Virus record (IMG/VR): IMGVR_UViG_3300042483_000388 | Length of the DNA: 64,000 nucleotides | Strand: one strand, 5' to 3' | Origin: a virus | Lineage: Duplodnaviria > Caudoviricetes | Part shown: in pieces, positions 1-64,000 of the stretch | Layout: every line of letters starts with the position of its first letter | Numbering within the stretch: the first letter of the stretch is position 1 | Notes under the pieces: generated by a model | What the model saw: the letters and a program-made list of their open reading frames with translations, nothing else | Databases searched by the model: none | What the model was told of the DNA's origin: nothing | Translations under genes and position numbers: made by a program

Positions 1-95
1 TGTTGTGATCGGTAATTTGGAGGACTCAAAAAAACTTAAACGTATTATAAAATCTGCATTCGAGATAAAATAAATTAAAAATATTTTACAAAGTG

Positions 96-127
96 TTTGG
101 CAAATCAAAAGTGATTATATATCTTTG
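96..127 (+). promoter_or_regulatory. Bacteroidota primary-sigma promoter (-33 TTTG / -7 TAnnTTTG)
   Basis: TTTG 96-99, 20-nt spacer, TATCTTTG 120-127; ATG follows at 132. Confidence 0.75.
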
Positions 128-131
128 TAAT

Positions 132-332
132 ATGGAAATAACAATTAACATACCCGATGGAGTTCTGAATAGATTGAAAGAACTTGAAATTACAGACGAA
201 AATATTCAAAAAGAAGTTCTAATTGATTTTATAAAAGATTCTTTGGATACAGATTACTTAAACGGTATGTCCGATAAATTCAGAAAATGGACATTAAATA
301 AAGAAAATATTAAAGTTTATTTGGCAGATTGA
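132..332 (+). CDS. hypothetical protein (66 aa)
   Basis: ORF-track 93..332 trimmed to ATG 132, just downstream of the promoter. Confidence 0.65.
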   Translation: MEITINIPDGVLNRLKELEITDENIQKEVLIDFIKDSLDTDYLNGMSDKFRKWTLNKENIKVYLAD

Positions 333-351
333 AATAAAATTCATAGATTTG
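320..351 (+). promoter_or_regulatory. Bacteroidota-type promoter driving the tRNA cluster
   Basis: TTTG 320-323, 20-nt spacer, TAGATTTG 344-351. Confidence 0.75.
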
Positions 352-532
352 TAAGAGAAACAACGGGGGTAGGAAGTGAGAGGTTGGTGTCCTACTCCCG
401 TGAAGAAAGAAGAAGTTCATTGAAATTAAAATATTGTGGTGGTAAGAAACGGGAAACTCGTAAAGTGCATTAACCTGTTGACATAAGATGGTGAAACGAG
501 AGTGTGTGTCAGCTACTTAACTACAAATAAAT

Positions 533-606
533 GGTGTGTGTAGCTCAATCGGAAGAGTGTCGGTTTGTGGAACCGAAGGTAGTGGGATCGTAACCCACCA
601 TTCGCC
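533..606 (+). tRNA. tRNA-His(GTG)
   Basis: Anticodon arm TCGGT-TTGTGGA-ACCGA; encoded G-1 (533) and C73 discriminator; T arm GTGGG/CCCAC; full CCA not encoded. Confidence 0.9.
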
Positions 607-618
607 CAAAAAGCACAC

Positions 619-691
619 ACGTCTGTAGCTCCAACGGTAGAGCATTGGTTTCCAAAACCAAGTGTTGGTGGTTCGAATCCATCCAGGCGTG
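619..691 (+). tRNA. tRNA-Trp(CCA)
   Basis: Acceptor ACGTCTG/CAGGCGT; anticodon arm TTGGT-TTCCAAA-ACCAA; GGTTCGAATCC T arm. Confidence 0.93.
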
Positions 692-766
692 CTAATAAGG
701 AAGTATATGAGAGTCCTGAATTGTACACAAAATATCCCTATTGACATCTCGGAAAGACGAGGACAT

Positions 767-840
767 AGTTAATTATCTCAGTTGGTTAGAGCGATTCCCT
801 GATACGGAATAGGTCATTGGTTCGAGTCCAGTATTAACTA
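767..840 (+). tRNA. tRNA-Ile(GAT)
   Basis: Acceptor AGTTAAT/ATTAACT; anticodon arm ATTCC-CTGATAC-GGAAT; TTCGA T loop. Confidence 0.9.
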
Positions 841-845
841 CATAT

Positions 846-918
846 CGCGGGATGTGGAAATTGGTCATCCGCTCGGTCTCATAAGCCGAGATTACAGGTT
901 CGAGCCCTGTTCCCGCAA
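846..918 (+). tRNA. tRNA-Met(CAT), initiator-like
   Basis: C1:A72 mismatch (CGCGGGA/TCCCGCA); anticodon loop CTCATAA; anticodon stem TCGGT/GCCGA. Confidence 0.88.
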
Positions 919-922
919 CTAA

Positions 923-1019
923 GTGTTGTTCCTGTGAGAAGGGAATGGAATAGTCAGGTGGGTATATAAACTTTACAATGGGTTATATTCACATTTGCAC
1001 AACACAGAGGACTTCTCAC
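923..1019 (+). ncRNA. unidentified pseudoknotted RNA between tRNAs
   Basis: GTGTTGT 923-929 pairs with ACAACAC 999-1005; GTGAGAAG 934-941 pairs with CTTCTCAC 1012-1019 (crossing helices). Confidence 0.55.
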
Positions 1020-1027
1020 CCTCAAAT

Positions 1028-1097
1028 AGTCAGGGGGCGTGTAGGAGAACGCAACCGATCATAAGGGAGAGAATAGGTTCGAATCCTGTCCTGACTA
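1028..1097 (+). ncRNA. degenerate tRNA-like element (intact acceptor, D and T arms; collapsed anticodon arm)
   Basis: AGTCAGG/CCTGACT acceptor; GCGT/ACGC D stem; ATAGG-TTCGAAT-CCTGT T arm; only 20 nt between D and T arms, poorly paired, contains ATCATAA. Confidence 0.7.
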
Positions 1098-1112
1098 CTA
1101 ACAGAAAAGAAT

Positions 1113-1241
1113 ATGAAAAATAAAAGAATGTTAATTAAAGTGGACCTATTAGGTTGTAAAAACATGAAAGAAGCTTGTAGAGTTGTAGATTATCTCAGAG
1201 ATGGTAAAATTAAATTATCCGTTGAAAAAATAAAGAAATGA
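1113..1241 (+). CDS. small hypothetical protein (42 aa)
   Basis: ATG 1113, MKNKRMLIKVDLLGC...; stop overlaps next start (ATGA). Confidence 0.55.
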   Translation: MKNKRMLIKVDLLGCKNMKEACRVVDYLRDGKIKLSVEKIKK

Positions 1242-1441
1242 TAAAGTGTGTTGACAGGGGGATATGGACTTGTATTAGTAATTCAGGTGTGTTAAAAAAA
1301 TCGTATGACAATTCTGATGCCGCAATTAGTGCTGCAAAATTAGTTAATAAATACGACCCAAAAGAAACAACAAAGTTAGTTGCGTACAAATGTACACATT
1401 GTCACAAATATCATTTATTAACGGTTAATAAAAAAAATTAA
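1238..1441 (+). CDS. small protein with C-terminal CxxC-x-x-x-H (Zn-finger-like) motif
   Basis: YKCTHCHKYHL; translationally coupled to upstream ORF. Confidence 0.65.
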   Translation: MIKCVDRGIWTCISNSGVLKKSYDNSDAAISAAKLVNKYDPKETTKLVAYKCTHCHKYHLLTVNKKN

Positions 1442-1448
1442 ATAATAT

Positions 1449-1602
1449 AGTCAGGTGGTGGAATGTTAGACACATAGTGACACGCACGGCAACCTTGAAT
1501 AAGTGCACTTTGAAAAGGCAATGCGAATGATGAAGAACACTACCTCACTGTGCGTAGGTAAAATTCAAAGTGTTCATACAGGTTAGAATCCTGTCCTGAC
1601 TA
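1449..1602 (+). ncRNA. tRNA-like RNA with ~100-nt structured insertion replacing the anticodon/variable arms
   Basis: Acceptor AGTCAGG/CCTGACT; D arm GTG-GAATGTTAGA-CAC; T arm ACAGG-TTAGAAT-CCTGT; insertion helix CACTTTGAA 1506-1514/TTCAAAGTG 1564-1572 and TACCT/AGGTA hairpin. Confidence 0.7.
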
Positions 1603-1605
1603 CAA

Positions 1606-1668
1606 AGGGGTAGAATATTAGTAAGGGCCTTTCCTGAAAGATGGCTAGCTAGGCCCGTGTCTACCCTT
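1606..1668 (+). ncRNA. small structured spacer RNA
   Basis: AGGGGTAGA/TCTACCCTT outer stem, GGGCCT/AGGCCC inner stem. Confidence 0.45.
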
Positions 1669-1674
1669 ATTTTT

Positions 1675-1746
1675 GGTCCCATCGACTATCGGTTAGGTCG
1701 TCAGGTTTTCATCCTGGAAAGTCGGGTTCGATTCCCGGTGGGACTA
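1675..1746 (+). tRNA. tRNA-Glu(TTC)
   Basis: Acceptor GGTCCCA/TGGGACT; anticodon loop TTTTCAT in TCAGG/CCTGG stem. Confidence 0.93.
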
Positions 1747-1826
1747 CTATAGCTAACCAAGCTTTACTACGATACGGGTTCATACCTGTGGGTTAGGGGT
1801 GACGATCAGGAAAGACTGATAAAGTT

Positions 1827-1899
1827 GGTCCCGTGGTTGAATGGTTACAATTCCACCCTGTCACGGTGCGAGATACGGGTTCGAATCCCGTCGGGACCG
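1827..1899 (+). tRNA. tRNA-Asp(GTC)
   Basis: Acceptor GGTCCCG/CGGGACC; anticodon loop CTGTCAC; GGGTTCGAATCCC T arm. Confidence 0.93.
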
Positions 1900-1925
1900 C
1901 AAAACATTTTAAAAAAATAACTATT

Positions 1926-2195
1926 ATGAAAAAATTTGAAGATTTAGAGTTTGAAAAAATTGAAGACGCACCATTCCAAATTGGTGTGAAGTGTCGAATG
2001 GTGTTTGAAAATGGATACGGTGTATCTGTTGTTTCTCACACACATTCATATGGCGGAAGGAAAGGTTTGTTTGAAGTTGCCGTTTTGGGTAAAGACGGTG
2101 ATATAACCTACGACACTCCTGTGACAAACGATGTGATTGGGTACTTGAATCCTGACGATGTTACTGACATTATGAAACAAGTTCAAGAATTATAA
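1926..2195 (+). CDS. conserved phage hypothetical protein (89 aa)
   Basis: Start at ATG 1926 (MKKFEDLEF); F-x-NGYGVSV and GLFEVAVL motifs; the track extension overlaps tRNA-Asp. Confidence 0.8.
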   Translation: MKKFEDLEFEKIEDAPFQIGVKCRMVFENGYGVSVVSHTHSYGGRKGLFEVAVLGKDGDITYDTPVTNDVIGYLNPDDVTDIMKQVQEL

Positions 2196-2202
2196 AAAAA
2201 GA

Positions 2203-2233
2203 TTTGGTAGTTTAAATAAATTACCTATATTTG
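2203..2233 (+). promoter_or_regulatory. Bacteroidota-type promoter
   Basis: TTTG 2203-2206, 19-nt spacer, TATATTTG 2226-2233. Confidence 0.7.
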
Positions 2234-2267
2234 TATGAGTATTAACTAAATTAAAAAAAAAAGAAAA

Positions 2268-2489
2268 ATGGGAAAAGGATCTGACAGAGGACGTTACATT
2301 TGTAAAGTGGGTTTTTATGATATCTACGCAAAAGACTCGATGGTAAACATTAAAGACAGGGGAAACAAAAAACAAGTTGGGAGTACTGAGTATAACGTAT
2401 ACCACGCAAAAAGATTAGTAGAGAAAGGATTTAAGACTAAGGACCTTGCGGTCATTAAATCTAATGAACTTTTACTTAAAAAAAAATAA
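2268..2489 (+). CDS. hypothetical basic protein
   Basis: 73-aa ORF downstream of promoter, A-rich leader. Confidence 0.65.
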   Translation: MGKGSDRGRYICKVGFYDIYAKDSMVNIKDRGNKKQVGSTEYNVYHAKRLVEKGFKTKDLAVIKSNELLLKKK

Positions 2490-2490
2490 T

Positions 2491-2700
2491 ATGAAAAAAA
2501 TTTTAGCAACCATACTTGGGTTTCTTATGTCTTCAATTGGAATCGTGTTTTGTTCCATTTACCTACAATATGAATTATCTATCGTTTCGTTAATTATAGG
2601 GTTATTTGGGTCAGTAATTCTTACTCCGGCGTTTACTTCTTGGAAAGAATATTTTATAACCATTTTTGAAAAAAACGATAAGCATGTGGATGATAATTAA
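2491..2700 (+). CDS. small membrane protein (2 TM)
   Basis: MKKILATILGFLMSSIGIVF...; two hydrophobic segments. Confidence 0.65.
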   Translation: MKKILATILGFLMSSIGIVFCSIYLQYELSIVSLIIGLFGSVILTPAFTSWKEYFITIFEKNDKHVDDN

Positions 2701-2778
2701 TATCCGTATTATGCTAATATTGGGGTTTAAACACTAACAAAATACATATTTATACTTATACTATAAAAAACATAAGCC

Positions 2779-2862
2779 ATGTCACCAGAGATTTACATTG
2801 CAGTCGGGATACCAATTTTATTTGTTGGTATTTTGATCTACTTACGATTTACCCACAAATAA
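2779..2862 (+). CDS. putative 27-aa single-TM peptide
   Basis: MSPEIYIAVGIPILFVGILIYLRFTHK. Confidence 0.4.
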   Translation: MSPEIYIAVGIPILFVGILIYLRFTHK

Positions 2863-2966
2863 AAATAATACAATTTAAAGGGTAAAATATAAAAATTTCC
2901 ATATAATTAAATAATTTATTGGGTCTCATTAGTATTTATAATAAAATAAACATTAAATATTTTATT

Positions 2967-3143
2967 ATGAAATTAACAAAAGATCAATTAATGGGGATTG
3001 TTAGACACGTAATCACATTTGTTGGTGGTATCCTTGTTACTAAAGGGTTAATTGACGATTCGACATTAACTGAGATTATTGGTGGAACTGTTGCATTATC
3101 AGGAGCCATTTGGTCAATCGTATCTAAAATCAAATCTAATTAA
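2967..3143 (+). CDS. putative holin-like small membrane protein (2 TM)
   Basis: MKLTKDQLMGIVRHVITFVGGILV...GAIWSIVSK; TATTTAT at 2933-2939. Confidence 0.6.
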   Translation: MKLTKDQLMGIVRHVITFVGGILVTKGLIDDSTLTEIIGGTVALSGAIWSIVSKIKSN

Positions 3144-3150
3144 TTAGAAT

Positions 3151-3180
3151 AAAAAAAAGGGTTCGTCTGAACCCTTTTTT
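3151..3180. terminator. intrinsic terminator (bidirectional form)
   Basis: A8-GGGTTC-GTCT-GAACCC-T6. Confidence 0.8.
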
Positions 3181-3205
3181 AAAGTATTAAATATTTATAG
3201 TTTAT

Positions 3206-3817
3206 ATGGAAAATGTTGCAACAATCATAATAGCGTTTATAACAGGTGTTTTAGGTCCGGTTACATTATTATATATAAAACATGTATTAGCTAAGAGGCA
3301 AGTTAAACCCGACATGGTTAAAGAAACTCTAAGGGTGAGTGAATTAGTTACCGCAAAAATAGAACATATAAAAGATGAATTTGACGCAGATCGTGTTTGG
3401 ATAACACAATTCCATAATGGGGGTAATTTCTACCCAACAGGGAAGTCAATGGCTAAATTCTCAATAATGTATGAAACCGTCCATCAAGGTGTTCAATCGG
3501 TTCAAAGTAATTTCAATAACATACCAGTTAATTTATTTTCAAAATCAATCAATGAATTATTAAGTAACGACATTATTGAAATTCCTGATTTTAAGGACGA
3601 TTCAATTGCAACATTTGGTTTAAAATATATTGCCGAAGATACGGGATGTAAATCTGGTTATTTATTTGCAATTAAGACGATTGATAATAGATTTATTGGT
3701 TCTTTAGGTTTAGATTACACAAAACGTAAGAAGAAATTGGACATGGAATCAATTAATCACCTACAAGTCCATGCAACATCGTTAGGTGGAGTTCTTATGA
3801 GACACTTAGAACAATAA
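3206..3817 (+). CDS. N-terminal TM + GAF-like domain protein (architecture like T4 holin T)
   Basis: TM residues ~5-25; RVWITQFHNGG...IGSLGLDY GAF-like pattern; late motif 3192-3198. Confidence 0.55.
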   Translation: MENVATIIIAFITGVLGPVTLLYIKHVLAKRQVKPDMVKETLRVSELVTAKIEHIKDEFDADRVWITQFHNGGNFYPTGKSMAKFSIMYETVHQGVQSVQSNFNNIPVNLFSKSINELLSNDIIEIPDFKDDSIATFGLKYIAEDTGCKSGYLFAIKTIDNRFIGSLGLDYTKRKKKLDMESINHLQVHATSLGGVLMRHLEQ

Positions 3818-3853
3818 TTTTGTAAATCACAATTTAATTCATATCTTTACTGT

Positions 3854-4342
3854 ATGAATATATTTTTTTTAGATCTAGACACAAAAAAATGTGCGGAATA
3901 TCATTGTGATAAACACGTAGTAAAAATGATTTTGGAAACAGCACAACTATTGTGTGGTGTTCATCATGTAATCGGAAACGATACAATACCTATACCATAC
4001 AAGTTATCTCACAAAAATCATCCCTGTGCAATTTGGTCTCGCGAGTCCTTACCCAATTATCTTTATTTATGTGATTTTGGTTTGGAGTTATGTAAAGAAT
4101 ATACATATCGTTATGGTAGACGACATAAGTCCCAGGACGTAATAGAGTGGTGTTTAATAAACAAACCAAATATTTCCGACACAGAGTTCACAGAACCACC
4201 CAAGGCTATGCCAGATGAGTATAAAGTTGATAGTGTGGTAGAATCCTATAGAAATTACTATATTGGTGCAAAGAAAGACTTCGCAAAATGGAAAAATAGG
4301 GAAATACCTGAATGGTTTTTAAACGAGGGAGTATTTATATAA
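3854..4342 (+). CDS. denV: pyrimidine-dimer DNA glycosylase (T4 endonuclease V/DenV family)
   Basis: MNIFFLD...HCDKHVVKMILETAQLL, HKNHPCAIW, YRNYY motifs. Confidence 0.85.
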   Translation: MNIFFLDLDTKKCAEYHCDKHVVKMILETAQLLCGVHHVIGNDTIPIPYKLSHKNHPCAIWSRESLPNYLYLCDFGLELCKEYTYRYGRRHKSQDVIEWCLINKPNISDTEFTEPPKAMPDEYKVDSVVESYRNYYIGAKKDFAKWKNREIPEWFLNEGVFI

Positions 4343-4357
4343 AAAATATAAATTAAC

Positions 4358-5176
4358 ATGGGTTTAAAAGTTTCAAGACAGGCATGTAATACTTCAGATC
4401 CTTGCTCCACTAATCCTGGTGTAAGCGGATGTATTAACGACTCAAATTTAAAATCGGTGGGTGTTGGTAGTCATAAACTACAAAAAGATGCTGCGGATGG
4501 TTTTATTAAGATGTACGCTGACATGCCTGCTGATATTAAAAGTTCGGTAAAATTATCGGATAGTTATAGACCATTAAAAGTTCAATGTAATATATTTGAT
4601 TTTGATCATTACGAAAGTACAGGTAAACGAAGAAAAAAAGGAACTAGTGGAACTCCTGTTGCAACACCAGGCGGATCAAACCATGGTTGGGGTAGAGCAA
4701 TTGATATATCCCCAAGTAATGTTCAAAAGTGGATTAAAGACAATGGAACAAAATATGGTTGGTGTTGGGGTGAAGTGAAATCAGAATCTTGGCATTTCAC
4801 ATTTTGCGGACCTGGACCAAATAGAGATAAAAACTGTGATAGCTTTTGTACAGGTAAAATGACTGTGAACACATCAACTAAAAGTTCATCTTCAGATGTA
4901 ACTGATAAAAAATCTGATACAACATCTTCAGATGTGACTGATAAAAAACCTGATACAACATCTTCAGATGTAACTGATAAAAAACCTGATACGGAAATAA
5001 AAACAAATGATAAAACAGATCCAGTTAACGATTTTGATTCCCTAATAAAAGATTTTGTTAGTTCAAAATTTAATATTCCCAAAAAAGATGAACCAAAAGA
5101 TAAAGAAGAAGTTGTTGCCGAAGGGTTAATACAAGAGATTTATAGAATTAAAGATATTATGAAAAAAATTCTTTAA
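4358..5176 (+). CDS. M15B/VanY-type Zn peptidase (peptidoglycan hydrolase) with Ser/Thr/Asp/Lys repeat linker
   Basis: DSYR, SNHGWGRAID (SxHxxGxAxD) and ESWH (ExxH) motifs. Confidence 0.85.
   Translation: MGLKVSRQACNTSDPCSTNPGVSGCINDSNLKSVGVGSHKLQKDAADGFIKMYADMPADIKSSVKLSDSYRPLKVQCNIFDFDHYESTGKRRKKGTSGTPVATPGGSNHGWGRAIDISPSNVQKWIKDNGTKYGWCWGEVKSESWHFTFCGPGPNRDKNCDSFCTGKMTVNTSTKSSSSDVTDKKSDTTSSDVTDKKPDTTSSDVTDKKPDTEIKTNDKTDPVNDFDSLIKDFVSSKFNIPKKDEPKDKEEVVAEGLIQEIYRIKDIMKKIL
4887..4992 (+). repeat. 36-nt in-frame tandem repeat x3 (SSDVTDKK[S/P]DT)
   Basis: CATCTTCAGATGT starts at 4887, 4923, 4959. Confidence 0.9.
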
Positions 5177-5234
5177 TATATTTGACTCATCCAATCATTT
5201 AACATATCTTTTCATTATATAAAAAATAAAACAT

Positions 5235-5393
5235 ATGAACGAAGGAATTAAAGAAATAGAGATGTATTATTACATCGTAAATGGTAAACAACTATGGACA
5301 TCAAATGAGTTATTTGCTCACATTAGAGCAAACCATTATGGATCAGAAAATGTTTATATTGAAAAAATAAACACATCAGATTTGACAAATTAA
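5235..5393 (+). CDS. small hypothetical protein (52 aa)
   Basis: MNEGIKEIEMYYYIVNGKQLW...; promoter variant TTTG 5181/TATCTTTT 5205 upstream. Confidence 0.55.
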   Translation: MNEGIKEIEMYYYIVNGKQLWTSNELFAHIRANHYGSENVYIEKINTSDLTN

Positions 5394-5512
5394 AATAAAG
5401 TCATTATCTTTGTAAGACAAATGAGGTAGATAACAGTTCAGACACAAGTCTCAAAAAAAAATAAAAAAGTTTAGAAAAAATTTGGAAAATTCAAAAAGTA
5501 TTCTTATCTTTG
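5381..5512 (+). promoter_or_regulatory. two tandem Bacteroidota-type promoters upstream of the large ncRNA
   Basis: TTTG 5381-5384/TATCTTTG 5405-5412 and TTTG 5481-5484/TATCTTTG 5505-5512, both with 20-nt spacers. Confidence 0.8.
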
Positions 5513-5516
5513 TAAA

Positions 5517-6425
5517 ACAAATCGGAAACGTCCGATAACGTTCTTTGAAAATTTAGATATTATCCGTTCAGGATTAGGTTAAGAACCTTCGGGTTTAAGA
5601 GTGAAACTGATAAAGATATTGGGCCGTGTATAGTCCATAAAATAAACTACGAAAGTAGGATAAAGTGAATCCACAAGTGTAACGGGTTTGCGTCTTAATA
5701 GTCTTCGGAATATTGAGGTCGAGTACACAGGCGAGATACCATAAGATCTTTAGTACCGAGGCCAACGGTGTAGGGAAAGTGATTTTATGACGAGGTGATG
5801 TGGGTCATCTTGTTGAGGAGGGAACTCCAATAGGAATAACTCGTAGGGACGTTGCAAGAATCAATATTTCCAATGTTGTTATTGCGGGTTCCAGTATCAA
5901 AGGATACTTAAAACCGAAAGGTATGTTAATGTACGGGTGGTGCCGTTATTAACCTTAACCGACTTCTACCAAGGGGTTAGTTTCGAAGTAGTCTTGAAAT
6001 ATTGAAATGGGGACATTTCACGGAGTTGTTTGGTATTTTGTTATTCAAAAGATAATGAAGCTTAAGACGGACCACAACTTTGATCAATCCACAACACAAA
6101 AACTTTTATAGAAAAGGTAAAACTTATAACTAAAAAGCAAAAGTGTTCGTCACGATATAACGGAAGTTACCCACCTATTCACTGGCTGTCAGTGGAACGT
6201 GATAACCGCAAGTTTGACCGTATTTTTATGAAAAATCTCTAGGTCGTCGAAGACCGAACCAGGACGCAATCTTGGGGAGACAGGAGTAGTAAGAGAGTAG
6301 TTGTATCGTCAAGGGGTGATTGGTCTAACCAATCGGTAATGAGTGTTACGGGACAAAATCCTGTGGATAAGAGTAGAACCAATAATGACTCGAAAGACAC
6401 TTACAAAAACTGTAATCTCAGGTTT
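5517..6425 (+). ncRNA. large (~900 nt) structured non-coding RNA, GOLLD/ROOL-like
   Basis: No ORF of 60 aa or more; visibly G/C-richer than flanks; many GNRA/UUCG hairpins (5584-5595, 5647-5658, 5817-5828, 5913-5922, 6003-6020, 6178-6197, 6318-6334); own promoters; ends at U-tract; near tRNAs and tmRNA. Confidence 0.75.
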
Positions 6426-6461
6426 TTATTTTTAACATAAACTTTAAATTTAATTGAAAGC

Positions 6462-6635
6462 ATGCAAAAATTAATTCTCTTATCTATTGCTATTTTTACG
6501 ACAATCACTCTTATGACTGCTTGTGGTGAAAACGGAAATGGAACAACAACTGAAGTTTCAAGTCAAGATGTAACAAACGTATCAGATTCTACTTTAACAA
6601 CAAGTGAAGTTGTTTCTGACACAACAAAAAAATAA
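6462..6635 (+). CDS. small lipoprotein (57 aa)
   Basis: MQK + hydrophobic core + MTA-C lipobox, then Ser/Thr-rich tail. Confidence 0.65.
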   Translation: MQKLILLSIAIFTTITLMTACGENGNGTTTEVSSQDVTNVSDSTLTTSEVVSDTTKK

Positions 6636-6650
6636 TTTTATATTATTTTA

Positions 6651-6681
6651 AAACGGAACCTACCTTTTGGTGGGTTTTTTT
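6651..6681 (+). terminator. intrinsic terminator
   Basis: AACCTACC-TTTT-GGTGGGTT followed by T-run. Confidence 0.7.
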
Positions 6682-6686
6682 GTGCT

Positions 6687-6731
6687 CTAAAATATAATAT
6701 TAGCGCAACACTAAAATATAATTATAGCGCA
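6687..6731. repeat. 21-nt direct repeat x2 (24-nt period)
   Basis: CTAAAATATAATATTAGCGCA 6687-6707 and CTAAAATATAATTATAGCGCA 6711-6731. Confidence 0.8.
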
Positions 6732-6760
6732 TAAAAAAACCCCACCTGTGGAGATGGGGT
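6732..6760 (-). terminator. intrinsic terminator for tmRNA
   Basis: A-run then ACCCCA...TGGGGT hairpin on + strand, i.e. hairpin plus U-tract on - strand. Confidence 0.65.
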
Positions 6761-6769
6761 AATATAAGG

Positions 6770-7166
6770 TGGAGGTGCGGAGGCTCGAACTCCGGTCCAT
6801 AATATCCTGTCAGAGAAGGACTACACGTTTAGGTCAAGGTTTGTCATACCTTCCGAAATATCTGAGTTCTCACACCACTCAGCGACGGTGGTAGTTCTTA
6901 CGGGGAACCACGCCCGTTTTGTCCTCTTTTAGAGTGAAAACCAACTCATCAACGACTTCTGTTGCTAGGTTATCTGTCTGACCGACCCCCCGTTTCCGTA
7001 AACCTCTTAGGCTACAGTAACTTCAGAACCTCTTAGTAAACCAAGAGTTTCCATTTTCGATAAAACGTCGCCGATTGTTTTTGTGAATCAGTTTTTAAGG
7101 AGATTAATTCAGTCTCCACGTGCCCTTTGTCTTCAGCCAATACCTGTCAAATCCAAAAACACCCCC
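6770..7166 (-). ncRNA. ssrA: tmRNA
   Basis: 5' GGGGGTG..GGATTTGAC; 3' CGGAG-TTCGAGC-CTCCG-CACCTCC-A; G3.U70 Ala identity; tag ORF 7072..7007 encodes GDVLSKMETLGLLRGSEVTVA*. Confidence 0.93.
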
Positions 7167-7243
7167 ATATGTCAAATAACTTGTTATATTATAAATACAA
7201 ATATAATACAAAGATTTATATTATTCAATATATTTATAAAAAT

Positions 7244-8389
7244 ATGAGAAAAAGATTACTTATAGAAAACGATATTTCAGAGTTAGATGACTTTCAAAAG
7301 ATACTTCTTTTAAATAAACGAAAGATATCTCCTGACGAGGTTGAATTTTTTAATTCAGATGGTAAATCATATGACGAAATGGAGGTAAAATATGATGGTC
7401 TTTATTTTACTTTTGATGGTCTTGAGGAGTTTTTAAAGTTTTTCTTTCCTGGCACATATGGTGATGGTTCATATGATGAATATGAGGCTTCGAATCTTGA
7501 GCAAATGTATAATAGTCGATGGGATTTTGGTTTTGGTGATAGAGCATATGATGAGTGGAGAGATGGTTATATATTTGGGTATTTTTGCGAAAATAATATG
7601 AATTTATTATATGATGTCGTTAAACTTGTTTCACCTAAACTTATGTCTTGTTTTGTTAAAAATAATTCTGGGAAATTTATATTAAAAAGTGGTGATAATG
7701 AAAGTTGTTATAATAGTATGGTTGAGGTTCTTGACTCACTTCCTAACATATCCGATCAAATCCAATGGATATGGTCTGACGCTATGCAAGAGGCAAGTGA
7801 GGATGATGCATCTAATTATATTAAAGATAGATACTGTGATGGTTTAAATGGGGTTGGCATTAAAAGGTATTCTGATAGATATTGTTTTTGGAAATACAAT
7901 ATTAGTTGGGGTAATTTAGCGATGATGTTTATTAATACGGGTGAGTTTGATGGTAACTTAATTGATACTATGCATACATATATTGATAAAAATTTTAAAG
8001 ACCACACACCTGAATCCTATGCCTATGAGATTGCAGATTACGCTCATAATAGTGAAAAATTTAATGATTATTTTTGCGATAAAATTACCATTAGGTTAGA
8101 AGAATTAATTGAAAATTTGATGGAGGATTTTGATACTGAATATTTTGAGGTATTAACAAAAGTAATAGATATGGGCGGATTTGGTAATTTTTTACCAATG
8201 AAATCATATAATGATAAATACCAAATAAGACTCAATTCAATAGATCCTGATAATTTAAAAATTAAATATACCATTAAGTTAAAAAATTCTTGGGGTGAAG
8301 ACAAACAAGGAGAACTACCACTTAAAGATTTATTGAATCTCATCAACCAACCGGGATTATTTGACCCAATGGATTATAGAACTAGTTAG
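7244..8389 (+). CDS. hypothetical acidic protein (381 aa), possible virion protein
   Basis: Start at ATG 7244 after TATTTAT 7231-7237; the track extension overlaps tmRNA. Confidence 0.8.
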   Translation: MRKRLLIENDISELDDFQKILLLNKRKISPDEVEFFNSDGKSYDEMEVKYDGLYFTFDGLEEFLKFFFPGTYGDGSYDEYEASNLEQMYNSRWDFGFGDRAYDEWRDGYIFGYFCENNMNLLYDVVKLVSPKLMSCFVKNNSGKFILKSGDNESCYNSMVEVLDSLPNISDQIQWIWSDAMQEASEDDASNYIKDRYCDGLNGVGIKRYSDRYCFWKYNISWGNLAMMFINTGEFDGNLIDTMHTYIDKNFKDHTPESYAYEIADYAHNSEKFNDYFCDKITIRLEELIENLMEDFDTEYFEVLTKVIDMGGFGNFLPMKSYNDKYQIRLNSIDPDNLKIKYTIKLKNSWGEDKQGELPLKDLLNLINQPGLFDPMDYRTS

Positions 8390-9419
8390 ATCCGTATATC
8401 CTTTCTTGTAAAATTTCATAAAGTTTAAAACAATCGTCATTGTCAATAAACAATCCTGTTCCATCATAAACGTCCGATATCATAATTCCACATTCTTCCT
8501 CAAACACGTCAACTGAAACCAATGAATGGATCTTATCAATCTCACTTTCGACAATATCATCGTCCTCAAACTTATCATAAGTTGGATAAACAAATGGTTT
8601 ATATTCAAATCCGTATTTTTTAAGACCCAGATCTTTAACCAAGTTTTTGCCGGCCTCAATTGCTCGTACAACATCGTCAACACAAACAAACTCATTTGAT
8701 GTATGCATATTATAGTATCCACAAGAAATGTTAATACAAGAAAAATCGGACTTTTGTTTGATTTGCATGATATCCGTATAAGGGTGAGACTGAACCATCA
8801 TTTCATTTTTAAATGACTTTATAACTGATGGTAGAGCCAATTTAAAGAACTCTCCGTCAACGTCGAATAACTGTGTTCCTGAGCAAGATAATGATATCAA
8901 GTGGTCACCAGGCGCATCGTATTGGGCGCAATACCCAACATCCTTAAGGAAATCAACATTGCAGTTTCTTGATCCATGACAACCAGTTTCTTCTGACACA
9001 AAGAAGGCCACCTTTACTTTATCCAATTGTTTAAGCAATTCCAAACAGATAAAAATACCACATTTGTCGTCACCACCAATACCCGTTGGGTTTCCTTTTT
9101 CATTGTATGCCTTTAAACATGGGACAGGTTCTTTATCAAAAGTTTTTCCAAATGTGTTTGGTCTTGATAACATTTCTTCTTTAACGATAATTTCATCAAC
9201 AAGTTCGTGTACCGTATCTGTGTGGGAAATAAACATTGGATAGAATTCACCTTCATCTAACGTTCCTTTTGTTGCGTAGATATTATTGTGTTCATCACAA
9301 GTAAGGGTAACACCATCCATATCACTAATTGATGACATGATATACTCAACCATCTTAGTCTCTTCATAAGTTTTGGTTGGGACTGAAAGTAATTCTTTAA
9401 ATTTATCTATATTCATCAT
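8382..9419 (-). CDS. M20/M28/M42-clan Zn peptidase
   Basis: SHTDTVH, GGDDKCG, SEETG, YDAP, YYNMH; TATCTTTG on - strand at 9432-9439. Confidence 0.85.
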   Translation of the reverse strand: MMNIDKFKELLSVPTKTYEETKMVEYIMSSISDMDGVTLTCDEHNNIYATKGTLDEGEFYPMFISHTDTVHELVDEIIVKEEMLSRPNTFGKTFDKEPVPCLKAYNEKGNPTGIGGDDKCGIFICLELLKQLDKVKVAFFVSEETGCHGSRNCNVDFLKDVGYCAQYDAPGDHLISLSCSGTQLFDVDGEFFKLALPSVIKSFKNEMMVQSHPYTDIMQIKQKSDFSCINISCGYYNMHTSNEFVCVDDVVRAIEAGKNLVKDLGLKKYGFEYKPFVYPTYDKFEDDDIVESEIDKIHSLVSVDVFEEECGIMISDVYDGTGLFIDNDDCFKLYEILQERIYGSN

Positions 9420-9487
9420 ATATTGTTTTTACAAAGATAATCATTTTTTTTTGATAATACCAAGTATTTATAATTAAAAATATAATT

Positions 9488-9730
9488 ATGAAAATTGTAA
9501 GACTAACAGAAAATGATTTAGTTCGTATTGTAAGACGTGTTATTAATGAAGAGGAAGATGATATGGATGAGTTAATTGATATAAATGTGGAGGTTGAAAA
9601 TCCCGAATGTTGGGAAAACACAACATCTTCTGATGGTAAACGAAAAAAACGAAGAAGAAAAAGTTCAAGTTGTTCTCGCAAATACAAAACTAAATCAAAA
9701 ACAAGTCATTACGGAAATAATTGGCATTAA
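9488..9730 (+). CDS. small protein with LTE-x-DL-x-RIV-x-x-VINE leader and basic tail
   Basis: MKIVRLTENDLVRIVRRVINEEE; late motif 9465-9471. Confidence 0.75.
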   Translation: MKIVRLTENDLVRIVRRVINEEEDDMDELIDINVEVENPECWENTTSSDGKRKKRRRKSSSCSRKYKTKSKTSHYGNNWH

Positions 9731-9753
9731 AATTAAAATAAAAAATATATATT

Positions 9754-10515
9754 ATGAATAGAAGTTATAGTAAAATTAGACACATACTACAAGCCAATCT
9801 GATGTTGGAGGGAAGAATGATGTCGGAGAAAAGAATATTACTTGAAGAAGATAAAAAAGAAGGGGATATAGTTGCCTCTCCTAGAGACCCTTCCGAAATT
9901 GCAACGGGAATGATTGATGCACCGTTTAATGTTATTAATTCTAATGGTCAATATGGAAAACAATATTATTACACTTGTGTGTCTAACAAAGATCTCCCAC
10001 TAGATAAACAAACACCAGCTGAAAAAGCCGGCGCAATAGTTGACGGAAATAATAATTTAGTTACCGCTGCGGGGTTAGGGTTAATACCAGGATATCAGAA
10101 TAAACTTAATGTTGCATGTAAACCTATTTACGATAACTTAGCAAAATGGAGAAAAACATTTTGTGCTAATCTTAAAAATAAAACAAAACCTAATTACGCT
10201 TGGAATTGTCCTGAAGCTGCAAAACCAGTTGTGGCGGCAGCAGTAACAACTGCAACACCTGAGGAATATATTAACCTTTACAATTCAAATTCACTTAAAT
10301 CCAACCCTAAAATAGTACAACTAATAAAGGATGGTAACATAACAGTGATAGATAAGGAGAATGTTAGTGATAATGGGATGGAGAGAACCTATGAACTAAG
10401 ATATTTTACAACCGGAAAAACATTCACATTAGGACAGGGAACTGGACAAGATAAAGTGATAAATTCCCCAAAAGGTACAGATATTACCGATTTGGTTGTG
10501 TCGTTGACTAAATAG
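9754..10515 (+). CDS. hypothetical protein, possible internal head protein
   Basis: 253-aa ORF; leader MNRSYSKIRHILQANLMLE. Confidence 0.75.
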   Translation: MNRSYSKIRHILQANLMLEGRMMSEKRILLEEDKKEGDIVASPRDPSEIATGMIDAPFNVINSNGQYGKQYYYTCVSNKDLPLDKQTPAEKAGAIVDGNNNLVTAAGLGLIPGYQNKLNVACKPIYDNLAKWRKTFCANLKNKTKPNYAWNCPEAAKPVVAAAVTTATPEEYINLYNSNSLKSNPKIVQLIKDGNITVIDKENVSDNGMERTYELRYFTTGKTFTLGQGTGQDKVINSPKGTDITDLVVSLTK

Positions 10516-10522
10516 TCTATAA

Positions 10523-11038
10523 TTATTTAAACATAGTTAAAACACAATAAAAAATATCACCATTGGTGTAGGTTACCCCACCTTGTGTGATTTTATTGGA
10601 TGTTTTACTACCAACACATATACCATCATATTGACTACTTAACAATAACTTATTGTGTGGAGGTGAATTTTTCCAAACGTTTAAAGCCATTGTTGCACAT
10701 TCCTCATCTGTTGAAAGTTTTATAAATGTGCATAAATTTTCCCCAACACATATGTAGTCAAAATTGTAAACATAGTTTATCCTATCTATAAAATTATCGA
10801 ACGTCTTAGAATTAGATGTTTGTATTTTTTGGGAATGATCTAAAGGAATGGTCGATGTCTCAACCATATAATTTAACATCTGTTTATTTGCAATTTTTGC
10901 TTTTTCAGAATAACATAATGGTGGTAATAGGTTTTCTTTACGATATTCGTTGACTTTTTTAATTATTAATTGATCAACATTTTGACCAAAAAAGAAAAAG
11001 AAAACAAAAATAAAAATAAATAATAAAAAAGTTTTCAT
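10523..11038 (-). CDS. secreted CAP (SCP-like) domain protein
   Basis: Signal peptide; VNEYRKEN..PL, VGENL, WKNSPPHNKLLL; promoter on - strand 11057-11088. Confidence 0.8.
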   Translation of the reverse strand: MKTFLLFIFIFVFFFFFGQNVDQLIIKKVNEYRKENLLPPLCYSEKAKIANKQMLNYMVETSTIPLDHSQKIQTSNSKTFDNFIDRINYVYNFDYICVGENLCTFIKLSTDEECATMALNVWKNSPPHNKLLLSSQYDGICVGSKTSNKITQGGVTYTNGDIFYCVLTMFK

Positions 11039-11089
11039 AGTTTCTGTTTGTTTCTACAAATATATTATAAATAACTCTTGTTTACAAAA

Positions 11090-13147
11090 CTATTCCTTCT
11101 TTTTTCTAACTCTTTTTGGTTTTTCCACAATAACCTCATCAACTTTATTACCAATTACTACGTTCTCATCAACAATCGTTAAATTGTAGTTCTCATCCTC
11201 ATTAATTTCAGACATTAAAATCTTCTCAGAAATTAAATCCTCAATCTTATCTTGGATTGCCCTTTTGATCGGTCTTGCTCCGAATGTTTCGTCAAACCCA
11301 ACTTTGGATATATAATCAATTAGTGATTGGTCGTAAGTAAAGTTGTATTTTTTACCCTCAACACGTTTTAACAATCTATCAATCTCCAACTTGGTAATAA
11401 CGTCAATGTGTTCTTTCTTAAGTGAGTTGAAGACAATAACGTCATCAATACGATTTAAGAATTCAGGGGCAAAAAACTTACTAAGTTCTTTTTTAAGGAT
11501 GTCTCTCTTTTGTTCTTCTTGTATAACATTACTTGAATTATTACTTTTAAATCCAACACCTGTGCCAAAGTCGTGTAGTTTTTTAACACCAATATTGGAG
11601 GTCATAATTATTAAACAATTCTTAAAGTTAATTTTTCTACCTAATGAGTCTGTTATATGTCCATCATCCAAAAGTTGTAATAATGTTGAGAATATATCTT
11701 TATGTGCTTTCTCAATTTCATCAAACAAAATAACCGAATATGGTTTGTTTTTAACTTGTTCTGTAAGTTGTCCACCATCTTCATGACCAACATATCCTGG
11801 AGGTGACCCAATCAAACGAGAAATTGTGTGTTTTTCTTGATATTCAGACATATCAATACGGATGAGATTATCGGGACTACCAAAGATTTCTTTTGCCAAT
11901 TGTTTTGCTAAGAATGTTTTACCGACACCTGTTGAACCTAAGAAGATAAATGAACCAATCGGTTTATTTGGATCTTTAATCCCAATTCTATTTCTACGAA
12001 TAGATTTTGTGATTTTCAAAACTGCCTCTTCTTGACCAATAACGATTGAGTTAAGGTTTTTATCTAAATTAATAAGTGAGTTTTTCTCATCTAAATTTAT
12101 GTTTGAAATTGGAATTTTGGTCATGTTGGAAACAACCTCATAGATTAATTCTTCCGGTATATTTCTTTTACTAATTTTAAGTTCTTCGTTAAACTTTTTC
12201 TTCTCAATTTCTAAATTAGTCAAAACATTTCTCTCTCTATCTCGAAGATTTGCGGCTTGCTCATAATCTTGACGCTTAATTACGTTAATTTTTTCCAATT
12301 TAATGTCGGAAGCTTTACGTTTTAAGTTTTCAATAATTTCGGGAAGTTTAATATCTATTTGCATTCTTGCCCCAACCTCATCCAATATATCAAACGCCTT
12401 ATCGGGAAACTCACGATCTGTGATATATCTATCGGCCAACTCAACAAATATCCGAAGAGTTTCATCACTGTAAATAACTTTATGATGGTCTTCGTATTTT
12501 GATTTACTTTGTTTAAGGATTTCAAATGTTTCTTCTTTGGTTGATGGATCAACGACGACTTTTTGAAATCTCCTCTCTAACGCACCATCTTTTTCGAAGT
12601 TAGTTCTATATTCATCCAAAGTAGTTGCTCCAATACATTGGATCTCACCACGAGATAAGGCTGGTTTAAATATGTTGGAGGCATCTAACGAACCTGAACT
12701 ATTTCCCGCACCTACAATAGTGTGAATTTCATCAATAAAAAGTATGATATTTGGACTATTTTGTAATTCCTCAATAATAACCTTCATTCTTTCTTCAAAC
12801 TGACCACGATATTTGGTGCCCGCAACAATTGAGTTCATATCCAACGATACGATTCTTTTATCTAATAAATTTTTTGGACATTCTCCGCCATGTATCATCA
12901 TTGCTAAACCTTCAACAATGGCTGTTTTACCACATCCAGGTTCACCAATTATAATTGGATTATTTTTCTTACGTCTTGAAAGAATCTGAGCAATCCTAAG
13001 GATTTCCTTTTGTCTACCAACAACTGGATCAAGTTTTCCTTCTTCCGCTAATTTATTTAAATCCTTACTAAAGTTATCAAGTACTGGTGTTCCGCTATCC
13101 GGCTTCTTTTTCCCATTATCTCCCTTATCATCTACAAAGTCTAACAT
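11090..13147 (-). CDS. clpC: ClpC-like Hsp100 AAA+ ATPase lacking the N-terminal domain
   Basis: Two NBDs (GEPGCGKT, GSTGVGKT), LFIDEIH/LFDEIEK Walker B, GYVG pore loop, UVR-like M domain, GVGF ClpP-docking loop. Confidence 0.92.
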   Translation of the reverse strand: MLDFVDDKGDNGKKKPDSGTPVLDNFSKDLNKLAEEGKLDPVVGRQKEILRIAQILSRRKKNNPIIIGEPGCGKTAIVEGLAMMIHGGECPKNLLDKRIVSLDMNSIVAGTKYRGQFEERMKVIIEELQNSPNIILFIDEIHTIVGAGNSSGSLDASNIFKPALSRGEIQCIGATTLDEYRTNFEKDGALERRFQKVVVDPSTKEETFEILKQSKSKYEDHHKVIYSDETLRIFVELADRYITDREFPDKAFDILDEVGARMQIDIKLPEIIENLKRKASDIKLEKINVIKRQDYEQAANLRDRERNVLTNLEIEKKKFNEELKISKRNIPEELIYEVVSNMTKIPISNINLDEKNSLINLDKNLNSIVIGQEEAVLKITKSIRRNRIGIKDPNKPIGSFIFLGSTGVGKTFLAKQLAKEIFGSPDNLIRIDMSEYQEKHTISRLIGSPPGYVGHEDGGQLTEQVKNKPYSVILFDEIEKAHKDIFSTLLQLLDDGHITDSLGRKINFKNCLIIMTSNIGVKKLHDFGTGVGFKSNNSSNVIQEEQKRDILKKELSKFFAPEFLNRIDDVIVFNSLKKEHIDVITKLEIDRLLKRVEGKKYNFTYDQSLIDYISKVGFDETFGARPIKRAIQDKIEDLISEKILMSEINEDENYNLTIVDENVVIGNKVDEVIVEKPKRVRKKKE

Positions 13148-13200
13148 ATTTTTTCTTTTTTCTAATACTAATAATAAAAAGATAAAAAGTCCATAATGTA

Positions 13201-13241
13201 ATTTTGTCAGGTTTATTTACTTATAACTGACATTTTGTCAG
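13201..13241. promoter_or_regulatory. operator-like palindrome and direct repeat upstream of clpC
   Basis: CTGACA-TTT-TGTCAG 13227-13241; ATTTTGTCAG at 13201 and 13232. Confidence 0.45.
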
Positions 13242-13323
13242 TATTTGAATGTTTTACCATAAAATAAGTCAAAAAATTGAATTACCAACAACACAATTAA
13301 ATTTTTGTGTTATATTTATTTGT

Positions 13324-13614
13324 ATGGAATCTTGGAAAAAATTTGCGGAAACTTTGGAATTAACAAGAGAGTTAGAAAAAACTTATTTCAAGATTAGAAA
13401 AGTGTTCCAAAGAGAAGGGTGGTCACAAAAAGATATTGAAAAACCACCATATTATCCAAATGATTTAATGTTATTACACAGAAGCATGTCACCATTGGTA
13501 AGGGAAATAGACCAAACAATTAGAGATTATGGTTTTAATGTTGACGGAGACGAAGTTCATTATTATATTATGAATAAACTTCGTCATATAGATGACATAA
13601 CCCCGTTAAATTAA
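13324..13614 (+). CDS. hypothetical protein (96 aa)
   Basis: ATG 13324 after TATTTAT 13313-13319. Confidence 0.7.
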   Translation: MESWKKFAETLELTRELEKTYFKIRKVFQREGWSQKDIEKPPYYPNDLMLLHRSMSPLVREIDQTIRDYGFNVDGDEVHYYIMNKLRHIDDITPLN

Positions 13615-13620
13615 AATATT

Positions 13621-13863
13621 ATGGCAATAACAAAAGAACAAATTGTAGGAACAAAAATTTTAAATGAAATTGAGTCATCTAATATCGTAAGAACAGAGTA
13701 TGACACCTTAACTAAAAAAATGATTGCCGAGTTTAAAAACGGAGTTAAATATGAATATGAAGATGTTCCACACCAAAAATATACAGAGTTTAGATCTTCA
13801 CAATCACAAGGTAATTTCTTCAATAAGAATATTTCAAAAACTTACAAATACACAAAACTATAA
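13621..13863 (+). CDS. KTSC domain protein
   Basis: SSNI..TEYD, F-x-NG-x-x-Y-x-Y-x-x-VP, S-x-G-x-FFN. Confidence 0.85.
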   Translation: MAITKEQIVGTKILNEIESSNIVRTEYDTLTKKMIAEFKNGVKYEYEDVPHQKYTEFRSSQSQGNFFNKNISKTYKYTKL

Positions 13864-13882
13864 TTTGTAGGTATTTATTAAT

Positions 13883-14620
13883 ATGGATACTAAAAAACTA
13901 ATAAAAAGTTTTGATACTCAAGATGAATTAAATCCTAAGATTTGGCAATTACCAAATGGTCAGGATTATAAAATGAAGAATGAGATTAGGGAGAGGTTAT
14001 TAGAAATTGCTTACCAATTTATAGATTATTTGGGTGTTGATATTGTTGTAACCGATATTGTTCTTACGGGATCGTTAGCAAATTATAATTGGTCAAAGTA
14101 TTCCGATTTTGATGTTCATATAATTACCAATTTCCAACAATACCCACCAGAACAATTAGAGCTCTATAAGGAATTATTTATGTTAAAGAAAGCGCTATTC
14201 AATAAAAACTACGACATTAAACTTTTTGGTTATGAGGTTGAGTTATATGTTGAGAATGAATCTGAAGCTCATTTCTCAAGTGGTGTTTATTCCTTATTAT
14301 TTAATGAGTGGGCGATGAAACCAAAAAAAGAAAAAATATCAATTGATAAACCTACCATTGAAAGGAAGGCTAAACAATGGATGGGGATTATTGATGGTGT
14401 ATTAGAGAACATTGAAGATGAAGATATTGAGGACGCTAAGGACCTTATTGAGAAATATAAAGAAAAACTTAGGAAGTTTAGATCTTGTGGTTTAGAAAAA
14501 AATGGTGAGTATTCTTCAGAAAATCTAGTATTTAAAATCTTAAGAAGAAATGGATATCTTGAAAAACTAAGAGGTGCAACACATAAAATATTGGAAAAAG
14601 GTTTATCAATGAACCAATAA
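13883..14620 (+). CDS. Pol-beta-superfamily nucleotidyltransferase
   Basis: LTGSLANYNWSKYSDFDVH (GS...DxD); third acid near VELYVE; late motif 13872-13878. Confidence 0.85.
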   Translation: MDTKKLIKSFDTQDELNPKIWQLPNGQDYKMKNEIRERLLEIAYQFIDYLGVDIVVTDIVLTGSLANYNWSKYSDFDVHIITNFQQYPPEQLELYKELFMLKKALFNKNYDIKLFGYEVELYVENESEAHFSSGVYSLLFNEWAMKPKKEKISIDKPTIERKAKQWMGIIDGVLENIEDEDIEDAKDLIEKYKEKLRKFRSCGLEKNGEYSSENLVFKILRRNGYLEKLRGATHKILEKGLSMNQ

Positions 14621-14696
14621 TAATTGTAAAAACAAAATATTACCAAATATCAATATATTTATTAAGAAAAAATAATTTATTAAAAATAAAGAAACT

Positions 14697-16151
14697 ATGT
14701 CAGGATTAAGACCAATAGGTAGTGAAAAATTAGAAGGTATGGATAAAATTAGACGAATAATGGAAATTGCTCGTTATAATGAAAACACACCTGAATCAGT
14801 TAATGAAGGATCCTTAACAACATACAGTTTATCTTTGGCTGACGGTAACACATATGAAATCGTAAAAGAAAGATTAGGGTATATTGTTAAGTTATCGATA
14901 AACGAATCTGATGCGGATTATATTGAACCGATTCAGAATAGGAAGTATTACCCATCTTATTCGAGAGCATTAAAGAAATTAAATTTAATGGCTAAAGAGT
15001 TTAATACGATATATGAAAATGTAGAAGGGACCTCGTTATTTAACGAGCAAAAAAAAAAGTATATACTAAAGGTTCCTAAACCAAAAACAACGGATAATGA
15101 AATGCCCGCACCAGCGGATATTCCCCCTCCAGCACCGGCACCAGAAATGGGTGCTCCGGTAGATGTTCCACCTCCGGTATCCGGACCACCAATGGATGAA
15201 TCAGGAATGCCACCAATGGATGATGCGGGAATACCACCAATGGGTGATACAGGAATGCCACCAATGGGTGATGCAGGAATGCCACCAATGGACGATGCGG
15301 GAATGCCACCAATGGACGATGCGGGAATGCCACCAATGGATGGTGAAGATGAATTACCTGGTTTAGGGTCAGGTGAAGGTATGGATGATGATGAACCGAA
15401 AGATAAAAAAGTATCCGATATTAAAAGAATCCAAATACTCGTTGGAAAATTAGCCCAAAAAATAAGATCTTATGAGGAAGGAAAAGAACTTTCATCTAAA
15501 GATGTAAAATATGTTATTAACTCCATTTTATCTGCTATAGATGTTGATGTTCTAAGTGAAAAAGATATAGAACAAATTATTTCAAAACTAGAAGGTCCTG
15601 ACGATGAGGATGAAGATGGTGACGTTAATGTTGATATGGAAGATGAAGAAATGGCACCTGAAGAACCTGAAGGTGAGATGGGTGAGGGTTATAATAATTT
15701 AGAGTCAGCATTTAATGATTATATGGGAGCAGCATATGCTAATACCGCAATGAGAAAATCTCTTGGTCAAGAAATTGATGAAGAAGATGATGACGAATAC
15801 CACAGAGAAAGAAGAAAAGGAAGAAAACATTTAGTAAATCCACCACAATTCTCTAACGGAACATATAATGAGTCTTCAGTGGATAAGGTCCTTTCAAAAT
15901 ATTTTATATTATCTGAAAACGAAGAAAAAGATAATCAAAAAAAACAACAAGAAAGAGCTCAAAAACAATATAAAGACACTAAATTCCAAATAATAAGATT
16001 ATCGGAAAGTATTGACCAAATTGAAGCTGCAACTGAATACATTAAAGAATTCCCAAGATCTAAATTATTTGGAGTATCAAATAAAGGAAATCTTATTTTT
16101 AAACAAGGTATTAGTGAAGTTAAAATTACTAAATATGGTGATATCCTATGA
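14697..16151 (+). CDS. acidic Pro-rich protein with PPM repeats; probable prohead/internal protein
   Basis: 484 aa; multiple hydrophobic-x-E sites; late motif 14656-14662. Confidence 0.75.
   Translation: MSGLRPIGSEKLEGMDKIRRIMEIARYNENTPESVNEGSLTTYSLSLADGNTYEIVKERLGYIVKLSINESDADYIEPIQNRKYYPSYSRALKKLNLMAKEFNTIYENVEGTSLFNEQKKKYILKVPKPKTTDNEMPAPADIPPPAPAPEMGAPVDVPPPVSGPPMDESGMPPMDDAGIPPMGDTGMPPMGDAGMPPMDDAGMPPMDDAGMPPMDGEDELPGLGSGEGMDDDEPKDKKVSDIKRIQILVGKLAQKIRSYEEGKELSSKDVKYVINSILSAIDVDVLSEKDIEQIISKLEGPDDEDEDGDVNVDMEDEEMAPEEPEGEMGEGYNNLESAFNDYMGAAYANTAMRKSLGQEIDEEDDDEYHRERRKGRKHLVNPPQFSNGTYNESSVDKVLSKYFILSENEEKDNQKKQQERAQKQYKDTKFQIIRLSESIDQIEAATEYIKEFPRSKLFGVSNKGNLIFKQGISEVKITKYGDIL
15186..15341 (+). 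repeat. 24-nt in-frame tandem repeat (PPMDDAGM-like, 6 full copies + 1 partial)
   Basis: CCACCAATGG recurs every 24 nt from 15186 to 15330. Confidence 0.9.
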
Positions 16152-16555
16152 ATAGATTAATATATATAAATGGAATGGGTCCAAACTATAAGGGGGACAA
16201 TATTTATGAGTTTATATTTTCTGACACATTGGAGGTTTGGGGTGAGAATTGGGATTCAAAACCATCAAATGGATACCCAAGACCTCCAGATATTGATCAC
16301 ATAAAAAAAGTGGGAACATTAGTAAATGAAAATATAGTGTTAGAATTGGTGCAAGATTCGGACGTTTTTTCAGTAATTGACTCAATGGATGGGGTTTTAG
16401 CTTTATCTTGGGAAAAAGAAAACGATAATGTTGATTTTTCTTTGGTTAAAAGATTAGTGTTCCAATTTGGGGATACTGAGGATATTGTTAAAGATAAACT
16501 ATATGAAAGAGATATAGTATTACAATTTGAAAAACAAGTGATTTATGAAAAATAA
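16148..16555 (+). CDS. conserved phage hypothetical protein
   Basis: 135-aa ORF overlapping both neighbours. Confidence 0.75.
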   Translation: MNRLIYINGMGPNYKGDNIYEFIFSDTLEVWGENWDSKPSNGYPRPPDIDHIKKVGTLVNENIVLELVQDSDVFSVIDSMDGVLALSWEKENDNVDFSLVKRLVFQFGDTEDIVKDKLYERDIVLQFEKQVIYEK

Positions 16556-17354
16556 TAAAGACATCGTTTATTTAATTGAGAATGGTCTTCATGTAAAAAC
16601 TCTTTCTAAAATGAGCGACCCTCAAATTAGAGTTTTGGTTGAGAAATTTAAAACAATGAGACAGGAAACAAAAGAAGTAGAGACTATAACATCGGCAATG
16701 ACAAAAACAATTGCAACTCCCCAAGAAATATCAAAAGGAATTCCAATTCCTCCAGGAACTAAAACTGTAAAAACTAATCCCGATGGTACTACCGAATTTA
16801 CGGAATCAGTTGAGGTGGATAGTGATCCAAATAAAGAAACTGAAACACAAGACCCTATTCAAGTAGGTCCTGGAACTGATGATGGGGATAATGATAATAA
16901 TGATGGAATGCCAACCAATGAAGGCGAACTTAGAGAGAAATTTGAATCAAAAGCTCAACAAAACTTCTTTTGGGGTAAATGTAACACAACAAAGGGTGTT
17001 CAAAAACAAAAGTGGTGTCAATTAGCAAGAGAATTCTCAAACGACACAACTAAAAAAGATTACAAAAAAATGCCGGAAAAATTACATCCAGAAAAAACCG
17101 TAAAAGTTAAAAAATCAGAAAAAACAGAAACCATTGAAAAATTTCTGGAGAAAAAAATCTCGGAAATGGTGGAAAGTAAGATACAAGCAAAAATGTCTAA
17201 AAAAGATTTAATTGATGCGGTTAAGAAAAAAAAAGAACCTAAGACAGAAGAACCTATGATTATTCGTAAACCAAAAAAAATGAATATGTTTTCTGATGAA
17301 GCTCCTATGGAACTACCAATAGGTAGAATGTTCTCAATCGGAAAAACAAAGTAA
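16545..17354 (+). CDS. hypothetical protein with internal EKFESKAQQ module
   Basis: 269-aa ORF upstream of terminase. Confidence 0.75.
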   Translation: MKNNKDIVYLIENGLHVKTLSKMSDPQIRVLVEKFKTMRQETKEVETITSAMTKTIATPQEISKGIPIPPGTKTVKTNPDGTTEFTESVEVDSDPNKETETQDPIQVGPGTDDGDNDNNDGMPTNEGELREKFESKAQQNFFWGKCNTTKGVQKQKWCQLAREFSNDTTKKDYKKMPEKLHPEKTVKVKKSEKTETIEKFLEKKISEMVESKIQAKMSKKDLIDAVKKKKEPKTEEPMIIRKPKKMNMFSDEAPMELPIGRMFSIGKTK

Positions 17355-17408
17355 TTTTTTGGGTAAAGTCATTATTTCGTAAAAACCCCTACCAAGTATT
17401 TATATTAT

Positions 17409-19184
17409 ATGGGACTATCTAAAGAACAGGTAATGATTGAATATGTTAAGTGTATGCAGGACACTCCATACGCTCTTCGCACATATTTACAAACTTACGA
17501 CAATACGGTATCACAATACGTCCCATTAGAATTATTTCCGGATCAGGTTTCTTTATTACAAGATTATGAGGATTATGAGGAAAACATCGCATTAAAATAT
17601 AGACAAGCTGGTGTATCAACGGTAACGGCAGCTTGGGTGTCAAAACGATTAGTTTTTGCTAAGAAAACTAAACCAGAAAAAATCTTAATTATTGCTAACA
17701 AACTTGATACATCCCAAGAGATGGCAAATAAGATTAGATCGTTTGTGGGTCAATGGCCTTCTTGGGTTGGTACTGGATTTGCGTCAGAAAAAAATGCACA
17801 AAAACACTACAAACTTGTAAATGGGTCTGAGGTTAAAGCGGTGGCAACATCAAAAGATGCCTTGAGAGGATTTACACCAACAATACTCATATTTGATGAG
17901 GCAGCATTTATTGAGGCGGATAACGATTTTTGGGCGGCTTGTATGGCGTCCCTATCCACTGGAGGTAAGGTAATCGTGGTTTCTACCCCTAACGGGTATG
18001 ACCCAATTTACTATGAAATATATGACCAAGCATTAAAAGGGATGAATCAATTTAAGATTACTGAAATGTTTTGGTATAGGGATCCACGATACACAAAAGA
18101 TCTTTATTTAGTTAAGACTGACGATATAGTTCATTATTTGCTCAATAGAGAAGAATATGACGAATCAAAAAATATTTCATTATCACATGTTGACCCATAT
18201 GAAAGAGATTACGATGAAATGTCTTACTTTTTTAAACAAGGGTATAAGCCATGTTCAAGTTGGTATGAAAAAATGGTTAAAAAACTTAAATATGATAAAA
18301 GAAAAATTAACCAAGAATTAAATTGTGCGTTTTTAGGGTCTGGTGACAACGTATTTGATAATAAACAACTTGAAGATATTAAAAATCTCTCATTGCAAGA
18401 ACCAATAACAAAGTTAATGGGTAATTCTATTTGGATATGGAAAGAACCTGTTGAGGGACATAAATATATTATGGGTATGGATGTTTCTCGTGGTGATAGC
18501 GAAGATTTTTCATCTATACAGATTATTGATTTTGATACAAGAGAACAAGTTTTTGAATATGTTGGAAAAATTCCTCCAGATAATTTAGCTGAAGTCGCCT
18601 ATAAATGGGCTGTTATGTATAAAGCATTTATTGTTGTGGATATTACTGGTGGTATGGGAATTACAACGGTAAGAAAACTACAAGAATTAGGATATAGGAG
18701 TTTATATGTTGAGGGTGTTGATTCTATGAATATTTGGGCGGTTAATAAAACTGCTATTGATAAAATACCTGGAATAAACTTTAACAACAAAAGAGTTCAG
18801 ATTATTGCCGCCTTTGAGGAGGGAATAAGACATAAATTCCAAATTAGAAGTGTTCGTTTATATAATGAGATGAATACGTTTATGTATATGAATGGTAGAC
18901 CAGACCACCAAAAAGGACAACATGATGACCTTATTATGGGAATATCTATGGCACTATATGTTGGTGAATCATCATTCTCTAAATTAGAAAAAGTAACCGA
19001 ACAAACAAAATCTATGATTAATTCATGGGCGGTTGTTAATAACGATACGGTGGCTAAGGAAGCTCACTTTAACCCAGTAATCCCAAATCAGAATATGTTG
19101 AATGAGAGGGCGGGTTTAAACACAGGAGCATCACGTAAGGACTATGAACAATATGGTTGGTTATTTGGTGGTATGAGAAGATAA
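17409..19184 (+). CDS. terL: terminase large subunit (T4 gp17-like)
   Basis: KYRQAGVST Walker A variant, LIFDEAAF Walker B, VSTPNG, GMDVSRG and HDDL nuclease motifs. Confidence 0.95.
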   Translation: MGLSKEQVMIEYVKCMQDTPYALRTYLQTYDNTVSQYVPLELFPDQVSLLQDYEDYEENIALKYRQAGVSTVTAAWVSKRLVFAKKTKPEKILIIANKLDTSQEMANKIRSFVGQWPSWVGTGFASEKNAQKHYKLVNGSEVKAVATSKDALRGFTPTILIFDEAAFIEADNDFWAACMASLSTGGKVIVVSTPNGYDPIYYEIYDQALKGMNQFKITEMFWYRDPRYTKDLYLVKTDDIVHYLLNREEYDESKNISLSHVDPYERDYDEMSYFFKQGYKPCSSWYEKMVKKLKYDKRKINQELNCAFLGSGDNVFDNKQLEDIKNLSLQEPITKLMGNSIWIWKEPVEGHKYIMGMDVSRGDSEDFSSIQIIDFDTREQVFEYVGKIPPDNLAEVAYKWAVMYKAFIVVDITGGMGITTVRKLQELGYRSLYVEGVDSMNIWAVNKTAIDKIPGINFNNKRVQIIAAFEEGIRHKFQIRSVRLYNEMNTFMYMNGRPDHQKGQHDDLIMGISMALYVGESSFSKLEKVTEQTKSMINSWAVVNNDTVAKEAHFNPVIPNQNMLNERAGLNTGASRKDYEQYGWLFGGMRR

Positions 19185-19189
19185 TAATT

Positions 19190-19357
19190 ATGGGACTAAG
19201 TTTTAGAAAAAGATCGGGTAAAATAGCAAATGGGTCAAGATTGGTTGTTCCTGGACAAATAACAACAGGCCAAAAAGTTTTTGAGGTTACATTCACTAAA
19301 AAACAAAATCCATATGATGGATTGCCACTTCCACCATTTTCGGGAACTACACCATAA
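19190..19357 (+). CDS. small hypothetical protein (55 aa)
   Basis: MGLSFRKRSGK...; between terL and portal. Confidence 0.55.
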   Translation: MGLSFRKRSGKIANGSRLVVPGQITTGQKVFEVTFTKKQNPYDGLPLPPFSGTTP

Positions 19358-19413
19358 AATCAAGGTATTAAACAAACTATTTAGATATTTATTAGTATAG
19401 TTAAATTATTTAC

Positions 19414-21195
19414 ATGGAAAATAACAATCAAAATTTTACAGTTTGGCAAAGGTTATCCAAAACTTTTGGACCTGATTCAACATTGGGGATGAGTCAACCT
19501 GACTATAAGTTAGATAAGAAAGAAATACTAAAAACAACAGATAAGGCCGAATACGAAAGGGCTAAATTACAGAATCAACAATCACTATACCTAAGTTCAA
19601 ATTGGGCTAAGGTCGAGAACAATCTTTATACTCAGGCGGTTTATTACGAACCAACAAGATTAGCAGCATTTTATGATTTTGAAAGTATGGAATACACTCC
19701 AGAAATCTCCGCAGCATTAGATATATATGCCGAAGAATCGACAACACCAAATCAAGATGGGTATGTTCTTCAGGTATATTCAGAATCAAAAAGAATTAAA
19801 AGTATTTTAGTTGATTTATTCGTAAATAATTTAGACGTAAACACCAACTTACCAATGTGGATTAGGAATATGTGTAAGTATGGTGATAATTTCGTTTATT
19901 TAAAATTAGATCATGAAAAGGGTGTCACTGGTTGTCTGCAACTACCTAACATTGAAATTGAAAGATTAGAGAAGGGTATGGAATCTAGATCATTTAATAT
20001 AACACCAGATGAAAATCAAAAAGCGTTAAGATTTACATGGAAAGTTAAAAATGTTGATTTTAACACTTGGGAGGTCGCTCACTTCAGATTATTGGGTGAT
20101 GATAGAAAACTTCCTTATGGGACATCTATGTTGGAGAAAGCAAGACGTATTTGGAAACAATTGGTTTTGGCCGAAGATGCGATGTTAATTTATAGAACAT
20201 CAAGAGCTCCTGAAAGACGAGTATTCAAAGTTTTTGTTGGTAATATGGATGATAAAGATGTTGAGGCCTACGTTCAAAGGGTTGCAAACAAATTTAAAAG
20301 GGATCAAGTGGTTGATAATAAAACGGGTAATGTAGATCTAAGATTCAACCAAATGGCGGTTGATCAAGATTATTTTATACCTGTACGTGACACCGCACAA
20401 GCAAGTCCCATCGACACCTTACCTGGAGCAACAAATTTATCTGAAATCGCCGATATTGAATATATTCAAAAGAAATTGGTAACGGCATTAAGAATACCTA
20501 AAGCGTATTTAGGTTTTGAGGAGGCTCTTGGAGATGGTAAAAACTTATCATTGTTGGATATTCGTTTCGCAAGAACAATTAACAGGATTCAAAAATCAGT
20601 AATTGCTGAATTAAATAAAATCGCAATTATTCACCTATTCTTAATGGGTTTTGAGGATGAATTACAAAACTTTACCTTAGGACTTACTAATCCATCTAAA
20701 CAAGCCGATTTGTTAATGATTGATGTTTGGAAAGAAAAAGTGACATTATATAAGGATATGGTTGCGGAAATTCCAAAATCAATTCAAGCTACTTCGGCAA
20801 CATGGGCTAAGAAACATATATTCGGATTCTCTGATGAGGAAATTAAGTTGGAGTTACAACAAGTTAGAATGGAAAGAGCGGTTGCTGCCGAACTTGATAA
20901 TACGGCAACAATTATTACTAAAACTGGATTATTTGATACTGTGGATAGGTTATATAAACCACCAGCATCCGGATCAACAGAATCTCCAGCACCTGAAGCT
21001 GGAGGGGCACCACCACCTGATGCGGGAGGTCCTCCACCTCCACCAGACGCAGGTCCACCAATTCCGGAATCAACTCTTAATAGTAAATTAAATATTCTTA
21101 CCGAAAATTCTGAGGACGAATTTTTGGATTTCTATAAAATGAATAACTCTTTAGGTTCAATTGAAAAAGAATTATCTAAATTATTACGAGATTAA
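19414..21195 (+). CDS. portal protein (T4 gp20-like)
   Basis: YR..RAPERRVF, EDAMLIYR, DYFIP, IDTLPGATNLSEIADIEY. Confidence 0.95.
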   Translation: MENNNQNFTVWQRLSKTFGPDSTLGMSQPDYKLDKKEILKTTDKAEYERAKLQNQQSLYLSSNWAKVENNLYTQAVYYEPTRLAAFYDFESMEYTPEISAALDIYAEESTTPNQDGYVLQVYSESKRIKSILVDLFVNNLDVNTNLPMWIRNMCKYGDNFVYLKLDHEKGVTGCLQLPNIEIERLEKGMESRSFNITPDENQKALRFTWKVKNVDFNTWEVAHFRLLGDDRKLPYGTSMLEKARRIWKQLVLAEDAMLIYRTSRAPERRVFKVFVGNMDDKDVEAYVQRVANKFKRDQVVDNKTGNVDLRFNQMAVDQDYFIPVRDTAQASPIDTLPGATNLSEIADIEYIQKKLVTALRIPKAYLGFEEALGDGKNLSLLDIRFARTINRIQKSVIAELNKIAIIHLFLMGFEDELQNFTLGLTNPSKQADLLMIDVWKEKVTLYKDMVAEIPKSIQATSATWAKKHIFGFSDEEIKLELQQVRMERAVAAELDNTATIITKTGLFDTVDRLYKPPASGSTESPAPEAGGAPPPDAGGPPPPPDAGPPIPESTLNSKLNILTENSEDEFLDFYKMNNSLGSIEKELSKLLRD

Positions 21196-21219
21196 TAATA
21201 TTTATATTAAAAACTAATT

Positions 21220-21936
21220 ATGAATTTCGGAGAATTAAAATCAAAAATAGAGGTCTGTTTGTCAGAATCTTATAAGAAGAATAACTTAAAGAAAGATCTT
21301 TTCGTATTTAACGAACTGGTCTTGAAGAATAAAAATATTTCAAAAATATTCTTTCTTTATGATGAATTGTCTAAAAACAAGGGATTGTCTGAGTCAATTG
21401 CAAATGAATACATTAATGGGTCTATAACGGCTTACGAAAATACTGTTAACAAAATATCGTTAAAAGAGATTAAAGAATTAAAGTATTGGATTGGTCACAT
21501 TATTTGTGAAAATGAATATAAAAATATTGATAATTTATTTTCAACAAACTTTTTAGTTTTAGAAAATAAAATTAAAAGTAAAAAACTTATTTCTGAAAAC
21601 TTAAGACAAACAGAAAAAGAAATAAAAGATGTGATCAATGTTCCTTTAAAGTCGATGATTAATGTGGCAAATAAAACGGTAAAAAATTTTATTTCTAGCC
21701 TGAACGAGTCTGAACAAAAAGAATTAAATAAAATATTATCTACACCAAAAAATATTTTGGTTAAAAAATACGACAAAATTAAAGATGATGTTAAGGAAAA
21801 ATTGGAAGATAGAAGACTAACAGAATCTGACGACGAAACTGTAAACACTATTGATAAAGTTTTAGGTAGATTACAAACAGAATCTTTTAATGAACTTAAT
21901 CTTTATAAGTTGATTAAGTTATCAGACTCTCTTTAA
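21220..21936 (+). CDS. helical head-module protein (prohead core-like)
   Basis: Between portal and protease; repeated LSES/LNES/LTES sites. Confidence 0.6.
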   Translation: MNFGELKSKIEVCLSESYKKNNLKKDLFVFNELVLKNKNISKIFFLYDELSKNKGLSESIANEYINGSITAYENTVNKISLKEIKELKYWIGHIICENEYKNIDNLFSTNFLVLENKIKSKKLISENLRQTEKEIKDVINVPLKSMINVANKTVKNFISSLNESEQKELNKILSTPKNILVKKYDKIKDDVKEKLEDRRLTESDDETVNTIDKVLGRLQTESFNELNLYKLIKLSDSL

Positions 21937-22104
21937 TTTTTGGGTATAAATTGCTTTTTGGATCTCCGATCTTCTTTTAATAGATTTTTTGGTAAATTCT
22001 TTTCCATTAAATAATTTAGCATTTTGTTTTGTTCTTATCACTTTTCCTTTAAGTTCTTTTAGGGATTTATCAATATTTCCCTTTTTTACCACTACAATTA
22101 ACAT
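21922..22104 (-). CDS. rpsU: phage-encoded ribosomal protein bS21
   Basis: MLIVVVKKGNIDKSLKELK...EFTKKSIKRRSEIQKAIY follows the Bacteroidota bS21 pattern (IDxxLKxxK; FTKxSxxRRxExxKA). Confidence 0.85.
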   Translation of the reverse strand: MLIVVVKKGNIDKSLKELKGKVIRTKQNAKLFNGKEFTKKSIKRRSEIQKAIYTQKLKRV

Positions 22105-22184
22105 ATTTTTTTCTTTTGTTGATATAAATATAATGATTACTTATCTTTATGTCAAAAATAAACCTAAGAGTATGAAAATTTTAC

Positions 22185-22652
22185 ATGAAAAAAGGGAAAA
22201 CAACCAAATTAAATGGATATAGAACATTTAAATCGCATTATGGAACCATTGATGCACAAAACCTTAAATCAATTTACGTCAATCTACAGACGTGGGTAGA
22301 ACCAAAAGAAGAAGTAGAGAATTGGAATAGAGTAGTCCTAAACATGTCAAGATCCGTTAAACATTCGGTTTTAGAAAACATAAACAAAGAAGTATTTGAC
22401 GACAAATTTATTGTCGATTTAGATCTTAGAACAAGTGGATTACACCTAAAGAAAAAATCATTTATGAATTTAGAGGTTAATCTTTTCTTACACGAACCGA
22501 TGGACTTCAAATCACCAAAATTAAAGAAACATGTGAAATCTTTAATTAAATCAATATATGGTAACGTATTCAGTAAAAACAAAAATTTTAAATTTTATTT
22601 AACCAAAACCGGAAATTTAAAACCTATTAAACAAGAAACAGAAACTATTTAG
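22185..22652 (+). CDS. conserved phage hypothetical protein
   Basis: 155-aa ORF in head module. Confidence 0.75.
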   Translation: MKKGKTTKLNGYRTFKSHYGTIDAQNLKSIYVNLQTWVEPKEEVENWNRVVLNMSRSVKHSVLENINKEVFDDKFIVDLDLRTSGLHLKKKSFMNLEVNLFLHEPMDFKSPKLKKHVKSLIKSIYGNVFSKNKNFKFYLTKTGNLKPIKQETETI

Positions 22653-22673
22653 TATTTATATATAAAATAATAA

Positions 22674-23405
22674 ATGGAAGAATTTAAAATATTAGGTCCG
22701 AGAGATTCAGGTAAGAAAGGAATTCTTATTGAATATGATGCTGGATACATCAACCCAAAAGAAAGAAGAAATTTAGATGCTATCAACGAAAATAGAGATA
22801 TGTTGGATCATTCTAAACCATTTGAGTTTTATGCTGTTCTTCAAAAATACGACACCCCAAATAGAAATGGTCGTATATACCCTGAAAGAATATTAAAAAG
22901 AGAGTCGGAGAATTATAAAAAGATGATTGAAAAAGGAACGTCTCTTTCTGAGTTAAATCACCCTGAGTCATCTTTAATTGATTTAGACAGAGCATCACAT
23001 CTTATTACAGAGATATGGTGGGAGGGTCCTGTTTTATTAGGTAAATTGAAATTACTTACAAGTCCAGGTTTCCATGAAAGAGGTATTGTATCAACAAAAG
23101 GGGATTTAGCCGCAAATTTCTTACGTCAGGGGGTTACATTAGGAATATCCTCTCGCGGAGTAGGTTCCCTTAAGAAGGTTGGAGAACAAAATGAAGTTCA
23201 GGATGACTTTGAATTAATTTGTTTTGACCTTGTATCTTCACCATCTACACCGGGAGCTTATTTGTTCTCAGATAAAAACGATAGAATGAAATATGAGGAG
23301 AACTTAGACGAGGAGAAAAAAATGTCAGTAGAAAGAAATGTTGGGGAATCAGGAAACAAATCACTTGACTTAATGAAAAGATTAACCCATTATTTGGATA
23401 AATAA
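22674..23405 (+). CDS. prohead core protease (T4 gp21-like)
   Basis: NRNGRIY, ELNHP, GISSRGVGS, FDLVSSPSTPGA. Confidence 0.93.
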   Translation: MEEFKILGPRDSGKKGILIEYDAGYINPKERRNLDAINENRDMLDHSKPFEFYAVLQKYDTPNRNGRIYPERILKRESENYKKMIEKGTSLSELNHPESSLIDLDRASHLITEIWWEGPVLLGKLKLLTSPGFHERGIVSTKGDLAANFLRQGVTLGISSRGVGSLKKVGEQNEVQDDFELICFDLVSSPSTPGAYLFSDKNDRMKYEENLDEEKKMSVERNVGESGNKSLDLMKRLTHYLDK

Positions 23406-23412
23406 AAAAATT

Positions 23413-23625
23413 ATGGACGAAAAGTATTTTGTAACGAAGATCACCACAGATATGTTGGATGAGAACACAGGAAAGATTAAAAAAATGAGAGAGGAAAAAT
23501 TGGTTAAAGGTTACTCACCTACCGATGTTGAGGCTAAAGTGACTAAAGTGTATGAAAATTACACAATGGCTTGGAGAATTACTTCTATTGGTGAAAGTAA
23601 AATTGATGAAGTAATCGAAGGGTAA
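23413..23625 (+). CDS. small hypothetical protein
   Basis: 70-aa ORF after protease. Confidence 0.7.
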   Translation: MDEKYFVTKITTDMLDENTGKIKKMREEKLVKGYSPTDVEAKVTKVYENYTMAWRITSIGESKIDEVIEG

Positions 23626-23646
23626 TTTTAAAATTTTAAGGTGTGA

Positions 23647-23682
23647 ATGGGAAAGGACAATAGTCTTTTTCCATTTTTTTTT
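23647..23682 (+). terminator. intrinsic terminator
   Basis: ATGGGAAAGGAC-AATA-GTCTTTTTCCAT then T-run. Confidence 0.75.
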
Positions 23683-23753
23683 GCGTTATAATACCAAAAA
23701 CCCAATTTTTTTTAAAAACATAGATATTTATTTGAAAACTATATAAAAAAAGC

Positions 23754-25478
23754 ATGGAAAAAAAACAAAATGTAGTAGAAGACGCTCTATTCCAAATTCG
23801 TAATTTGGAAGAGACTCTACAAGAAAATGCAAAAGGAATACTTCAATCTACAATGAAAGAAGAAATCAGACAATTAGTAAAAGAATCTCTTAGGGAACAA
23901 GATGAAGAGGAGATTGAACCATTAACAGGCGGAGAAGCCGAACTTGATTCTGAGACAGAATTTGAAGATGACGACATGGATGACATGGAAGATGATGACA
24001 TGGATGACATGGAAGATGACGAAATGGGTGACGTGGAAGATGACGAAATGGAATTTGATGTTGACGATGAAGAAACTATTGATTTGACAAGTGCGTCAGA
24101 TGAAGAAGTATTAAAGGTTTTCAAAGCTATGGGAGATGAAGATGGAATCATCGTGAAAAAAGAAGGTGGTAATATTCACCTTAAAGATGGTGATAATGAT
24201 TATATGATCCAATTAGGAGAATCTTACATGGACGATGGTCAAGAAGAAGATGAATTTGAACCAACTGACCTTGAAGAAACAATCTATGAAATTCAAATGG
24301 ATGAAGAAGATGATTTAAATCCTGAAGGAGAAACAATCTACGAAATTCAAATGGATGAAGAATACGACGAAATGGATTTTGAAACTCCTGTGAGAGATGC
24401 TATCAGATCTCATAAAGGTAGATTTGAAACTCCTATGAGAGATAGATTAAGATCTCGTATGGAAGATAACGTGGAAGATGACATGTCAGATAGATTCAGA
24501 TCTCGTAGATATAGAGATATGGAAGATGACATGGCAGAAGGTGTTGATCCTGAAATGATGGAATACAATATGTCTAACCTTGATCTTGGTGAAGAAGATG
24601 ATATGTATTCTAGTCCAGAAATGGGTGAAGGAAATCATATGTATGGTAATTCAGAAATGGAAGAAGAAGAAGAAGTGAGTATGAGTGATTTAAACTCAGT
24701 TATGGAAGCCGTTAAAAAAGCTATGAAACCGAAAGGAATTGGAATGGGAAATGCTTCTAAATTCAAATATGGTAAAAAACCTAACATGAGTGGAGGGTTT
24801 AACGAAAAAAGAAAAGAAGGACCTAAATCTGTTGGTACAGGTAAAGCTAGATTTGAATACAAAGAAGAACATGAATATGGTGGTAACTCACACGATTACA
24901 AACGTAAGGATGTTAAGGGTGTTGAGAAAAAAACCGGAGTCGTGAAAGGTCATTTTAAAGATTATGAAGGTAAGAAATCTGAAACTAAAGAATCCGCGAG
25001 AACTTTAGGTAATGGTAGTAGAAATTATCCGGAAAGAAAATCTATACCTAAAATGAGAGTAAGACCAACTAATGAAAGTGTTTCAAATGAAGTGAATTTG
25101 TTAAAAGAAAAAAATAATGAATACAGACAAGCTCTTGATATTTTTAGAACAAAACTTAATGAAGTTGCAACATTTAATTCAAACTTGGCTTATGCAACAA
25201 GACTATTTACTGAACACTCAACAACTAAACAAGAAAAAATAAATATTCTTAGAAGATTTGACAATGTCGATACTTTGAAGGAATCAAAAAGTCTGTATAG
25301 GTCAATAAAGGATGAGTTATCATCTGGATCTAAATCAGAAGAAAGATTAACCGAATCAATTGAAAGAACTGTTAACAGAACCGCATCTACGGGATCGTCA
25401 ACTAATCTAATTGAATCAAAAACGTATGAAAATCCACAATTCTTAAGAATGAAGGATTTGATGACAAAAATAAAATAA
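23754..25478 (+). CDS. prohead scaffold/core protein (gp22-like)
   Basis: Very acidic, coiled-coil C-terminus, immediately upstream of MCP; DDMDDMED-type repeats. Confidence 0.8.
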   Translation: MEKKQNVVEDALFQIRNLEETLQENAKGILQSTMKEEIRQLVKESLREQDEEEIEPLTGGEAELDSETEFEDDDMDDMEDDDMDDMEDDEMGDVEDDEMEFDVDDEETIDLTSASDEEVLKVFKAMGDEDGIIVKKEGGNIHLKDGDNDYMIQLGESYMDDGQEEDEFEPTDLEETIYEIQMDEEDDLNPEGETIYEIQMDEEYDEMDFETPVRDAIRSHKGRFETPMRDRLRSRMEDNVEDDMSDRFRSRRYRDMEDDMAEGVDPEMMEYNMSNLDLGEEDDMYSSPEMGEGNHMYGNSEMEEEEEVSMSDLNSVMEAVKKAMKPKGIGMGNASKFKYGKKPNMSGGFNEKRKEGPKSVGTGKARFEYKEEHEYGGNSHDYKRKDVKGVEKKTGVVKGHFKDYEGKKSETKESARTLGNGSRNYPERKSIPKMRVRPTNESVSNEVNLLKEKNNEYRQALDIFRTKLNEVATFNSNLAYATRLFTEHSTTKQEKINILRRFDNVDTLKESKSLYRSIKDELSSGSKSEERLTESIERTVNRTASTGSSTNLIESKTYENPQFLRMKDLMTKIK

Positions 25479-25511
25479 ACAATAAACAAAAATAATAAAA
25501 ACCAAAAAAAA

Positions 25512-27398
25512 ATGGGAGCATTATTAGAATCAGGTCTTGTTGGTAACATAGGGTTAAAACACCTTAAAGTTATCAAAGAAGACACTATTAACAAATGGAA
25601 CAAATTAGGGTTCCTTGATGGACTTAAAGGTCATCTAAAAGAAAATATGGCTCAATTATATGAGAATCAAGCGTCACATTTGATTAACGAAGCAACTGGA
25701 GAAGGTTCTAACGGAGCATTTGAAACTGTTGTTTTCCCAATCGTAAGACGTGTATTCTCTAAATTGTTAGCTAACGACATCGTATCAGTACAAGCAATGA
25801 ACTTACCTATCGGTAAATTGTTCTACTTCGTACCTAAAATCCAAGGATATCAAAATGAATATCAAGGACCAGATGCGACAGGTGGTATTCATTATCCTCC
25901 AGTTGGAGCACCAAATGGACCTGCTAATGGAGCTGGATATGAGCCAACAGGACCATACGCTTACAAGAAAAACCTTTATGATTTATTCTACGAAGGAAAT
26001 GAGGCAGGAATGGATCCACAAGGATTATTTGACTACTCTAAAGGTAAGTGGACCGCAGTTACTGCAACTACAACAATCCAAGCATGGGCTGGTTCAGCAC
26101 TTGTTAACGCAACTATCAACGGAGGTACTCCTGCAGGTGGAACACAAATTCCAGCAGGTAACATAAGAAAAGTTCTTATGAAAATGTGTGGTTTCGCAAA
26201 TTCAGGAGCTGGTAAATTAATCGGACCTGATGGTAACGAAATGGATAGTGAGGCATTTTTGTCTGACTTGAGAATATTCGCATCAACAGGATTATCCGCA
26301 TCTACTACACCTTGTGACGTTCTTAAAAACAGTGCAGGACAATACATTCCTTTATTATTTAGATGTGTTACTCAAATATACGGTAAAGGTCTTGTTAAAT
26401 ATGGTGGTCAACAATCAACAACATTTGCAAACACTAGTACTCAACCTAACGACGCAGGTAATGGTGGTTCTTACTACGATATCTGTGACTCAGATGGTTG
26501 TATCTATTTAGAAGTAGATTTATCTTGTCCAGTATGTGCTGATTGTGACTCAACATCTTTAGATGGTTACACAGGTACTACAATATACTCAGGTGGATCT
26601 GGAACTTCATTTACTGCATTCTTTAGACGATATGCTAACTTAGAATTTGAAGACGAAATTGGTGAGGTTTCTTTTGATTTAGAATCAGTAACTGTTTCTG
26701 TAACTGAAAGAAAACTAAGAGCACAATGGTCTCCTGAATTAGCTCAAGACGTTGCGGCATTCCACAACATCGACGCTGAAGCTGAATTAACAGCATTGTT
26801 ATCTGAACAAGTAGCAGCTGAAATCGACCGTGAGATCCTTCGTGACTTACGTAAAGGTGCGGCATGGAACTTACGTTGGGATTACAACGGATGGAGAAGA
26901 ATTTCTCAAACAACATCTTACACTCAGAAAGACTGGAACCAAACATTAATTACAGCAATCAATCAGTTGTCTGCACAAATTCACAAATCAACTTTGAGAG
27001 GTGGTGCTAACTGGATCGTTGTTTCTTCTGAGGTTTCTGCTATCTTTGACGATTTAGAATACTTCCACGTATCTAACGCGGCTCCTGAGCAAGATCAGTA
27101 TAACATGGGTATTGAAAGAGTTGGTACTCTTGCAGGACGTTACCAAGTTTATCGTGATCCTTACTTCCCAGCAAACCAAGTTTTGATTGGACACAAAGGA
27201 ACATCATTGTTAGACACAGGTTACATCTACGCACCGTATGTACCATTACAATTAACACCTACAATGTACAATCCGTTCAACTTTACTCCGATCAAAGGAA
27301 TAATGACGAGATACGCGAAAAAAATGGTAAATAATCGCTTTTACGGGAGAATTACCGTAGATGGTGTTCGTACATTCGATTTAAGAGAATTGAGATAA
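25512..27398 (+). CDS. major capsid protein (T4 gp23-like)
   Basis: VSVQAMNLPIGKLFY, RKLRAQWSPELAQD, AEIDREI, YAPYVPL, GIMTRYA. Confidence 0.96.
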   Translation: MGALLESGLVGNIGLKHLKVIKEDTINKWNKLGFLDGLKGHLKENMAQLYENQASHLINEATGEGSNGAFETVVFPIVRRVFSKLLANDIVSVQAMNLPIGKLFYFVPKIQGYQNEYQGPDATGGIHYPPVGAPNGPANGAGYEPTGPYAYKKNLYDLFYEGNEAGMDPQGLFDYSKGKWTAVTATTTIQAWAGSALVNATINGGTPAGGTQIPAGNIRKVLMKMCGFANSGAGKLIGPDGNEMDSEAFLSDLRIFASTGLSASTTPCDVLKNSAGQYIPLLFRCVTQIYGKGLVKYGGQQSTTFANTSTQPNDAGNGGSYYDICDSDGCIYLEVDLSCPVCADCDSTSLDGYTGTTIYSGGSGTSFTAFFRRYANLEFEDEIGEVSFDLESVTVSVTERKLRAQWSPELAQDVAAFHNIDAEAELTALLSEQVAAEIDREILRDLRKGAAWNLRWDYNGWRRISQTTSYTQKDWNQTLITAINQLSAQIHKSTLRGGANWIVVSSEVSAIFDDLEYFHVSNAAPEQDQYNMGIERVGTLAGRYQVYRDPYFPANQVLIGHKGTSLLDTGYIYAPYVPLQLTPTMYNPFNFTPIKGIMTRYAKKMVNNRFYGRITVDGVRTFDLRELR

Positions 27399-27420
27399 TC
27401 AAAATCTTAAAGAATACTAC

Positions 27421-27450
27421 AAAAGGGACAAGAAATTGTCCCTTTTTTTT
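27421..27450. terminator. intrinsic terminator after MCP
   Basis: AAAAGGGACAA-GAAA-TTGTCCCTTTTTTT. Confidence 0.85.
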
Positions 27451-27503
27451 ATCTTTTTATCTTAACAATATGTTTTTTGGTAAAATGTGTTATATTTATA
27501 ATT

Positions 27504-28187
27504 ATGAAGAAGATAGAACTAAATAAAGAAGAATTAGATAATATTCTAAAAATGTATAATGAAGAATTATTGGGTACCCATACGATATCCATAAAAACGG
27601 GAATTAGTAAGCCAACGATTAATAGAATTCTTAAAGAAAATAATATTATTTTTAGACCATCAGGTAGAAGAAATATTGGTGGTAAAAAAGTTGCGGATAA
27701 AAAATGGAGAGATTCTAATAAAGAGTATATGTCTAATAAATCCAAAACTTGGTACGAACAAAACAAAGAACATCGTAAAGAATACATTAAAGAATACCAT
27801 AAAAACAATATTGATAAGATTAGAAAAACCAAACGTGATTACGAAAGAAATCGTAAAGCGAGAGACCCCCTCTATAAATTAATCAGTAATTTCAGAACCG
27901 CAATATATCAGGTATTAAAGGAGAGTAATGTGGAAAAGAACAAACACTATTTTGATATACTACAATACACGCCTGAACAACTAATAACACATTTAGAGAA
28001 TAAATTTACAGATAAAATGACGTGGGACAATTACGGTGAGTGGCATGTAGACCATAAATTACCTATAACTCATTTTAATATCTCTGAAATGGGGGATAGT
28101 GAATTTATGAAATGTTGGTCATTAGATAATCTACAACCTATGTGGGGTGATGAAAACATTAAAAAATCTAATAAATTACTTGATTAA
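27504..28187 (+). CDS. HNH-family endonuclease (probable homing endonuclease)
   Basis: WHVDHKLP...NLQPMWGDENIKK; N-terminal HTH-like and basic helical segments; ATG 27504 after late motif. Confidence 0.8.
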   Translation: MKKIELNKEELDNILKMYNEELLGTHTISIKTGISKPTINRILKENNIIFRPSGRRNIGGKKVADKKWRDSNKEYMSNKSKTWYEQNKEHRKEYIKEYHKNNIDKIRKTKRDYERNRKARDPLYKLISNFRTAIYQVLKESNVEKNKHYFDILQYTPEQLITHLENKFTDKMTWDNYGEWHVDHKLPITHFNISEMGDSEFMKCWSLDNLQPMWGDENIKKSNKLLD

Positions 28188-28385
28188 AGTCCTAATTGAT
28201 TTTGATATCACTTCAGATTCACCAATAGTGAACACTCCTTTAGAATGTGCGGATTTAATTGCCTCAATAAGGTAATACAAAGCGTGGTCATGATTCATTG
28301 TTGATAACATCAATTCTAATTGATCCTCATTAATTAAATTTATTGTTCCAAATAGATTACCAAAATTACCTTGTTTTTCTTCCAT
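28176..28385 (-). CDS. small hypothetical protein
   Basis: 69-aa ORF, GNLFGTINL... Confidence 0.7.
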   Translation of the reverse strand: MEEKQGNFGNLFGTINLINEDQLELMLSTMNHDHALYYLIEAIKSAHSKGVFTIGESEVISKSIRTLIK

Positions 28386-28419
28386 TTTATTTTTTCTTTA
28401 TATTTATATAATATAACAT

Positions 28420-29358
28420 ATGAGTAGAATAAGTCAAATAATAAGAAAAGTAATTAAAGAGGCGACAGGAGATAGTTCTGGTGGTAGGGGTTCGTATATT
28501 GCACCATTACAACCAGGGTTAAGACCATTTACTCGTGAATCATTACAACCATTTACCGATGCGGTATCTAAATGGAAAAGCCCGTTAGTACAATACGATA
28601 GTTATGATGGCAGTTGGGATTTAAGATTGGGACAGATTAAGGAGTTAGAAAAGACTGCCTCCAAGATACAAGATTACATCAAACACCACCCATATTCAAC
28701 ATTTTCTGATGACGATGGTAGTATTATTAACCAATATTTCCAAGACTCAAAAAAGGCCCCATATAAAGAAAAAATGGAACCATACACAATCAAAGTTAAT
28801 GAATGGGTAGAAATTAAAAATAAAGATTATGTAAACGAAGTAGATAGTTCATCAACTGCGGGTTTATATAATGCACCATTAGAGGTTGGTAGTTATGAAT
28901 GGGAAAAAAATTACTTATCACCATTCACTGAAAAAGTGGAAAGTGAATTTAATAAAAAATCTTTAGAAAATACTTTGAAAAGAAATATAAAACGTATCGT
29001 AGGTGTTTGGGAAAAAAATAAAAATGGTTCATATTTTAGAGATATAGATTATCCCGACACAATTAATGAAGATCTTGCCGTTTGGTTTGGTAAAAAGAAA
29101 AAACCTAAGGGATCTTCCCAACCAAAAGGACCTTGGGTTGACATTTGTCGTAAAGTTGACGGTAAACATCCTCCCTGTGGACGACAAGATACCTCTAAGG
29201 GTTCATACCCTAAATGTAGGGCGGCTGGAGTTGCCGGTAAAATGAGTGATTCTGCAAAAAGATCTGCTTGTCAACAAAAAAGATCTGCTGAGAAAAAAGA
29301 CACTCAAACAGGGAAAGGTCAAAAACCTATCATGACTAGTTATAAGTCTAAAAAATAA
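28420..29358 (+). CDS. multi-module protein with helical leader and basic Cys-containing C-terminal domain
   Basis: MSRISQIIRKVIKE; C-terminal WVDICRKVDGKHPPCGR...YPKC. Confidence 0.75.
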   Translation: MSRISQIIRKVIKEATGDSSGGRGSYIAPLQPGLRPFTRESLQPFTDAVSKWKSPLVQYDSYDGSWDLRLGQIKELEKTASKIQDYIKHHPYSTFSDDDGSIINQYFQDSKKAPYKEKMEPYTIKVNEWVEIKNKDYVNEVDSSSTAGLYNAPLEVGSYEWEKNYLSPFTEKVESEFNKKSLENTLKRNIKRIVGVWEKNKNGSYFRDIDYPDTINEDLAVWFGKKKKPKGSSQPKGPWVDICRKVDGKHPPCGRQDTSKGSYPKCRAAGVAGKMSDSAKRSACQQKRSAEKKDTQTGKGQKPIMTSYKSKK

Positions 29359-29796
29359 TTATTTCTTATTATCTGTAATCTCATTTAACCGTTTTAATAC
29401 ATGGTCTAATGAGTTTTTAATGTTGGAGCTAACCTCTTTTTCCATTTCAACACGTCTTTTTTCTGTTTCTGTGTCGTATATATAAGTTAATCGTTCCCAA
29501 TCTCTTGAGGATAATTTAACATTATAATTAAACACATGGTTTGTTACCTCAACTCGATAATTATCTAGTGTTACAAATATACCTAACTCATTATTACGAA
29601 TATATCTTTTATTAGACATTGGGGCAATCATAAATTCAGAGTCTAAATTAGATATAAGTTTTAAACAAATTTTAAAACATGTTTTTTCGTAAACACTGAT
29701 TTCTTCCATATATGTTGGGGCAAAGGAAGATCTTTTTGTGAATATGTAAATTTTTACTTTAAGTCTTTTGTAGAATTTTAGAATTGATTTTATCAT
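29359..29796 (-). CDS. hypothetical protein
   Basis: 145 aa; promoter on - strand TAGATTTG 29819-29826/TTTG 29847-29850. Confidence 0.75.
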   Translation of the reverse strand: MIKSILKFYKRLKVKIYIFTKRSSFAPTYMEEISVYEKTCFKICLKLISNLDSEFMIAPMSNKRYIRNNELGIFVTLDNYRVEVTNHVFNYNVKLSSRDWERLTYIYDTETEKRRVEMEKEVSSNIKNSLDHVLKRLNEITDNKK

Positions 29797-29866
29797 TTTT
29801 ATTTAGTTTACGTTTAAACAAATCTAAACATAAATAAACGATTAAACAAAAATTTTTAAAAAAAAA

Positions 29867-30328
29867 TTAACAATAAGAACCTGAACAATGTTTTTTACCA
29901 TCAAGACCTTTGATTTTTCCTTTACATACTTGAACAGCATGTCCATTACTGTAAGCACTTGGGTACACGTCATATTTTGCCTTTGCTGATGCCTTACCTC
30001 TTGCACAAAGAGGTGTGCCTGTTTTTTTTCTACCTTCAGACATTGTCATAACCATGTCATCATCATTCATAGACATTCCATCTTTTTTCGATTCATTCAT
30101 CATGAAATCAAATACTTGATCCATATTGTTTTTGGCTTCTGAAATATGATCTTGAGCCCAATCATGTCCATCATCTAAAATAGATTCAACCATACTACGA
30201 TCAAAATCTAATAACATATCACACTGTCTTTTAATTTGTTCTAAATTAGAAAAGAACATATATCTTTGAGATTTTTCTTCGTGTGTTTCTCTAATAACTT
30301 TTTTTATAATTCTATTTAAATCTCTCAT
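29867..30328 (-). CDS. protein with helical leader and basic C-terminal KYDVYPSAY module
   Basis: MRDLNRIIKKVIRE; LCARGKASAKAKYDVYPSAYSNG. Confidence 0.75.
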   Translation of the reverse strand: MRDLNRIIKKVIRETHEEKSQRYMFFSNLEQIKRQCDMLLDFDRSMVESILDDGHDWAQDHISEAKNNMDQVFDFMMNESKKDGMSMNDDDMVMTMSEGRKKTGTPLCARGKASAKAKYDVYPSAYSNGHAVQVCKGKIKGLDGKKHCSGSYC

Positions 30329-30332
30329 AATA

Positions 30333-30719
30333 CTAACTATTTAATCCGTTACCTCCTAGTGTAACTGCATTCATTTGAATTACCTCAGTACCATCTAAAG
30401 CTGTCCATACTGGATGTGGTGGTTCTACAGATACTGTTGTGGTTCCTCCTGACGTACATATTACAACACATACGTCTTCAGCTGCGTTTGCGTATGTTAC
30501 AACATTAAATATCATACATTCGTAACAACTATCGTAGGTTGTGATTGCGGTATATGGTGGTGCTGGTGCGGGTCCTTGTTGTTCCCCAACAGTTCCACAT
30601 ATTACATCACCTGTTGATGAACTAAATGAGATTACATCACCCTGATTTGGGTGAATTCCGTTATCTTCGACATCAACCTCGGTACCGTTTTGACAAAGAA
30701 ATACACTATATGTTGCCAT
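30333..30719 (-). CDS. Cys-containing putative structural protein
   Basis: 128 aa; late motif ATAAATA 30731-30737. Confidence 0.7.
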   Translation of the reverse strand: MATYSVFLCQNGTEVDVEDNGIHPNQGDVISFSSSTGDVICGTVGEQQGPAPAPPYTAITTYDSCYECMIFNVVTYANAAEDVCVVICTSGGTTTVSVEPPHPVWTALDGTEVIQMNAVTLGGNGLNS

Positions 30720-30742
30720 AATTTTTTATTATAAATATCCTA

Positions 30743-32209
30743 TTATTCTATTTTTTCATTAACAATTTGAAATTTTATTTGTCTTTTGTAAGTATTGACT
30801 TGTCCGGACGTTGTAACTTGTATGTCAATGTAGTATTCGTTAGGTATTTTATCCCTCGTGTCAAAGATAAAGTAGTATTCATTTGGAGTTCTATTTAACT
30901 CAGTCCAATCCTGTACCGCAACTTCAGTTTGACCTTCACGAACATATATACGGTATTTACCATCAATATTTGGTAATTGTTTGTTTGTGGTATAAGCCTC
31001 TTTAATTATAACACCAACTTTTCTAATATCCGAGTTTATTATTTTTTCATTTTGTTTAATTCCGTAATAGTTAAATCCATATTGTGATGGGTCATTTGTG
31101 TTTGTACCAATTTGAATTGATTTCTTAATTGGGTAAATTGTGAACTCATTAATTTGGTTAGGTAAAGAAAACCCATTCAATTTAATGTCAGACCAAGTAT
31201 CGGTAAACATACAAGGGGTTTTATATCCAATAAGTGCCGGTATTGTAATTTCATACACACCTTTTGTCCTTAAACAAGATTGTAAATTTATTAAACCAAC
31301 GATCGGTATTCCAGAAGAATCACTAATTGTTACTTTTGGAGCGTAATCCAAGTTTTTAAAATCACCATCCTCATATATATACAAATATAATTTGTTAACT
31401 TTTCCCAATGAAAAACTATTCCTGTTGTCAAGAATTAGATCGTCATAGGTAGTTTCAAGGTATGGCTCGTAAAACGTCTGTGTGTGTCTTGTAAAGAAAC
31501 CTACGGAGTATGATCCGGTGGTTCCTGTTAAGTTCTCAACACCTGGAAGATAAGCAATCCCCCATCCAACAGGATTTACAATTCCACCAATTAATAAATT
31601 ATTAATTTCTTGTGTCATATCAAACTCAATATTTTCATTACCAAATTCAAAATGTTGTATATCTACTATTGTTAAAGCTGAAAATGGGAACGTCCCTCCG
31701 TTGGTATTATCGTAAATACCCGGTTGTTCCCAATTATCTAATGTTGTCGTTTGGAACCAATTTGATGGTCTAACAGAATATTCTTTATTATACCCCAATT
31801 GTTCGGGAATATTATAATAATCATACCCAACTCCCTCATCCCAATATTGTGGTTGATTAACGTCATAATTTTTTGGTGGAATTCTAAATAAGATTAAATC
31901 AAATGATGTTGCCCTTAATGATCCATCCGGCATGCTTGTATTTAACAAATCTTTACTAAAATATGACGTGTTTGTCATTTTTAAGATGTGTTTCATATTA
32001 TTCCCACATTCTGTTGAAATGACTCCTGTTGATAATTTTTCTTTAAGCAACAGTAAGTCTAAATCAAAAATAAAACGAGAGTAACCGACTGGGGTTGATA
32101 GACCACCATCACCATAATAAAGTTGAACTACGGGATTTCTACCAGTATTTACATAACTATTATAAACAATAGTGTTGTTTCTATTGAAGTAAGAATTATT
32201 AGTTGACAT
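30743..32209 (-). CDS. putative virion structural protein
   Basis: 488 aa, beta-rich; late motif 32223-32229. Confidence 0.65.
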   Translation of the reverse strand: MSTNNSYFNRNNTIVYNSYVNTGRNPVVQLYYGDGGLSTPVGYSRFIFDLDLLLLKEKLSTGVISTECGNNMKHILKMTNTSYFSKDLLNTSMPDGSLRATSFDLILFRIPPKNYDVNQPQYWDEGVGYDYYNIPEQLGYNKEYSVRPSNWFQTTTLDNWEQPGIYDNTNGGTFPFSALTIVDIQHFEFGNENIEFDMTQEINNLLIGGIVNPVGWGIAYLPGVENLTGTTGSYSVGFFTRHTQTFYEPYLETTYDDLILDNRNSFSLGKVNKLYLYIYEDGDFKNLDYAPKVTISDSSGIPIVGLINLQSCLRTKGVYEITIPALIGYKTPCMFTDTWSDIKLNGFSLPNQINEFTIYPIKKSIQIGTNTNDPSQYGFNYYGIKQNEKIINSDIRKVGVIIKEAYTTNKQLPNIDGKYRIYVREGQTEVAVQDWTELNRTPNEYYFIFDTRDKIPNEYYIDIQVTTSGQVNTYKRQIKFQIVNEKIE

Positions 32210-32229
32210 TTATGTTTTTATTATAAATA

Positions 32230-33774
32230 TCAATTAATTCGAATATATTGATTAAGAATTGAATTATCAGCATCTTGTAGGATTTTGTTTATCTGACTCA
32301 ACTCCGTACCATCAACCCCTATTGGGATTGGCGCTTCATTTATATTATGAACATGCGAGGATAAAAACTTAACAATTAGTGTTAATAGTTTCATTAACTC
32401 ATCCCCCCTAACCATAGGATCTGTATTTTGAAGTATGTTATCGGTAAAATACGGTTGATCAATACCATATAAAGTTTCTTTTGGTTCTAAAGTAATTTTA
32501 GATTTTGACGGAATGTCCGATTTGTGAGATAATAAATAAACAAAATCCGCACCTATTGTCCCATAAGAAACTGGTGTTGGGGTGAACACACTTTGTTTTA
32601 AAGTTGAGGTTTCCAATGTTAATTGTTGTCCAATAATATTCTTATCCCAAACAAGAACATTACCAGATTGTTCGTCAGATGGTAACAATTTAATTTTTTT
32701 CTTGAAATTGGCAACCATATTATAATCTGTTGATCCTGATGAATCTAACTTATCTATGTTACCCTTAGAGGGTCTAAAATAGAATGGAAATTGATTTTCA
32801 ATGTTGGTATTGTTTTGTGGTGGGTATTGATCATATCCGTTAATATTGATTTTACCGTCATTAACGCCATTTATAAATTGGTTAATTATTTTAACCCCAT
32901 CATCTAATGTTTTTCCGGTAAATACTAAGGTATATTCTGGCGCTCCCTTATATTGGTCTAATGGTGTGTCCATTTCAATTACGGTTGATTGGGTTTCTGG
33001 TTTTGGTATTAATGAAAATAATTTAACATTACCATCATAAAACGTTGATCCGGTTATACCTCCACCAATAGTATTACCCGTAATTGTGCCCTCATTGGTT
33101 ATTTCCCACTCAATAAGTTTTTTAACTAATTTTGGTTTGTTTGAAAAAAACTTTTTAATAATGGGGTCTAATTCTTTTTTTTCTAAATCAAAGGTTGATA
33201 TCTGTAAGAAACTTCTATTTTGTCTTGGTGTTGGTAGATTAAACCCATCGGTTTGAGTTTCAACATTTTTACCAGATCTTACTAAAACTTCATTTGTTTT
33301 AACAATAACATCTGCGGTGCCTCGACCCAATAACGCATTATCTCCTGGCTCTGGATATATTCCCCTAACTTCAGCTTTCGTTTCAGTACTAATACGATCT
33401 TTTAAATCGTTTGCTTGTTTTAAGAATGAACCACTAGTTAACATAGATTCGGCATTGTGCCAGTCTTCAAAACTATTGTTTTGTGGTCTTGTTATTGGCC
33501 CTTGAATATAGAATTTATTATTATCTACTCTTTGTAGTTTGTTATAATAAAATATGTGGATATATTCATCAATTCTTGGAACCTGACTTATATAATAAGG
33601 TATTAATGGTAAATAAATTAATGGGTCTCTTTGTGTCCAAATATCCTTTTCCTCGTTCCAATCCTGAGGTAGTAAATCGGCCTCAATTTCTGTAACAGGT
33701 ACCGCCCTAACTCTACCCAACATTAATGGGTCTTGATTGTTAACTACGTAACCTTGAAATATTCCTTTACTCAT
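32230..33774 (-). CDS. putative baseplate hub/spike protein (gp5/VgrG OB-fold-like N-terminus)
   Basis: GYVVNNQDPLMLGRVRA at N-terminus; FLSSHVH near C-terminus. Confidence 0.6.
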   Translation of the reverse strand: MSKGIFQGYVVNNQDPLMLGRVRAVPVTEIEADLLPQDWNEEKDIWTQRDPLIYLPLIPYYISQVPRIDEYIHIFYYNKLQRVDNNKFYIQGPITRPQNNSFEDWHNAESMLTSGSFLKQANDLKDRISTETKAEVRGIYPEPGDNALLGRGTADVIVKTNEVLVRSGKNVETQTDGFNLPTPRQNRSFLQISTFDLEKKELDPIIKKFFSNKPKLVKKLIEWEITNEGTITGNTIGGGITGSTFYDGNVKLFSLIPKPETQSTVIEMDTPLDQYKGAPEYTLVFTGKTLDDGVKIINQFINGVNDGKININGYDQYPPQNNTNIENQFPFYFRPSKGNIDKLDSSGSTDYNMVANFKKKIKLLPSDEQSGNVLVWDKNIIGQQLTLETSTLKQSVFTPTPVSYGTIGADFVYLLSHKSDIPSKSKITLEPKETLYGIDQPYFTDNILQNTDPMVRGDELMKLLTLIVKFLSSHVHNINEAPIPIGVDGTELSQINKILQDADNSILNQYIRIN

Positions 33775-34006
33775 TTCCCTTTAATCTAGATGTATATTCT
33801 TTATGTAATAAATTATATGTGTTTTCTAATTTATCTAAATGGTGAGTCAATTTAATAACTGTATTTTTCGCCATTTCAAAATCCTCTTTAATAAAGTCCA
33901 TAGCCAAGGTTAAATCTTTATTAGATCTTTCTTTATGTTCTTTAATTATTTGTAAAATTTCAACTGATTTTACTTTTTTTTCGTTAATACTAAATGAACT
34001 TTCCAT
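33767..34006 (-). CDS. small coiled-coil protein
   Basis: 79-aa ORF. Confidence 0.65.
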   Translation of the reverse strand: MESSFSINEKKVKSVEILQIIKEHKERSNKDLTLAMDFIKEDFEMAKNTVIKLTHHLDKLENTYNLLHKEYTSRLKGNE

Positions 34007-35912
34007 ATGCGTCTTTAGGTATTGTTATTCCCGCAGGAGTAATGGTTAATGGTCCGATACCAATTGCAACTTTTCCATTTTCAGAAATTTCTTTATCATT
34101 ACCATCAATCATTGCTTTTATTGATGCTAAGAACTTATTAGGACTACCATCCGGCATTGGACCTGTTGGGACACCTATTTCTTGTAAATTATTTATCGTA
34201 TTAAGAAATGATCTTGTTGGTGAATATCCATCAAGTAATTTTGATGACAATAACAAAGGTAATGGTAAATCACCGCCAGCGGCATTAATGGCATTTAATT
34301 TGTTCCTAACGGCCAAATTTAATAGTTGTAATAATTCGTCCAAAATACTTTTACATTCTCTAAAATCTTTTACCGTTATGATTAAACCTGAGATTACCCC
34401 AACAATAGATAAAATCATTTGATATTTCTTTTTTATTTTTTCTGTCGAAATATCCCCCAATAAAAGTTTAACTAATAGTTTAATTTCCTTTTTAAGTTCT
34501 TTGAATATCTCTTTGGTAAAAATCGCACCTATCTTACTTACAAATTCAACAAAGAACGATCTAAATAATTTGGCAAAATCTTCCAAATTACTCACTAATT
34601 TAGAAAAAGGCTGGTTCAATAATTCAGCAACAACCATTATTGGTAATACTGTTTTTGGGGAAAGAATTGTACTTATTAATGCCTTTACGAACTGCTCAAA
34701 AAATCCAGTATCTACAGACAATTTAAAAGTATCACTAACCGCAGGATATATAATACCTAAGGCCGCATTTATTTCATTAATATCACTAGTGTCTTCATTA
34801 AATGTTAAATTATCTAACGCAGTTAAAAGAGCCTCAACATTAAGAGGTTCTTTAACCATATCACAATCTTGAAATTCAATAACACCCCTTTTAATATCCG
34901 AAGTTTTTTGTTCTATAATTCTTAAATCTAAATCTGTAAACTCAAAAAATGAATTATCAATATTGTCATTTTCTGAAAGTTTTGATACTCCTGAAACATC
35001 TATCTCTTTATTTGAGTCATAACAAAGACCTAAAATTCTTTGCATAACTAATAATGATTTTTGTAATGACTCTAATTTTAAATTACCATCTCCTCTACCA
35101 AAAGAAATTGCTCCGGTAACATAGTCAGATAAATTAGTAAAAAAAGTCTTATAATCTAAAATATCAACCGTTGAATAGTAGTCATTTAAAAATTCATCAA
35201 TTACTGGTAAATTTTGTCTTGGTTTTAAATCAACTTTAAAAAAACTACCTTGTATTGGTTGTACAGTTATGGGATCAATATAACTTTCCACATAAGTCAT
35301 ATCAAATAAATTTTGAGCTGATTCTCCTATGTAGTTCGCACCGGCCACAGCACTATATGGTTGGTTTAAGTTTTGAGTTCTTTGATATAACTCTCTATTC
35401 ATTGAGAATGGATATTGGTTATATGATATTGGTTTTTTTTCGTAATATAATTTACCTATCCTATCATCAGTTGCCAATTCTAAAGACCCTAATAAATCTA
35501 CAGATTTTACCGGAACATAAACCGTTTGATTAAATGTGTATAATTGAACCCCCTCACAAGAAAGAGCCTTTTTAACTGAATCAATTAATAATGGTTTAAT
35601 TTGTGGTTTTAATGTCTTAAGTGAGTTTATGAATATTCTTTTGATTAACTTATCACTTTCTATTCCAGATCCCTTTAAATCTTTTAGTTGAGTTATTAAT
35701 TCGTCTAAAAAAGTTTTACTATTGGCCGTATGTTTTTTTCTTTTTTTTGTAAAATTAGAGAGTTGGTCAGACAAAAAATCGTTTGACGATTCTTGTGAAC
35801 TTCCGGCTTTTTTCTTTAATTGATCATATTGGGTTTTATACTCCTTATATGATTTATATACGGAAGTTTTATTTGCCGATTTTTTTAATTCTTCATTTAT
35901 ATCAACTGCCAT
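33990..35912 (-). CDS. putative structural protein (baseplate region)
   Basis: 640-aa ORF in operon with hub-like gene. Confidence 0.6.
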   Translation of the reverse strand: MAVDINEELKKSANKTSVYKSYKEYKTQYDQLKKKAGSSQESSNDFLSDQLSNFTKKRKKHTANSKTFLDELITQLKDLKGSGIESDKLIKRIFINSLKTLKPQIKPLLIDSVKKALSCEGVQLYTFNQTVYVPVKSVDLLGSLELATDDRIGKLYYEKKPISYNQYPFSMNRELYQRTQNLNQPYSAVAGANYIGESAQNLFDMTYVESYIDPITVQPIQGSFFKVDLKPRQNLPVIDEFLNDYYSTVDILDYKTFFTNLSDYVTGAISFGRGDGNLKLESLQKSLLVMQRILGLCYDSNKEIDVSGVSKLSENDNIDNSFFEFTDLDLRIIEQKTSDIKRGVIEFQDCDMVKEPLNVEALLTALDNLTFNEDTSDINEINAALGIIYPAVSDTFKLSVDTGFFEQFVKALISTILSPKTVLPIMVVAELLNQPFSKLVSNLEDFAKLFRSFFVEFVSKIGAIFTKEIFKELKKEIKLLVKLLLGDISTEKIKKKYQMILSIVGVISGLIITVKDFRECKSILDELLQLLNLAVRNKLNAINAAGGDLPLPLLLSSKLLDGYSPTRSFLNTINNLQEIGVPTGPMPDGSPNKFLASIKAMIDGNDKEISENGKVAIGIGPLTITPAGITIPKDAYGKFI

Positions 35913-35917
35913 ACAAC

Positions 35918-36289
35918 TTATTTTTTCATTTTATATGTGTTGTCCCCACTAGCGTCTTTTCTAATTAAATTTTGAATTGTTTCATCATCCATCTCAAGGT
36001 CTGAAAGGTTAAAATCTTCTTCTTTTTCGGTATTTTTCTGCCACATCTGTGATTGTAGTTTAGAAAGAGTCAATTTTTTATCAACACAATCATTTATTAT
36101 TTTTTGTTGTTTCTCAATCACAGGACCAATAAGAGTCATATCTTCAGGTTCTTTCATCATTGTCAACATTTTGTTTTGAATTCTAATTGCAGTATTCCTT
36201 TGTTCCACAAGCTCATTGTAGATTTCCTGCATTAAGGATAACATTGATTCTTTACTGAGATTTATTTCTTTCTTACGTGGTCTTGACAT
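35918..36289 (-). CDS. hypothetical helical protein
   Basis: 123 aa; late motif 36294-36300. Confidence 0.7.
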   Translation of the reverse strand: MSRPRKKEINLSKESMLSLMQEIYNELVEQRNTAIRIQNKMLTMMKEPEDMTLIGPVIEKQQKIINDCVDKKLTLSKLQSQMWQKNTEKEEDFNLSDLEMDDETIQNLIRKDASGDNTYKMKK

Positions 36290-36300
36290 ATATATAAATA

Positions 36301-37044
36301 TTATTTTTTTAAAATTTCTTGAACCAAATCAAAATATAATTTTTTATATTTTTTAATCATAGTTCTTATCTCCTTAGTTGATAGATTTGTCATTTCCCTA
36401 AGTTCAAATAAAATAATATTTTTATTAAACTTATTATTGTTTGTGTCCGGAAAAATTGTTCCGTAATTCTCAAACAAATCATATATTGCAGACCCTAATT
36501 TGTGCTCTTGTTCGTCACAATCTTTTTGGTTTAAATTTTCCTTTAATCTTTGTAAAAATTTTTTAATAATATATTCAGAGTTTATTTCATCATTTTCTAT
36601 AATATAGGATAATTCTGGCCTATTTGATAAATCGGAAGATATATCTTCATAAGATATCTTTCTATTCATTTCTTTTTGATCTTTCATTATCTGACCCATA
36701 AGATAATTTTTACAAATAGTCCCAAAATATGAGTATGCCTTTTTTTCTTTTGAGGGCTTAAATTTGTCCATTTTTGTCATAAGAAAAGAATGTGTGTCGG
36801 CATGAATTTCTTCATAATTCATGTCTTTCCTATATAGTTTATACCTTCTAATAATTGAAGATATCATCTTATCTAAAGGGTCTTTTAAGAACTCATTATA
36901 TATTTTATTTCTTTCTCCGTTACTTTCTGTAACTAAAAATAATCTAACTGCGTCCTCTTCTCGCACATCAAAATAATTATTTGTTGTTGGTTTTCTACCT
37001 TTCTTTTTCTTTTCTATGGTTGGATCAATCTCAAGTTCTATCAT
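36301..37044 (-). CDS. phage sigma-factor-like protein (gp55-like late sigma candidate)
   Basis: PLDKMISSII...FKPSKEKKAYSYFGTICKNYL resembles sigma region 2 of T4 gp55-type factors. Confidence 0.7.
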   Translation of the reverse strand: MIELEIDPTIEKKKKGRKPTTNNYFDVREEDAVRLFLVTESNGERNKIYNEFLKDPLDKMISSIIRRYKLYRKDMNYEEIHADTHSFLMTKMDKFKPSKEKKAYSYFGTICKNYLMGQIMKDQKEMNRKISYEDISSDLSNRPELSYIIENDEINSEYIIKKFLQRLKENLNQKDCDEQEHKLGSAIYDLFENYGTIFPDTNNNKFNKNIILFELREMTNLSTKEIRTMIKKYKKLYFDLVQEILKK

Positions 37045-37850
37045 TAAGCATTTTGTGGTTCATAATTTATGTCCCTTTGGGTGGTAAAAAAACATTCTTT
37101 TTTTGCTGATTCTATCCAGAATCTAGCTTCTTCTGAATCCATACTATTAGCACCATTTTTATAATTCCAAAAAATTGATCCTTCTCTTAAATTCATATGT
37201 TTGTAACCAATTTTTGGTATAGTTAAAATTTTTGCCGAATTATGTGTCATTCTTAAGAAAAGTTCATAACCAAACGTTAACTTTATATTTGATTTCATTT
37301 TACCAACTCTCTCATACATTTCTTTTTTAAAGACCATACCTGAAGTTTGGAAGTTTTGAAATGTTTGTAAAGTTTCGTTTGTTAAATACCCCATATCAGA
37401 TGAAATATTTGCTGCGAATGTAGCCTCATTTGTAAACCCAGCAAAAACTAATTTATCATCAACATCAACCACAATTGGTAAAAAAGCGTCAATATCTTTA
37501 TAGATGGACATATATTTATGTGCATTTTTAAACCAAATGTTTGAATACTCATCATCGAACTCTAAAATTGAACACCATTCTGATTTGGCTAATTCAACAC
37601 CCCTATTAACTTGATTTGCGAAATTTGGATCCTCAGTCCAAGACTCGAGAACAACGGTCAATCCGCTAAAATCGTAGGCATTTAAATGGTTAGTTAAGTA
37701 TGGTTCATCACCGTGAACAATAATAAGCTCGTCCGCATTTTTATGTTGATGTTGTACGGATTGAATAGCTCTCGAAAAGAAGTCTTCAAAACCAATGGCT
37801 TTACCTGATTTTATAGGTAATATAACTGAAATTGTATTTTTATTTTCCAT
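37044..37850 (-). CDS. glycosyltransferase, GT2 family
   Basis: ISVILP, NRG, ILEFDD. Confidence 0.8.
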   Translation of the reverse strand: MENKNTISVILPIKSGKAIGFEDFFSRAIQSVQHQHKNADELIIVHGDEPYLTNHLNAYDFSGLTVVLESWTEDPNFANQVNRGVELAKSEWCSILEFDDEYSNIWFKNAHKYMSIYKDIDAFLPIVVDVDDKLVFAGFTNEATFAANISSDMGYLTNETLQTFQNFQTSGMVFKKEMYERVGKMKSNIKLTFGYELFLRMTHNSAKILTIPKIGYKHMNLREGSIFWNYKNGANSMDSEEARFWIESAKKECFFTTQRDINYEPQNA

Positions 37851-37852
37851 AA

Positions 37853-38908
37853 TTAAATTGTTTCAAATTTAGATAGTTGATCTTCAAAAGAAGTAAGTCT
37901 TGTTGACATAAGGTTGTTAAAAAGGTCTGTAGTGTTTTTTTCAAAACTCGACAAAGAAGGTAAAGAATTTACAGTTTCTTCCATTTTACTATAAAGTTCT
38001 GGATTGATGTTATCCTCTAACCAATTTTGTATAAAATCAGAAAGTACATCGTTCAATATTGTTTTATTGTTAATCCAAATACCATTATTTTCATCCATCC
38101 ATTCAGGAACGATATCAGGAACCAAACCAATAACAGGAATACCCATCTTCATTGACTCGAGTGGGAAAGTTCCGTAAGAACTTGATTGGTCAATCCAAAT
38201 AGAAACAAAACTATCCTTCATGGCTTCTGCGAATTCTTTTTCGGTTAAACCTCTTAAATCTCTAAAAGTAATCCATCTATATTGTGGGAACTTAGAGTAG
38301 AAAGTTTTTATAAGATTAACAGTATCTCTCTGATCTCTTGTATGAACATTAACAATTGTCTTGGGTGGAAATTCGGCTTTTTTGAAATTATCCGAAATTG
38401 ATGGTTGTAAAACATCTACGGAGATTTGTCTCATGACACCATTTATATATTCTTTTTGTTTTTCTGAGGTTGTTATACATTTATGAAAACCTAATTGAGA
38501 CCATGTTTGTCCTGGTTGTAAGGTCTCAAAAATATGGTCATATGCTTGACACAAAACAATTTTACCACAAGGTAATTTTGTAATTTGATCCATAATGAAA
38601 CCATAAATTTCAGGAATAATAATAAGGTCATCTGGAGATATCTCCAAATTTGTCCCGTCGATTGACGTATGCGGCAATTCCATATATTCCTCACCCATCC
38701 AATCAGAAACACCAAAATACTCTGGTTTCTCATGTAGAATAATAGGGTTATACCCATCTTTTTTTAATGCCATGGCCATCTCATAAATGTATCTTACGGA
38801 TGCCTTCACATTTCCTTTAGTATCTTGTACCACAAAATACAATCTTGATTTCTTTTCTTTCATGTTAGAAATCGACAATTCTAATTTTTGAATTTGTTCT
38901 TCGTTCAT
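37853..38908 (-). CDS. glycosyltransferase, GT-B (GT4-like)
   Basis: SSYGTFPLESMKMGIPVIG (GT-B ExxxG motif). Confidence 0.75.
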   Translation of the reverse strand: MNEEQIQKLELSISNMKEKKSRLYFVVQDTKGNVKASVRYIYEMAMALKKDGYNPIILHEKPEYFGVSDWMGEEYMELPHTSIDGTNLEISPDDLIIIPEIYGFIMDQITKLPCGKIVLCQAYDHIFETLQPGQTWSQLGFHKCITTSEKQKEYINGVMRQISVDVLQPSISDNFKKAEFPPKTIVNVHTRDQRDTVNLIKTFYSKFPQYRWITFRDLRGLTEKEFAEAMKDSFVSIWIDQSSSYGTFPLESMKMGIPVIGLVPDIVPEWMDENNGIWINNKTILNDVLSDFIQNWLEDNINPELYSKMEETVNSLPSLSSFEKNTTDLFNNLMSTRLTSFEDQLSKFETI

Positions 38909-38915
38909 ACTTAAA

Positions 38916-39173
38916 TTATAGTTTATTTATTATTTTTTTTACCAATAATGAATTGAATGCAATTTTAAATGGGATTGAAACTTCATTACTTTTCATCCCT
39001 AAATTCTCGTCAACAATCTCATCTTCTGTTAATACAATATCTACCAACATTTTTATTAGTTCATATTTAACTAAATGAATTTGAGAATCACCACTCACAC
39101 TTTTTAACTCTACCTCTTTATCAACCTTATCGATATCAATGTAATAGTTTTGACCAAACGTACTAAACAACAT
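38916..39173 (-). CDS. hypothetical protein
   Basis: 85-aa ORF in operon. Confidence 0.7.
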   Translation of the reverse strand: MLFSTFGQNYYIDIDKVDKEVELKSVSGDSQIHLVKYELIKMLVDIVLTEDEIVDENLGMKSNEVSIPFKIAFNSLLVKKIINKL

Positions 39174-39828
39174 GTTTTAGTTCTTTTATTAGTTTACCAA
39201 ATTCTGAAAGTGAAGTAATCTCATATTCAGAATTGATGTGTTTATTATACTCGGTGGTAAATTTAATGACCACCTTTCCTTCGTGTTTTTCTAATAGTAA
39301 GGTAGGATCCGCAGTAAGTAAAACATCTACTTGATCCCACATAGATTTTTTTGTAATTTCACTAAAGAAAAATACCTTTTCCAATAAACACCCAAATTTA
39401 GATAGGAAGAATAATGAGGATGGTTTTGATTTACCAATCTCACTTGACACAATCATTAATTCATTCTCATCTCTTAACTCAAGATACAAATCGTTTAACA
39501 TGTTAAATGTTGTCATCTCCGTTGATGGGGCGTGTCCGAATAATTCCATCGTATATTCCTCATACATAAATGAAAATAATTCCTCACTATTACGAAACGC
39601 AAAATGTTTGGTCAAGTCTAAAGAGTCAACGTCGGTTAGTTTTTTATATTCAAAAGGAATTACGTCGGACACCTCCAATTCAGTGTTTCCAGATATGTCC
39701 ACATTATATGTTTTACCTAAATACCCATCCGGATCACTTTCAATTAAGTGTTTTTCGTAAAGTTGTTCAAATTTGGTAATAGTATCCCTTAATACCCCAT
39801 TAATATCAATCCCTATTCTCTTTGTCAT
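39163..39828 (-). CDS. HAD-family 5'(3')-deoxyribonucleotidase-like protein
   Basis: RIGIDINGVLRD motif I variant. Confidence 0.65.
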   Translation of the reverse strand: MTKRIGIDINGVLRDTITKFEQLYEKHLIESDPDGYLGKTYNVDISGNTELEVSDVIPFEYKKLTDVDSLDLTKHFAFRNSEELFSFMYEEYTMELFGHAPSTEMTTFNMLNDLYLELRDENELMIVSSEIGKSKPSSLFFLSKFGCLLEKVFFFSEITKKSMWDQVDVLLTADPTLLLEKHEGKVVIKFTTEYNKHINSEYEITSLSEFGKLIKELKHVV

Positions 39829-40552
39829 ATTCTGATAATATTTTAGTAATTAATGGGTTTCTAACGTTCTTAGCGTCCCTAAAATCATAAACACCAATGT
39901 CCGGAACATTACTGAATTTTTGTATTGCGTCGTATAGTCCTGATTGTTTTTTATCTTTATACCTATCCGTCTGCTCAAGATCACCAGATATAAAGAATTT
40001 ACTATTATACCCTATCCTTGTCAATAGTAGTTTCATTTGATTGGGGGTTGAATTTTGAGCCTCCTCAAAAATTAGGATTGAGTTGTCTATATTCATACCT
40101 CTCATATAGGCTAAAGCAAACACCTCAATAATTTCGGCCTTCTTTAATTCTTCCCTTGATTCTTTACCAATAATTTTATTTAATAAATAATAGGAGGGGA
40201 ATATATATGGATCCAATTTTTCTTCAAGACCTCCGGGAAGGCTACCTAATTTCTCTTCTGCCTCAACCGCCGGTCTAACAATTATTATTTTCTCATATGA
40301 GTTGTTTGTATCCACTAAAAGATCGACTGCCGCCTTCATTGCGATAAAACTCTTACCAACACCTGCAGGTCCCGAAGCAACCGTAATTTGATTATTCTTT
40401 AAAATGTTATAATAATCTTCTTGGTGTTCAGATAAAAATTTATTTTTTTGTTTCCGTTTAATTATTGAGTTAATTAAATCCTTTTTTGAAAAAGGTTTAG
40501 AATCTTTAGTCTCCAATTTAATTATTGGATCTGGTTTTTTTCTTATTGCCAT
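39806..40552 (-). CDS. phoH: PhoH family ATPase
   Basis: GPAGVGKS, RPAVEAEEKLGSLPG, YMRG, EEAQN, GDLEQTD. Confidence 0.92.
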   Translation of the reverse strand: MAIRKKPDPIIKLETKDSKPFSKKDLINSIIKRKQKNKFLSEHQEDYYNILKNNQITVASGPAGVGKSFIAMKAAVDLLVDTNNSYEKIIIVRPAVEAEEKLGSLPGGLEEKLDPYIFPSYYLLNKIIGKESREELKKAEIIEVFALAYMRGMNIDNSILIFEEAQNSTPNQMKLLLTRIGYNSKFFISGDLEQTDRYKDKKQSGLYDAIQKFSNVPDIGVYDFRDAKNVRNPLITKILSEYDKENRD

Positions 40553-40555
40553 ATT

Positions 40556-40999
40556 TTAATTAATAAATCTTTTTTTACTCTCACCATCATAGATTTTTTT
40601 TCTAAGGTTTGTTGTTGAGTAATTATGGTCACGTTTATTGTATATAATTCTAATCCCCCTCTTTTGACAAATACTTTTTCCCGTGTAGTCAATGTCTTTA
40701 TAATCCTCACCAATTATTCGGACATCTAAATCCAATGAACTAAAAAGTTCTTCTAACTCATCTTCAGTATTGTAGGGGATTATCTTATCAACATATTTAA
40801 CCGCATCCAATTGCAAGTATCTTTCTACAAGGGATTGGATTGGTTTATTTTTATCTTTTCTATCTATTGTAGGATCGTTCTGTAATGCACATATTAAATA
40901 ATCACAATGTTTTTTACATTCTTCTAACATAATGATATGTCCTGTATGTAGGAGATCAAAAGTACTACATGTTATTCCTACCGTTTTATTTTTTTCCAT
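40556..40999 (-). CDS. cytidylyltransferase (TagD/RfaE-like)
   Basis: TFDLLHTGH (HxGH); GEDY; RDHNYSTT. Confidence 0.88.
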   Translation of the reverse strand: MEKNKTVGITCSTFDLLHTGHIIMLEECKKHCDYLICALQNDPTIDRKDKNKPIQSLVERYLQLDAVKYVDKIIPYNTEDELEELFSSLDLDVRIIGEDYKDIDYTGKSICQKRGIRIIYNKRDHNYSTTNLRKKIYDGESKKRFIN

Positions 41000-41966
41000 A
41001 ATATTCTAACCAATAATTTATCATTTCATCTAACATTGTTTCAAATGTATATTTTGGTTTCCATTTTAACTCATTTCTAAGTTTAGATGAATCACCTTTT
41101 AAATCATAAAGTTCCTCAGGTCTAAAATGTTTTTCATTGACTTCAATATAATTAGTAAAATCTAAACCTATTTTTGAAAATGTGTAGTCACATAAATCTT
41201 TTACTGAGTGAGATATACCGGTAGAGCACACATAATCATCTGGTTTGTCAGTTTGTAACATCATCCACATTGCTTCAACATAATCTTTAGCGTGACCCCA
41301 ATCTCTTGTAGCGTCTAAATTGCCTAAATATAACTTATCTTGTAACCCTAATTTAATTCTAACCGCAGCTTTTACGACTTTATTGGTTACGAAATTTGTC
41401 CCTCTTCTTGGTGATTCGTGGTTGAATAATATTCCATTCCATATTTTCATACCATAAGAGTTTCTATAATTTCTACAAATGTTGTATGAAAATACTTTAG
41501 CACAACCATATGGTGAGACCGGATTTAATTGTGTTGTTTCTCTTTGGAACCCGTCATCATCAATAGTATTACCAAACATTTCTGATGATGAAGCTTGATA
41601 AATTTTTATTTTTGTGTCAACTAATTTACATGCTTCTAAAACGTTTAATGTTCCTAAACCAGTTACATTTGCCGTATATATTGGTTGGTCAAAAGATATT
41701 CTAACGTGAGATTGTGCTGCCAAATTATAAACCTCTTGAGGTTTAATTTCACTAATTACTCTAATTATTGATGATAAGTCGGTTAGATCTGCGTAATGTA
41801 AATTTAATTTATCGAAAACACTATCTAATCTTGATGTTTGATTTTCAGATACCGAATTTCTTTTTAAAGTTCCATGAACTTCATACCCTTTTTCTAATAA
41901 TAACTCAGCAAGATATGATCCGTCTTGACCATTTATCCCTGTAATGAGTGCCACTTTTTTATCCAT
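40986..41966 (-). CDS. gmd: GDP-mannose 4,6-dehydratase
   Basis: GINGQDGSYL, LAAQSHV, ASSSEMFG, YGCAK, FNHESPRRG. Confidence 0.95.
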   Translation of the reverse strand: MDKKVALITGINGQDGSYLAELLLEKGYEVHGTLKRNSVSENQTSRLDSVFDKLNLHYADLTDLSSIIRVISEIKPQEVYNLAAQSHVRISFDQPIYTANVTGLGTLNVLEACKLVDTKIKIYQASSSEMFGNTIDDDGFQRETTQLNPVSPYGCAKVFSYNICRNYRNSYGMKIWNGILFNHESPRRGTNFVTNKVVKAAVRIKLGLQDKLYLGNLDATRDWGHAKDYVEAMWMMLQTDKPDDYVCSTGISHSVKDLCDYTFSKIGLDFTNYIEVNEKHFRPEELYDLKGDSSKLRNELKWKPKYTFETMLDEMINYWLEYYGKK

Positions 41967-43107
41967 TTACGATATTTGTAATTATTTTAATTTGATCTTC
42001 AGTTAAATCTTGGTGGTTTGGTATATAAAACCCAAATTCATTAATTTTTTCACAATTTGGTAAACTAACTTTACCAAATCTTTCATACCACATTGGTTTT
42101 TTTGACATATCACCAGCAATCAAAGGTCTAACTTCAATTCCTTCTGACGTTAATCTATCAACTATTTCTTTTTTATTTTTGGACACAATAGGTAGTGCAA
42201 AATTTGAAACAAAATCACCCTCTCTCTCAAATAAATTTAATTCGTTAATCTTAATTAAATTATTATATTGTTTAAAATTAATGTTCCTTAATTTTGAATA
42301 GTTGTCTAATTTGTCCAATGATCTAATACCAATAAATGCCTGTAAATCAGTTGATCTTAAATTAAGTCCTGGTACGTAAAAATTATATAAAGAATCAAAA
42401 TCACTAACTGAGTATTTTTCCCTTAATTCTTTTTGTTTCCATTCAGGTAGATCCCTATCCCAACCGTGACTCCTCATCATTAGTAATAGGTGGTAAAAAT
42501 CCTCATCATTTGTGTTAATAAATCCACCCTCAATTGTACTTAAGTGATGACCAAAATACATTGAGAAAAATGATGCGAACCCAAATGAACCTAAATATTT
42601 TCCTTGGAATTTAGATCCCATACTTTCACAAACGTCCTCAAATAATATAACTTCGTATTTTTCACAAAGTGATAAAACTTTATCCATCTCAGGAACTAAA
42701 CCTAATGGGGAAACAAGTATCATAGATGAAGGATTATGGATTTTAAATAAATCTTCAAGGTAATTTAAGTCACACGATAAATCGGTTAAGTTACAATCAC
42801 ACATTATTGGTTCCATACCTAATAAAATTGGTGAACTAACGTCAGTTGCCCAACTCAAACTTGGGATAATAATCTTTTTATTTTTTATCTTTTTACTCTC
42901 GAGTAATGCCGCCAATGCCAATAGAATTGCTGACGATCCTGAGTTAACATAAACAGAATATTTTGTCCCTATTTTTTTTGCCCATTTAGATTCTAATTCC
43001 CAAGTCAAATCACCCTTAGTTAATCTTGGTATTTCTGATTGACTTAACCACTCAATCAAAGAATTAATATCATCTTTGTTTATGGTGTCACTTACTAATT
43101 TTATCAT
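41959..43107 (-). CDS. PLP-dependent GDP-4-keto-6-deoxymannose 3-dehydratase (ColD-like; DegT fold)
   Basis: EDVCES; SMYFGHHLSTIEGG has His instead of the Schiff-base Lys; RSHGWDRDLP. Confidence 0.75.
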   Translation of the reverse strand: MIKLVSDTINKDDINSLIEWLSQSEIPRLTKGDLTWELESKWAKKIGTKYSVYVNSGSSAILLALAALLESKKIKNKKIIIPSLSWATDVSSPILLGMEPIMCDCNLTDLSCDLNYLEDLFKIHNPSSMILVSPLGLVPEMDKVLSLCEKYEVILFEDVCESMGSKFQGKYLGSFGFASFFSMYFGHHLSTIEGGFINTNDEDFYHLLLMMRSHGWDRDLPEWKQKELREKYSVSDFDSLYNFYVPGLNLRSTDLQAFIGIRSLDKLDNYSKLRNINFKQYNNLIKINELNLFEREGDFVSNFALPIVSKNKKEIVDRLTSEGIEVRPLIAGDMSKKPMWYERFGKVSLPNCEKINEFGFYIPNHQDLTEDQIKIITNIVNG

Positions 43108-43178
43108 GATCTTTTTTTTATTAATCGTAATTGATGATTGATTTAAGTAAATTAAAGATAAATCTATTTTTTATTGTC

Positions 43179-43952
43179 TTAAACGTCTTCCCATGTGTGT
43201 AATGATATTGACACTGAATCATTATTTTTATAGTCATCTAAAATTTTAATAATTTCTTGTTCGGTATAATTTAAAGGATATGTCTTACCCATTAATGTTG
43301 TTTGTACGTTTTTTTCTATATGATACCCTAAATCATGTTTGAGGCACCAATTTGCATAACAATCTTGTTCAGTAGGGTAACTACTTAAATTAATGTTTTC
43401 ACATGCAACTTTAAAAAAATGATTAAAATTATCGTAATTTCCTAACATTTTTTTGGTTAGTCTTTTATCGTACATCATAAAATCAATTATAAATGAGTCA
43501 TCACCAACTCTTTCTAAATCAAACATTTTTTTACTAAAATTAAAATAAGGTTGATGATAATGAGAATGTTGGGGTGACATAAAAAATATTGGTTTATTAT
43601 CAGTTGTAAACAAATTAATAGGTTTTACAAAAAAGTTATCCGACTGTATGTCTAAATAATAGTTTTGTTCGGTTACATCTTGAAATAAGGCGATAAACGT
43701 TGCGAAACACCAATTTTTTCTATACGGGATATTATTTCTGTCACACCCTGGAAATACATCATCATCTTTAACTACCACAATTTTGTCTTCATAATCAGTG
43801 CCCTCAGGTTTATACCCGTCAGGATTTATTAAGAAGATTTTACTTGGTTGCGGATTTAAAAATTTTATCGAATTTATTACTAATTTTAATTTTACGTAAT
43901 CTTTCGTTCCTGATTTTATGGTAACATCATACTTATTTGATTCTTTCATCAA
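43179..43952 (-). CDS. putative GT-A fold glycosyltransferase
   Basis: KDYVKLKLVINSI; YLDIQSDNFFVKP; PTEQDCY. Confidence 0.55.
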   Translation of the reverse strand: MMKESNKYDVTIKSGTKDYVKLKLVINSIKFLNPQPSKIFLINPDGYKPEGTDYEDKIVVVKDDDVFPGCDRNNIPYRKNWCFATFIALFQDVTEQNYYLDIQSDNFFVKPINLFTTDNKPIFFMSPQHSHYHQPYFNFSKKMFDLERVGDDSFIIDFMMYDKRLTKKMLGNYDNFNHFFKVACENINLSSYPTEQDCYANWCLKHDLGYHIEKNVQTTLMGKTYPLNYTEQEIIKILDDYKNNDSVSISLHTWEDV

Positions 43953-44871
43953 TTAAACTTATTTGTTTTTTATATTCTAACAATCCTTCAAATGTTTCTG
44001 GGGAAATATAGTTGATAATACTCATAGGGTTCTCCTTTAAATCTTTTAATAGATTTAAAGTGTGTACATTACCTAATATCTCGTCCTTAAAATCTTTTGT
44101 TTCATCATGAACATGTCTATCGTGTCTTACATCGACTTCAGTGTATACCATTTTAAATCCACAAGATTGGTTATAAAAAGATGCCCAAATATCTGTCATT
44201 CTTCCTGTTCTAGCCATCATAAAATATTCTTTGGATGCTTTTCTTGATAAAATAGTATTTTGTGAATTAAATGGTGAAAATGTGTTTGTTGAGATTGGGA
44301 AACCAATTTTTAAAAAGTCACATTTTGGTAAATGTTCCATCCTACAAATTGCATCAATATCTGGTTCATTATTCCAAAGACCTGATTGTACATCGGGTAT
44401 AACCACTTTTTTATTCATTACATATTCATTTCTATTTTTTAATAATTGTAATGGATATCCTCTATGCCACAATTGAGGGTAATTTGTATGGTAAAGAGGG
44501 TCAAAACATAATCTATTAGTTTCATAATGAAAAACTTCAACTTCCTTACCTATTAAAATATTTTTACCCCAATTTTCTAAAGGGACATTATCATCATCAA
44601 CAATAGCGATTAAATCGGCACCTCTTTCATATGCTTCTAACACACCTAAAGTTTTTCTTTCGGCGCAATTCCACCCAATAAGGTTACTTAAAGTTGGCCA
44701 TTTGGTACTTTGATATTCAATTGTTAAATAATCACAATTTATCTCATCATATAATTCTTTTGGTGTTTTAAGATCTCCAACAACAATAAAATCCCACCCT
44801 TCCATGTTTGAATACTTAATTGTTGCCTCAGTTGGTGCGCTTATAGTCGTTGTTACAATTATTTTTTTCAT
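43933..44871 (-). CDS. STELLO/RGP-like GT-A protein
   Basis: IVTTTI, VVGDLKTP, IVDDDN, RGYP, PDIDAI, SPFNSQNT, DIWASF. Confidence 0.7.
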   Translation of the reverse strand: MKKIIVTTTISAPTEATIKYSNMEGWDFIVVGDLKTPKELYDEINCDYLTIEYQSTKWPTLSNLIGWNCAERKTLGVLEAYERGADLIAIVDDDNVPLENWGKNILIGKEVEVFHYETNRLCFDPLYHTNYPQLWHRGYPLQLLKNRNEYVMNKKVVIPDVQSGLWNNEPDIDAICRMEHLPKCDFLKIGFPISTNTFSPFNSQNTILSRKASKEYFMMARTGRMTDIWASFYNQSCGFKMVYTEVDVRHDRHVHDETKDFKDEILGNVHTLNLLKDLKENPMSIINYISPETFEGLLEYKKQISLIDERIK

Positions 44872-45782
44872 AGTTCGTTTTTATAAGTATTATAATGACA
44901 TTTAATTCCTTCTTTTAAAGTTGTAAATTTATAATCAGGTATTAGTTTTCTAAACTTAGTAATATCCAAATCTTTCCTATATTGACCATTTGGTTTTGAT
45001 TTATCGTATCTTATCTCAAGTTTTGAGTTTGTTGCTTCTAAAGCAATTTCAGCAATTTGGTTAATTGTAATATTTTCCTCAGTTGCTAAATTAAATGATT
45101 CGGTTATATCTCTGTCAATAATTATTTTTATTATATTTGCAATATCATTTGCGTGTATAAATTGTCTTAGGGATTCTCCATTACCATATAAAGTTATATG
45201 ATCTTCATTATTTTTATTTGCTTCAAAAATTTTTTTAATAAGTGCTGTCACAAAATGACTTCTATTTTCGTCGTCTTTGTCTGATTCACCATATAAATTA
45301 CAAGGCGATATGTAACTATAATTGGTTTCATATTGTTCATTACAGGTGTCAATTTGAACCGCAAGAGATCTTTTTGCCATACCATATGAAAAGTTAGTTT
45401 TAGTTGGTGGTCCATTATGTAAAACATCCTCTTTCATAGGGTATTCATCCACTGTGTCAGGAAATATACAACTACTTAATACACCTAAAAATCTTTTTAC
45501 ACGATTAAGTCTTGCGTACTTAACCATTAATGTATTCATTAAAATATTGTCCTCAAAGTACTCTAAAGGGTGGTTAATATTATCAATTATTCCGCCTACC
45601 CTTGCGGCGAGATGTACCACATAGTCAGGTTCTAATTCTTTATATAATCGTATTACTTCCGATTCTAAAATTAAGTTATAATCTTTTGATGAAAGAAAAG
45701 TCGCATTTGGCATAATTTTTTTTAAGTGATTACCGACCAAACCAGAACCACCTGTTACTACTATTTTCATATTTTTATCCAA
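44868..45782 (-). CDS. fcl: GDP-L-fucose/GDP-L-colitose synthase (Fcl/ColC family)
   Basis: GGSGLVG, HLAARVGG, SSCIFP, YGMAKR, NLYG. Confidence 0.85.
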   Translation of the reverse strand: MDKNMKIVVTGGSGLVGNHLKKIMPNATFLSSKDYNLILESEVIRLYKELEPDYVVHLAARVGGIIDNINHPLEYFEDNILMNTLMVKYARLNRVKRFLGVLSSCIFPDTVDEYPMKEDVLHNGPPTKTNFSYGMAKRSLAVQIDTCNEQYETNYSYISPCNLYGESDKDDENRSHFVTALIKKIFEANKNNEDHITLYGNGESLRQFIHANDIANIIKIIIDRDITESFNLATEENITINQIAEIALEATNSKLEIRYDKSKPNGQYRKDLDITKFRKLIPDYKFTTLKEGIKCHYNTYKNEL

Positions 45783-46537
45783 TTATCACAATAAATATCA
45801 TTAGTGGGAACGTCCAATAATTTCCCAAACCAAATAGATGGTGATATTATTTTTTTATTTATGTTATTATTTAACCAAGCTCCCCACCAACTAAATGTTG
45901 AGTTTGATATTATATTATGATCACATAACGACATCATATATAAGTCATTAATATTACCTTCATTTTCAATATAATTGATGTTATTAAAATTTAAATTGTT
46001 TTTACACCAATTTATATCATCAGAAAAAATTGCAACATTTATATTGTTATTGTTTATTATGTCATAACCATCTTTATAATAATTAATTGTTTGTGTCGGG
46101 TGGTGATCTGGTAGGTTTAAATAATCACCTCTTCTAACATGAATACATAATGTCGGTTCATTTAAAAATATATATTTTTTAAAAAAATATTCTTTTAAAT
46201 TTTCAGGTATACTTAATTCTTCTCTAATTATTTTTTTGTTTTCCTTAAAATATTTTTCAGACTGCCAATAACCATCTAAATATGAGTTATCGTTAATTTC
46301 TTTGTATGTAAAATTGTCAATAACTCTGTTTAGTTGTGTATTATTTGTTGAGGAGTTAATTATTATATTTTTGAATTTATCTAATTCCATTCCTCGACTA
46401 TTCACATCAAAACTACTTTTACCAATATGTGTTAAATCAAAATAATATTCGGTATTGTATTTAATTGAAAGATTTCTAGTGACTGCCCATTGAAATAATT
46501 GATTACCCAACCCTCCTTGTAGTTTTGTTGTTATCAT
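45767..46537 (-). CDS. alpha-1,2-fucosyl(colitosyl)transferase, GT11
   Basis: GGLGNQLFQ, GYWQSEKYF, HVRRGDY, NSTFSWWGAWL. Confidence 0.92.
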   Translation of the reverse strand: MITTKLQGGLGNQLFQWAVTRNLSIKYNTEYYFDLTHIGKSSFDVNSRGMELDKFKNIIINSSTNNTQLNRVIDNFTYKEINDNSYLDGYWQSEKYFKENKKIIREELSIPENLKEYFFKKYIFLNEPTLCIHVRRGDYLNLPDHHPTQTINYYKDGYDIINNNNINVAIFSDDINWCKNNLNFNNINYIENEGNINDLYMMSLCDHNIISNSTFSWWGAWLNNNINKKIISPSIWFGKLLDVPTNDIYCDNWIKI

Positions 46538-47184
46538 AATATTTTAGTTAAATCGTATTGTTTAGTGTTAAAATTACTATTACTATGTACTCTATGTAAC
46601 AATAAATTTTCTGGTATATTAAAAAATGTTTTATTATTTCTCATTAACCTTAACCAAAAATCATAATCCTCAATCCCGTCCAAATCCTCTCTCCACCCAT
46701 CAATTTCTAAAGAGTCTGATTTTTTAAAAATCGCACTAGTATTAGCAATTTGATTTACACCCAAAAATGAATTTTTCTTAATATCTTCATCTTGTGTTGA
46801 TAATAAAGGGGATCCTATGATAATATCGTTACTATCTATATAGTTAATAAAAGTTCCTATAACATCATAATTATTAATATAATTTAATTGTTTTTCTAAT
46901 TTAGTGGTAACCCAAATATCATCATCATCTTGTATGGCAATCCAACCATATTTTGATTCTATTAATAGTTTGTTTAATGTTTTTGATTTACCCTTTTCAT
47001 CACCGTAATCAAATATTCTAATTCTACCATCGTTAAATTTATTTACAATTTCTTTTGAGTTGTCTGTTGTACCATTAAACCCAATTAATAATTCAAAATC
47101 TTTAAAAGTCTGATTTAATATGGACTCAATTGATTTTTTAATAAATTTTTCACCGTTATATGTTGCTAGTAATATTGTTACCAT
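46534..47184 (-). CDS. glycosyltransferase, GT2 family
   Basis: LATYNGE, IQDDDD, EDYDFWLR. Confidence 0.88.
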   Translation of the reverse strand: MVTILLATYNGEKFIKKSIESILNQTFKDFELLIGFNGTTDNSKEIVNKFNDGRIRIFDYGDEKGKSKTLNKLLIESKYGWIAIQDDDDIWVTTKLEKQLNYINNYDVIGTFINYIDSNDIIIGSPLLSTQDEDIKKNSFLGVNQIANTSAIFKKSDSLEIDGWREDLDGIEDYDFWLRLMRNNKTFFNIPENLLLHRVHSNSNFNTKQYDLTKIL

Positions 47185-47187
47185 AAC

Positions 47188-47886
47188 TTAATTTCTAAAA
47201 TATTCAAACCCACCATATTTTCGTTTATCTAAAAAAAATATTTTACTATGATCGTGTTTATGGTTTTCATCTGCGGCATAACCTAAAGGTAAAATTAATG
47301 TTGGTGTGTTATTTAAAAAATACCTATTTAAATGAGATTCATCGTGCCATATTGCAATAATACCATTTTTTAGGTCTTTATTGATGTTAGATTCAATCGT
47401 TCTTGATAGGTTTAAAAATTCGGAACTGATTCCACCAAAAAATCCACCACAAAAATATTGATTACTTTCCCCATTTGTAATGTATGCGGTGGAATTTGGG
47501 TTTCTTTCGGGTGTACCTTCACCATTCCCCAAATAAGGGTGTAACGTACCAATAATATTAGATAATATATCTTCAGGGTTTATCTGACCAACAAACAAAC
47601 TATCAGCGTCAATATAAAATGAATAATCATAATTAGAAATAATTTCCTCACATTCATTGAAAAATTTAAACCGGTGTAAGGTTGAGCTAGGCCAAGGGTT
47701 ATGATCCACTTTATGGATTATGTGATCACCCTCAATTTTAATGTCTTCTTGGTCCGTATGAATTAAATAAGTTTTACTAACACTTGGTAAAAAAAAATTT
47801 TCAATGGACGGTATTAACTTATCCAAAAAGAAAATGTATTTATTTGTTGCAATGATATTAACTACTATTTTTAAATTATTTTTCAT
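47188..47886 (-). CDS. GT6 family (ABO-like alpha-1,3-GalNAc/Gal transferase)
   Basis: IATNKY, WPSSTLHRF, YIDAD, YFCGGFFGG, WHDESHLNRY. Confidence 0.9.
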   Translation of the reverse strand: MKNNLKIVVNIIATNKYIFFLDKLIPSIENFFLPSVSKTYLIHTDQEDIKIEGDHIIHKVDHNPWPSSTLHRFKFFNECEEIISNYDYSFYIDADSLFVGQINPEDILSNIIGTLHPYLGNGEGTPERNPNSTAYITNGESNQYFCGGFFGGISSEFLNLSRTIESNINKDLKNGIIAIWHDESHLNRYFLNNTPTLILPLGYAADENHKHDHSKIFFLDKRKYGGFEYFRN

Positions 47887-47910
47887 TATCAGTGTATGTT
47901 ATATTATTTA

Positions 47911-48540
47911 TTACTTTATCAACCATTTATAATCTGTGACCTTATTTTCTATATCGCTAAAACTAACTCTTTGGGTTGCAATTACAGGGTAAAAAGAATA
48001 AACATTTAATGATTTTTGTAATTCAGAATATATCACATCTAATGCGTTATCGTATTTTTTTAATCTTTCTAATATAACATTAAATGATTTTTTATTTATT
48101 GCAACACAGTGAGTGCTAAATGTGTTATGTAATTTGCAAACTTTTTCATTTACTATTAATGGAGGTTTTATTCCCATATGTGTATTATGGTTCCCACCAA
48201 AATATAACATATCCCAATCTTTTGGTAACATATTAAAATATTCGTCCATGTCCCCAACTTGTTTTTCAAACTCAACGTCGTCCTCTAATATTAATATTGA
48301 GTTATAACCATTTTGAATTGATTCCTCTAATATTTGTATGTTTGTTAAAACTAATGCCAACCTTGATGGTGTCATAAAACCTGATGAAGTTTGGGTTAAC
48401 TCTTTTCCGTCTACAGCTTTAAATCTATTAACGTTTGTTAGTTTGTTTTTTTCAAATTCAACAACACATTCACTCCACCTATCTGGTCTACGATCTAAAT
48501 TTACGCAATATGTTTTATCAAAAAATTCTGTTATTTTCAT
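47911..48540 (-). CDS. GT25 family (LgtB/Lex2-like beta-galactosyltransferase)
   Basis: VNLDRRPDRW, FKAVDG, ILEDDV, WDMLYFG. Confidence 0.85.
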   Translation of the reverse strand: MKITEFFDKTYCVNLDRRPDRWSECVVEFEKNKLTNVNRFKAVDGKELTQTSSGFMTPSRLALVLTNIQILEESIQNGYNSILILEDDVEFEKQVGDMDEYFNMLPKDWDMLYFGGNHNTHMGIKPPLIVNEKVCKLHNTFSTHCVAINKKSFNVILERLKKYDNALDVIYSELQKSLNVYSFYPVIATQRVSFSDIENKVTDYKWLIK

Positions 48541-49100
48541 TAGTGTCTTACGTTATAATATACCTCAGGAGTAATAACCCAATTATCTGTTAATTTTTTT
48601 AACTTCATTAAAAAATCAAAGTCTTCTCCATCTCGATTATTATCAAATAATAAGTTATCAAATTTATTTTTGTAACAAAAAGATATTCCAACACGACCAA
48701 AAATAATGTCTTTAATTTTTTGTGGTGGTAACACCAAACCATTTTGATATTTCATTCTCCAAACAACAAAATCATTTTCTAAATATTTTTCACTTAGTGT
48801 TGAGATGTAATTTACGTCTATTGTGTCATCATCATCTAAAAATCCAATCCATTCTGTTTTAACCATTTTAATTCCTACGTTTCTAACCAAACCTGATTGA
48901 CCATTTGCCGGGCCAACCAAACCTGTTTTTGGTATCTCTAAAGTTTTTATTCTTTCGTCTTCAAATCCTTTCCCAACAACGCCATCATATAATATAATTG
49001 CGTTCCAATTTGGATTTGTTTGGTTTAATAACGAATCTACGGTTCTTGTGATTGTTGATCTGTTAAGTGAGGGGATAATAAATGTAATAAAAGGTTCCAT
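48540..49100 (-). CDS. glycosyltransferase, GT2 family
   Basis: IIPSLNR, RNVGI, FLDDDD, GEDFDF. Confidence 0.85.
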   Translation of the reverse strand: MEPFITFIIPSLNRSTITRTVDSLLNQTNPNWNAIILYDGVVGKGFEDERIKTLEIPKTGLVGPANGQSGLVRNVGIKMVKTEWIGFLDDDDTIDVNYISTLSEKYLENDFVVWRMKYQNGLVLPPQKIKDIIFGRVGISFCYKNKFDNLLFDNNRDGEDFDFLMKLKKLTDNWVITPEVYYNVRH

Positions 49101-49101
49101 A

Positions 49102-50601
49102 CTAATTAGTAATTACTGTGTATTTTTTAAATTTTTCAAAATTTTCTTTAATAAATGGGTAAACATGTTCATTAAAATCTTGCATCATTTCTAGCTTATT
49201 GTTCTCAACTTCTCTTGTTTGAGATTCGTGGTGATAAGCAACACATTCTCCATTACAATAATTATAATACCCATTTTTTATAAGTTGTAAACCTAAAATC
49301 GCATCCTCATAACAATGTCTAAAGGACTCGTTAAAGCCACCCATAGTTTCAAAAACTTTTTTTCTTACCATCATTAACGCTGCGGTGTTTCCGCCAACCT
49401 CATCAATACCCGTATTAAATTTATAATATGTTTCCCTATTTAAATGGTCTAATGTATATGCCTTATGTTTTTGTCTCAGAATGATTGAAATACCATCGTG
49501 TTGTACTGTGTTGTTTGAAAAATGTAATCGACACCCAACGGTACCAACCCTATCTTTTGTTTTGAATGTTTTTAACATTCCTGAAATTACATCATTTAAT
49601 AACTCAATATCGTTATTACAGAATAATAAAAATTCATAATTGTTTGGTAAATTTTTTACGACATCATTATTTATTTTGGCATAATTGTAATAATCATATT
49701 CAATTAGAGTTATAGATTTAATATTTTCTTTAATCCAATTTTTTTCCTCATCTGTTGATCCTGTATCCGCAATAAAAATATCATATAGGTTTGAATCACA
49801 ATATTTGTGAATTGAGTCGACACATTCTTTTAACATCTCCACCTTACCTTTCGTTGGTATGATTACCGCAACTTTACCAACATTTTTTATTGGTTTGTAT
49901 TTTACTTGTGGAACATAAACTTCGGATGGTTTAAGATCCAATGGTAATACGTAACCCCACTTCTCAAGGAACTTTACCTTACTATCATAAAATTCTTTAT
50001 TTGGTTGACCAACAGATTCGTGAGTTATTTCAAATGATGAGGTTATACCTAATTTAACGTTATCCAAATAATTTGGCAAACAGAATAGGTGGTCGTAAAA
50101 GTGGAACTTACCAATCGTCTCATCAAAAGTATGTTTGATTTTTGTTTTATCAAATGCGATAAATAACCCATCAATTGTAACAACGGGAATTAAGAATGGT
50201 AATTTTGGTGAGTATTTGTTTATCCATTTTTTTTGACCTTCCGGATGGTGATAAACTTGACCCACCATTGTGTAGTGCATCCTATCCCAATAAACTCCAG
50301 TGTCAGGAAAATAACAAGATCCGGCTTTTCCAATTATACCGAATTCGGGGTTATTAGAAAAATCGTTTAACAATTTTTTGCCCCAATTTTTTTCAAGTTT
50401 TATATCATTATGACAACAAACAACAATATCATAAATTGATTCTGTAATCCCTGAATTATAAACACTAGATAAAGAATATTGGTTATGATTAACGTATTCT
50501 AAAATCTGAACATCTTTAACGCCAACGTTTTGTAACAAATGTTGTTTAAATTTGTTATTGTATTCTTGGTCCTTATGTGTTGAGTAAACTATTGTAATCA
50601 T
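49102..50601 (-). CDS. two-domain glycosyltransferase (GT2-like + GT2)
   Basis: N-domain CCHND/IDG/HFYD; C-domain IIPTK, FCNND, YEDA. Confidence 0.85.
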   Translation of the reverse strand: MITIVYSTHKDQEYNNKFKQHLLQNVGVKDVQILEYVNHNQYSLSSVYNSGITESIYDIVVCCHNDIKLEKNWGKKLLNDFSNNPEFGIIGKAGSCYFPDTGVYWDRMHYTMVGQVYHHPEGQKKWINKYSPKLPFLIPVVTIDGLFIAFDKTKIKHTFDETIGKFHFYDHLFCLPNYLDNVKLGITSSFEITHESVGQPNKEFYDSKVKFLEKWGYVLPLDLKPSEVYVPQVKYKPIKNVGKVAVIIPTKGKVEMLKECVDSIHKYCDSNLYDIFIADTGSTDEEKNWIKENIKSITLIEYDYYNYAKINNDVVKNLPNNYEFLLFCNNDIELLNDVISGMLKTFKTKDRVGTVGCRLHFSNNTVQHDGISIILRQKHKAYTLDHLNRETYYKFNTGIDEVGGNTAALMMVRKKVFETMGGFNESFRHCYEDAILGLQLIKNGYYNYCNGECVAYHHESQTREVENNKLEMMQDFNEHVYPFIKENFEKFKKYTVITN

Positions 50602-51203
50602 AAACCAGTACTTCCAAAACCTTTATCTTCCCTATCTTTGGGTGTTAATTCAACTTTCTCAATAAGGTTAACCCATTTTCCGGCAACAACTGGACATAAT
50701 ACAGCTTGTGCCACTTTTTGTCCTTTTTGTATTTTAATTCTATCTTTTGTTGTGTTAAATAAGATAACTTGTATCTCTCCGGTATAATTTTGATCTACGG
50801 TTCCCGGAGAATTTAAAACCATCAACCCTTGTTTTAACGCTAAACCACTTTTTGATCTTATTTGTATTTCATGTCCCTCAGGAATATCCAAATGTATCCC
50901 TGTTGGTATTAACTTTCTATCAAACCCAAATATCCAAATATCTTCTGAGGAACATAAATCCATACCAGAATCAGACTGATATGCGTATGATGGTGTTATG
51001 GCATCAGGATTTGATTTTCTATAACCTAAATCAAGTTGTGGGATGTAATTATCCATGTCGTCCTCCAAGTCTTTTAAATCAATACCGAAAGAGTCCATTA
51101 TTGTTTTGTAATCAATTTCACCATCATCAATATCGTCCATGTCATCTAATAATCTTATTAAACTATTAATGTCATCTTCATTTATATTTTCATCTTCTAT
51201 CAT
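50598..51203 (-). CDS. dut: trimeric dUTPase with acidic N-terminal extension
   Basis: SGMDL, RSKSG, GTVDQNYTGE, AQAV, RED-KGFGSTG. Confidence 0.93.
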   Translation of the reverse strand: MIEDENINEDDINSLIRLLDDMDDIDDGEIDYKTIMDSFGIDLKDLEDDMDNYIPQLDLGYRKSNPDAITPSYAYQSDSGMDLCSSEDIWIFGFDRKLIPTGIHLDIPEGHEIQIRSKSGLALKQGLMVLNSPGTVDQNYTGEIQVILFNTTKDRIKIQKGQKVAQAVLCPVVAGKWVNLIEKVELTPKDREDKGFGSTGL

Positions 51204-51922
51204 TGTAATGTTTTTAATTTCATTATTGTATCAATTAATACGTCAACATCTCGTTCACAATATTCCGAAATTTCTTTTAATCTATTATGGTCCCAATATG
51301 CGGCATGAACCATTCCACCATTAATTTCTCCGTCTTTTGGTGTTGGAATTTCTAAACAAGCACACATTAAATCTAATGACCCAATTGAGGTATATGATCC
51401 GTATTGCCAAATTTCCTTTGTGTCTATAGCTTTAACCTCCCAAGGCTTTGTATCATAAGATGGGAGAATCTTGGATGGCATAATTCCGTTTATAATCATT
51501 CGTTTTGCCAACATAGGGATATCAAAGTTTTTAAGGTTATGCCCACATAGGTAAAAATCTAATTTATGACAACGATCCAATAGGTTTCTTACATCAATAA
51601 GAAGTTTTTTCTCATCATTACCAGAGAATGTTTGTTTTTTAACGTCTCCGTTATCTAAAACAAATGCCATAGATACACATACAATTTTTGCAAACTCAGG
51701 AACTAATGCCGATCTTCGTTGAAATACCTCATCCATGTGTTCTTCAGTGGACATCATGTCAGTTATCTTGTCTTCGGGGAATCTTTTAAGAAACCAATCA
51801 AAGTATTTCTCAAATTGGTTTGATACAGTTGGGTTTGTTTCTCTACAACTTTGGTAGTCTTTACAACCACCAACTGTTTCAATGTCGATAAATAAAATTT
51901 TTGTTATTGGTATGTTAATCAT
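51200..51922 (-). CDS. 3'-5' exonuclease (PolB-exonuclease-related, DEDD)
   Basis: FIDIET, GHNLKNFDIP, YCERDV. Confidence 0.85.
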   Translation of the reverse strand: MINIPITKILFIDIETVGGCKDYQSCRETNPTVSNQFEKYFDWFLKRFPEDKITDMMSTEEHMDEVFQRRSALVPEFAKIVCVSMAFVLDNGDVKKQTFSGNDEKKLLIDVRNLLDRCHKLDFYLCGHNLKNFDIPMLAKRMIINGIMPSKILPSYDTKPWEVKAIDTKEIWQYGSYTSIGSLDLMCACLEIPTPKDGEINGGMVHAAYWDHNRLKEISEYCERDVDVLIDTIMKLKTLQ

Positions 51923-51925
51923 AAT

Positions 51926-53140
51926 TTAATTTATTAAGGATATGTAAAATTCCGCCCTATTTTTTGTCACAATATTAAGGTCATATTTGTCTTTTACCGT
52001 TTCATATAATCTCTCACCAAGATCGGTAATCATATTTGGATTTTCAACCAACTTTTTAATGTTTTTTGCCCAATCACTATGATTGTTAGTTTCGTTAACC
52101 AACAATGCGTTTCCATCGGTAAACTGACCTTTATCCAATGCGTGTTTCAAGTCAATGGTATAAGGTCCAACATTCGACGCAATTAACGCTTTCTTATAAA
52201 ATCCTGCTTCAATAACCTTCAATTGTGATTTCATTCTATTGAATATATGGTTTTTAATTGGTGCCAATGAAATGTCAAAGTTAGAATAGTTTCTAGCGTA
52301 TTGGTCAACAGGTCTCGTCCAAACTCTAACATAGTTTTCGTTTTGGATTGCCGGATAGTCCCCCTCTTCAAATTTGTCTAAGTAAATTTTATATTCTGGT
52401 GAGATAATTTTATAATCATTGGTAAAAATTTTCTCATACATTACCCAAACCGTTTCATTAGGTTTAATTGGTCTTTGTTTTTTTTCTCCAGTATCTTTAT
52501 TTAATTCGGTAATAACCCCACGAATATCAAATCCACAAATATAATATTGTAACTTATCTTGTATTTGCCCAAGTTTGTTGGTCATTCCATCTAATAACTT
52601 AAGATCGTGTAAGTGGGATGAACCACCCAACCAACCAACTCGTATCTTATCCGATTTTGGTGTGGGTTGATTAAACTGAGGTTCTGTTGGGTCAATTGCG
52701 TTAGGTAAAACAATAACATTCTTATTGATTTTTCTAATTTCGTTGGCAAATAAGTCAGTTGTTGTTGTAACATATGAACACTCCCTTAAATTGTTTACAA
52801 TTTTTGTATTCATATTTTGTTGTCTAATCAATTCATGAATAGGGTGTTCCTTTGTGGGAAGCCAATAGTCATCAATGTCACCAATAACGATAATACCCAT
52901 AGACTTTAACCTTTTTATAAGTTCAGGACATTCATCAATATTCCCAAAACTTCTATGGAAATGAACTATTTGGTATTTTTTCCAATAATTTATGTCATTA
53001 ATTTTTGGTTGGTAATCAATATCAACGTGAAAATCATTTGGATATAAATTTTGTAGTTTAACGTGGGGGTCTACAGATCTGAACTTTCCTACTCCCGACG
53101 TATCTGAGGGGAGACACAATACTTTAATTTTTTCTTTCAT
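51926..53140 (-). CDS. glycosyltransferase, GT-B (GT4-like)
   Basis: DIDDYW, VLPNAID, GWLGGSSH, KSQLKVIEAG. Confidence 0.85.
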   Translation of the reverse strand: MKEKIKVLCLPSDTSGVGKFRSVDPHVKLQNLYPNDFHVDIDYQPKINDINYWKKYQIVHFHRSFGNIDECPELIKRLKSMGIIVIGDIDDYWLPTKEHPIHELIRQQNMNTKIVNNLRECSYVTTTTDLFANEIRKINKNVIVLPNAIDPTEPQFNQPTPKSDKIRVGWLGGSSHLHDLKLLDGMTNKLGQIQDKLQYYICGFDIRGVITELNKDTGEKKQRPIKPNETVWVMYEKIFTNDYKIISPEYKIYLDKFEEGDYPAIQNENYVRVWTRPVDQYARNYSNFDISLAPIKNHIFNRMKSQLKVIEAGFYKKALIASNVGPYTIDLKHALDKGQFTDGNALLVNETNNHSDWAKNIKKLVENPNMITDLGERLYETVKDKYDLNIVTKNRAEFYISLIN

Positions 53141-53300
53141 ATTTTTTTATAATTTTTTTTAAATAGGTAAGATCATAAAAATCACTTTCCCACATTATTT
53201 CTAAAATATAACCTTTTTCTATTGTTAAGTCAATCTTGTTTTTATCATACTCCCATAATTCTTTTGCCGTCTTTTGTTTTTTAATTAAAAATAGACCAGT
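53124..53300 (-). pseudogene. C-terminal remnant of a Vsr/PD-(D/E)xK-type homing endonuclease
   Basis: AKELWEYDKNKIDL..KGY..EIMWESDF without the N-terminal catalytic part or a credible start. Confidence 0.5.
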
Positions 53301-53376
53301 CTTATCAAAAGGTAAAAATATAAACACAAAAAAAACCCCCACTTTAGATGGAGGTTATAAGAAATTATAAAAAATA

Positions 53377-54036
53377 TTATTTTGCCATTTTCTTAACTTT
53401 CAGAACTTTACCTTCAAATAGGTGTTGTCCCACCCTGAATTTAAATAAATCACTACTTCTTGATTCAGATTCCACTAAAAGACCATTTTCTTTTAATACG
53501 TCTTCTACCGTTTCTCGAACAATATCTCTAATATCATTTGATGATAAACCAAGAGATGGTTGTTGTGTTTGTTGTTGAGGTTGTCTTTTTTGTATTTGTT
53601 CATTAACAATATCTCCCTTTGCGTTTGTTTTCATTAGTCGAGAAGCTTTCTCAACTAATTCGTCGGAAATTACACTTCCAGAACCCATACCCATTGTTGG
53701 TTGTTGTATTGGGTGTTCCATCATTAATCTTTTAATTTCATCTGGAAGCTTTGAGTTAGATATTCTATCTGCTGTTGGTGGGCCAGAATGTGATTGTGTT
53801 GGACGAGATTCTTGAGTTTCCTGTAAAAGATCGTTAGGTAAGTTGTAAGTCGCGTTCATAGGTTGAAAGTTCTCAACTCTTGGTGATGTATGGTTACTAT
53901 TATTAGATGATGCATTGTCATCTTGGCTTGAGTAATCCCCATCCATTGTTCCCTGTCCTCTACCCATATTGTTATGTTTTTCCATGATCTTCTTTGAGAC
54001 CATTAATCTTTGCATTAATTCGTTTTCTGATGTCAT
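53377..54036 (-). CDS. hypothetical low-complexity protein
   Basis: 219 aa; IRDIVRETVEDVLKE segment. Confidence 0.75.
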   Translation of the reverse strand: MTSENELMQRLMVSKKIMEKHNNMGRGQGTMDGDYSSQDDNASSNNSNHTSPRVENFQPMNATYNLPNDLLQETQESRPTQSHSGPPTADRISNSKLPDEIKRLMMEHPIQQPTMGMGSGSVISDELVEKASRLMKTNAKGDIVNEQIQKRQPQQQTQQPSLGLSSNDIRDIVRETVEDVLKENGLLVESESRSSDLFKFRVGQHLFEGKVLKVKKMAK

Positions 54037-54055
54037 ATTATATTATATTTTTATT

Positions 54056-54436
54056 TCAAAAGACTGCGTTTATGAGAACCCTTGACATACTTTTATCCCC
54101 ATTTGGGTTATAGTTTGGTCTTGGGGTATCGAATATTTCAGTTGTTGGTCTAATAAACTGAGTTTTATCAATTCTAAACATTCTCCATCCAGGTAATGGT
54201 TTCTCACCCTTGTATGCTGTGTGAGATGCCCCCTCTTTATCCCAAGCTCGTAAAACAGGATTCCCACTTTTACTATAACCAAAACATACAGGTTCAATAA
54301 CCCTTAACCCTTTACCCCCTGGTTCATCACCATCGTAATAAATTGCACACACTCTTCTTTGCTTTATCGCATCAATAACTTGGTCTTTTGATGCTACTTC
54401 TAATATAAGACTATTGAGAGTGTTGTAAAGTTTCAT
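54056..54436 (-). CDS. standalone WYL-domain-like protein
   Basis: AIKQRR...IYY, RVIEP, LRAW, WRMFRIDK. Confidence 0.7.
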   Translation of the reverse strand: MKLYNTLNSLILEVASKDQVIDAIKQRRVCAIYYDGDEPGGKGLRVIEPVCFGYSKSGNPVLRAWDKEGASHTAYKGEKPLPGWRMFRIDKTQFIRPTTEIFDTPRPNYNPNGDKSMSRVLINAVF

Positions 54437-54723
54437 TATGCTGATGGTGTTGTATATGGTTTGTCTGGTTGAAATTCATTAACTTTTATTTCACTTTTTC
54501 TTTCGGCAGCATCAATGGATGATCCCCCATTAACGGTGTCTAAAAAAACTCCCGTACCTTTTCCAAATTGATCTCCATCGGATATTGCGTCTTTATTTGT
54601 TGAGGAGTAAGGATTAACCGTTTTGTAATCATTTTTTACGATCAATCTTTTTCTTTGCGCATCGCCAATCGCAGTCAAATCGTTTTCTGGTTGGCTATAA
54701 TCTAGTCTTTCTATTTCCGGCAT
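54436..54723 (-). CDS. hypothetical protein
   Basis: 95-aa ORF in operon. Confidence 0.7.
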   Translation of the reverse strand: MPEIERLDYSQPENDLTAIGDAQRKRLIVKNDYKTVNPYSSTNKDAISDGDQFGKGTGVFLDTVNGGSSIDAAERKSEIKVNEFQPDKPYTTPSA

Positions 54724-54724
54724 C

Positions 54725-55195
54725 TTAAATTATTTGTTTTATTATTTGGTTTATTCTATCTAAGTCTTCTTTTATTCTAACATCTTGTGTAAAAGTGCTA
54801 TGGTCTTTTGATGGTCTTGCCATATCAGCCAACGGACCTAAATCATCGATAAGGTCATCGGTAACATCTGCTGGCATATATTCATTCTCAATCTCATTAT
54901 CAAAATTATCATTACGTCTTAAACCATCTATTGTGGTATCAACCCAATTTTTCATATAGTCAGCACCATTCAACGTAAATGGGGCATCAGTTTTGTCTCC
55001 AATATAATTATCAAACCAATGTTTTATTCTACCCAATTGTTGATAAGTTACATACCCACTATTCCTTAATTCCTCATTCCGTTTGTGACCTTCAATTGAT
55101 GCGTCGGAATTTGGGATATGTTCAAAACAAGTCTCTAAATACTCCAACATTTTATCGGGTATTTGAATCGTCTTACCATATAAACTACTATTCAC
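54725..55195 (-). CDS. hypothetical protein with C-terminal IKE-DLDRINQII helix
   Basis: 156-aa ORF. Confidence 0.7.
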   Translation of the reverse strand: MNSSLYGKTIQIPDKMLEYLETCFEHIPNSDASIEGHKRNEELRNSGYVTYQQLGRIKHWFDNYIGDKTDAPFTLNGADYMKNWVDTTIDGLRRNDNFDNEIENEYMPADVTDDLIDDLGPLADMARPSKDHSTFTQDVRIKEDLDRINQIIKQII

Positions 55196-56075
55196 CTTGA
55201 CTTAAGTGTTTTATTAATTTATTTAAGCTAATCCCCTCTTTTTCTGCAATTTTTTTAATTGACTCAATGTTTCTCATCAAAATTTTAGAAATGGGACTAT
55301 TATCTTCAGTTTCTTCTTTTGTTTTTTTAACTACGTCTTTGTTATTATTTTTTTTTGAAAGTAATATCTCATCTAACATATTATTCATTTTTTGTTTCTC
55401 TAATTCTGCCAATCTTTTTTTGGTGAAACAATTTTTACACTCCCCGTGTTCCTTTTCAATTTCAAGTTGTCTATCAAGTTTTGGGTCAAACCCAAAAACT
55501 TTACATCTTTCATCTCTTTCTAAATAATCTTCAACACCAAGTTCTTCCATTGATTCCATACATTCATTATATGTTCTATCATTTTCAGTCTCTTCTTTTG
55601 CAAATGCTCCTGACATATCTTCTTCATCTATAACAGGTTTGTCTTCTTTTGTTCCCTCATTCCAATAACCACGAATATATGGGAATTGATTTGACTTTGT
55701 CATTTTGGCCGTTTGGTCGGTAGTTTTTTTGGCAAGAACCCTTTGGTTTAATATTGGAATGTTTGAACTGATATAAGATCCATCAGCGTTAACTAGTTCA
55801 TCAATCTCTCCGTTTTGTTTTTTAGAATTCTTTTGTTTTGAATTAAGAATCATCGATATCCTTTCCTTTGACAATTTTTTACCTGATTTAAGAATTTTTA
55901 AAATAGTTTTTTTAATTTCTTCTTTTTGACTTTTATCAAACTTAATAACTTTATTATCTTTTCGTGATTCACTTATAGTATCTGATACGGAGTAATATAA
56001 TGAAAACATATCCTTCCCCTCTTTTAGGTAGAAGTAATAAGGTGACTCAAAATATTCTTTATTGAACTCAATCAT
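55188..56075 (-). CDS. hypothetical protein
   Basis: 295 aa; late motif 56092-56098. Confidence 0.75.
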   Translation of the reverse strand: MIEFNKEYFESPYYFYLKEGKDMFSLYYSVSDTISESRKDNKVIKFDKSQKEEIKKTILKILKSGKKLSKERISMILNSKQKNSKKQNGEIDELVNADGSYISSNIPILNQRVLAKKTTDQTAKMTKSNQFPYIRGYWNEGTKEDKPVIDEEDMSGAFAKEETENDRTYNECMESMEELGVEDYLERDERCKVFGFDPKLDRQLEIEKEHGECKNCFTKKRLAELEKQKMNNMLDEILLSKKNNNKDVVKKTKEETEDNSPISKILMRNIESIKKIAEKEGISLNKLIKHLSQGE

Positions 56076-56129
56076 AAAATTAGTTTTTACAATAAATACT
56101 TTGATATGTTGTATTTATAATTAAAACAA

Positions 56130-58313
56130 ATGGCATACCAAAATATAAATCAGTATAATTACCCAAAACTTAAATTGAATGTCATTTATGATGGTCAGGA
56201 TATGTCTTTGGCATCTGATGAGGTGGATTTTAATCAAGAGGTTGTATTTTCGCCTTACTTAATTGCGGAAGGTGATGGTACAAGATTGCCGGTTTTTTTG
56301 GATTTAAACAACCCTCTTTCATCTCAGGGACTTACTTTAAATTATGGATCTTATAATCCTAACAATATTATTGTGTCGGAAAATTATTATGAGTATCCAG
56401 ATTTAAAATTAAATTGTTTTTCCGCTAGCACGACATGTGACATTGGTCTTACGGGTATTGATAATGGTTTAGTTAATCAAATTGAGGGTGAGACAATAAC
56501 TTTTACTAATGGTTTATTTTCCGATTATTTAAAGTTTAGTAGAGAGTATTTTGATAGAAGAATGAAATTTATTCAGGTGACAACCAACGTCCCACAAAAT
56601 CATAAGTTTTCTGGGGTTCCCGAATATACGTCCTACCAAATTGTATCAAAAGAAAATCCTCAGGTTGGTAAATATCACGAACTATATGGTGGATTCTATC
56701 AAGGGTTTTATAAGTTATTTGATTATGATTATGATATATTACCCGAAAGAATGAAAAAAGGTTGGTCTATTGAGTTATTATTAAAACCAAGGCTTTTTGA
56801 TGAATATACTCCACCTCCAGGATATACAACTTTAAATAGGATATACCCAAATAATAAGAACACATTCTTTTATATGGGAACAAGAGCTGAGAATAAATTT
56901 TATCATTATGCTGACGGATCACCAAAATGTGACCCAAGTTATACAAGAGTTACATCGGGATTAACAAATTGTTTTCAAACTTGCGCTTGTTGTAATTTAA
57001 CAATAACAAATAGCAGATGTATTTTTGTTTACCCACCAAGACCAAATAATGGTTTTTATAATCCATATGCAAATAATGGATGTAATGTTTGTAATAATGG
57101 TCAAACACAACAATATTGTGGATGTAGTTGTGGGGAAAACCCTTGTCTACCTTGTGGGTGGGAATGTAAAACACATATTTGTGATAACGTAATCCAACCA
57201 ACACCAACTCCAACACCAAGCCCAACACCAATAGTTCCGTGTGATGCACCCGTTACTCCCATCTGTACACCTACGTGTAGTAATTGTGCAAACAATGATT
57301 GTGATAGTTGTAACACTTGTGGATGTTGTCCTAGTTATGTTCCAACAGGATTTACATCAATAGAAAATACGTGTGAGGTAGACCCAAAAATGGACGCACT
57401 ATCTAACAATATTTCCATTAGATTATGTGGTGACCCTAAAAATCCTGGTATTGGTATTAGAGTTATTAAAATTACCGGATCGTGTGAAACAACAGGAACT
57501 TGTATAACGGGACAAACTTATGTTACCGGATATACAATACAGGATATTTGTACTCCACCAATATACCCTTATTGTTTATCGGTTAATCCTGCTTGGTTAG
57601 AGTTTGAACATTGGTTCCAAATAGATGTTGTTTGGGAAAGATATACATTCATTGATTATTGTGATTTAAGATGGTTCGGCGGTTTAGATGACATAACTAA
57701 AGTTAGGTATTTAGATTCTTTAGCGAACAACACCGTATCTCTTATAGAACCACCATACACTAATGGATTGGCAACACCAAAAACGGTAACAATTGTTGAG
57801 TTAAATCAAAAATGGTTGGACGACACAAAATTCAGGGAGGGTAGATTAAAAATATATATAAATGGTAAAATATTCTATGTTGTTGAAAACTTTGAGGAAG
57901 TTATTCCAAGGGGATTGGACACAGATAAAGAAAAACAAGTTGGGGTTCCGTTTAACATGTCTTGGGGTGGAGGAACTCAAGGTCTTCACGAAAACTTAAC
58001 ATTGTCAGCTTGTACCGCAACAACCATCGGAGAATTTATACAAGACCCGGAATGTTTCCCAGAAAATGTTTTAAGTTCAACAAGTTTAAATAGTTTAAAA
58101 ACTCACATCTTATTGGAAGAAAATTTTGGTGGAACATTTGATGGTGGTATTTCTCAGTTTAGATTCTACACTCAACCACTATCGTCACCTGAAGTTAAAC
58201 ATAATTTTAGTTTATTAAAAAATAAATTTATGATGTTTGATCCTGATTGTCCCGTTTGCGACACCTCAACTTGTGTTACTAACGATTTTACATATACAAT
58301 AATAAATGAATAA
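56130..58313 (+). CDS. large structural protein with Cys-rich insertion and LamG/ConA-like beta C-terminus
   Basis: 727 aa; HWFQIDVVW...GRLKIYING; FDGGISQFRFYTQPLS; late motif 56112-56118. Confidence 0.65.
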   Translation: MAYQNINQYNYPKLKLNVIYDGQDMSLASDEVDFNQEVVFSPYLIAEGDGTRLPVFLDLNNPLSSQGLTLNYGSYNPNNIIVSENYYEYPDLKLNCFSASTTCDIGLTGIDNGLVNQIEGETITFTNGLFSDYLKFSREYFDRRMKFIQVTTNVPQNHKFSGVPEYTSYQIVSKENPQVGKYHELYGGFYQGFYKLFDYDYDILPERMKKGWSIELLLKPRLFDEYTPPPGYTTLNRIYPNNKNTFFYMGTRAENKFYHYADGSPKCDPSYTRVTSGLTNCFQTCACCNLTITNSRCIFVYPPRPNNGFYNPYANNGCNVCNNGQTQQYCGCSCGENPCLPCGWECKTHICDNVIQPTPTPTPSPTPIVPCDAPVTPICTPTCSNCANNDCDSCNTCGCCPSYVPTGFTSIENTCEVDPKMDALSNNISIRLCGDPKNPGIGIRVIKITGSCETTGTCITGQTYVTGYTIQDICTPPIYPYCLSVNPAWLEFEHWFQIDVVWERYTFIDYCDLRWFGGLDDITKVRYLDSLANNTVSLIEPPYTNGLATPKTVTIVELNQKWLDDTKFREGRLKIYINGKIFYVVENFEEVIPRGLDTDKEKQVGVPFNMSWGGGTQGLHENLTLSACTATTIGEFIQDPECFPENVLSSTSLNSLKTHILLEENFGGTFDGGISQFRFYTQPLSSPEVKHNFSLLKNKFMMFDPDCPVCDTSTCVTNDFTYTIINE

Positions 58314-59546
58314 ATGAGTCAGAGTATAATAATTAATAGTGTTTTTTATGATGGTGAATTGGCCGAAGTGTTATTTACGCCCGACAATGATGATGTTGTT
58401 ATTAATTTTGAGGAAATATTATTGCCCTTTTTATTTGAACCAAATTTATTATACCCACCAAGAGAAATTTTTGGAACGTACACCATAAAACCTGTTTCAA
58501 CTAACTGCCCTTATTTTTTAAATGTTGTAAGACCAACACCAACACCAACACCGACAAATACCCCAACGCCTACACCAACACCTACACCGACTTCAACCGT
58601 TACTCCAACACCAACATTAGACCCTTGTAAACTTCCGAGTCCAACACCAACATCTACTTTAACACCGACACCAACTCCTACAATTAGTGTTACACCAACA
58701 CCAACACCAACTTGGAATGTATGTATAGAACCATTACCACCATTAGTCGTTACAATTTTATTGGAAATACTTCAAGGTTCTGTCATATTAAAAACTACAA
58801 TCACTTACAATAGATCATTAATAACTGACACATCAATTAAGTTTAATGCGATACTAACTACAAAAACAAATGAAAGAATTGTCATTCCAAAAGAAATTTT
58901 AATAAATGCGGGAACAAGTTTGGGGGTATTTGAAACAGTACTCGATATGGATTTTAATTCGTTATCAAATGTTGTGTTTATTGAAGATAGTCAAATTGAG
59001 GGTCATGATATTACTCCAAATTTTATAAAAGAAATAAAAAAACATTTACCACCAACTAACACTCCGACAAATACACCAACTCCAACACCAACAATAACTG
59101 CAACTTTGGGATCATCACCTACACCTACACCAACTAATACTCCAACTAATACTCCTACTAACACACCAACTAATACTCCTACTAACACACCAACACCAAC
59201 ACCAAGCACTACTACTATACCAAAAATATATTTTGGAAAATTAACAAACGCTAACTTCAATTCGGGAGATGAATTATTGTTGTCCACAATAGAAACATTA
59301 CAAACAATTAATTTACATTTGGAAATTGTTTCGGGATCGGGGTATGTTTATATTTTAATTCCAACGAATAGCGATCAACCTACAATGTTTAGAAATAGTG
59401 AATATGGTTGTAATGGCAATATAATTCCAATCATAACAAGACCAAATGTGAATATAGTTGACAATTTTGGCAATACTACTATTTATTCAATATATAGATC
59501 ATATGTTTCAACTTTTTCTAAAGTGGATGTATGGTTATGTGAATAA
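58314..59546 (+). CDS. structural protein with two Pro/Thr-rich linkers
   Basis: PTPT/PTNT tracts at ~58533-58712 and ~59049-59217. Confidence 0.7.
59049..59217 (+). repeat. in-frame PT/PTNT low-complexity repeat
   Basis: CCAACTAATACT-type 12-nt units. Confidence 0.85.
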
Positions 59547-59567
59547 TAACATAATATGAATATTTAA

Positions 59568-60113
59568 ATGACCGATTTTAGTAACATCGGTGGGGTGGGG
59601 ATTATGGGCTTCATCTCCCCAATGAACACATTAGACAATTATGCCGTTATTGATCCTTTATATGGGGTCGATGGATTACGTAATGTTGACGAAGAATCGG
59701 ATTTAAATTCAATATCCTACGAAAGACGAAGACCTGGTATGATTGTCGGAACTGATGGAGGTTCTAAATTTTTCAAACTTAAAAATATTTTTTGGTCTTT
59801 TGAATTAACTGATTGGGAAGAAATCTTTTTTTTAAACACAACACAATTAAATTTCGTTCAAAATTTAATAACTAATTTTGTTAACCCACCTTCATTTGTC
59901 GATAGAGAATTAATGTTAGGGTCTATTGATGGCGTAAATAAAGAGTTTAAATTACAATTTACCCCCGAATTAAATTCGGAACACATATATTTAAACGGAC
60001 TTTTGCAAGATCAAGGCGAAAATAATGACTATACCATAAGTGGAAAAATAATAACCTTTAATATCTCTCCACAAATTTCAAGTAAAATAACATGTTCTTA
60101 TAGATTTTTTTAA
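59568..60113 (+). CDS. putative fibre-associated structural protein
   Basis: C-terminal DGVNKEF...YLNGLLQ...DY domain. Confidence 0.6.
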   Translation: MTDFSNIGGVGIMGFISPMNTLDNYAVIDPLYGVDGLRNVDEESDLNSISYERRRPGMIVGTDGGSKFFKLKNIFWSFELTDWEEIFFLNTTQLNFVQNLITNFVNPPSFVDRELMLGSIDGVNKEFKLQFTPELNSEHIYLNGLLQDQGENNDYTISGKIITFNISPQISSKITCSYRFF

Positions 60114-60179
60114 AAAAAATAATATAAATGGTAAACAACTTGAAAAGTAAAGATACTTATATATAGAAAAAAAATAAAA

Positions 60180-60413
60180 ATGGAAAACGTAGAAAAATAC
60201 ACAACAAGTGACCTATACTTGGGAGCTTATTTAAAATTGAAGGGGTTTAAAATGTCGTTAGAAAAACTAAATAATAAATCAGGTTTTGTTTTTGATAAAA
60301 CAAAGGAATTGCAAACAGAAGTTAATAATTATTTAAATGAGATGGGATCGTGTGACCCACTATTATATACCAATTCTATTAAAAATTTAAAAAATTTACT
60401 ATATCATTTGTAA
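60180..60413 (+). CDS. small protein, DUF5659-like
   Basis: YTTSDLYLGAYLKLKGF...FVF. Confidence 0.55.
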   Translation: MENVEKYTTSDLYLGAYLKLKGFKMSLEKLNNKSGFVFDKTKELQTEVNNYLNEMGSCDPLLYTNSIKNLKNLLYHL

Positions 60414-60640
60414 AAAGTTTGTCTTTTTCAAATGTTGTAGATATTTATCTATATATGTAAATTAATGTCGGTAATTCGACAATCTATTATTTATCTTCCC
60501 ATTTAAATTTATAAAAATATTTAGTGACTAATCATACAGATTAGTCAGGGCAATATGTTTATGTGTCATCCAACTCCCCTCAAGAGTTGAGGTGGAGGTG
60601 TAAAGAACACTTTTAATAAATAAATTAAAAATAAATTTTT

Positions 60641-63004
60641 ATGGCGACTACTAAAATAGTTTTAAATAATCAATCCGATTTGGTTCTAACTGGACCTACT
60701 ATTAGTTTACCAATAGGTATTGTTAAATCCGACATCCCATCTTTGGTTCAGGATCTTATTGGTCTTGGTGCTGCTGATGCTGCTGAAGCGGTTTCTCGTG
60801 CAAATGGAGACGTTGCTCTTCAGGCCGCATTGACACTTGCCGAAAACACATTAAACGCTGCCATTGTTTCTGGTGATGCCGCAGTAACTTCTGCATTAAA
60901 CGCATACAAGACGTTAAATGATGCTGCTCTCGCTTCTGAAGTAAGTTCAAGAAGTGCTGGTGATATCTCATTACAATCAGCTATCAATGCTGAGACATCT
61001 CGTGCAACTGCCGCTGAAGGTGTATTAACCACAGATTTAGGGGCTGAGGTAACTCGTGCGACTAACGCTGAAGGTGTTCTACAATCAAACATCAATACTG
61101 AACAGGCAAGAGCTGAGGCCGCTGAATTGTCAAACGCAAATGCAATCTCTACTGAAACACTTTCAAGAATTGCTGATGTAAACGCTGAACAACTCCGAGC
61201 TGAAACTGCAGAAAACCAATTGTCTGCTGATTTATCTACTGAGTCTGCAAATAGAGTGGCTGGTGACAGCGACAACTTGGCGGCAATAAACTTGGAAAAA
61301 GGAAGAATTGATGCTATCCTATTGGCCTCTGACGCAAACAAAGACAGCTTTGCTGAAATCGTTTCCTTAATCAACTCTGTTGATACAACAAATGATCAGG
61401 CTTTCGCTTCTTACGTTCTTTCTAATGATGCCTCTTTGGCTTCTGAGGTAACCGCTCGTGAATTTGGTGATTCAACTTTAACATCTAACTTGAATTCTGA
61501 AGTAATTCGTGCAACTGCTGCTGAGGGTGTATTAACCACAAACTTGTCTGCTGAGGTAACTCGTGCAACTGCTGCTGAGAGTTCATTAAGAAGTGACTTA
61601 ACTTCTGAGACAAATAACAGAACTTCCGCTGACTTAATGATCACAACTAATCTAAATGGTGAAATTGCTGATCGTATTGCTGGTGATGCAACTTTAACAA
61701 CCGACTTGGGTGCTGAAGTATCTCGTGCAACCCTTGCTGAAGGTGTATTAAGATCTGATTTAGCTGATGAAGTACAAGATCGTATGGATGCTGTAAGTGC
61801 TGAAGCAACTGCAAGAATTGCAGGTGATTCAACTTTAACAACCAACTTGGCTTCTGAAGTATCTCGTGCAACTGCGGCTGAAGGAGTAATCTCTTCTAAC
61901 TTGTCTGCTGAGGTAATTCGTGCAACTGGTGCTGAAGGTGTATTAGGTGGTCGAATTGATTCTGAAATATCTCGTGCAACAGGTGCTGAAGGAGTATTAA
62001 CTACTGATTTGGCTAATGAAGTACAAGATCGTATGGATGCTGTAAGTTCTGAAGAAACTGCAAGAATCGCAGGTGATTCAACTTTAACAATGGGCTTGGC
62101 TTCTGAAGTATCTCGTGCAACTCTTGCTGAGAATCAAATAAAATCTGACTTGATTGCTGAAGAATCTCGTGCAACTCTTGCTGAGAATCAAATAAAATCT
62201 GACTTGATCGCTGAAGAATCTCGTGCAACTGCTGCTGAAGTTGTTTTACAAACAAACATTAACACGGAAAAAGGAAGAATCGACGCAATACTTGACGGAT
62301 CAACTGTTAATTTAGATCAATTCTCTGAAATCGTTGCTTTTGTTAATGGTATTGATTTAACTAATGATAGTGATCTTCTTACTGCGGTTACGAACATAAA
62401 CACTTCAATTACTGCTGAGGTAACTCGTGCTGAAGGTGCTGAAGGTATGTTAGACGGTAAAATTTCAACTGAAAAATCAAGAGCTGAGGCTGCTGAGTTA
62501 GTATTAACTAATAATTTATCAAGTGAAGTTTCTCGTGCAATGCTTGCTGAAGGTGCATTATCTAATAGAATCAATTCTGAAGAAGAAGCTCGTATTGCGG
62601 CTGATGGTTTATTAGACGGTAGAATTTCTAATATCCTATCAAACACAGACCTTACTGCGACAGATTCATTTTCTGAGGTGGTTTCCAAAGTTAACAACGG
62701 ATTGTCTAGTGTTAACGGTAATGCTGATCTTTTTGTAAAGGCAAACCGACCAAGTATGATTGGATTTGCAGATAGCCCTGACGGAATCAAAACTCAATTT
62801 GACGCAAGTGTTGAATTTGGTACTGAGATTGTATTCTTAAATGGTTTAATGCAATTGGCGGGTGTAGGATTAGACTATGAAGTAATATCTAAGCCTTCAG
62901 GTTTATCGATTACATGGTTTAGATCTCCTTCGTTAAGTGACAAAATCAATATATATGGCGTACCTTCTGGTACATCAATTGGTTCAGTTCCAACAATTGG
63001 ATAA
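60641..63004 (+). CDS. long coiled-coil fibre protein with 18-aa repeats
   Basis: Recurrent EV[ST]RAT[AL]AE; C-terminal FLNGLMQ...DY domain; 787 aa. Confidence 0.75.
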   Translation: MATTKIVLNNQSDLVLTGPTISLPIGIVKSDIPSLVQDLIGLGAADAAEAVSRANGDVALQAALTLAENTLNAAIVSGDAAVTSALNAYKTLNDAALASEVSSRSAGDISLQSAINAETSRATAAEGVLTTDLGAEVTRATNAEGVLQSNINTEQARAEAAELSNANAISTETLSRIADVNAEQLRAETAENQLSADLSTESANRVAGDSDNLAAINLEKGRIDAILLASDANKDSFAEIVSLINSVDTTNDQAFASYVLSNDASLASEVTAREFGDSTLTSNLNSEVIRATAAEGVLTTNLSAEVTRATAAESSLRSDLTSETNNRTSADLMITTNLNGEIADRIAGDATLTTDLGAEVSRATLAEGVLRSDLADEVQDRMDAVSAEATARIAGDSTLTTNLASEVSRATAAEGVISSNLSAEVIRATGAEGVLGGRIDSEISRATGAEGVLTTDLANEVQDRMDAVSSEETARIAGDSTLTMGLASEVSRATLAENQIKSDLIAEESRATLAENQIKSDLIAEESRATAAEVVLQTNINTEKGRIDAILDGSTVNLDQFSEIVAFVNGIDLTNDSDLLTAVTNINTSITAEVTRAEGAEGMLDGKISTEKSRAEAAELVLTNNLSSEVSRAMLAEGALSNRINSEEEARIAADGLLDGRISNILSNTDLTATDSFSEVVSKVNNGLSSVNGNADLFVKANRPSMIGFADSPDGIKTQFDASVEFGTEIVFLNGLMQLAGVGLDYEVISKPSGLSITWFRSPSLSDKINIYGVPSGTSIGSVPTIG
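62111..62235 (+). repeat. 54-nt near-exact tandem duplication (SRATLAENQIKSDLIAEE)
   Basis: TCTCGTGCAACT at 62111, 62165, 62219. Confidence 0.9.
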
Positions 63005-63020
63005 TATCTAATGGTTTAAC

Positions 63021-63054
63021 AAAAAAAAGGGGACTCTTAGGAGTCCCTTTTTTT
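63021..63054. terminator. bidirectional intrinsic terminator between convergent genes
   Basis: A8-GGGGACTC-TTAG-GAGTCCC-T7. Confidence 0.85.
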
Positions 63055-63063
63055 ATTTAGTTA

Positions 63064-63618
63064 CTATTGATTTGTTTGATTTATGAATTTTTTTATTATT
63101 TCATCTTTTTCTTCTTGAGTTTCAGAATGAACCCATAACCATAAAAAAGAACCAGAGACTGGTTGTAATTCTTTTTTCTTTTCTTCTATTGTTTTTTGTA
63201 TCAATAATATTTCATTTTTTTCAAAATCTATTCCAATATTAATTTTTTTTGAAATTTTATATAATGTTAGAAGATCATTTTTTTCATAAGCAATTTGAGA
63301 TTCATTATACCATTTTATTCTTATTTGACTATTTGTTTTATCGGGATGACATTCTTTGGCGATAGATCTAAAAATTCTTTTAATTGTTTTTTCTTCTTCT
63401 GATGTCACCTCATATTGTTTGTCTTTTTTTTTATCAAAATGAGAACTTGTTTCACCTGTAATAATTGAAGGTGAATACCCTAACTTTGTTGCCTCTTCCA
63501 TAAACTGAGGGGTGTAGTAAGACGTAAACTCGTCCACGTATTCTTTTTCAGACTCCAAAAGGGTTAACTCCTTTAGATATAGGTCTAACTTCATTTTATT
63601 CAACTTACTTTTCGACAT
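63064..63618 (-). CDS. J-domain (DnaJ-like) protein
   Basis: IKRIFRSIAKECHPDK (HPD motif); late motif 63624-63630. Confidence 0.75.
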   Translation of the reverse strand: MSKSKLNKMKLDLYLKELTLLESEKEYVDEFTSYYTPQFMEEATKLGYSPSIITGETSSHFDKKKDKQYEVTSEEEKTIKRIFRSIAKECHPDKTNSQIRIKWYNESQIAYEKNDLLTLYKISKKINIGIDFEKNEILLIQKTIEEKKKELQPVSGSFLWLWVHSETQEEKDEIIKKFINQTNQ

Positions 63619-63738
63619 TACATATAAATATGTTTGAGTTTATATTTATATAAGACACTAATTTAAATCCAATTATAATTTTTGGTTTAGATAAAAGTGA
63701 TTAATAATTTTAGTTAACAGTAATATTTATAAAATAAG

Positions 63739-64000
63739 ATGCCAGTATATAATAGATTAACAGATAGGTCAAAAGTTTCGGCGGTTACGTTAAACGACAT
63801 TTTTCATGTTGTGGTTACTGGTGATACATCACAAAGTCCACAAGGTTCATCATATTATGCACCTTTAAGTGATTTACAAACAATATTAAGTGGGTCAACA
63901 GGACCAAGCGGTACCTCAGGTACAAGCGGAATAAATGGAACATCAGGGTCAAATGGAACTTCAGGAACAAATGGTACTAATGGAACTTCAGGAACAAATG
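63739..64000 (+). CDS. collagen-like G-x-x repeat structural protein (runs off window)
   Basis: MPVYNRLTD...SGTSGTSGINGTSGSNGTSGTNGTNG; TATTTAT 63724-63730. Confidence 0.75.
   Translation, partial: MPVYNRLTDRSKVSAVTLNDIFHVVVTGDTSQSPQGSSYYAPLSDLQTILSGSTGPSGTSGTSGINGTSGSNGTSGTNGTNGTSGTN

What the first reader, a model, noticed from the sequence alone, without database searches (positions are those of the whole stretch)
40986..45782. Phage-encoded GDP-colitose-type pathway (Gmd + His-type ColD + Fcl/ColC)
Seen: the DegT-fold protein (41959-43107) has SMYFGHHLSTIEGG, with His where aminotransferases carry the PLP-binding Lys. It lacks the Cys cluster of the Fe-S E1 dehydrase (SHGWDRDLP). Gmd is adjacent and an Fcl-like reductase is three genes away. 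Known: Gmd, then ColD (His-type 3-dehydratase), then ColC gives GDP-L-colitose, a rare 3,6-dideoxysugar of O-antigens. Inference: the phage may make colitose rather than, or as well as, fucose.
Basis: partly seen in the sequence, partly recalled or inferred. Interest (0 to 1): 0.78.

Follow-up and report, generated by a model that had tools for sequence, protein, structure and literature searches.

The report
Phage-encoded GDP-colitose sugar pathway
A large T4-like phage from lake water carries the three enzymes that bacteria use to make the rare O-antigen sugar colitose, next to a row of sugar-transferring enzymes, so during infection it probably builds its own colitose-bearing glycan; the chemistry is known, but I found no paper that reports it in a phage.

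Summary
ORF 41959-43107 (-) is a DegT-fold protein with His187 at the position of the Schiff-base lysine. This His aligns with His188 of E. coli O55 ColD.

Evidence that it is a ColD-type enzyme:
- ColD is its best solved relative by sequence (E 5e-56) and by fold (TM 0.87-0.90).
- It lacks the insertion carrying three of the four [2Fe-2S] cysteines of E1/RfbH.
- It scores far below the RfbH model cut-off.
- In an ML tree it falls, with ColD, in the non-E1 clade (support 99/93).

The neighbouring Gmd is a true GDP-mannose 4,6-dehydratase, not a GDP-heptose one. The Fcl-family enzyme keeps its full catalytic set. In related viral contigs Fcl-like, ColD-like and Gmd are usually contiguous. In this window two glycosyltransferase-like genes were inserted between ColD-like and Fcl-like. 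A GT11 gene overlaps the Fcl-like start.

Best reading (about 0.7): GDP-mannose to GDP-L-colitose, handed to the adjacent transferases. Still open: whether GDP-fucose is made as well, and what the acceptor is.

A cultured cyanophage (ACG-2014f) carries an analogous cassette under generic annotation. This scan has also noted the motif in at least 33 genomes. I class it as a new member of a known kind, of moderate interest.

The parts
40986..41966 (-). Gmd, GDP-mannose 4,6-dehydratase (326 aa): step 1, makes GDP-4-keto-6-deoxy-D-mannose
   Evidence: PF16363 at 410.7 bits. TIGR01472 at 413.7 bits against a cut-off of 415. Best PDB hits are true GMDs at 299-349 bits, while GDP-heptose 4,6-dehydratase 7us5 scores only 124 bits. 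It is 46% identical to both E. coli O55 Gmd copies. The GxxGxxG motif and S127/E129/Y153/K157 align with E. coli T133/E135/Y157/K161.
41959..43107 (-). ColD-type PMP/PLP-dependent GDP-4-keto-6-deoxy-D-mannose 3-dehydratase (382 aa, P0001): step 2
   Evidence: His187 aligns with ColD His188. ColD 2gms scores E 5e-56, E1 3bcx 5e-29 and Per 3bn1 8.5e-26. The AF2 model has pLDDT 97 and its top 12 Foldseek hits are all ColD chains. There is no Fe-S insertion. It lies in the non-E1 clade with 99/93 support. It keeps the ColD-side residues W86, E161, H214, R251, E325 and P328.
43179..43952 (-). DUF6492-like ORF, probable glycosyltransferase; inserted between the ColD-like and Fcl-like genes in this lineage
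   Evidence: No Pfam or PHROG hit. The atlas feature search finds DUF6492 clusters, mostly viral, at 0.97-0.99. It is absent at this position in most relatives.
43933..44871 (-). STELLO/RGP (GT75)-like ORF, probable glycosyltransferase; also inserted
   Evidence: No Pfam or PHROG hit. The atlas feature search finds viral clusters carrying PF03385/PF03214 at 0.97-0.99.
44868..45770 (-). Fcl/ColC-family NADPH epimerase-reductase (300 aa from ATG 45770; the ORF extends to a TTG at 45782): step 3, inferred GDP-L-colitose synthase
   Evidence: PF01370 hit. NF047922 Fcl at 190.8 bits against a cut-off of 500. Best PDB hit is human GDP-fucose synthase at E 9e-53. It is 33% identical to E. coli O55 ColC and 27% to E. 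coli Fcl. S103/C105/Y133/K137/H176 align with E. coli Fcl S107/C109/Y136/K140/H179. Every row of its phage clade other than the window's own comes from a gene adjacent to a ColD-like gene.
45767..46537 (-). GT11 glycosyltransferase (256 aa), candidate alpha-1,2-colitosyl/fucosyl transferase; its stop overlaps the Fcl-like start (ATGA)
   Evidence: PF01531 at E 9e-28 and phrog_2644. It is 30% identical to E. coli O55 colitosyltransferase WbgN. A GT11 gene lies within 150 bp of the ColD homologue in 11 of 79 bacterial loci and within 6 kb in 22 of 79.
46534..50601 (-). Run of further glycosyltransferase genes in the same strand block (GT2, GT6, GT25, GT2, double GT2): probable users of the product's glycan
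   Evidence: Pfam hits. The same order is seen in five independent metagenome contigs.

Best explanation
The block encodes a self-contained GDP-L-colitose branch that draws on the host's GDP-mannose.

Step 1: Gmd oxidises and dehydrates GDP-mannose to GDP-4-keto-6-deoxy-D-mannose.

Step 2: the ColD-type enzyme, in its PMP form, makes a ketimine at C4. His187 abstracts the C4' proton and the 3-OH leaves. Hydrolysis then releases GDP-4-keto-3,6-dideoxy-D-mannose plus ammonia. PMP is regenerated from L-glutamate, so no Fe-S cluster or E3 reductase partner is needed.

Step 3: the Fcl-family enzyme epimerises C5 and reduces C4 with NAD(P)H, giving GDP-L-colitose.

The translationally coupled GT11, probably with the neighbouring GT2/GT6/GT25 enzymes, then places the sugar on a glycan made during infection.

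Shown here: the family and catalytic make-up of each enzyme, the ColD rather than E1 placement, and the conserved gene linkage. Inferred: the actual substrates and product, whether some GDP-fucose is made by the same reductase, and the acceptor (virion protein or host surface).
For: ColD assignment:
- The best solved relatives are the four E. coli ColD sequences (E 5e-56 to 1e-54), against E1 at 5e-29 and perosamine synthase at 8.5e-26.
- The AF2 model has pLDDT 97, and its top 12 Foldseek PDB hits are all ColD chains at TM 0.87-0.90.
- His187 aligns with ColD His188 and is invariant in the family. The Lys-type references have Lys there.
- Three of the four E1 Fe-S cysteines lie in an E1-only insertion that is missing from both the window protein and ColD.
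- The RfbH equivalog model NF011936 gives 167.7 bits against a cut-off of 423. True E1s score 668-761 bits (one truncated copy 533) and E. coli ColD 262 bits.
- In the IQ-TREE analysis of 105 rows, the His-type clade has 100/100 support. It splits into an E1 clade (100/97) and a non-E1 clade (99/93) that holds E. coli O55 ColD and the window protein.
- Residues that separate the ColD side from E1 (ColD W88, E162, H215, R250, E329, P332) are all kept in the window protein. E1 has F, D, gap, K, G and L at these positions.

Partner enzymes:
- The Gmd is a true GMD: 299-349 bits to solved GMDs, against 124 bits to GDP-heptose 4,6-dehydratase.
- The Fcl-like enzyme keeps the Ser/Tyr/Lys triad and the Cys/His pair.

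Linkage:
- Of 43 phage-lineage homologues, 38 have an Fcl-like gene within 150 bp and 39 have Gmd within 6 kb.
- Of 79 bacterial and archaeal homologues, 45 have an Fcl-like gene within 150 bp, 29 have Gmd within 6 kb and 22 have a GT11 within 6 kb.
- E. coli O55 has the same colC-then-colD order and a GT11 colitosyltransferase in its cluster.

Literature:
- ColD needs only PLP and glutamate, whereas E1 needs Fe-S and E3 (PMC8987622).
- The GT11 enzymes WbgN and FUT2 transfer both Col and Fuc, so donor supply decides which sugar is used (PMC11987014).
Against: - There is no biochemical or glycan-composition data.
- The protein is only 32% identical to E. coli ColD. It sits in a different subclade of the non-E1 clade.
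- ColC is not a separable clade. E. coli Fcl nests among ColD-adjacent reductases, and the window's reductase is nearer to human GDP-fucose synthase (182 bits) than to E. coli ColC (149 bits). The final stereochemistry is therefore inferred.
- The 64 kb window holds only one Fcl-family gene, so GDP-fucose may be a co-product.
- No ManB or ManC was found in the window, so GDP-mannose must come from the host.
- Close ColD relatives in C. jejuni act on a GDP-heptose (PMC10440746), so the family does not fix the substrate on its own.
Confidence: 0.72

Rival explanations
1. The first two steps are the same (Gmd, then ColD-type 3-deoxygenation), but the reductase gives a different 3,6-dideoxyhexose stereoisomer. 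Alternatively the 4-keto-3,6-dideoxy intermediate is diverted to another product, so the end sugar is not L-colitose.
For: ColD-adjacent reductases are polyphyletic, and the window's belongs to a phage-specific clade with no characterised member. It scores only 190.8 bits against the 500-bit Fcl equivalog cut-off. Some relatives (L009-L012, L019, L027, L033, L035) carry a quite different SDR at the same place, which suggests the last step varies.
Against: The enzyme keeps the Cys/His epimerisation pair and the Ser/Tyr/Lys triad of Fcl and E. coli ColC. Its best relatives are bifunctional GDP-fucose synthases. On a 3-deoxy substrate the same chemistry gives colitose. No other tailoring enzyme (a Lys-type DegT or a separate epimerase) is in the window.
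Confidence: 0.12
2. The module makes only GDP-L-fucose (Gmd plus Fcl). The His-type DegT protein is inactive or serves another pathway.
For: Gmd plus an Fcl-family enzyme is enough for GDP-fucose. GT11 and GT6 are classical fucose-related families.
Against: All cofactor and catalytic positions of the ColD side are conserved across 43 phage-lineage sequences. The gene is wedged between Fcl-like and Gmd in most relatives. The same three-gene linkage recurs in bacteria and in a second phage lineage.
Confidence: 0.05
3. The pathway starts from a GDP-heptose and gives a 3,6-dideoxyheptose, as in C. jejuni HS:5/HS:11. The neighbouring nucleotidyltransferase would feed in the heptose.
For: C. jejuni heptose C3-dehydratases are 62-67% identical to E. 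coli ColD (PMC10440746). The 147-aa gene next to Gmd hits an rfaE-domain-II/heptose adenylyltransferase PHROG. An earlier follow-up in this scan reached this reading for another genome.
Against: The window's 4,6-dehydratase scores 299-349 bits to true GMDs and 124 bits to the solved GDP-heptose 4,6-dehydratase. There is no cupin-type epimerase or HddC-type guanylyltransferase. The reductase is nearer to Fcl than to the C. jejuni heptose reductases. The small nucleotidyltransferase is closest to ethanolamine-P and glycerol-3-P cytidylyltransferases. It is found in only one of the 42 related loci, so it is not part of the conserved module.
Confidence: 0.04
4. It is an E1/RfbH-type CDP-4-keto-6-deoxyglucose 3-dehydrase (as JGI's automatic names say), or it works as a sugar aminotransferase.
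For: JGI names the close homologues CDP-6-deoxy-D-xylo-4-hexulose-3-dehydrase. PHROG and GenBank call the family 'aminotransferase'.
Against: There is no Fe-S cysteine insertion. The score is far below the RfbH cut-off. The protein lies outside the E1 clade. No CDP-glucose pathway gene was recognised in the block. His replaces the Lys that aminotransferases need.
Confidence: 0.03

Closest known systems
E. coli O55:H7 GDP-L-colitose pathway (Gmd, ColD/WbdK, ColC/WbdJ, GT11 colitosyltransferase WbgN)
   Same: The same three enzyme families are present. The His-for-Lys PMP enzyme lacks Fe-S. The gene order is colC then colD, and a GT11 lies in the cluster.
   Different: Identities are only 32% (ColD), 33% (ColC), 46% (Gmd) and 30% (GT11). 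Ser187 of ColD is Gly186 here. The genes lie in a T4-like phage operon next to phoH, with no manB/manC/gmm and no wzx/wzy. Two extra GT-like genes split the module.
Synechococcus phage ACG-2014f gp223-gp226 (NC_026927)
   Same: A cultured phage with a contiguous cassette: Gmd, Fcl-like, His-type ColD-like (FYFGHHMTTIEGG) and GT11.
   Different: Its ColD-like protein is 33% identical to the window's and sits in another subclade. Its Gmd and Fcl are much more E. coli-like (65% and 49%), so this is probably a separate acquisition. It is annotated only as epimerase, aminotransferase and glycosyltransferase.
E1 (RfbH/DdhC/AscC) CDP-4-keto-6-deoxy-D-glucose 3-dehydrase of the abequose/tyvelose/ascarylose pathways
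   Same: The same fold, and the same His in place of Lys.
   Different: E1 has a [2Fe-2S] cluster in an insertion and needs the reductase E3. It acts on a CDP-sugar (PMC8987622). The window protein lacks the insertion and lies in the sister clade.
C. jejuni HS:5/HS:11 GDP-3,6-dideoxyheptose pathway
   Same: A ColD-type, glutamate-dependent C3-dehydratase acts after a GDP-sugar 4,6-dehydratase (PMC10440746).
   Different: That pathway uses a heptose-specific 4,6-dehydratase, a separate epimerase and a separate C4-reductase. Here the dehydratase is a true GMD and the last enzyme is a bifunctional Fcl type.
Chlorovirus PBCV-1 GMD/GMER (virus-encoded GDP-fucose synthesis; from my own knowledge)
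   Same: A virus encodes its own GDP-mannose-derived deoxysugar pathway alongside its own glycosyltransferases.
   Different: PBCV-1 is a eukaryotic virus with no ColD step, and its products are fucose and rhamnose.

Membership tests
ColD (GDP-4-keto-6-deoxy-D-mannose 3-dehydratase) | DegT/aspartate-aminotransferase type I fold | tested here: met
   PF01041 at E 4e-54. AF2 model with pLDDT 97 and TM 0.87-0.90 to ColD structures.
ColD (GDP-4-keto-6-deoxy-D-mannose 3-dehydratase) | His replaces the Schiff-base Lys (ColD His188) | tested here: met
   Window His187 aligns with His188. Per and ArnB have Lys in that column.
ColD (GDP-4-keto-6-deoxy-D-mannose 3-dehydratase) | No [2Fe-2S] binding motif (the feature that separates it from E1 and SpnQ) | tested here: met
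   The columns of three of the four E1 cysteines are gaps in both the window protein and ColD.
ColD (GDP-4-keto-6-deoxy-D-mannose 3-dehydratase) | Groups with characterised ColD rather than E1 in a phylogeny | tested here: met
   Non-E1 clade with 99/93 support in IQ-TREE on 105 rows. The window protein is in a different subclade from E. coli ColD.
ColD (GDP-4-keto-6-deoxy-D-mannose 3-dehydratase) | Encoded with Gmd and an Fcl-family ColC | tested here: met
   Overlaps Gmd. The Fcl-like gene is the third gene upstream in the window and adjacent in 38 of 43 relatives.
ColD (GDP-4-keto-6-deoxy-D-mannose 3-dehydratase) | Glutamate-dependent C3 deoxygenation of GDP-4-keto-6-deoxymannose | not testable with these tools
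   Needs an enzyme assay.
E1 / RfbH (NCBIfam NF011936) | Score over the curated equivalog cut-off (423 bits) | tested here: not met
   167.7 bits. True members score 668-761 bits, one truncated copy 533.
E1 / RfbH (NCBIfam NF011936) | C-X57-C-X1-C-X7-C iron-sulfur motif | tested here: not met
Sugar aminotransferases (Per, ArnB, PseC and others) | Catalytic Lys forming the internal aldimine | tested here: not met
   His187 occupies that position.
Gmd (TIGR01472) | Equivalog score, catalytic Ser/Thr-Glu-Tyr-Lys, and nearest solved relatives are GMDs | tested here: met
   413.7 bits against a cut-off of 415, so 1.3 bits short. PF16363 at 410.7 bits. S127/E129/Y153/K157 present. PDB GMDs score 299-349 bits.
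GDP-L-fucose synthase Fcl (NF047922) / GDP-L-colitose synthase ColC | Ser-Tyr-Lys triad plus the Cys/His epimerisation pair | tested here: met
   S103, Y133, K137, C105 and H176 align with the E. coli Fcl and ColC residues. The roles of these residues are from my memory of the GMER literature.
GDP-L-fucose synthase Fcl (NF047922) / GDP-L-colitose synthase ColC | Fcl equivalog cut-off (500 bits), or a distinct ColC clade | tested here: inconclusive
   190.8 bits, below the Fcl cut-off. ColD-adjacent reductases are polyphyletic and include E. coli Fcl, so no ColC clade exists to test against.
C. jejuni GDP-3,6-dideoxyheptose pathway | GDP-heptose-specific 4,6-dehydratase partner | tested here: not met
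   124 bits to 7us5, against 299-349 bits to GMDs.

The most novel reading that the evidence does not exclude
The phage uses colitose, a sugar so far known from bacterial O-antigens, to cap a glycan that it assembles itself in the cytoplasm on its own virion proteins. This would be a 3-deoxy analogue of the H/A-B blood-group motif, built by the GT25, GT11 and GT6 enzymes of the same operon. On this reading a bacterial 'serotype' sugar becomes part of a phage coat, and the host LPS is not the target.
Probability: 0.25. Interest if true: 0.75.

Novelty: new member of a known kind. Interest (0 to 1): 0.5.

Why it matters
Colitose is a 3,6-dideoxyhexose known as an immunodominant, serotype-defining sugar of a few Gram-negative O-antigens. 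I found no paper that reports a virus making it.

The module is a conserved feature of a widespread freshwater T4-like phage lineage. There are 42 IMG/VR loci, and the window stretch itself is present in at least 20 lake-water metagenome runs. An analogous cassette sits unrecognised in cultured Synechococcus phages. These points suggest that phages commonly make rare deoxysugars during infection.

It also corrects database names. JGI calls these proteins E1 dehydrase, and PHROGs and GenBank call them aminotransferase.

It supplies a compact, Fe-S-free three-enzyme set for making GDP-colitose.

Finally, it frames a testable question: what does a lytic phage glycosylate, its virion or the host surface?

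Tried and rejected
- A megablast of the block against 50,697 phage records found nothing, so no close cultured relative is available.
- An alignment of 50 diverse homologues was too divergent to seed a genome scan. A smaller alignment worked.
- No whole genome is held for the window. I therefore could not search the rest of the roughly 279 kb phage for manC, wzx/wzy or a second fcl.
- Cluster names were uninformative, being automatic KO names.
- The 430-aa representatives P0235 and P0236, which I suspected were E1, are still nearer to ColD. True E1 references had to be fetched with the RfbH model.
- Three ColD structure papers are not held. My statements that ColD Arg219, Glu329 and Arg331 contact the GDP rest on memory only. 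What I tested is that these residues are conserved in the window protein, and that Glu329 is Gly/Ala in E1.
- The promoter and terminator scan gave counts no higher than in shuffled sequence, so it is uninformative.
- No RNA run holds the stretch, so expression is untested.
- Trying to separate ColC from Fcl by tree failed in principle.
- The heptose reading was considered and rejected on the identity of the dehydratase.

Full report
**What the window is.** The 64 kb window has about 30% G+C. It carries a T4-type large terminase (17409-19184), a gp20 portal (19414-21195) and a gp23 major capsid gene (25512-27398). The nearest cultured portal is 42% identical (Microcystis phage Mel-JY01, then Flavobacterium phages). 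Megablast of the block finds no phage record. The ColD-like protein is seen on 35 contigs, the longest 278,926 bp. The stretch is held by at least 20 lake-water metagenome runs from 2020 and 2024. Five independent assemblies show the same gene order. So this is a recurrent, uncultured freshwater T4-like phage.

**The observation.** ORF 41959-43107 (-) translates to a 382-aa DegT/DnrJ/EryC1 protein containing FFSMYFGHHLSTIEGG and RSHGWDRDLP. In the HMMER alignment to PDB 2gms, the window GHH lies on ColD S187-H188-H189. The engineered ColD entries H188K, H188N and S187N/H188K differ exactly there. In a 270-row alignment, window His187 shares a column with ColD His188 and with the Lys of E. coli O157 perosamine synthase and ArnB. 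The His is invariant in every His-type homologue examined.

**ColD or E1?** I fetched true references:
- E. coli O55:H7 ColD, ColC, WbgN, both Gmd copies and colanic-acid Fcl.
- O157 Per.
- Ten RfbH/E1 equivalogs scoring 748-761 bits against NF011936.

Five tests agree.
1. Sequence to solved structures: ColD E 5e-56, E1 5e-29, Per 8.5e-26.
2. Fold: the AF2 model has pLDDT 97. Its top 12 Foldseek PDB hits are all ColD chains, and E1 first appears at rank 29.
3. Fe-S motif: the E1 rows show C195, C253, C255 and C263 (spacing X57, X1, X7). The last three lie in an insertion that is absent from the window protein, E. coli ColD, all 43 phage-lineage rows and 79 of the 81 bacterial rows counted there.
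4. Curated model: 167.7 bits against the RfbH cut-off of 423.
5. Phylogeny (IQ-TREE, LG+G4, 105 rows, rooted on 13 Lys-type enzymes): the His-type clade has 100/100 support. It splits into E1 (100/97) and a non-E1 clade (99/93). The non-E1 clade holds E. coli O55 ColD and the window protein.

Positions that separate the two sides are ColD W88, E162, H215, R250, E329 and P332. E1 has F, D, gap, K, G and L there. The window protein has the ColD state at all of them: W86, E161, H214, R251, E325 and P328. From memory, Glu329, Arg331 and Arg219 contact the GDP in ColD. I could not retrieve the papers to confirm this.

**Which substrate?** ColD-family membership alone does not fix the sugar. C. jejuni C3-dehydratases that are 62-67% identical to E. 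coli ColD act on a GDP-6-deoxy-4-keto-heptose (PMC10440746). An earlier follow-up in this scan read another cassette that way. Here the partner decides:
- The window's 4,6-dehydratase scores 299-349 bits to solved GDP-mannose 4,6-dehydratases and only 124 bits to the solved GDP-heptose 4,6-dehydratase 7us5.
- It is 1.3 bits under the Gmd equivalog cut-off.
- It keeps the catalytic residues.
- There is no separate cupin epimerase.
- The last enzyme is nearer to bifunctional GDP-fucose synthases (182 bits to human GFUS) than to the C. jejuni heptose reductases (about 85 bits).

The 147-aa nucleotidyltransferase next to Gmd is named heptose adenylyltransferase by PHROGs. Its closest solved relatives are ethanolamine-phosphate and glycerol-3-phosphate cytidylyltransferases. 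It occurs in only one of the 42 related loci. I treat it as unrelated to this pathway.

**Gene linkage.** In 42 related IMG/VR loci the order Fcl-like, ColD-like, Gmd, PhoH is nearly constant. Of 43 ColD-like genes, 38 have the Fcl-like gene within 150 bp, 29 have Gmd within 150 bp and 39 have Gmd within 6 kb. The window differs only in having two GT-like ORFs inserted between ColD-like and Fcl-like: a DUF6492-like ORF and a STELLO/GT75-like ORF.

Among 79 bacterial and archaeal homologues, 45 have an Fcl-family gene within 150 bp, 29 have Gmd within 6 kb and 22 have a GT11 within 6 kb. In 11 of these the GT11 is directly adjacent. E. coli O55 has the same colC-then-colD order. In the window the genes are translationally coupled. 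Gmd and ColD-like overlap by 8 nt. Fcl-like overlaps the upstream GT11 stop as ATGA.

**The last step.** The Fcl-like enzyme has the Ser/Tyr/Lys triad and the Cys/His pair, aligned with E. coli Fcl and ColC. It is 33% identical to ColC and 27% to Fcl. A tree of 87 Fcl-family proteins shows that ColD-adjacent reductases are polyphyletic, and that E. coli Fcl itself nests among them. 'ColC' is therefore a role, not a clade. The window's enzyme sits in a phage-specific clade (100 SH-aLRT) whose other rows all come from genes next to a ColD-like gene. Only one Fcl-family gene, one Gmd and one DegT gene are in the 64 kb, and there is no ManB, ManC or Gmm. GDP-colitose is the expected product. Whether the same enzyme also reduces the ColD substrate to GDP-fucose is open.

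**Use of the sugar.** The GT11 (45767-46537) is 30% identical to the O55 colitosyltransferase WbgN. WbgN and human FUT2 both transfer Col and Fuc, so donor supply decides which sugar is added (PMC11987014). Upstream on the same strand lie GT2, GT6, GT25, GT2 and a double GT2. No ORF with many membrane spans (Wzx, Wzy or phosphoglycosyl-transferase type) is in the window. That fits assembly on a cytoplasmic acceptor, or use of host machinery. I cannot decide between virion and host-surface targets. First-stage notes on the neighbouring window describe Ser/Thr-rich fibre genes next to protein-glycosylating transferases. I did not check those.

**Is it known?** Full-text searches found nothing describing the pathway in a virus. 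'Colitose' with 'phage' gave 23 papers, none relevant. 'GDP-colitose' with 'virus' gave none. Adding cyanophage or AMG terms gave no paper that holds 'colitose'. The sequence itself is not new, however. Synechococcus phage ACG-2014f (54 Synechococcus phage records match) carries gp223-gp226. These are Gmd, Fcl-like, a His-type ColD-like protein (FYFGHHMTTIEGG) and GT11, annotated only as epimerase, aminotransferase and glycosyltransferase. Its ColD-like protein falls in a different subclade, so phages probably acquired the cassette more than once. PHROGs label the family 'aminotransferase', and JGI labels it as the CDP-sugar E1 enzyme. Both are wrong or imprecise by the tests above. This scan's first-stage readers have flagged the same motif 44 times in at least 33 genomes.

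**Verdict.** This is a known pathway and known enzyme families in a new kind of carrier, so I class it as a new member of a known kind. The likely product is GDP-L-colitose (0.72). The main residual doubts are the stereochemistry of the last step and co-production of fucose. Interest is moderate (0.5). The open and more interesting question is what the phage decorates.

Noticed in passing
window 46534-50601 (-) and 51926-53140 (-): A dense run of glycosyltransferase genes follows the deoxysugar genes on the same strand: GT2, GT6, GT25, GT2 and a double-domain GT2, then a GT1-like gene after dUTPase and an exonuclease. GT25 + GT11 + GT6 is the enzyme logic of H/A-B blood-group-like O-antigens.
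   Followed up: partly
window 40556-40999 (-): A small cytidylyltransferase-fold gene sits between PhoH and Gmd. PHROGs name it heptose adenylyltransferase, but its best solved relatives are ethanolamine-P and glycerol-3-P cytidylyltransferases. It is present in only one of the 42 related loci (L035). It may point to a phospho-alcohol decoration.
   Followed up: partly
L009-L012, L019, L027, L033, L035 (about 7000-8000): In these phage relatives the SDR next to the ColD-like gene belongs to a divergent, long-branched clade, about 31% identical to the window's Fcl-like enzyme. The last step, and so the sugar made, may differ between sister phages.
   Followed up: no
L013, L015, L022-L024, L026, L032, L042: Eight related phage loci also carry a Lys-type DegT aminotransferase in the same island. 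This suggests an amino-deoxysugar branch beside the ColD branch.
   Followed up: no
L146 5044-8957 (Synechococcus phage ACG-2014f, NC_026927 gp223-gp226): A cultured cyanophage carries a contiguous Gmd / Fcl-like / His-type ColD-like / GT11 cassette annotated only generically. Its ColD-like protein lies in a different subclade from the window's.
   Followed up: yes
L079-L081, L086, L091, L096, L100, L113 and others: 25 of the 79 bacterial or archaeal His-type homologues, many from Patescibacteria, have neither Gmd nor an Fcl-like gene within 6 kb. The partner pathway of that subclade is unclear.
   Followed up: no
window 11090-13147 (-): A full-length ClpB/Hsp104-type double AAA+ chaperone (685 aa) is encoded in the phage. 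This is unusual for T4-like phages.
   Followed up: no
whole window: No ORF with many membrane spans (Wzx, Wzy, WaaL or phosphoglycosyl-transferase type) and no ManB, ManC or Gmm was found in the 64 kb.
   Followed up: partly
representatives P0159-P0244 (metagenomic homologues): One subclade of the family has GHQ, GHP or GHA instead of GHH after the catalytic His. The second His of the HH pair is therefore not essential to the family.
   Followed up: no

What the first reader, a model, noticed from the sequence alone, without database searches (positions are those of the whole stretch)
45767..48540. GT25 + GT11 + GT6 form a blood-group-A-like glycan assembly line in a phage
Seen: GT25-like, GT6 and GT11 genes are clustered on one strand next to the GDP-deoxysugar genes. 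The GT6 keeps a DxD motif (YIDAD), and YFCGGFFGG has Gly at the position matching human GTA Gly268. Known: beta-Gal transfer (GT25), alpha-1,2-fucosylation (GT11) and GT6 alpha-1,3-GalNAc transfer build H and then A antigen; GT6 enzymes need a 2'-fucosylated acceptor, and many bacterial GT6s have NxN instead of DxD. Inference: the phage builds an A-like epitope, possibly colitosylated, on virion proteins or on the host surface.
Basis: partly seen in the sequence, partly recalled or inferred. Interest (0 to 1): 0.78.

Follow-up and report, generated by a model that had tools for sequence, protein, structure and literature searches.

The report
Swappable blood-group-like glycan cassette in phage
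A large lake-water phage carries a 7.5-kb swappable gene cassette whose enzymes most likely build a blood-group-A-like sugar cap (with fucose or its relative colitose), a combination already known from cyanophage P-SSM2 but here sitting in a slot that close relatives fill with many different sugar-building gene sets.

Summary
GT11 (45767-46537), GT6 (47188-47886) and a weak but valid GT25 (47911-48540) lie on the minus strand next to GDP-sugar genes. The GT6 has DxD (IDAD), Gly at GTA-268, Cys at 266 and an intact WHDE. It belongs to the published minimal DxD GT6 clade (cyanophage P-SSM2, Parachlamydia PaGT6, an assayed A-synthase). The colitose guess holds: the PLP enzyme is ColD-type, with His at the His188 position.

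The trio is not co-conserved. Among 80 closest relatives (exonuclease anchor) GT6 is in 0, GT25 in 10 and GT11 in 29. The pairs do hold. GT25, or alternatively a 236-aa GT2, usually sits directly upstream of GT11, and a GT6-GT2 pair is inserted between them in four of the five GT6-bearing island versions. Window 41010-48531 is a replaceable cassette in a hypervariable slot (59 versions in 88 loci).

The target is unproven. The window and three near-complete relatives lack Wzx, Wzy/WaaL and initiating transferases. A TibC-type protein heptosyltransferase and a 1,723-aa Gly/Thr/Ser fibre lie just past the window end, so I favour virion glycoprotein. Earlier notes of this scan flagged that fibre system on the same genome. 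P-SSM2 already shows GT6+GT11+GT25+GMD, so the trio itself is not new.

The parts
41010..48531 (-). Replaceable glycan cassette (about 7.5 kb, nine genes) in a conserved slot of the phage genome
   Evidence: L125 is 90.6% identical to window 57000-48532 and 94.8% identical to 41009-39209, with no homology between. Its slot holds 5.5 kb of other genes: methyltransferases, a GT2, an SDR. L128 breaks at the same 48532 junction.
47911..48540 (-). GT25-family inverting glycosyltransferase (209 aa, EDD motif). Candidate beta-Gal transferase that makes the GT11 acceptor.
   Evidence: PF01755 32.8 bits (cut-off 24), profile 2-127/199. 269 homologues, dozens at 72-95% identity. Co-occurs with GT11 in 9 of 10 GT25-bearing loci and lies directly upstream of it in most island versions. 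Left-arm homology with L123/L140/L150 ends at about 47900-47910. Sugar and linkage are inferred, not tested.
47188..47886 (-). GT6 retaining alpha-1,3 transferase, minimal DxD type (232 aa). Predicted UDP-GalNAc donor and 2'-fucosyl/colitosyl-Gal acceptor.
   Evidence: PF03414 118.5 bits. BoGT6a E=7e-34, human GTA E=4e-28, residue mapping. DxD, His116, Gly148 and WHDE invariant in 122 clade members, Cys146 in 120.
46534..47184 (-). GT2 (216 aa), constant partner of GT6. Forms a two-gene GT6-GT2 module.
   Evidence: PF00535 79 bits. 72-81% identical and adjacent to GT6 in L036/L037/L038/L040/L041. Homologue within 10 kb of GT6 in 16/26 viral loci.
45767..46537 (-). GT11 alpha-1,2-fucosyl/colitosyl-transferase (256 aa)
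   Evidence: PF01531 97.7 bits. GGLGNQLFQ, HVRRGDY and SNSTFSWWGAW motifs in the sequence. Within 10 kb of GT6 in 20/26 viral GT6 loci.
44868..45782 (-). GDP-fucose-synthase-like SDR (Fcl/ColC type epimerase-reductase). Gene callers start it at the ATG four codons in (about 45770).
   Evidence: Best NCBIfam match is GDP-L-fucose synthase, 190.8 bits, below the cut-off of 500. PF01370 141 bits. 300-aa call.
43933..44871 (-). Unassigned 312-aa ORF with a DDD motif, STELLO/RGP (GT75)-like by language-model features. A lead only.
   Evidence: No Pfam hit. Atlas nearest clusters are viral, with STELLO/RGP in 10-48% of members. No homologue in any fetched relative.
43179..43952 (-). Unassigned 257-aa ORF, DUF6492-like. 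A lead only.
   Evidence: PF20102 E=0.017, below cut-off. Atlas nearest clusters are DUF6492, viral. No homologue in relatives.
41959..43107 (-). ColD-type GDP-4-keto-6-deoxy-mannose 3-dehydratase (colitose pathway)
   Evidence: PDB 2gms ColD 194 bits against perosamine synthase 94 bits. GHH aligns with ColD S-H188-H, and the H188N chain 3b8x shows which His that is.
40986..41966 (-). GDP-mannose 4,6-dehydratase
   Evidence: PF16363 410.7 bits. TIGR01472 413.7 bits against a cut-off of 415.
48540..50601 (-). Conserved left flank: GT2 (186 aa, 48540-49100) and two-domain GT2 (499 aa, 49102-50601)
   Evidence: Pfam. Conserved in L125 at 90.6% DNA identity and in L123/L140/L150 at 64-74% amino-acid identity.
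50598..53140 (-). Conserved left flank: dUTPase, PolB-exo-like exonuclease (the anchor used for the survey), GT1-like 404-aa protein
   Evidence: The exonuclease has 300 relatives in IMG/VR, the best 80 at 73-98%.
37044..40999 (-). Conserved right flank: RfaE-domain-II-like nucleotidyltransferase (40556-40999), PhoH, NT5C-like, 85-aa ORF, GT1-like (37853-38908), weak GT2 (37044-37850)
   Evidence: Syntenic in L007, L037, L121.
63739..64000 (+). Start of a 1,723-aa collagen-like Gly/Thr/Ser/Asn repeat fibre gene that runs off the window. Candidate glycan acceptor.
   Evidence: L034 (NCBI contig JBFDKO010000325.1) extends the window. G 21.5%, T 21.4%, S 15%, N 10%, 133 NxS/T sites. Followed by a 980-aa fusion with a TIGR04414 Aah/TibC O-heptosyltransferase domain, 283 bits against a cut-off of 200.

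Best explanation
Window 41010-48531 is one allele of a hypervariable, gene-by-gene mosaic glycan cassette in a lake-water jumbo phage, very probably of the published 'moraphage' lineage.

Shown: the cassette encodes GMD, a ColD-type 3-dehydratase and an Fcl/ColC-like reductase. It also encodes GT25, GT11, a DxD-type GT6 with its constant GT2 partner, and two unassigned GT-like ORFs.

Inferred mechanism: GMD, ColD and the reductase supply GDP-L-colitose and/or GDP-L-fucose. GT25 adds a beta-linked Gal to an inner glycan made by the conserved flanking GTs. GT11 caps that Gal with alpha-1,2 Col/Fuc, giving an H-like epitope. The metal-dependent GT6 then adds alpha-1,3-GalNAc to the same Gal, giving an A-like epitope. 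The GT2 that always travels with GT6 extends or branches the product.

All enzymes are soluble and the lineage has no lipid-carrier export genes. I therefore think the glycan is most likely assembled in the cytoplasm on a virion protein, the best candidate being the neighbouring Thr/Ser-rich collagen-like fibre. That fibre lies next to a TibC-type protein O-heptosyltransferase gene, and that enzyme may prime it. Swapping the cassette changes the terminal epitope, giving phage 'serotypes'.
For: Family assignments above curated cut-offs. GT6 residues: DxD, His116, Thr125, Tyr144, Cys146-Gly-Gly148, Trp180, Glu183 map to the substrate-binding and catalytic residues of GTA and BoGT6a (residue roles from PMC3516806), and are invariant or nearly so in 122 clade members. 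The assayed clade member PaGT6 is a metal-dependent GalNAc transferase acting on H antigen and 2'-FL only. ColD-type His and score gap. GT11 enzymes use GDP-Col or GDP-Fuc according to supply. Modular layout (GT25 or 236-aa GT2)-[GT6-GT2]-GT11 across relatives: 25 of 27 GT11-bearing versions have one of the two upstream genes, and all 5 GT6-bearing versions have GT11. Sharp cassette joints at gene boundaries. GT6-GT11 linkage in 20/26 unrelated viral GT6 loci. No hydrophobic GTs and no ORF with more than 2 hydrophobic segments in the window. No Bac_transf, Wzx or Wzy_C in three 93-97%-complete relatives, with positive controls. TibC-type enzyme above cut-off beside the fibre and in 3/3 near-complete relatives. 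The island is embedded between the head module and the fibre genes. The block is intact in 20 lake-water runs from 2020 and 2024.
Against: No enzyme was assayed, so donors, acceptors and order of action are inferred from family and neighbourhood. The GT25 match is weak and partial, and GT25 enzymes are not all Gal transferases. The trio is not co-conserved (1 of 59 versions). The residue at the GTA-235 / BoGT6a-124 position is ambiguous: Tyr118 beside an indel, whereas alpha3GalT has Trp there. NCBIfam's GT6 subfamily model is missed (177 against 250 bits) and is named 'glucosyltransferase'. It is unknown whether a GT6 accepts a colitosylated Gal. There is only one Fcl-like reductase, so fucose and colitose cannot be told apart. 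O-antigen GTs are also soluble and could use the host's carrier and export machinery, so absence of Wzx/Wzy does not exclude a host-surface target. The fibre link rests on proximity only. No RNA evidence.
Confidence: 0.5

Rival explanations
1. Host-surface remodelling. The same enzymes act on host undecaprenyl-linked O-unit, capsule or LPS-core intermediates at the inner membrane. The host's own flippase, polymerase and ligase export the altered glycan. This changes the infected cell's surface, for example to block superinfection or to stop progeny sticking to debris. It is the classical reading of the cyanophage 'LPS gene' clusters.
For: All characterised bacterial GT6/GT11/GT2 trios work on lipid-linked O-units (PMC4202792). 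WbgN modifies glycolipids. P-SSM2 carries the same families in a cluster. Soluble GTs are normal for O-antigen synthesis. The hypervariability resembles bacterial O-antigen loci.
Against: No initiating transferase, flippase, polymerase or ligase in the window or in three near-complete relatives. The island lies inside the structural region, between head genes and fibre genes. A protein-glycosylating TibC-type enzyme and a Thr/Ser-rich fibre are conserved nearby. A phage with no sign of lysogeny has little time to resurface its host.
Confidence: 0.3
2. Not one assembly line. The GT25, GT11 and GT6 are neighbours because the slot collects GT genes by recombination, but they act on different branches or different glycans. 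The GT6 may use another donor (UDP-Gal or UDP-Glc) or a non-fucosylated acceptor, so no A-like epitope is made.
For: The trio occurs in 1 of 59 versions, and the GT25|GT6 boundary is a recombination joint. GT6 is absent from 80/80 nearest relatives. The GT6 always travels with a GT2, not with GT25. Tyr118 is unusual at the 235-equivalent position: Cys in 90, Gly in 20, Tyr in 3 of 122. The NCBIfam subfamily name is 'glucosyltransferase' and its cut-off is missed. About ten GT-like genes imply a larger, possibly branched glycan.
Against: Every GT6-bearing version in this lineage has GT11, as do 20/26 unrelated viral GT6 loci. The His233 equivalent and the 266/268 small-residue pair are invariant. 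The assayed clade member needs a fucosylated acceptor and UDP-GalNAc. In most island versions GT25 sits directly upstream of GT11.
Confidence: 0.17
3. DNA hypermodification. The glycosyltransferases decorate modified bases of the phage genome with an oligosaccharide to evade restriction.
For: Phage GTs can hypermodify DNA with diverse glycans (Pyle et al. 2024, cited in PMC12619734). The island is flanked by a dUTPase, an exonuclease and an NT5C-like gene.
Against: GT6, GT11, GT10 and GT29 families, deoxy-sugar pathways, sugar methyltransferases and about ten GTs fit a surface-type glycan. The thymidylate-synthase homologue in relatives is full-length at about 300 bits, as expected of an ordinary ThyA and not a hydroxymethylase (this is inference). 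No hydroxymethyl-pyrimidine pathway was seen, but it was not searched for exhaustively.
Confidence: 0.03

Closest known systems
Prochlorococcus phage P-SSM2 glycan ('LPS') gene cluster, and the GT6+GT11 pairs of many Synechococcus myoviruses
   Same: GMD, Fcl-like epimerases, GT2s, GT1, GT11, DxD-type GT6 and GT25 in one same-strand cluster, annotated in the record. GT6 is found in 72 phage records, often beside GT11. Same minimal GT6 clade (PMC3516806).
   Different: GT6 is only 41% identical and the gene order differs. P-SSM2 has Ala at position 266 (YYAGG) where the window has Cys. P-SSM2 has no ColD. The window phage is not a T4-like cyanophage: its terminase is 25-30% identical to anything in the phage collection. 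Here the genes sit in a defined, hypervariable replacement slot.
Parachlamydia acanthamoebae PaGT6 and Bacteroides ovatus BoGT6a (assayed bacterial blood-group-A synthases)
   Same: GT-A retaining GT6. Same substrate-contact residues: His, Thr, Tyr, Trp, Glu, and Gly at the 268 position. Like PaGT6, a small single-domain enzyme with DxD and no C-terminal membrane-binding domain.
   Different: BoGT6a has NxN and is metal-independent. The window enzyme has Cys at position 266 where BoGT6a has Ala, and Tyr118 near the acceptor site. The PaGT6 sequence itself could not be fetched, so there is no direct alignment.
E. coli O86 (WbnI GT6, a GT11 fucosyltransferase and a GT2 Gal transferase) and E. 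coli O55 (ColD/ColC with the GT11 colitosyltransferase WbgN and the GT2 WbgO) O-antigen clusters
   Same: The same enzyme families give B-like (O86) or colitose-capped H-like (O55) epitopes. The colitose pathway uses GMD, ColD and a reductase (O86 gene roles partly from my own knowledge).
   Different: Those are Wzx/Wzy-dependent loci with initiating transferases on a bacterial chromosome. Here there is no export machinery. Colitose genes and a GT6 occur together, and the upstream transferase is GT25. A combined colitose plus A-type cap is not known to me from any characterised glycan.
Virus-encoded virion glycosylation: mycobacteriophage capsid/tail glycans (Freeman 2023, cited in PMC12619734), and chlorovirus and mimivirus capsid/fibril glycosylation clusters (my own knowledge)
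   Same: Virus-encoded soluble GTs and sugar-nucleotide pathways that decorate virion proteins in the cytoplasm, with lineage-specific gene sets.
   Different: No direct evidence here that virions are glycosylated. The families involved (GT6, GT11, GT25, and GT10/GT29 in relatives) and the allelic cassette slot differ from those systems.
'Moraphages', aquatic jumbo phages of 200-307 kb (PMC12619734)
   Same: L121, which shares the island's flanks and an 80% GT25, comes from a 244.7-kb contig with the same name (k141_248555) as one listed moraphage. Freshwater origin. Four core GT orthogroups are reported.
   Different: The paper does not mention GT6/GT11, colitose, the variable island or the collagen-like fibre. 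Membership rests on the contig name and synteny, not on a sequence comparison with the published genomes.

Membership tests
CAZy GT6 / Pfam PF03414 | Profile match above the curated cut-off | tested here: met
   118.5 bits against a cut-off of 25. BoGT6a E=7e-34, human GTA E=4e-28.
CAZy GT6 / Pfam PF03414 | Catalytic Glu (GTA Glu303) in WHDE, and donor-site aromatic/Gly motif | tested here: met
   W180-H-D-E183 and Y144-F-C-G-G148 align with GTA and BoGT6a. Invariant in 122 relatives.
CAZy GT6 / Pfam PF03414 | Retaining alpha-1,3 transfer of Gal/GalNAc | not testable with these tools
   Needs an enzyme assay.
Minimal DxD-type prokaryotic/phage GT6 clade (P-SSM2, PaGT6; PMC3516806) | DxD retained (not NxN), about 230 aa catalytic domain only, no C-terminal membrane-binding domain | tested here: met
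   IDAD aligns with DVD. 232 aa. Relatives are 228-240 aa with D..D invariant.
Minimal DxD-type prokaryotic/phage GT6 clade (P-SSM2, PaGT6; PMC3516806) | Divalent-metal dependence, UDP-GalNAc donor, 2'-fucosylated acceptor | not testable with these tools
   Only the residue proxies could be checked. His116 and Leu219 fit the fucosyl-acceptor type. Tyr118 is ambiguous.
NCBIfam NF041524 'family 6 glucosyltransferase' (subfamily) | Score at or above the curated cut-off of 250 bits | tested here: not met
   177.4 bits.
CAZy GT11 / Pfam PF01531 | Profile match above cut-off and the HxRRGDY donor motif | tested here: met
   97.7 bits against 23.9. HVRRGDY, GGLGNQLFQ and SNSTFSWWGAW read in the sequence. 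The motif roles are from my own knowledge.
CAZy GT25 / Pfam PF01755 | Profile match above cut-off | tested here: met
   32.8 bits against 24, but only profile positions 2-127 of 199. Homologues carry PF01755 in the precomputed annotation.
CAZy GT25 / Pfam PF01755 | Beta-galactosyl transfer (as in LgtB/Lic2A) | not testable with these tools
   Family members differ in sugar and linkage. Only the adjacency to GT11 supports this.
ColD (GDP-4-keto-6-deoxy-D-mannose 3-dehydratase) | Active-site His in place of the aminotransferase Schiff-base Lys. Closest to ColD among solved DegT-family enzymes. | tested here: met
   GHH aligns with ColD S-H188-H, and 3b8x (H188N) identifies the residue. 194 bits against 105 (E1 dehydrase) and 94 (perosamine synthase).
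GDP-mannose 4,6-dehydratase (TIGR01472 equivalog) | Score at or above the curated cut-off of 415 bits | tested here: inconclusive
   413.7 bits, 1.3 below the cut-off. Pfam PF16363 410.7 bits, full length.
GDP-L-fucose synthase Fcl (NF047922 equivalog) / GDP-colitose synthase ColC | Equivalog score at or above 500 bits | tested here: not met
   190.8 bits, the best of all SDR models. No ColC model or structure was available to separate Fcl from ColC.
Wzx/Wzy-dependent O-antigen or capsule locus | Initiating phosphoglycosyltransferase, flippase, polymerase/ligase encoded with the GTs | tested here: not met
   No multi-pass membrane ORF in the window. PF02397, PF01943 and PF04932 absent from three 93-97%-complete relatives, with positive controls ringing. 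WecA-type PF00953 was not searched.
Aah/TibC protein O-heptosyltransferase (TIGR04414), for the neighbouring gene just outside the window | Equivalog score at or above 200 bits | tested here: met
   283.1 bits, residues 416-751 of the 980-aa fusion in L034. About 284 bits in 3/3 near-complete relatives.
'Moraphage' lineage (PMC12619734) | Clustering with the 25 published genomes by TerL/MCP/PolB or AAI | not tested
   Only a contig-name match (k141_248555) for the syntenic relative L121.

The most novel reading that the evidence does not exclude
An abundant lineage of lake jumbo phages has a dedicated 'serotype locus'. This is a recombination slot inside the virion-structure region, with at least 59 alleles among 88 loci. 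The alleles mix the glycosyltransferase families that vertebrates use for ABH, Lewis and acidic-sugar caps (GT6, GT10, GT11, GT25, GT29) with rare-sugar pathways such as colitose. Its products decorate a collagen-like Thr/Ser-rich virion fibre, perhaps primed by a conserved TibC-type protein heptosyltransferase. The virions would then carry a variable glycocalyx, in this allele a colitose-containing blood-group-A-like epitope.
Probability: 0.3. Interest if true: 0.8.

Novelty: new variant of a known kind. Interest (0 to 1): 0.55.

Why it matters
A phage with GT6, GT11 and GT25 is not new in itself: P-SSM2 has had that annotation for years, and the DxD GT6 clade was described in 2010-2012. Three things are added here. 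First, direct evidence for a colitose pathway coupled to a GT6/GT11 pair. Second, a clear modular grammar, (GT25 or GT2)-[GT6-GT2]-GT11. Third, these genes form one allele of a hypervariable cassette in an abundant, uncultured jumbo-phage lineage that lacks glycan-export genes but conserves a protein-glycosylating enzyme next to a Ser/Thr-rich fibre. If the glycan is on the virion, it would be a natural system of phage 'serotypes' built from blood-group-type chemistry. That bears on how phages vary their surface, on the evolutionary reservoir of GT6 enzymes, and on sourcing soluble, metal-dependent A-type and colitosyl transferases for glycan synthesis.

Tried and rejected
1. I first thought the overlooked GT2 (46534-47184), and not GT25, makes the GT11 acceptor, by analogy with the E. 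coli O86/O55 GT2 Gal transferases. I dropped this after the survey. In GT6-less islands GT25, or a different 236-aa GT2, sits directly upstream of GT11 without this GT2, which only travels with GT6.

2. Perosamine synthase as the identity of the DegT-family gene: rejected.

3. Host identification through GT6 homologues in 185,579 species genomes. There were 389 hits, none above about 45% identity, in many phyla, so no host signal.

4. Fetching PaGT6 for a direct alignment. It was not among the 80 loci kept, so the comparison rests on the paper's statements.

5. 'Sialyl-Lewis-like' islands in relatives. GT10 and GT29 are Pfam hits from the precomputed annotation only. NCBIfam gives no specific names, and the cytidylyltransferase is ambiguous between pseudaminic-acid and Kdo types. 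I make no such claim.

6. RNA evidence of expression: no RNA run holds the block. This is not evidence of silence.

8. Structure prediction, complex prediction and read-laying were not used. The sequence matches were unambiguous, and no binding claim is made.

Full report
OBSERVATION. The region 45767-48540 holds four co-directional minus-strand genes, not three: GT11 (45767-46537, PF01531 97.7 bits), a GT2 (46534-47184, PF00535 79 bits), GT6 (47188-47886, PF03414 118.5 bits) and GT25 (47911-48540, PF01755 32.8 bits against a cut-off of 24, covering profile positions 2-127 of 199). They lie in a longer minus-strand run. It contains a 186-aa GT2, a two-domain 499-aa GT2, dUTPase, an exonuclease and a GT1-like gene on one side. 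On the other side are an Fcl-like SDR, two unassigned ORFs, a DegT-family PLP enzyme, GMD, an RfaE-domain-II-like nucleotidyltransferase, PhoH, and further GT1-like and GT2-like genes. The window is a phage: terminase, portal, major head protein, six tRNAs. The motif claims hold. IDAD aligns with GTA D211-V-D213, YFCGG with GTA 264-268 (Cys at 266, Gly at 268), and WHDESHLN is intact.

THE GT6. It matches BoGT6a at E=7e-34 and human GTA at E=4e-28. Thiyagarajan et al. (PMC3516806) define a clade of minimal, DxD-bearing GT6 enzymes: cyanophage P-SSM2, marine metagenome homologues and Parachlamydia PaGT6. They show that PaGT6 is a metal-dependent GalNAc transferase acting on H trisaccharide and 2'-fucosyllactose but not on LacNAc. 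They name three positions that separate fucosyl-acceptor enzymes from alpha3GalT: BoGT6a His122 (Gln in alpha3GT), Gly124 (Trp) and Ile228 (Trp). Through the alignment the window enzyme has His116 and Leu219, which fit the fucosyl-acceptor type. The middle position is ambiguous (Tyr118 beside an indel). Thr125, Tyr144, Trp180 and Glu183 match the other contact and catalytic residues. In 122 homologues of 200-260 aa the two Asp of DxD, His116, Gly148 and WHDE are invariant. Position 146 is Cys in 120 and Ala in 2 (P-SSM2 and L007, like BoGT6a). Position 118 varies: Cys 90, Gly 20, His 7, Tyr 3. The enzyme is thus an ordinary member of a large clade: 515 proteins at E<=1e-10, 72 phage records and 389 loci in species-representative cellular genomes, many in Dependentiae and Chlamydiae. 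It misses the NCBIfam subfamily cut-off (177 against 250 bits).

THE SUGAR SUPPLY. The PLP enzyme is ColD-type. It scores 194 bits to E. coli O55 ColD against 105 to the CDP-sugar 3-dehydrase and 94 to perosamine synthase. Its GHH aligns with ColD S-H188-H, and the H188N mutant chain 3b8x fixes which His that is. With GMD (PF16363 410.7 bits; TIGR01472 413.7 against 415) and an SDR whose best model is GDP-fucose synthase (190.8 bits, below cut-off), this is the gene set of the GDP-L-colitose pathway. GDP-L-fucose remains possible if the reductase also takes the GMD product. GT11 enzymes (E. coli O55 WbgN, human FUT2) transfer either sugar, so supply decides (PMC11987014).

CO-CONSERVATION. P-SSM2 has GMD, epimerases, two GT2s, GT1, GT11, GT6 and GT25 in one annotated cluster, so the family combination is already on record. 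In 26 IMG/VR loci found through GT6 (at most 50% identity), GT11 lies within 10 kb in 20 and GT25 in 1. In 79 cellular GT6 loci the counts are GT11 28 and GT25 3, using phage-trained profiles that may undercount.

Closer relatives of the GT6 (76-80%: L036/L037, L038, L040/L041) share the window's flanking genes. They read GT2(236 aa)-GT6-GT2(216 aa)-[one small ORF in some]-GT11, with no GT25. Conversely, the window's GT25 has 269 homologues, dozens at 72-95% identity, on contigs up to 259 kb. In their contexts the same flanks enclose GT25-GT11 (L121), GT25 with GT11 and GT10 (L123), or GT25 with GT10 and GT29 (L124), and never GT6.

Anchoring on the conserved exonuclease gave 300 IMG/VR relatives. 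In the best 80 (73-98%) the 10 kb downstream hold GT6 in 0, GT25 in 10, GT11 in 29, GT10 in 19, the 236-aa GT2 in 18 and ColD in 10, in 33 architectures. I then added eight loci chosen for having GT6 or GT25, which makes this set biased, and merged near-identical islands. That leaves 59 versions among 88 loci. GT11 is in 27 of them, and 25 of those also have GT25 or the 236-aa GT2 (both in two cases), usually directly upstream (start-to-start 620-730 bp). All five GT6-bearing versions have GT11. In four of the five the GT6-GT2 pair sits between the upstream gene and GT11; L007 has a different order. Whole-record searches found no GT6 elsewhere in four relatives of 229-291 kb, and a positive control found 4 of 4 known carriers. 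So the pairs GT25-GT11 and GT6-GT11 are linked, but the trio is a single recombinant genotype.

THE CASSETTE. L125 is 90.6% identical to window 57000-48532 and 94.8% identical to 41009-39209. Between these points the window's 7.5 kb is replaced by 5.5 kb encoding two methyltransferases, a GT2, an SDR and unknowns. The joints coincide with the GT2/GT25 and GMD/nucleotidyltransferase gene boundaries. Inside the cassette, homology with L123/L140/L150 runs from the double GT2 through GT25 and stops at about 47900-47910. The GT6-GT2(-GT11) segment matches only L036/L038/L040. ORFs 43179-44871 match no relative. L140's GT25 is 97% identical while its GT11 is 38% identical, so the mosaicism is gene by gene. 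The block 45767-48540 is present at 98% or more of sampled words in 20 lake-water metagenome runs from 2020 and 2024. The exact GT6 protein occurs in 61 collection blocks, with identical gene order in the six contigs shown. This is a stable natural genotype, not an assembly artefact.

LINEAGE. The terminase is only 25-30% identical to anything in the phage collection; the best hits are huge uncultured phages, Flavobacterium phage immuto and Microcystis phage Mel-JY01. Relatives are 229-291 kb. L121 comes from ENA contig k141_248555 (244.7 kb). A genome of the same name is one of 25 'moraphages', aquatic jumbo phages with predicted Bacteroidota hosts and four core GT orthogroups (PMC12619734). 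I take the window to belong to or near that lineage, but this is a name match plus synteny, not a sequence test. That paper does not describe the island.

TARGET. None of the cluster's proteins has a convincing membrane segment, and no ORF in the 64-kb window has more than two hydrophobic stretches. Three 93-97%-complete relatives lack Bac_transf, Wzx-type and Wzy_C/WaaL-type genes, with controls ringing. Earlier notes of this scan pointed to a fibre and protein-targeting GTs beyond the window end, and I checked them. At window 63739 a 1,723-aa ORF begins (G 21.5%, T 21.4%, S 15%, N 10%; 133 NxS/T sites). It is followed by a 980-aa fusion and then a GT9 gene. The fusion's residues 416-751 match TIGR04414 (Aah/TibC protein O-heptosyltransferase) at 283 bits against a cut-off of 200, flanked by GT4-like and FkbM domains. 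The TibC-type gene is present above cut-off in 3 of 3 near-complete relatives. The conserved nucleotidyltransferase at 40556-40999 is most like the ADP-heptose-forming RfaE domain II (81 bits, below cut-off). The island lies between the head module and these fibre genes. Together this tilts me towards a virion glycoprotein target, about 50:30 over host-surface remodelling through host export machinery, but it is inference from gene content and position. DNA hypermodification is unlikely. The families and sugar pathways are of the surface-glycan type, and the thymidylate-synthase homologue in relatives looks like ordinary ThyA.

MECHANISM, WITH STATUS. Shown: family membership, catalytic and specificity residues, ColD-type His, modular gene order, cassette joints, absence of export genes, and the presence of the TibC-type enzyme and fibre. 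Inferred: GT25 adds beta-Gal; GT11 adds alpha1,2-Col/Fuc; GT6 adds alpha1,3-GalNAc to the same Gal; the partner GT2 extends the product; the conserved flanking GTs build the inner glycan; the acceptor is the fibre.

COMPARISON AND NOVELTY. The enzymology works like the E. coli O86/O55, Helicobacter mustelae and Bacteroides ovatus blood-group-mimic systems, and like the P-SSM2 cluster. It is not a Wzx/Wzy-type O-antigen locus, because those defining genes were tested and not found. It is a new variant of a known kind. The known part is phage GT6/GT11 clusters. The new part is the colitose coupling, the (GT25|GT2)-[GT6-GT2]-GT11 grammar, and the hypervariable slot in a jumbo-phage lineage with a conserved protein-glycosylation gene next to a candidate acceptor fibre.

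CAVEATS. All specificities are predicted. The survey profiles for GT11, GT10, GT29 and the GT2 subtypes were built from few sequences and a threshold of 1e-8, so absences other than GT6 and GT25 are soft. IMG/VR loci extend only 10 kb past the anchor. The 59-version count includes eight loci added because they carry GT6 or GT25.

Noticed in passing
window 63739-64000 and beyond (L034:11814-16985): A 1,723-aa collagen-like ORF made of GTS/GTN triplets (133 NxS/T sites) starts at the window's end. It is followed by a 980-aa GT4 / TibC-type heptosyltransferase / FkbM fusion and a GT9 gene.
   Followed up: partly
L123:14335-15138, L124:11910-14175, L124:14172-15929: Alternative island alleles in relatives carry GT10, GT29, an RPE/KpsF-like fusion and a CMP-sugar-type cytidylyltransferase. 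L123 also has LAGLIDADG and NUMOD3 homing-endonuclease genes in and beside the island.
   Followed up: partly
window 43179-44871: Two GT-like ORFs (DUF6492-like and STELLO/RGP-like by Atlas features) have no homologue in any fetched relative. They look like a recent insertion between the Fcl-like gene and ColD.
   Followed up: partly
window 40556-40999: A conserved 147-aa nucleotidyltransferase is most like RfaE domain II (ADP-heptose synthesis) or glycerol-3-phosphate cytidylyltransferase. It could feed the TibC/GT9-type heptosyltransferases.
   Followed up: no
window 11090-13147: A 685-aa Lon/AAA-type ATP-dependent protease homologue (phrog_4871, 779 bits) lies upstream of the head module.
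   Followed up: no
window 25512-27398: The major head protein ORF is 628 aa, but the capsid-protein profile covers only residues 297-605, so there is a long N-terminal extension.
   Followed up: no
window 534-1900: A cluster of six tRNA genes (His, Trp, Ile, Met, Glu, Asp).
   Followed up: no
L042-L120 (genome contigs): DxD-type minimal GT6 genes are far more widespread in cellular genomes than the 2012-2014 papers knew: 389 loci, many in Dependentiae/Babeliales, Chlamydiae, Bacteroidota and Melainabacteria.
   Followed up: partly
G006 (record of L009, 430 kb, direct terminal repeats): A complete 430-kb phage record carries two GT6 genes about 230 kb apart. In G007 the GT6 match contains an internal TAA.
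   Followed up: no
window 50598-51203: The dUTPase has an N-terminal extension of about 60 aa before the dUTPase domain (residues 62-200).
   Followed up: no
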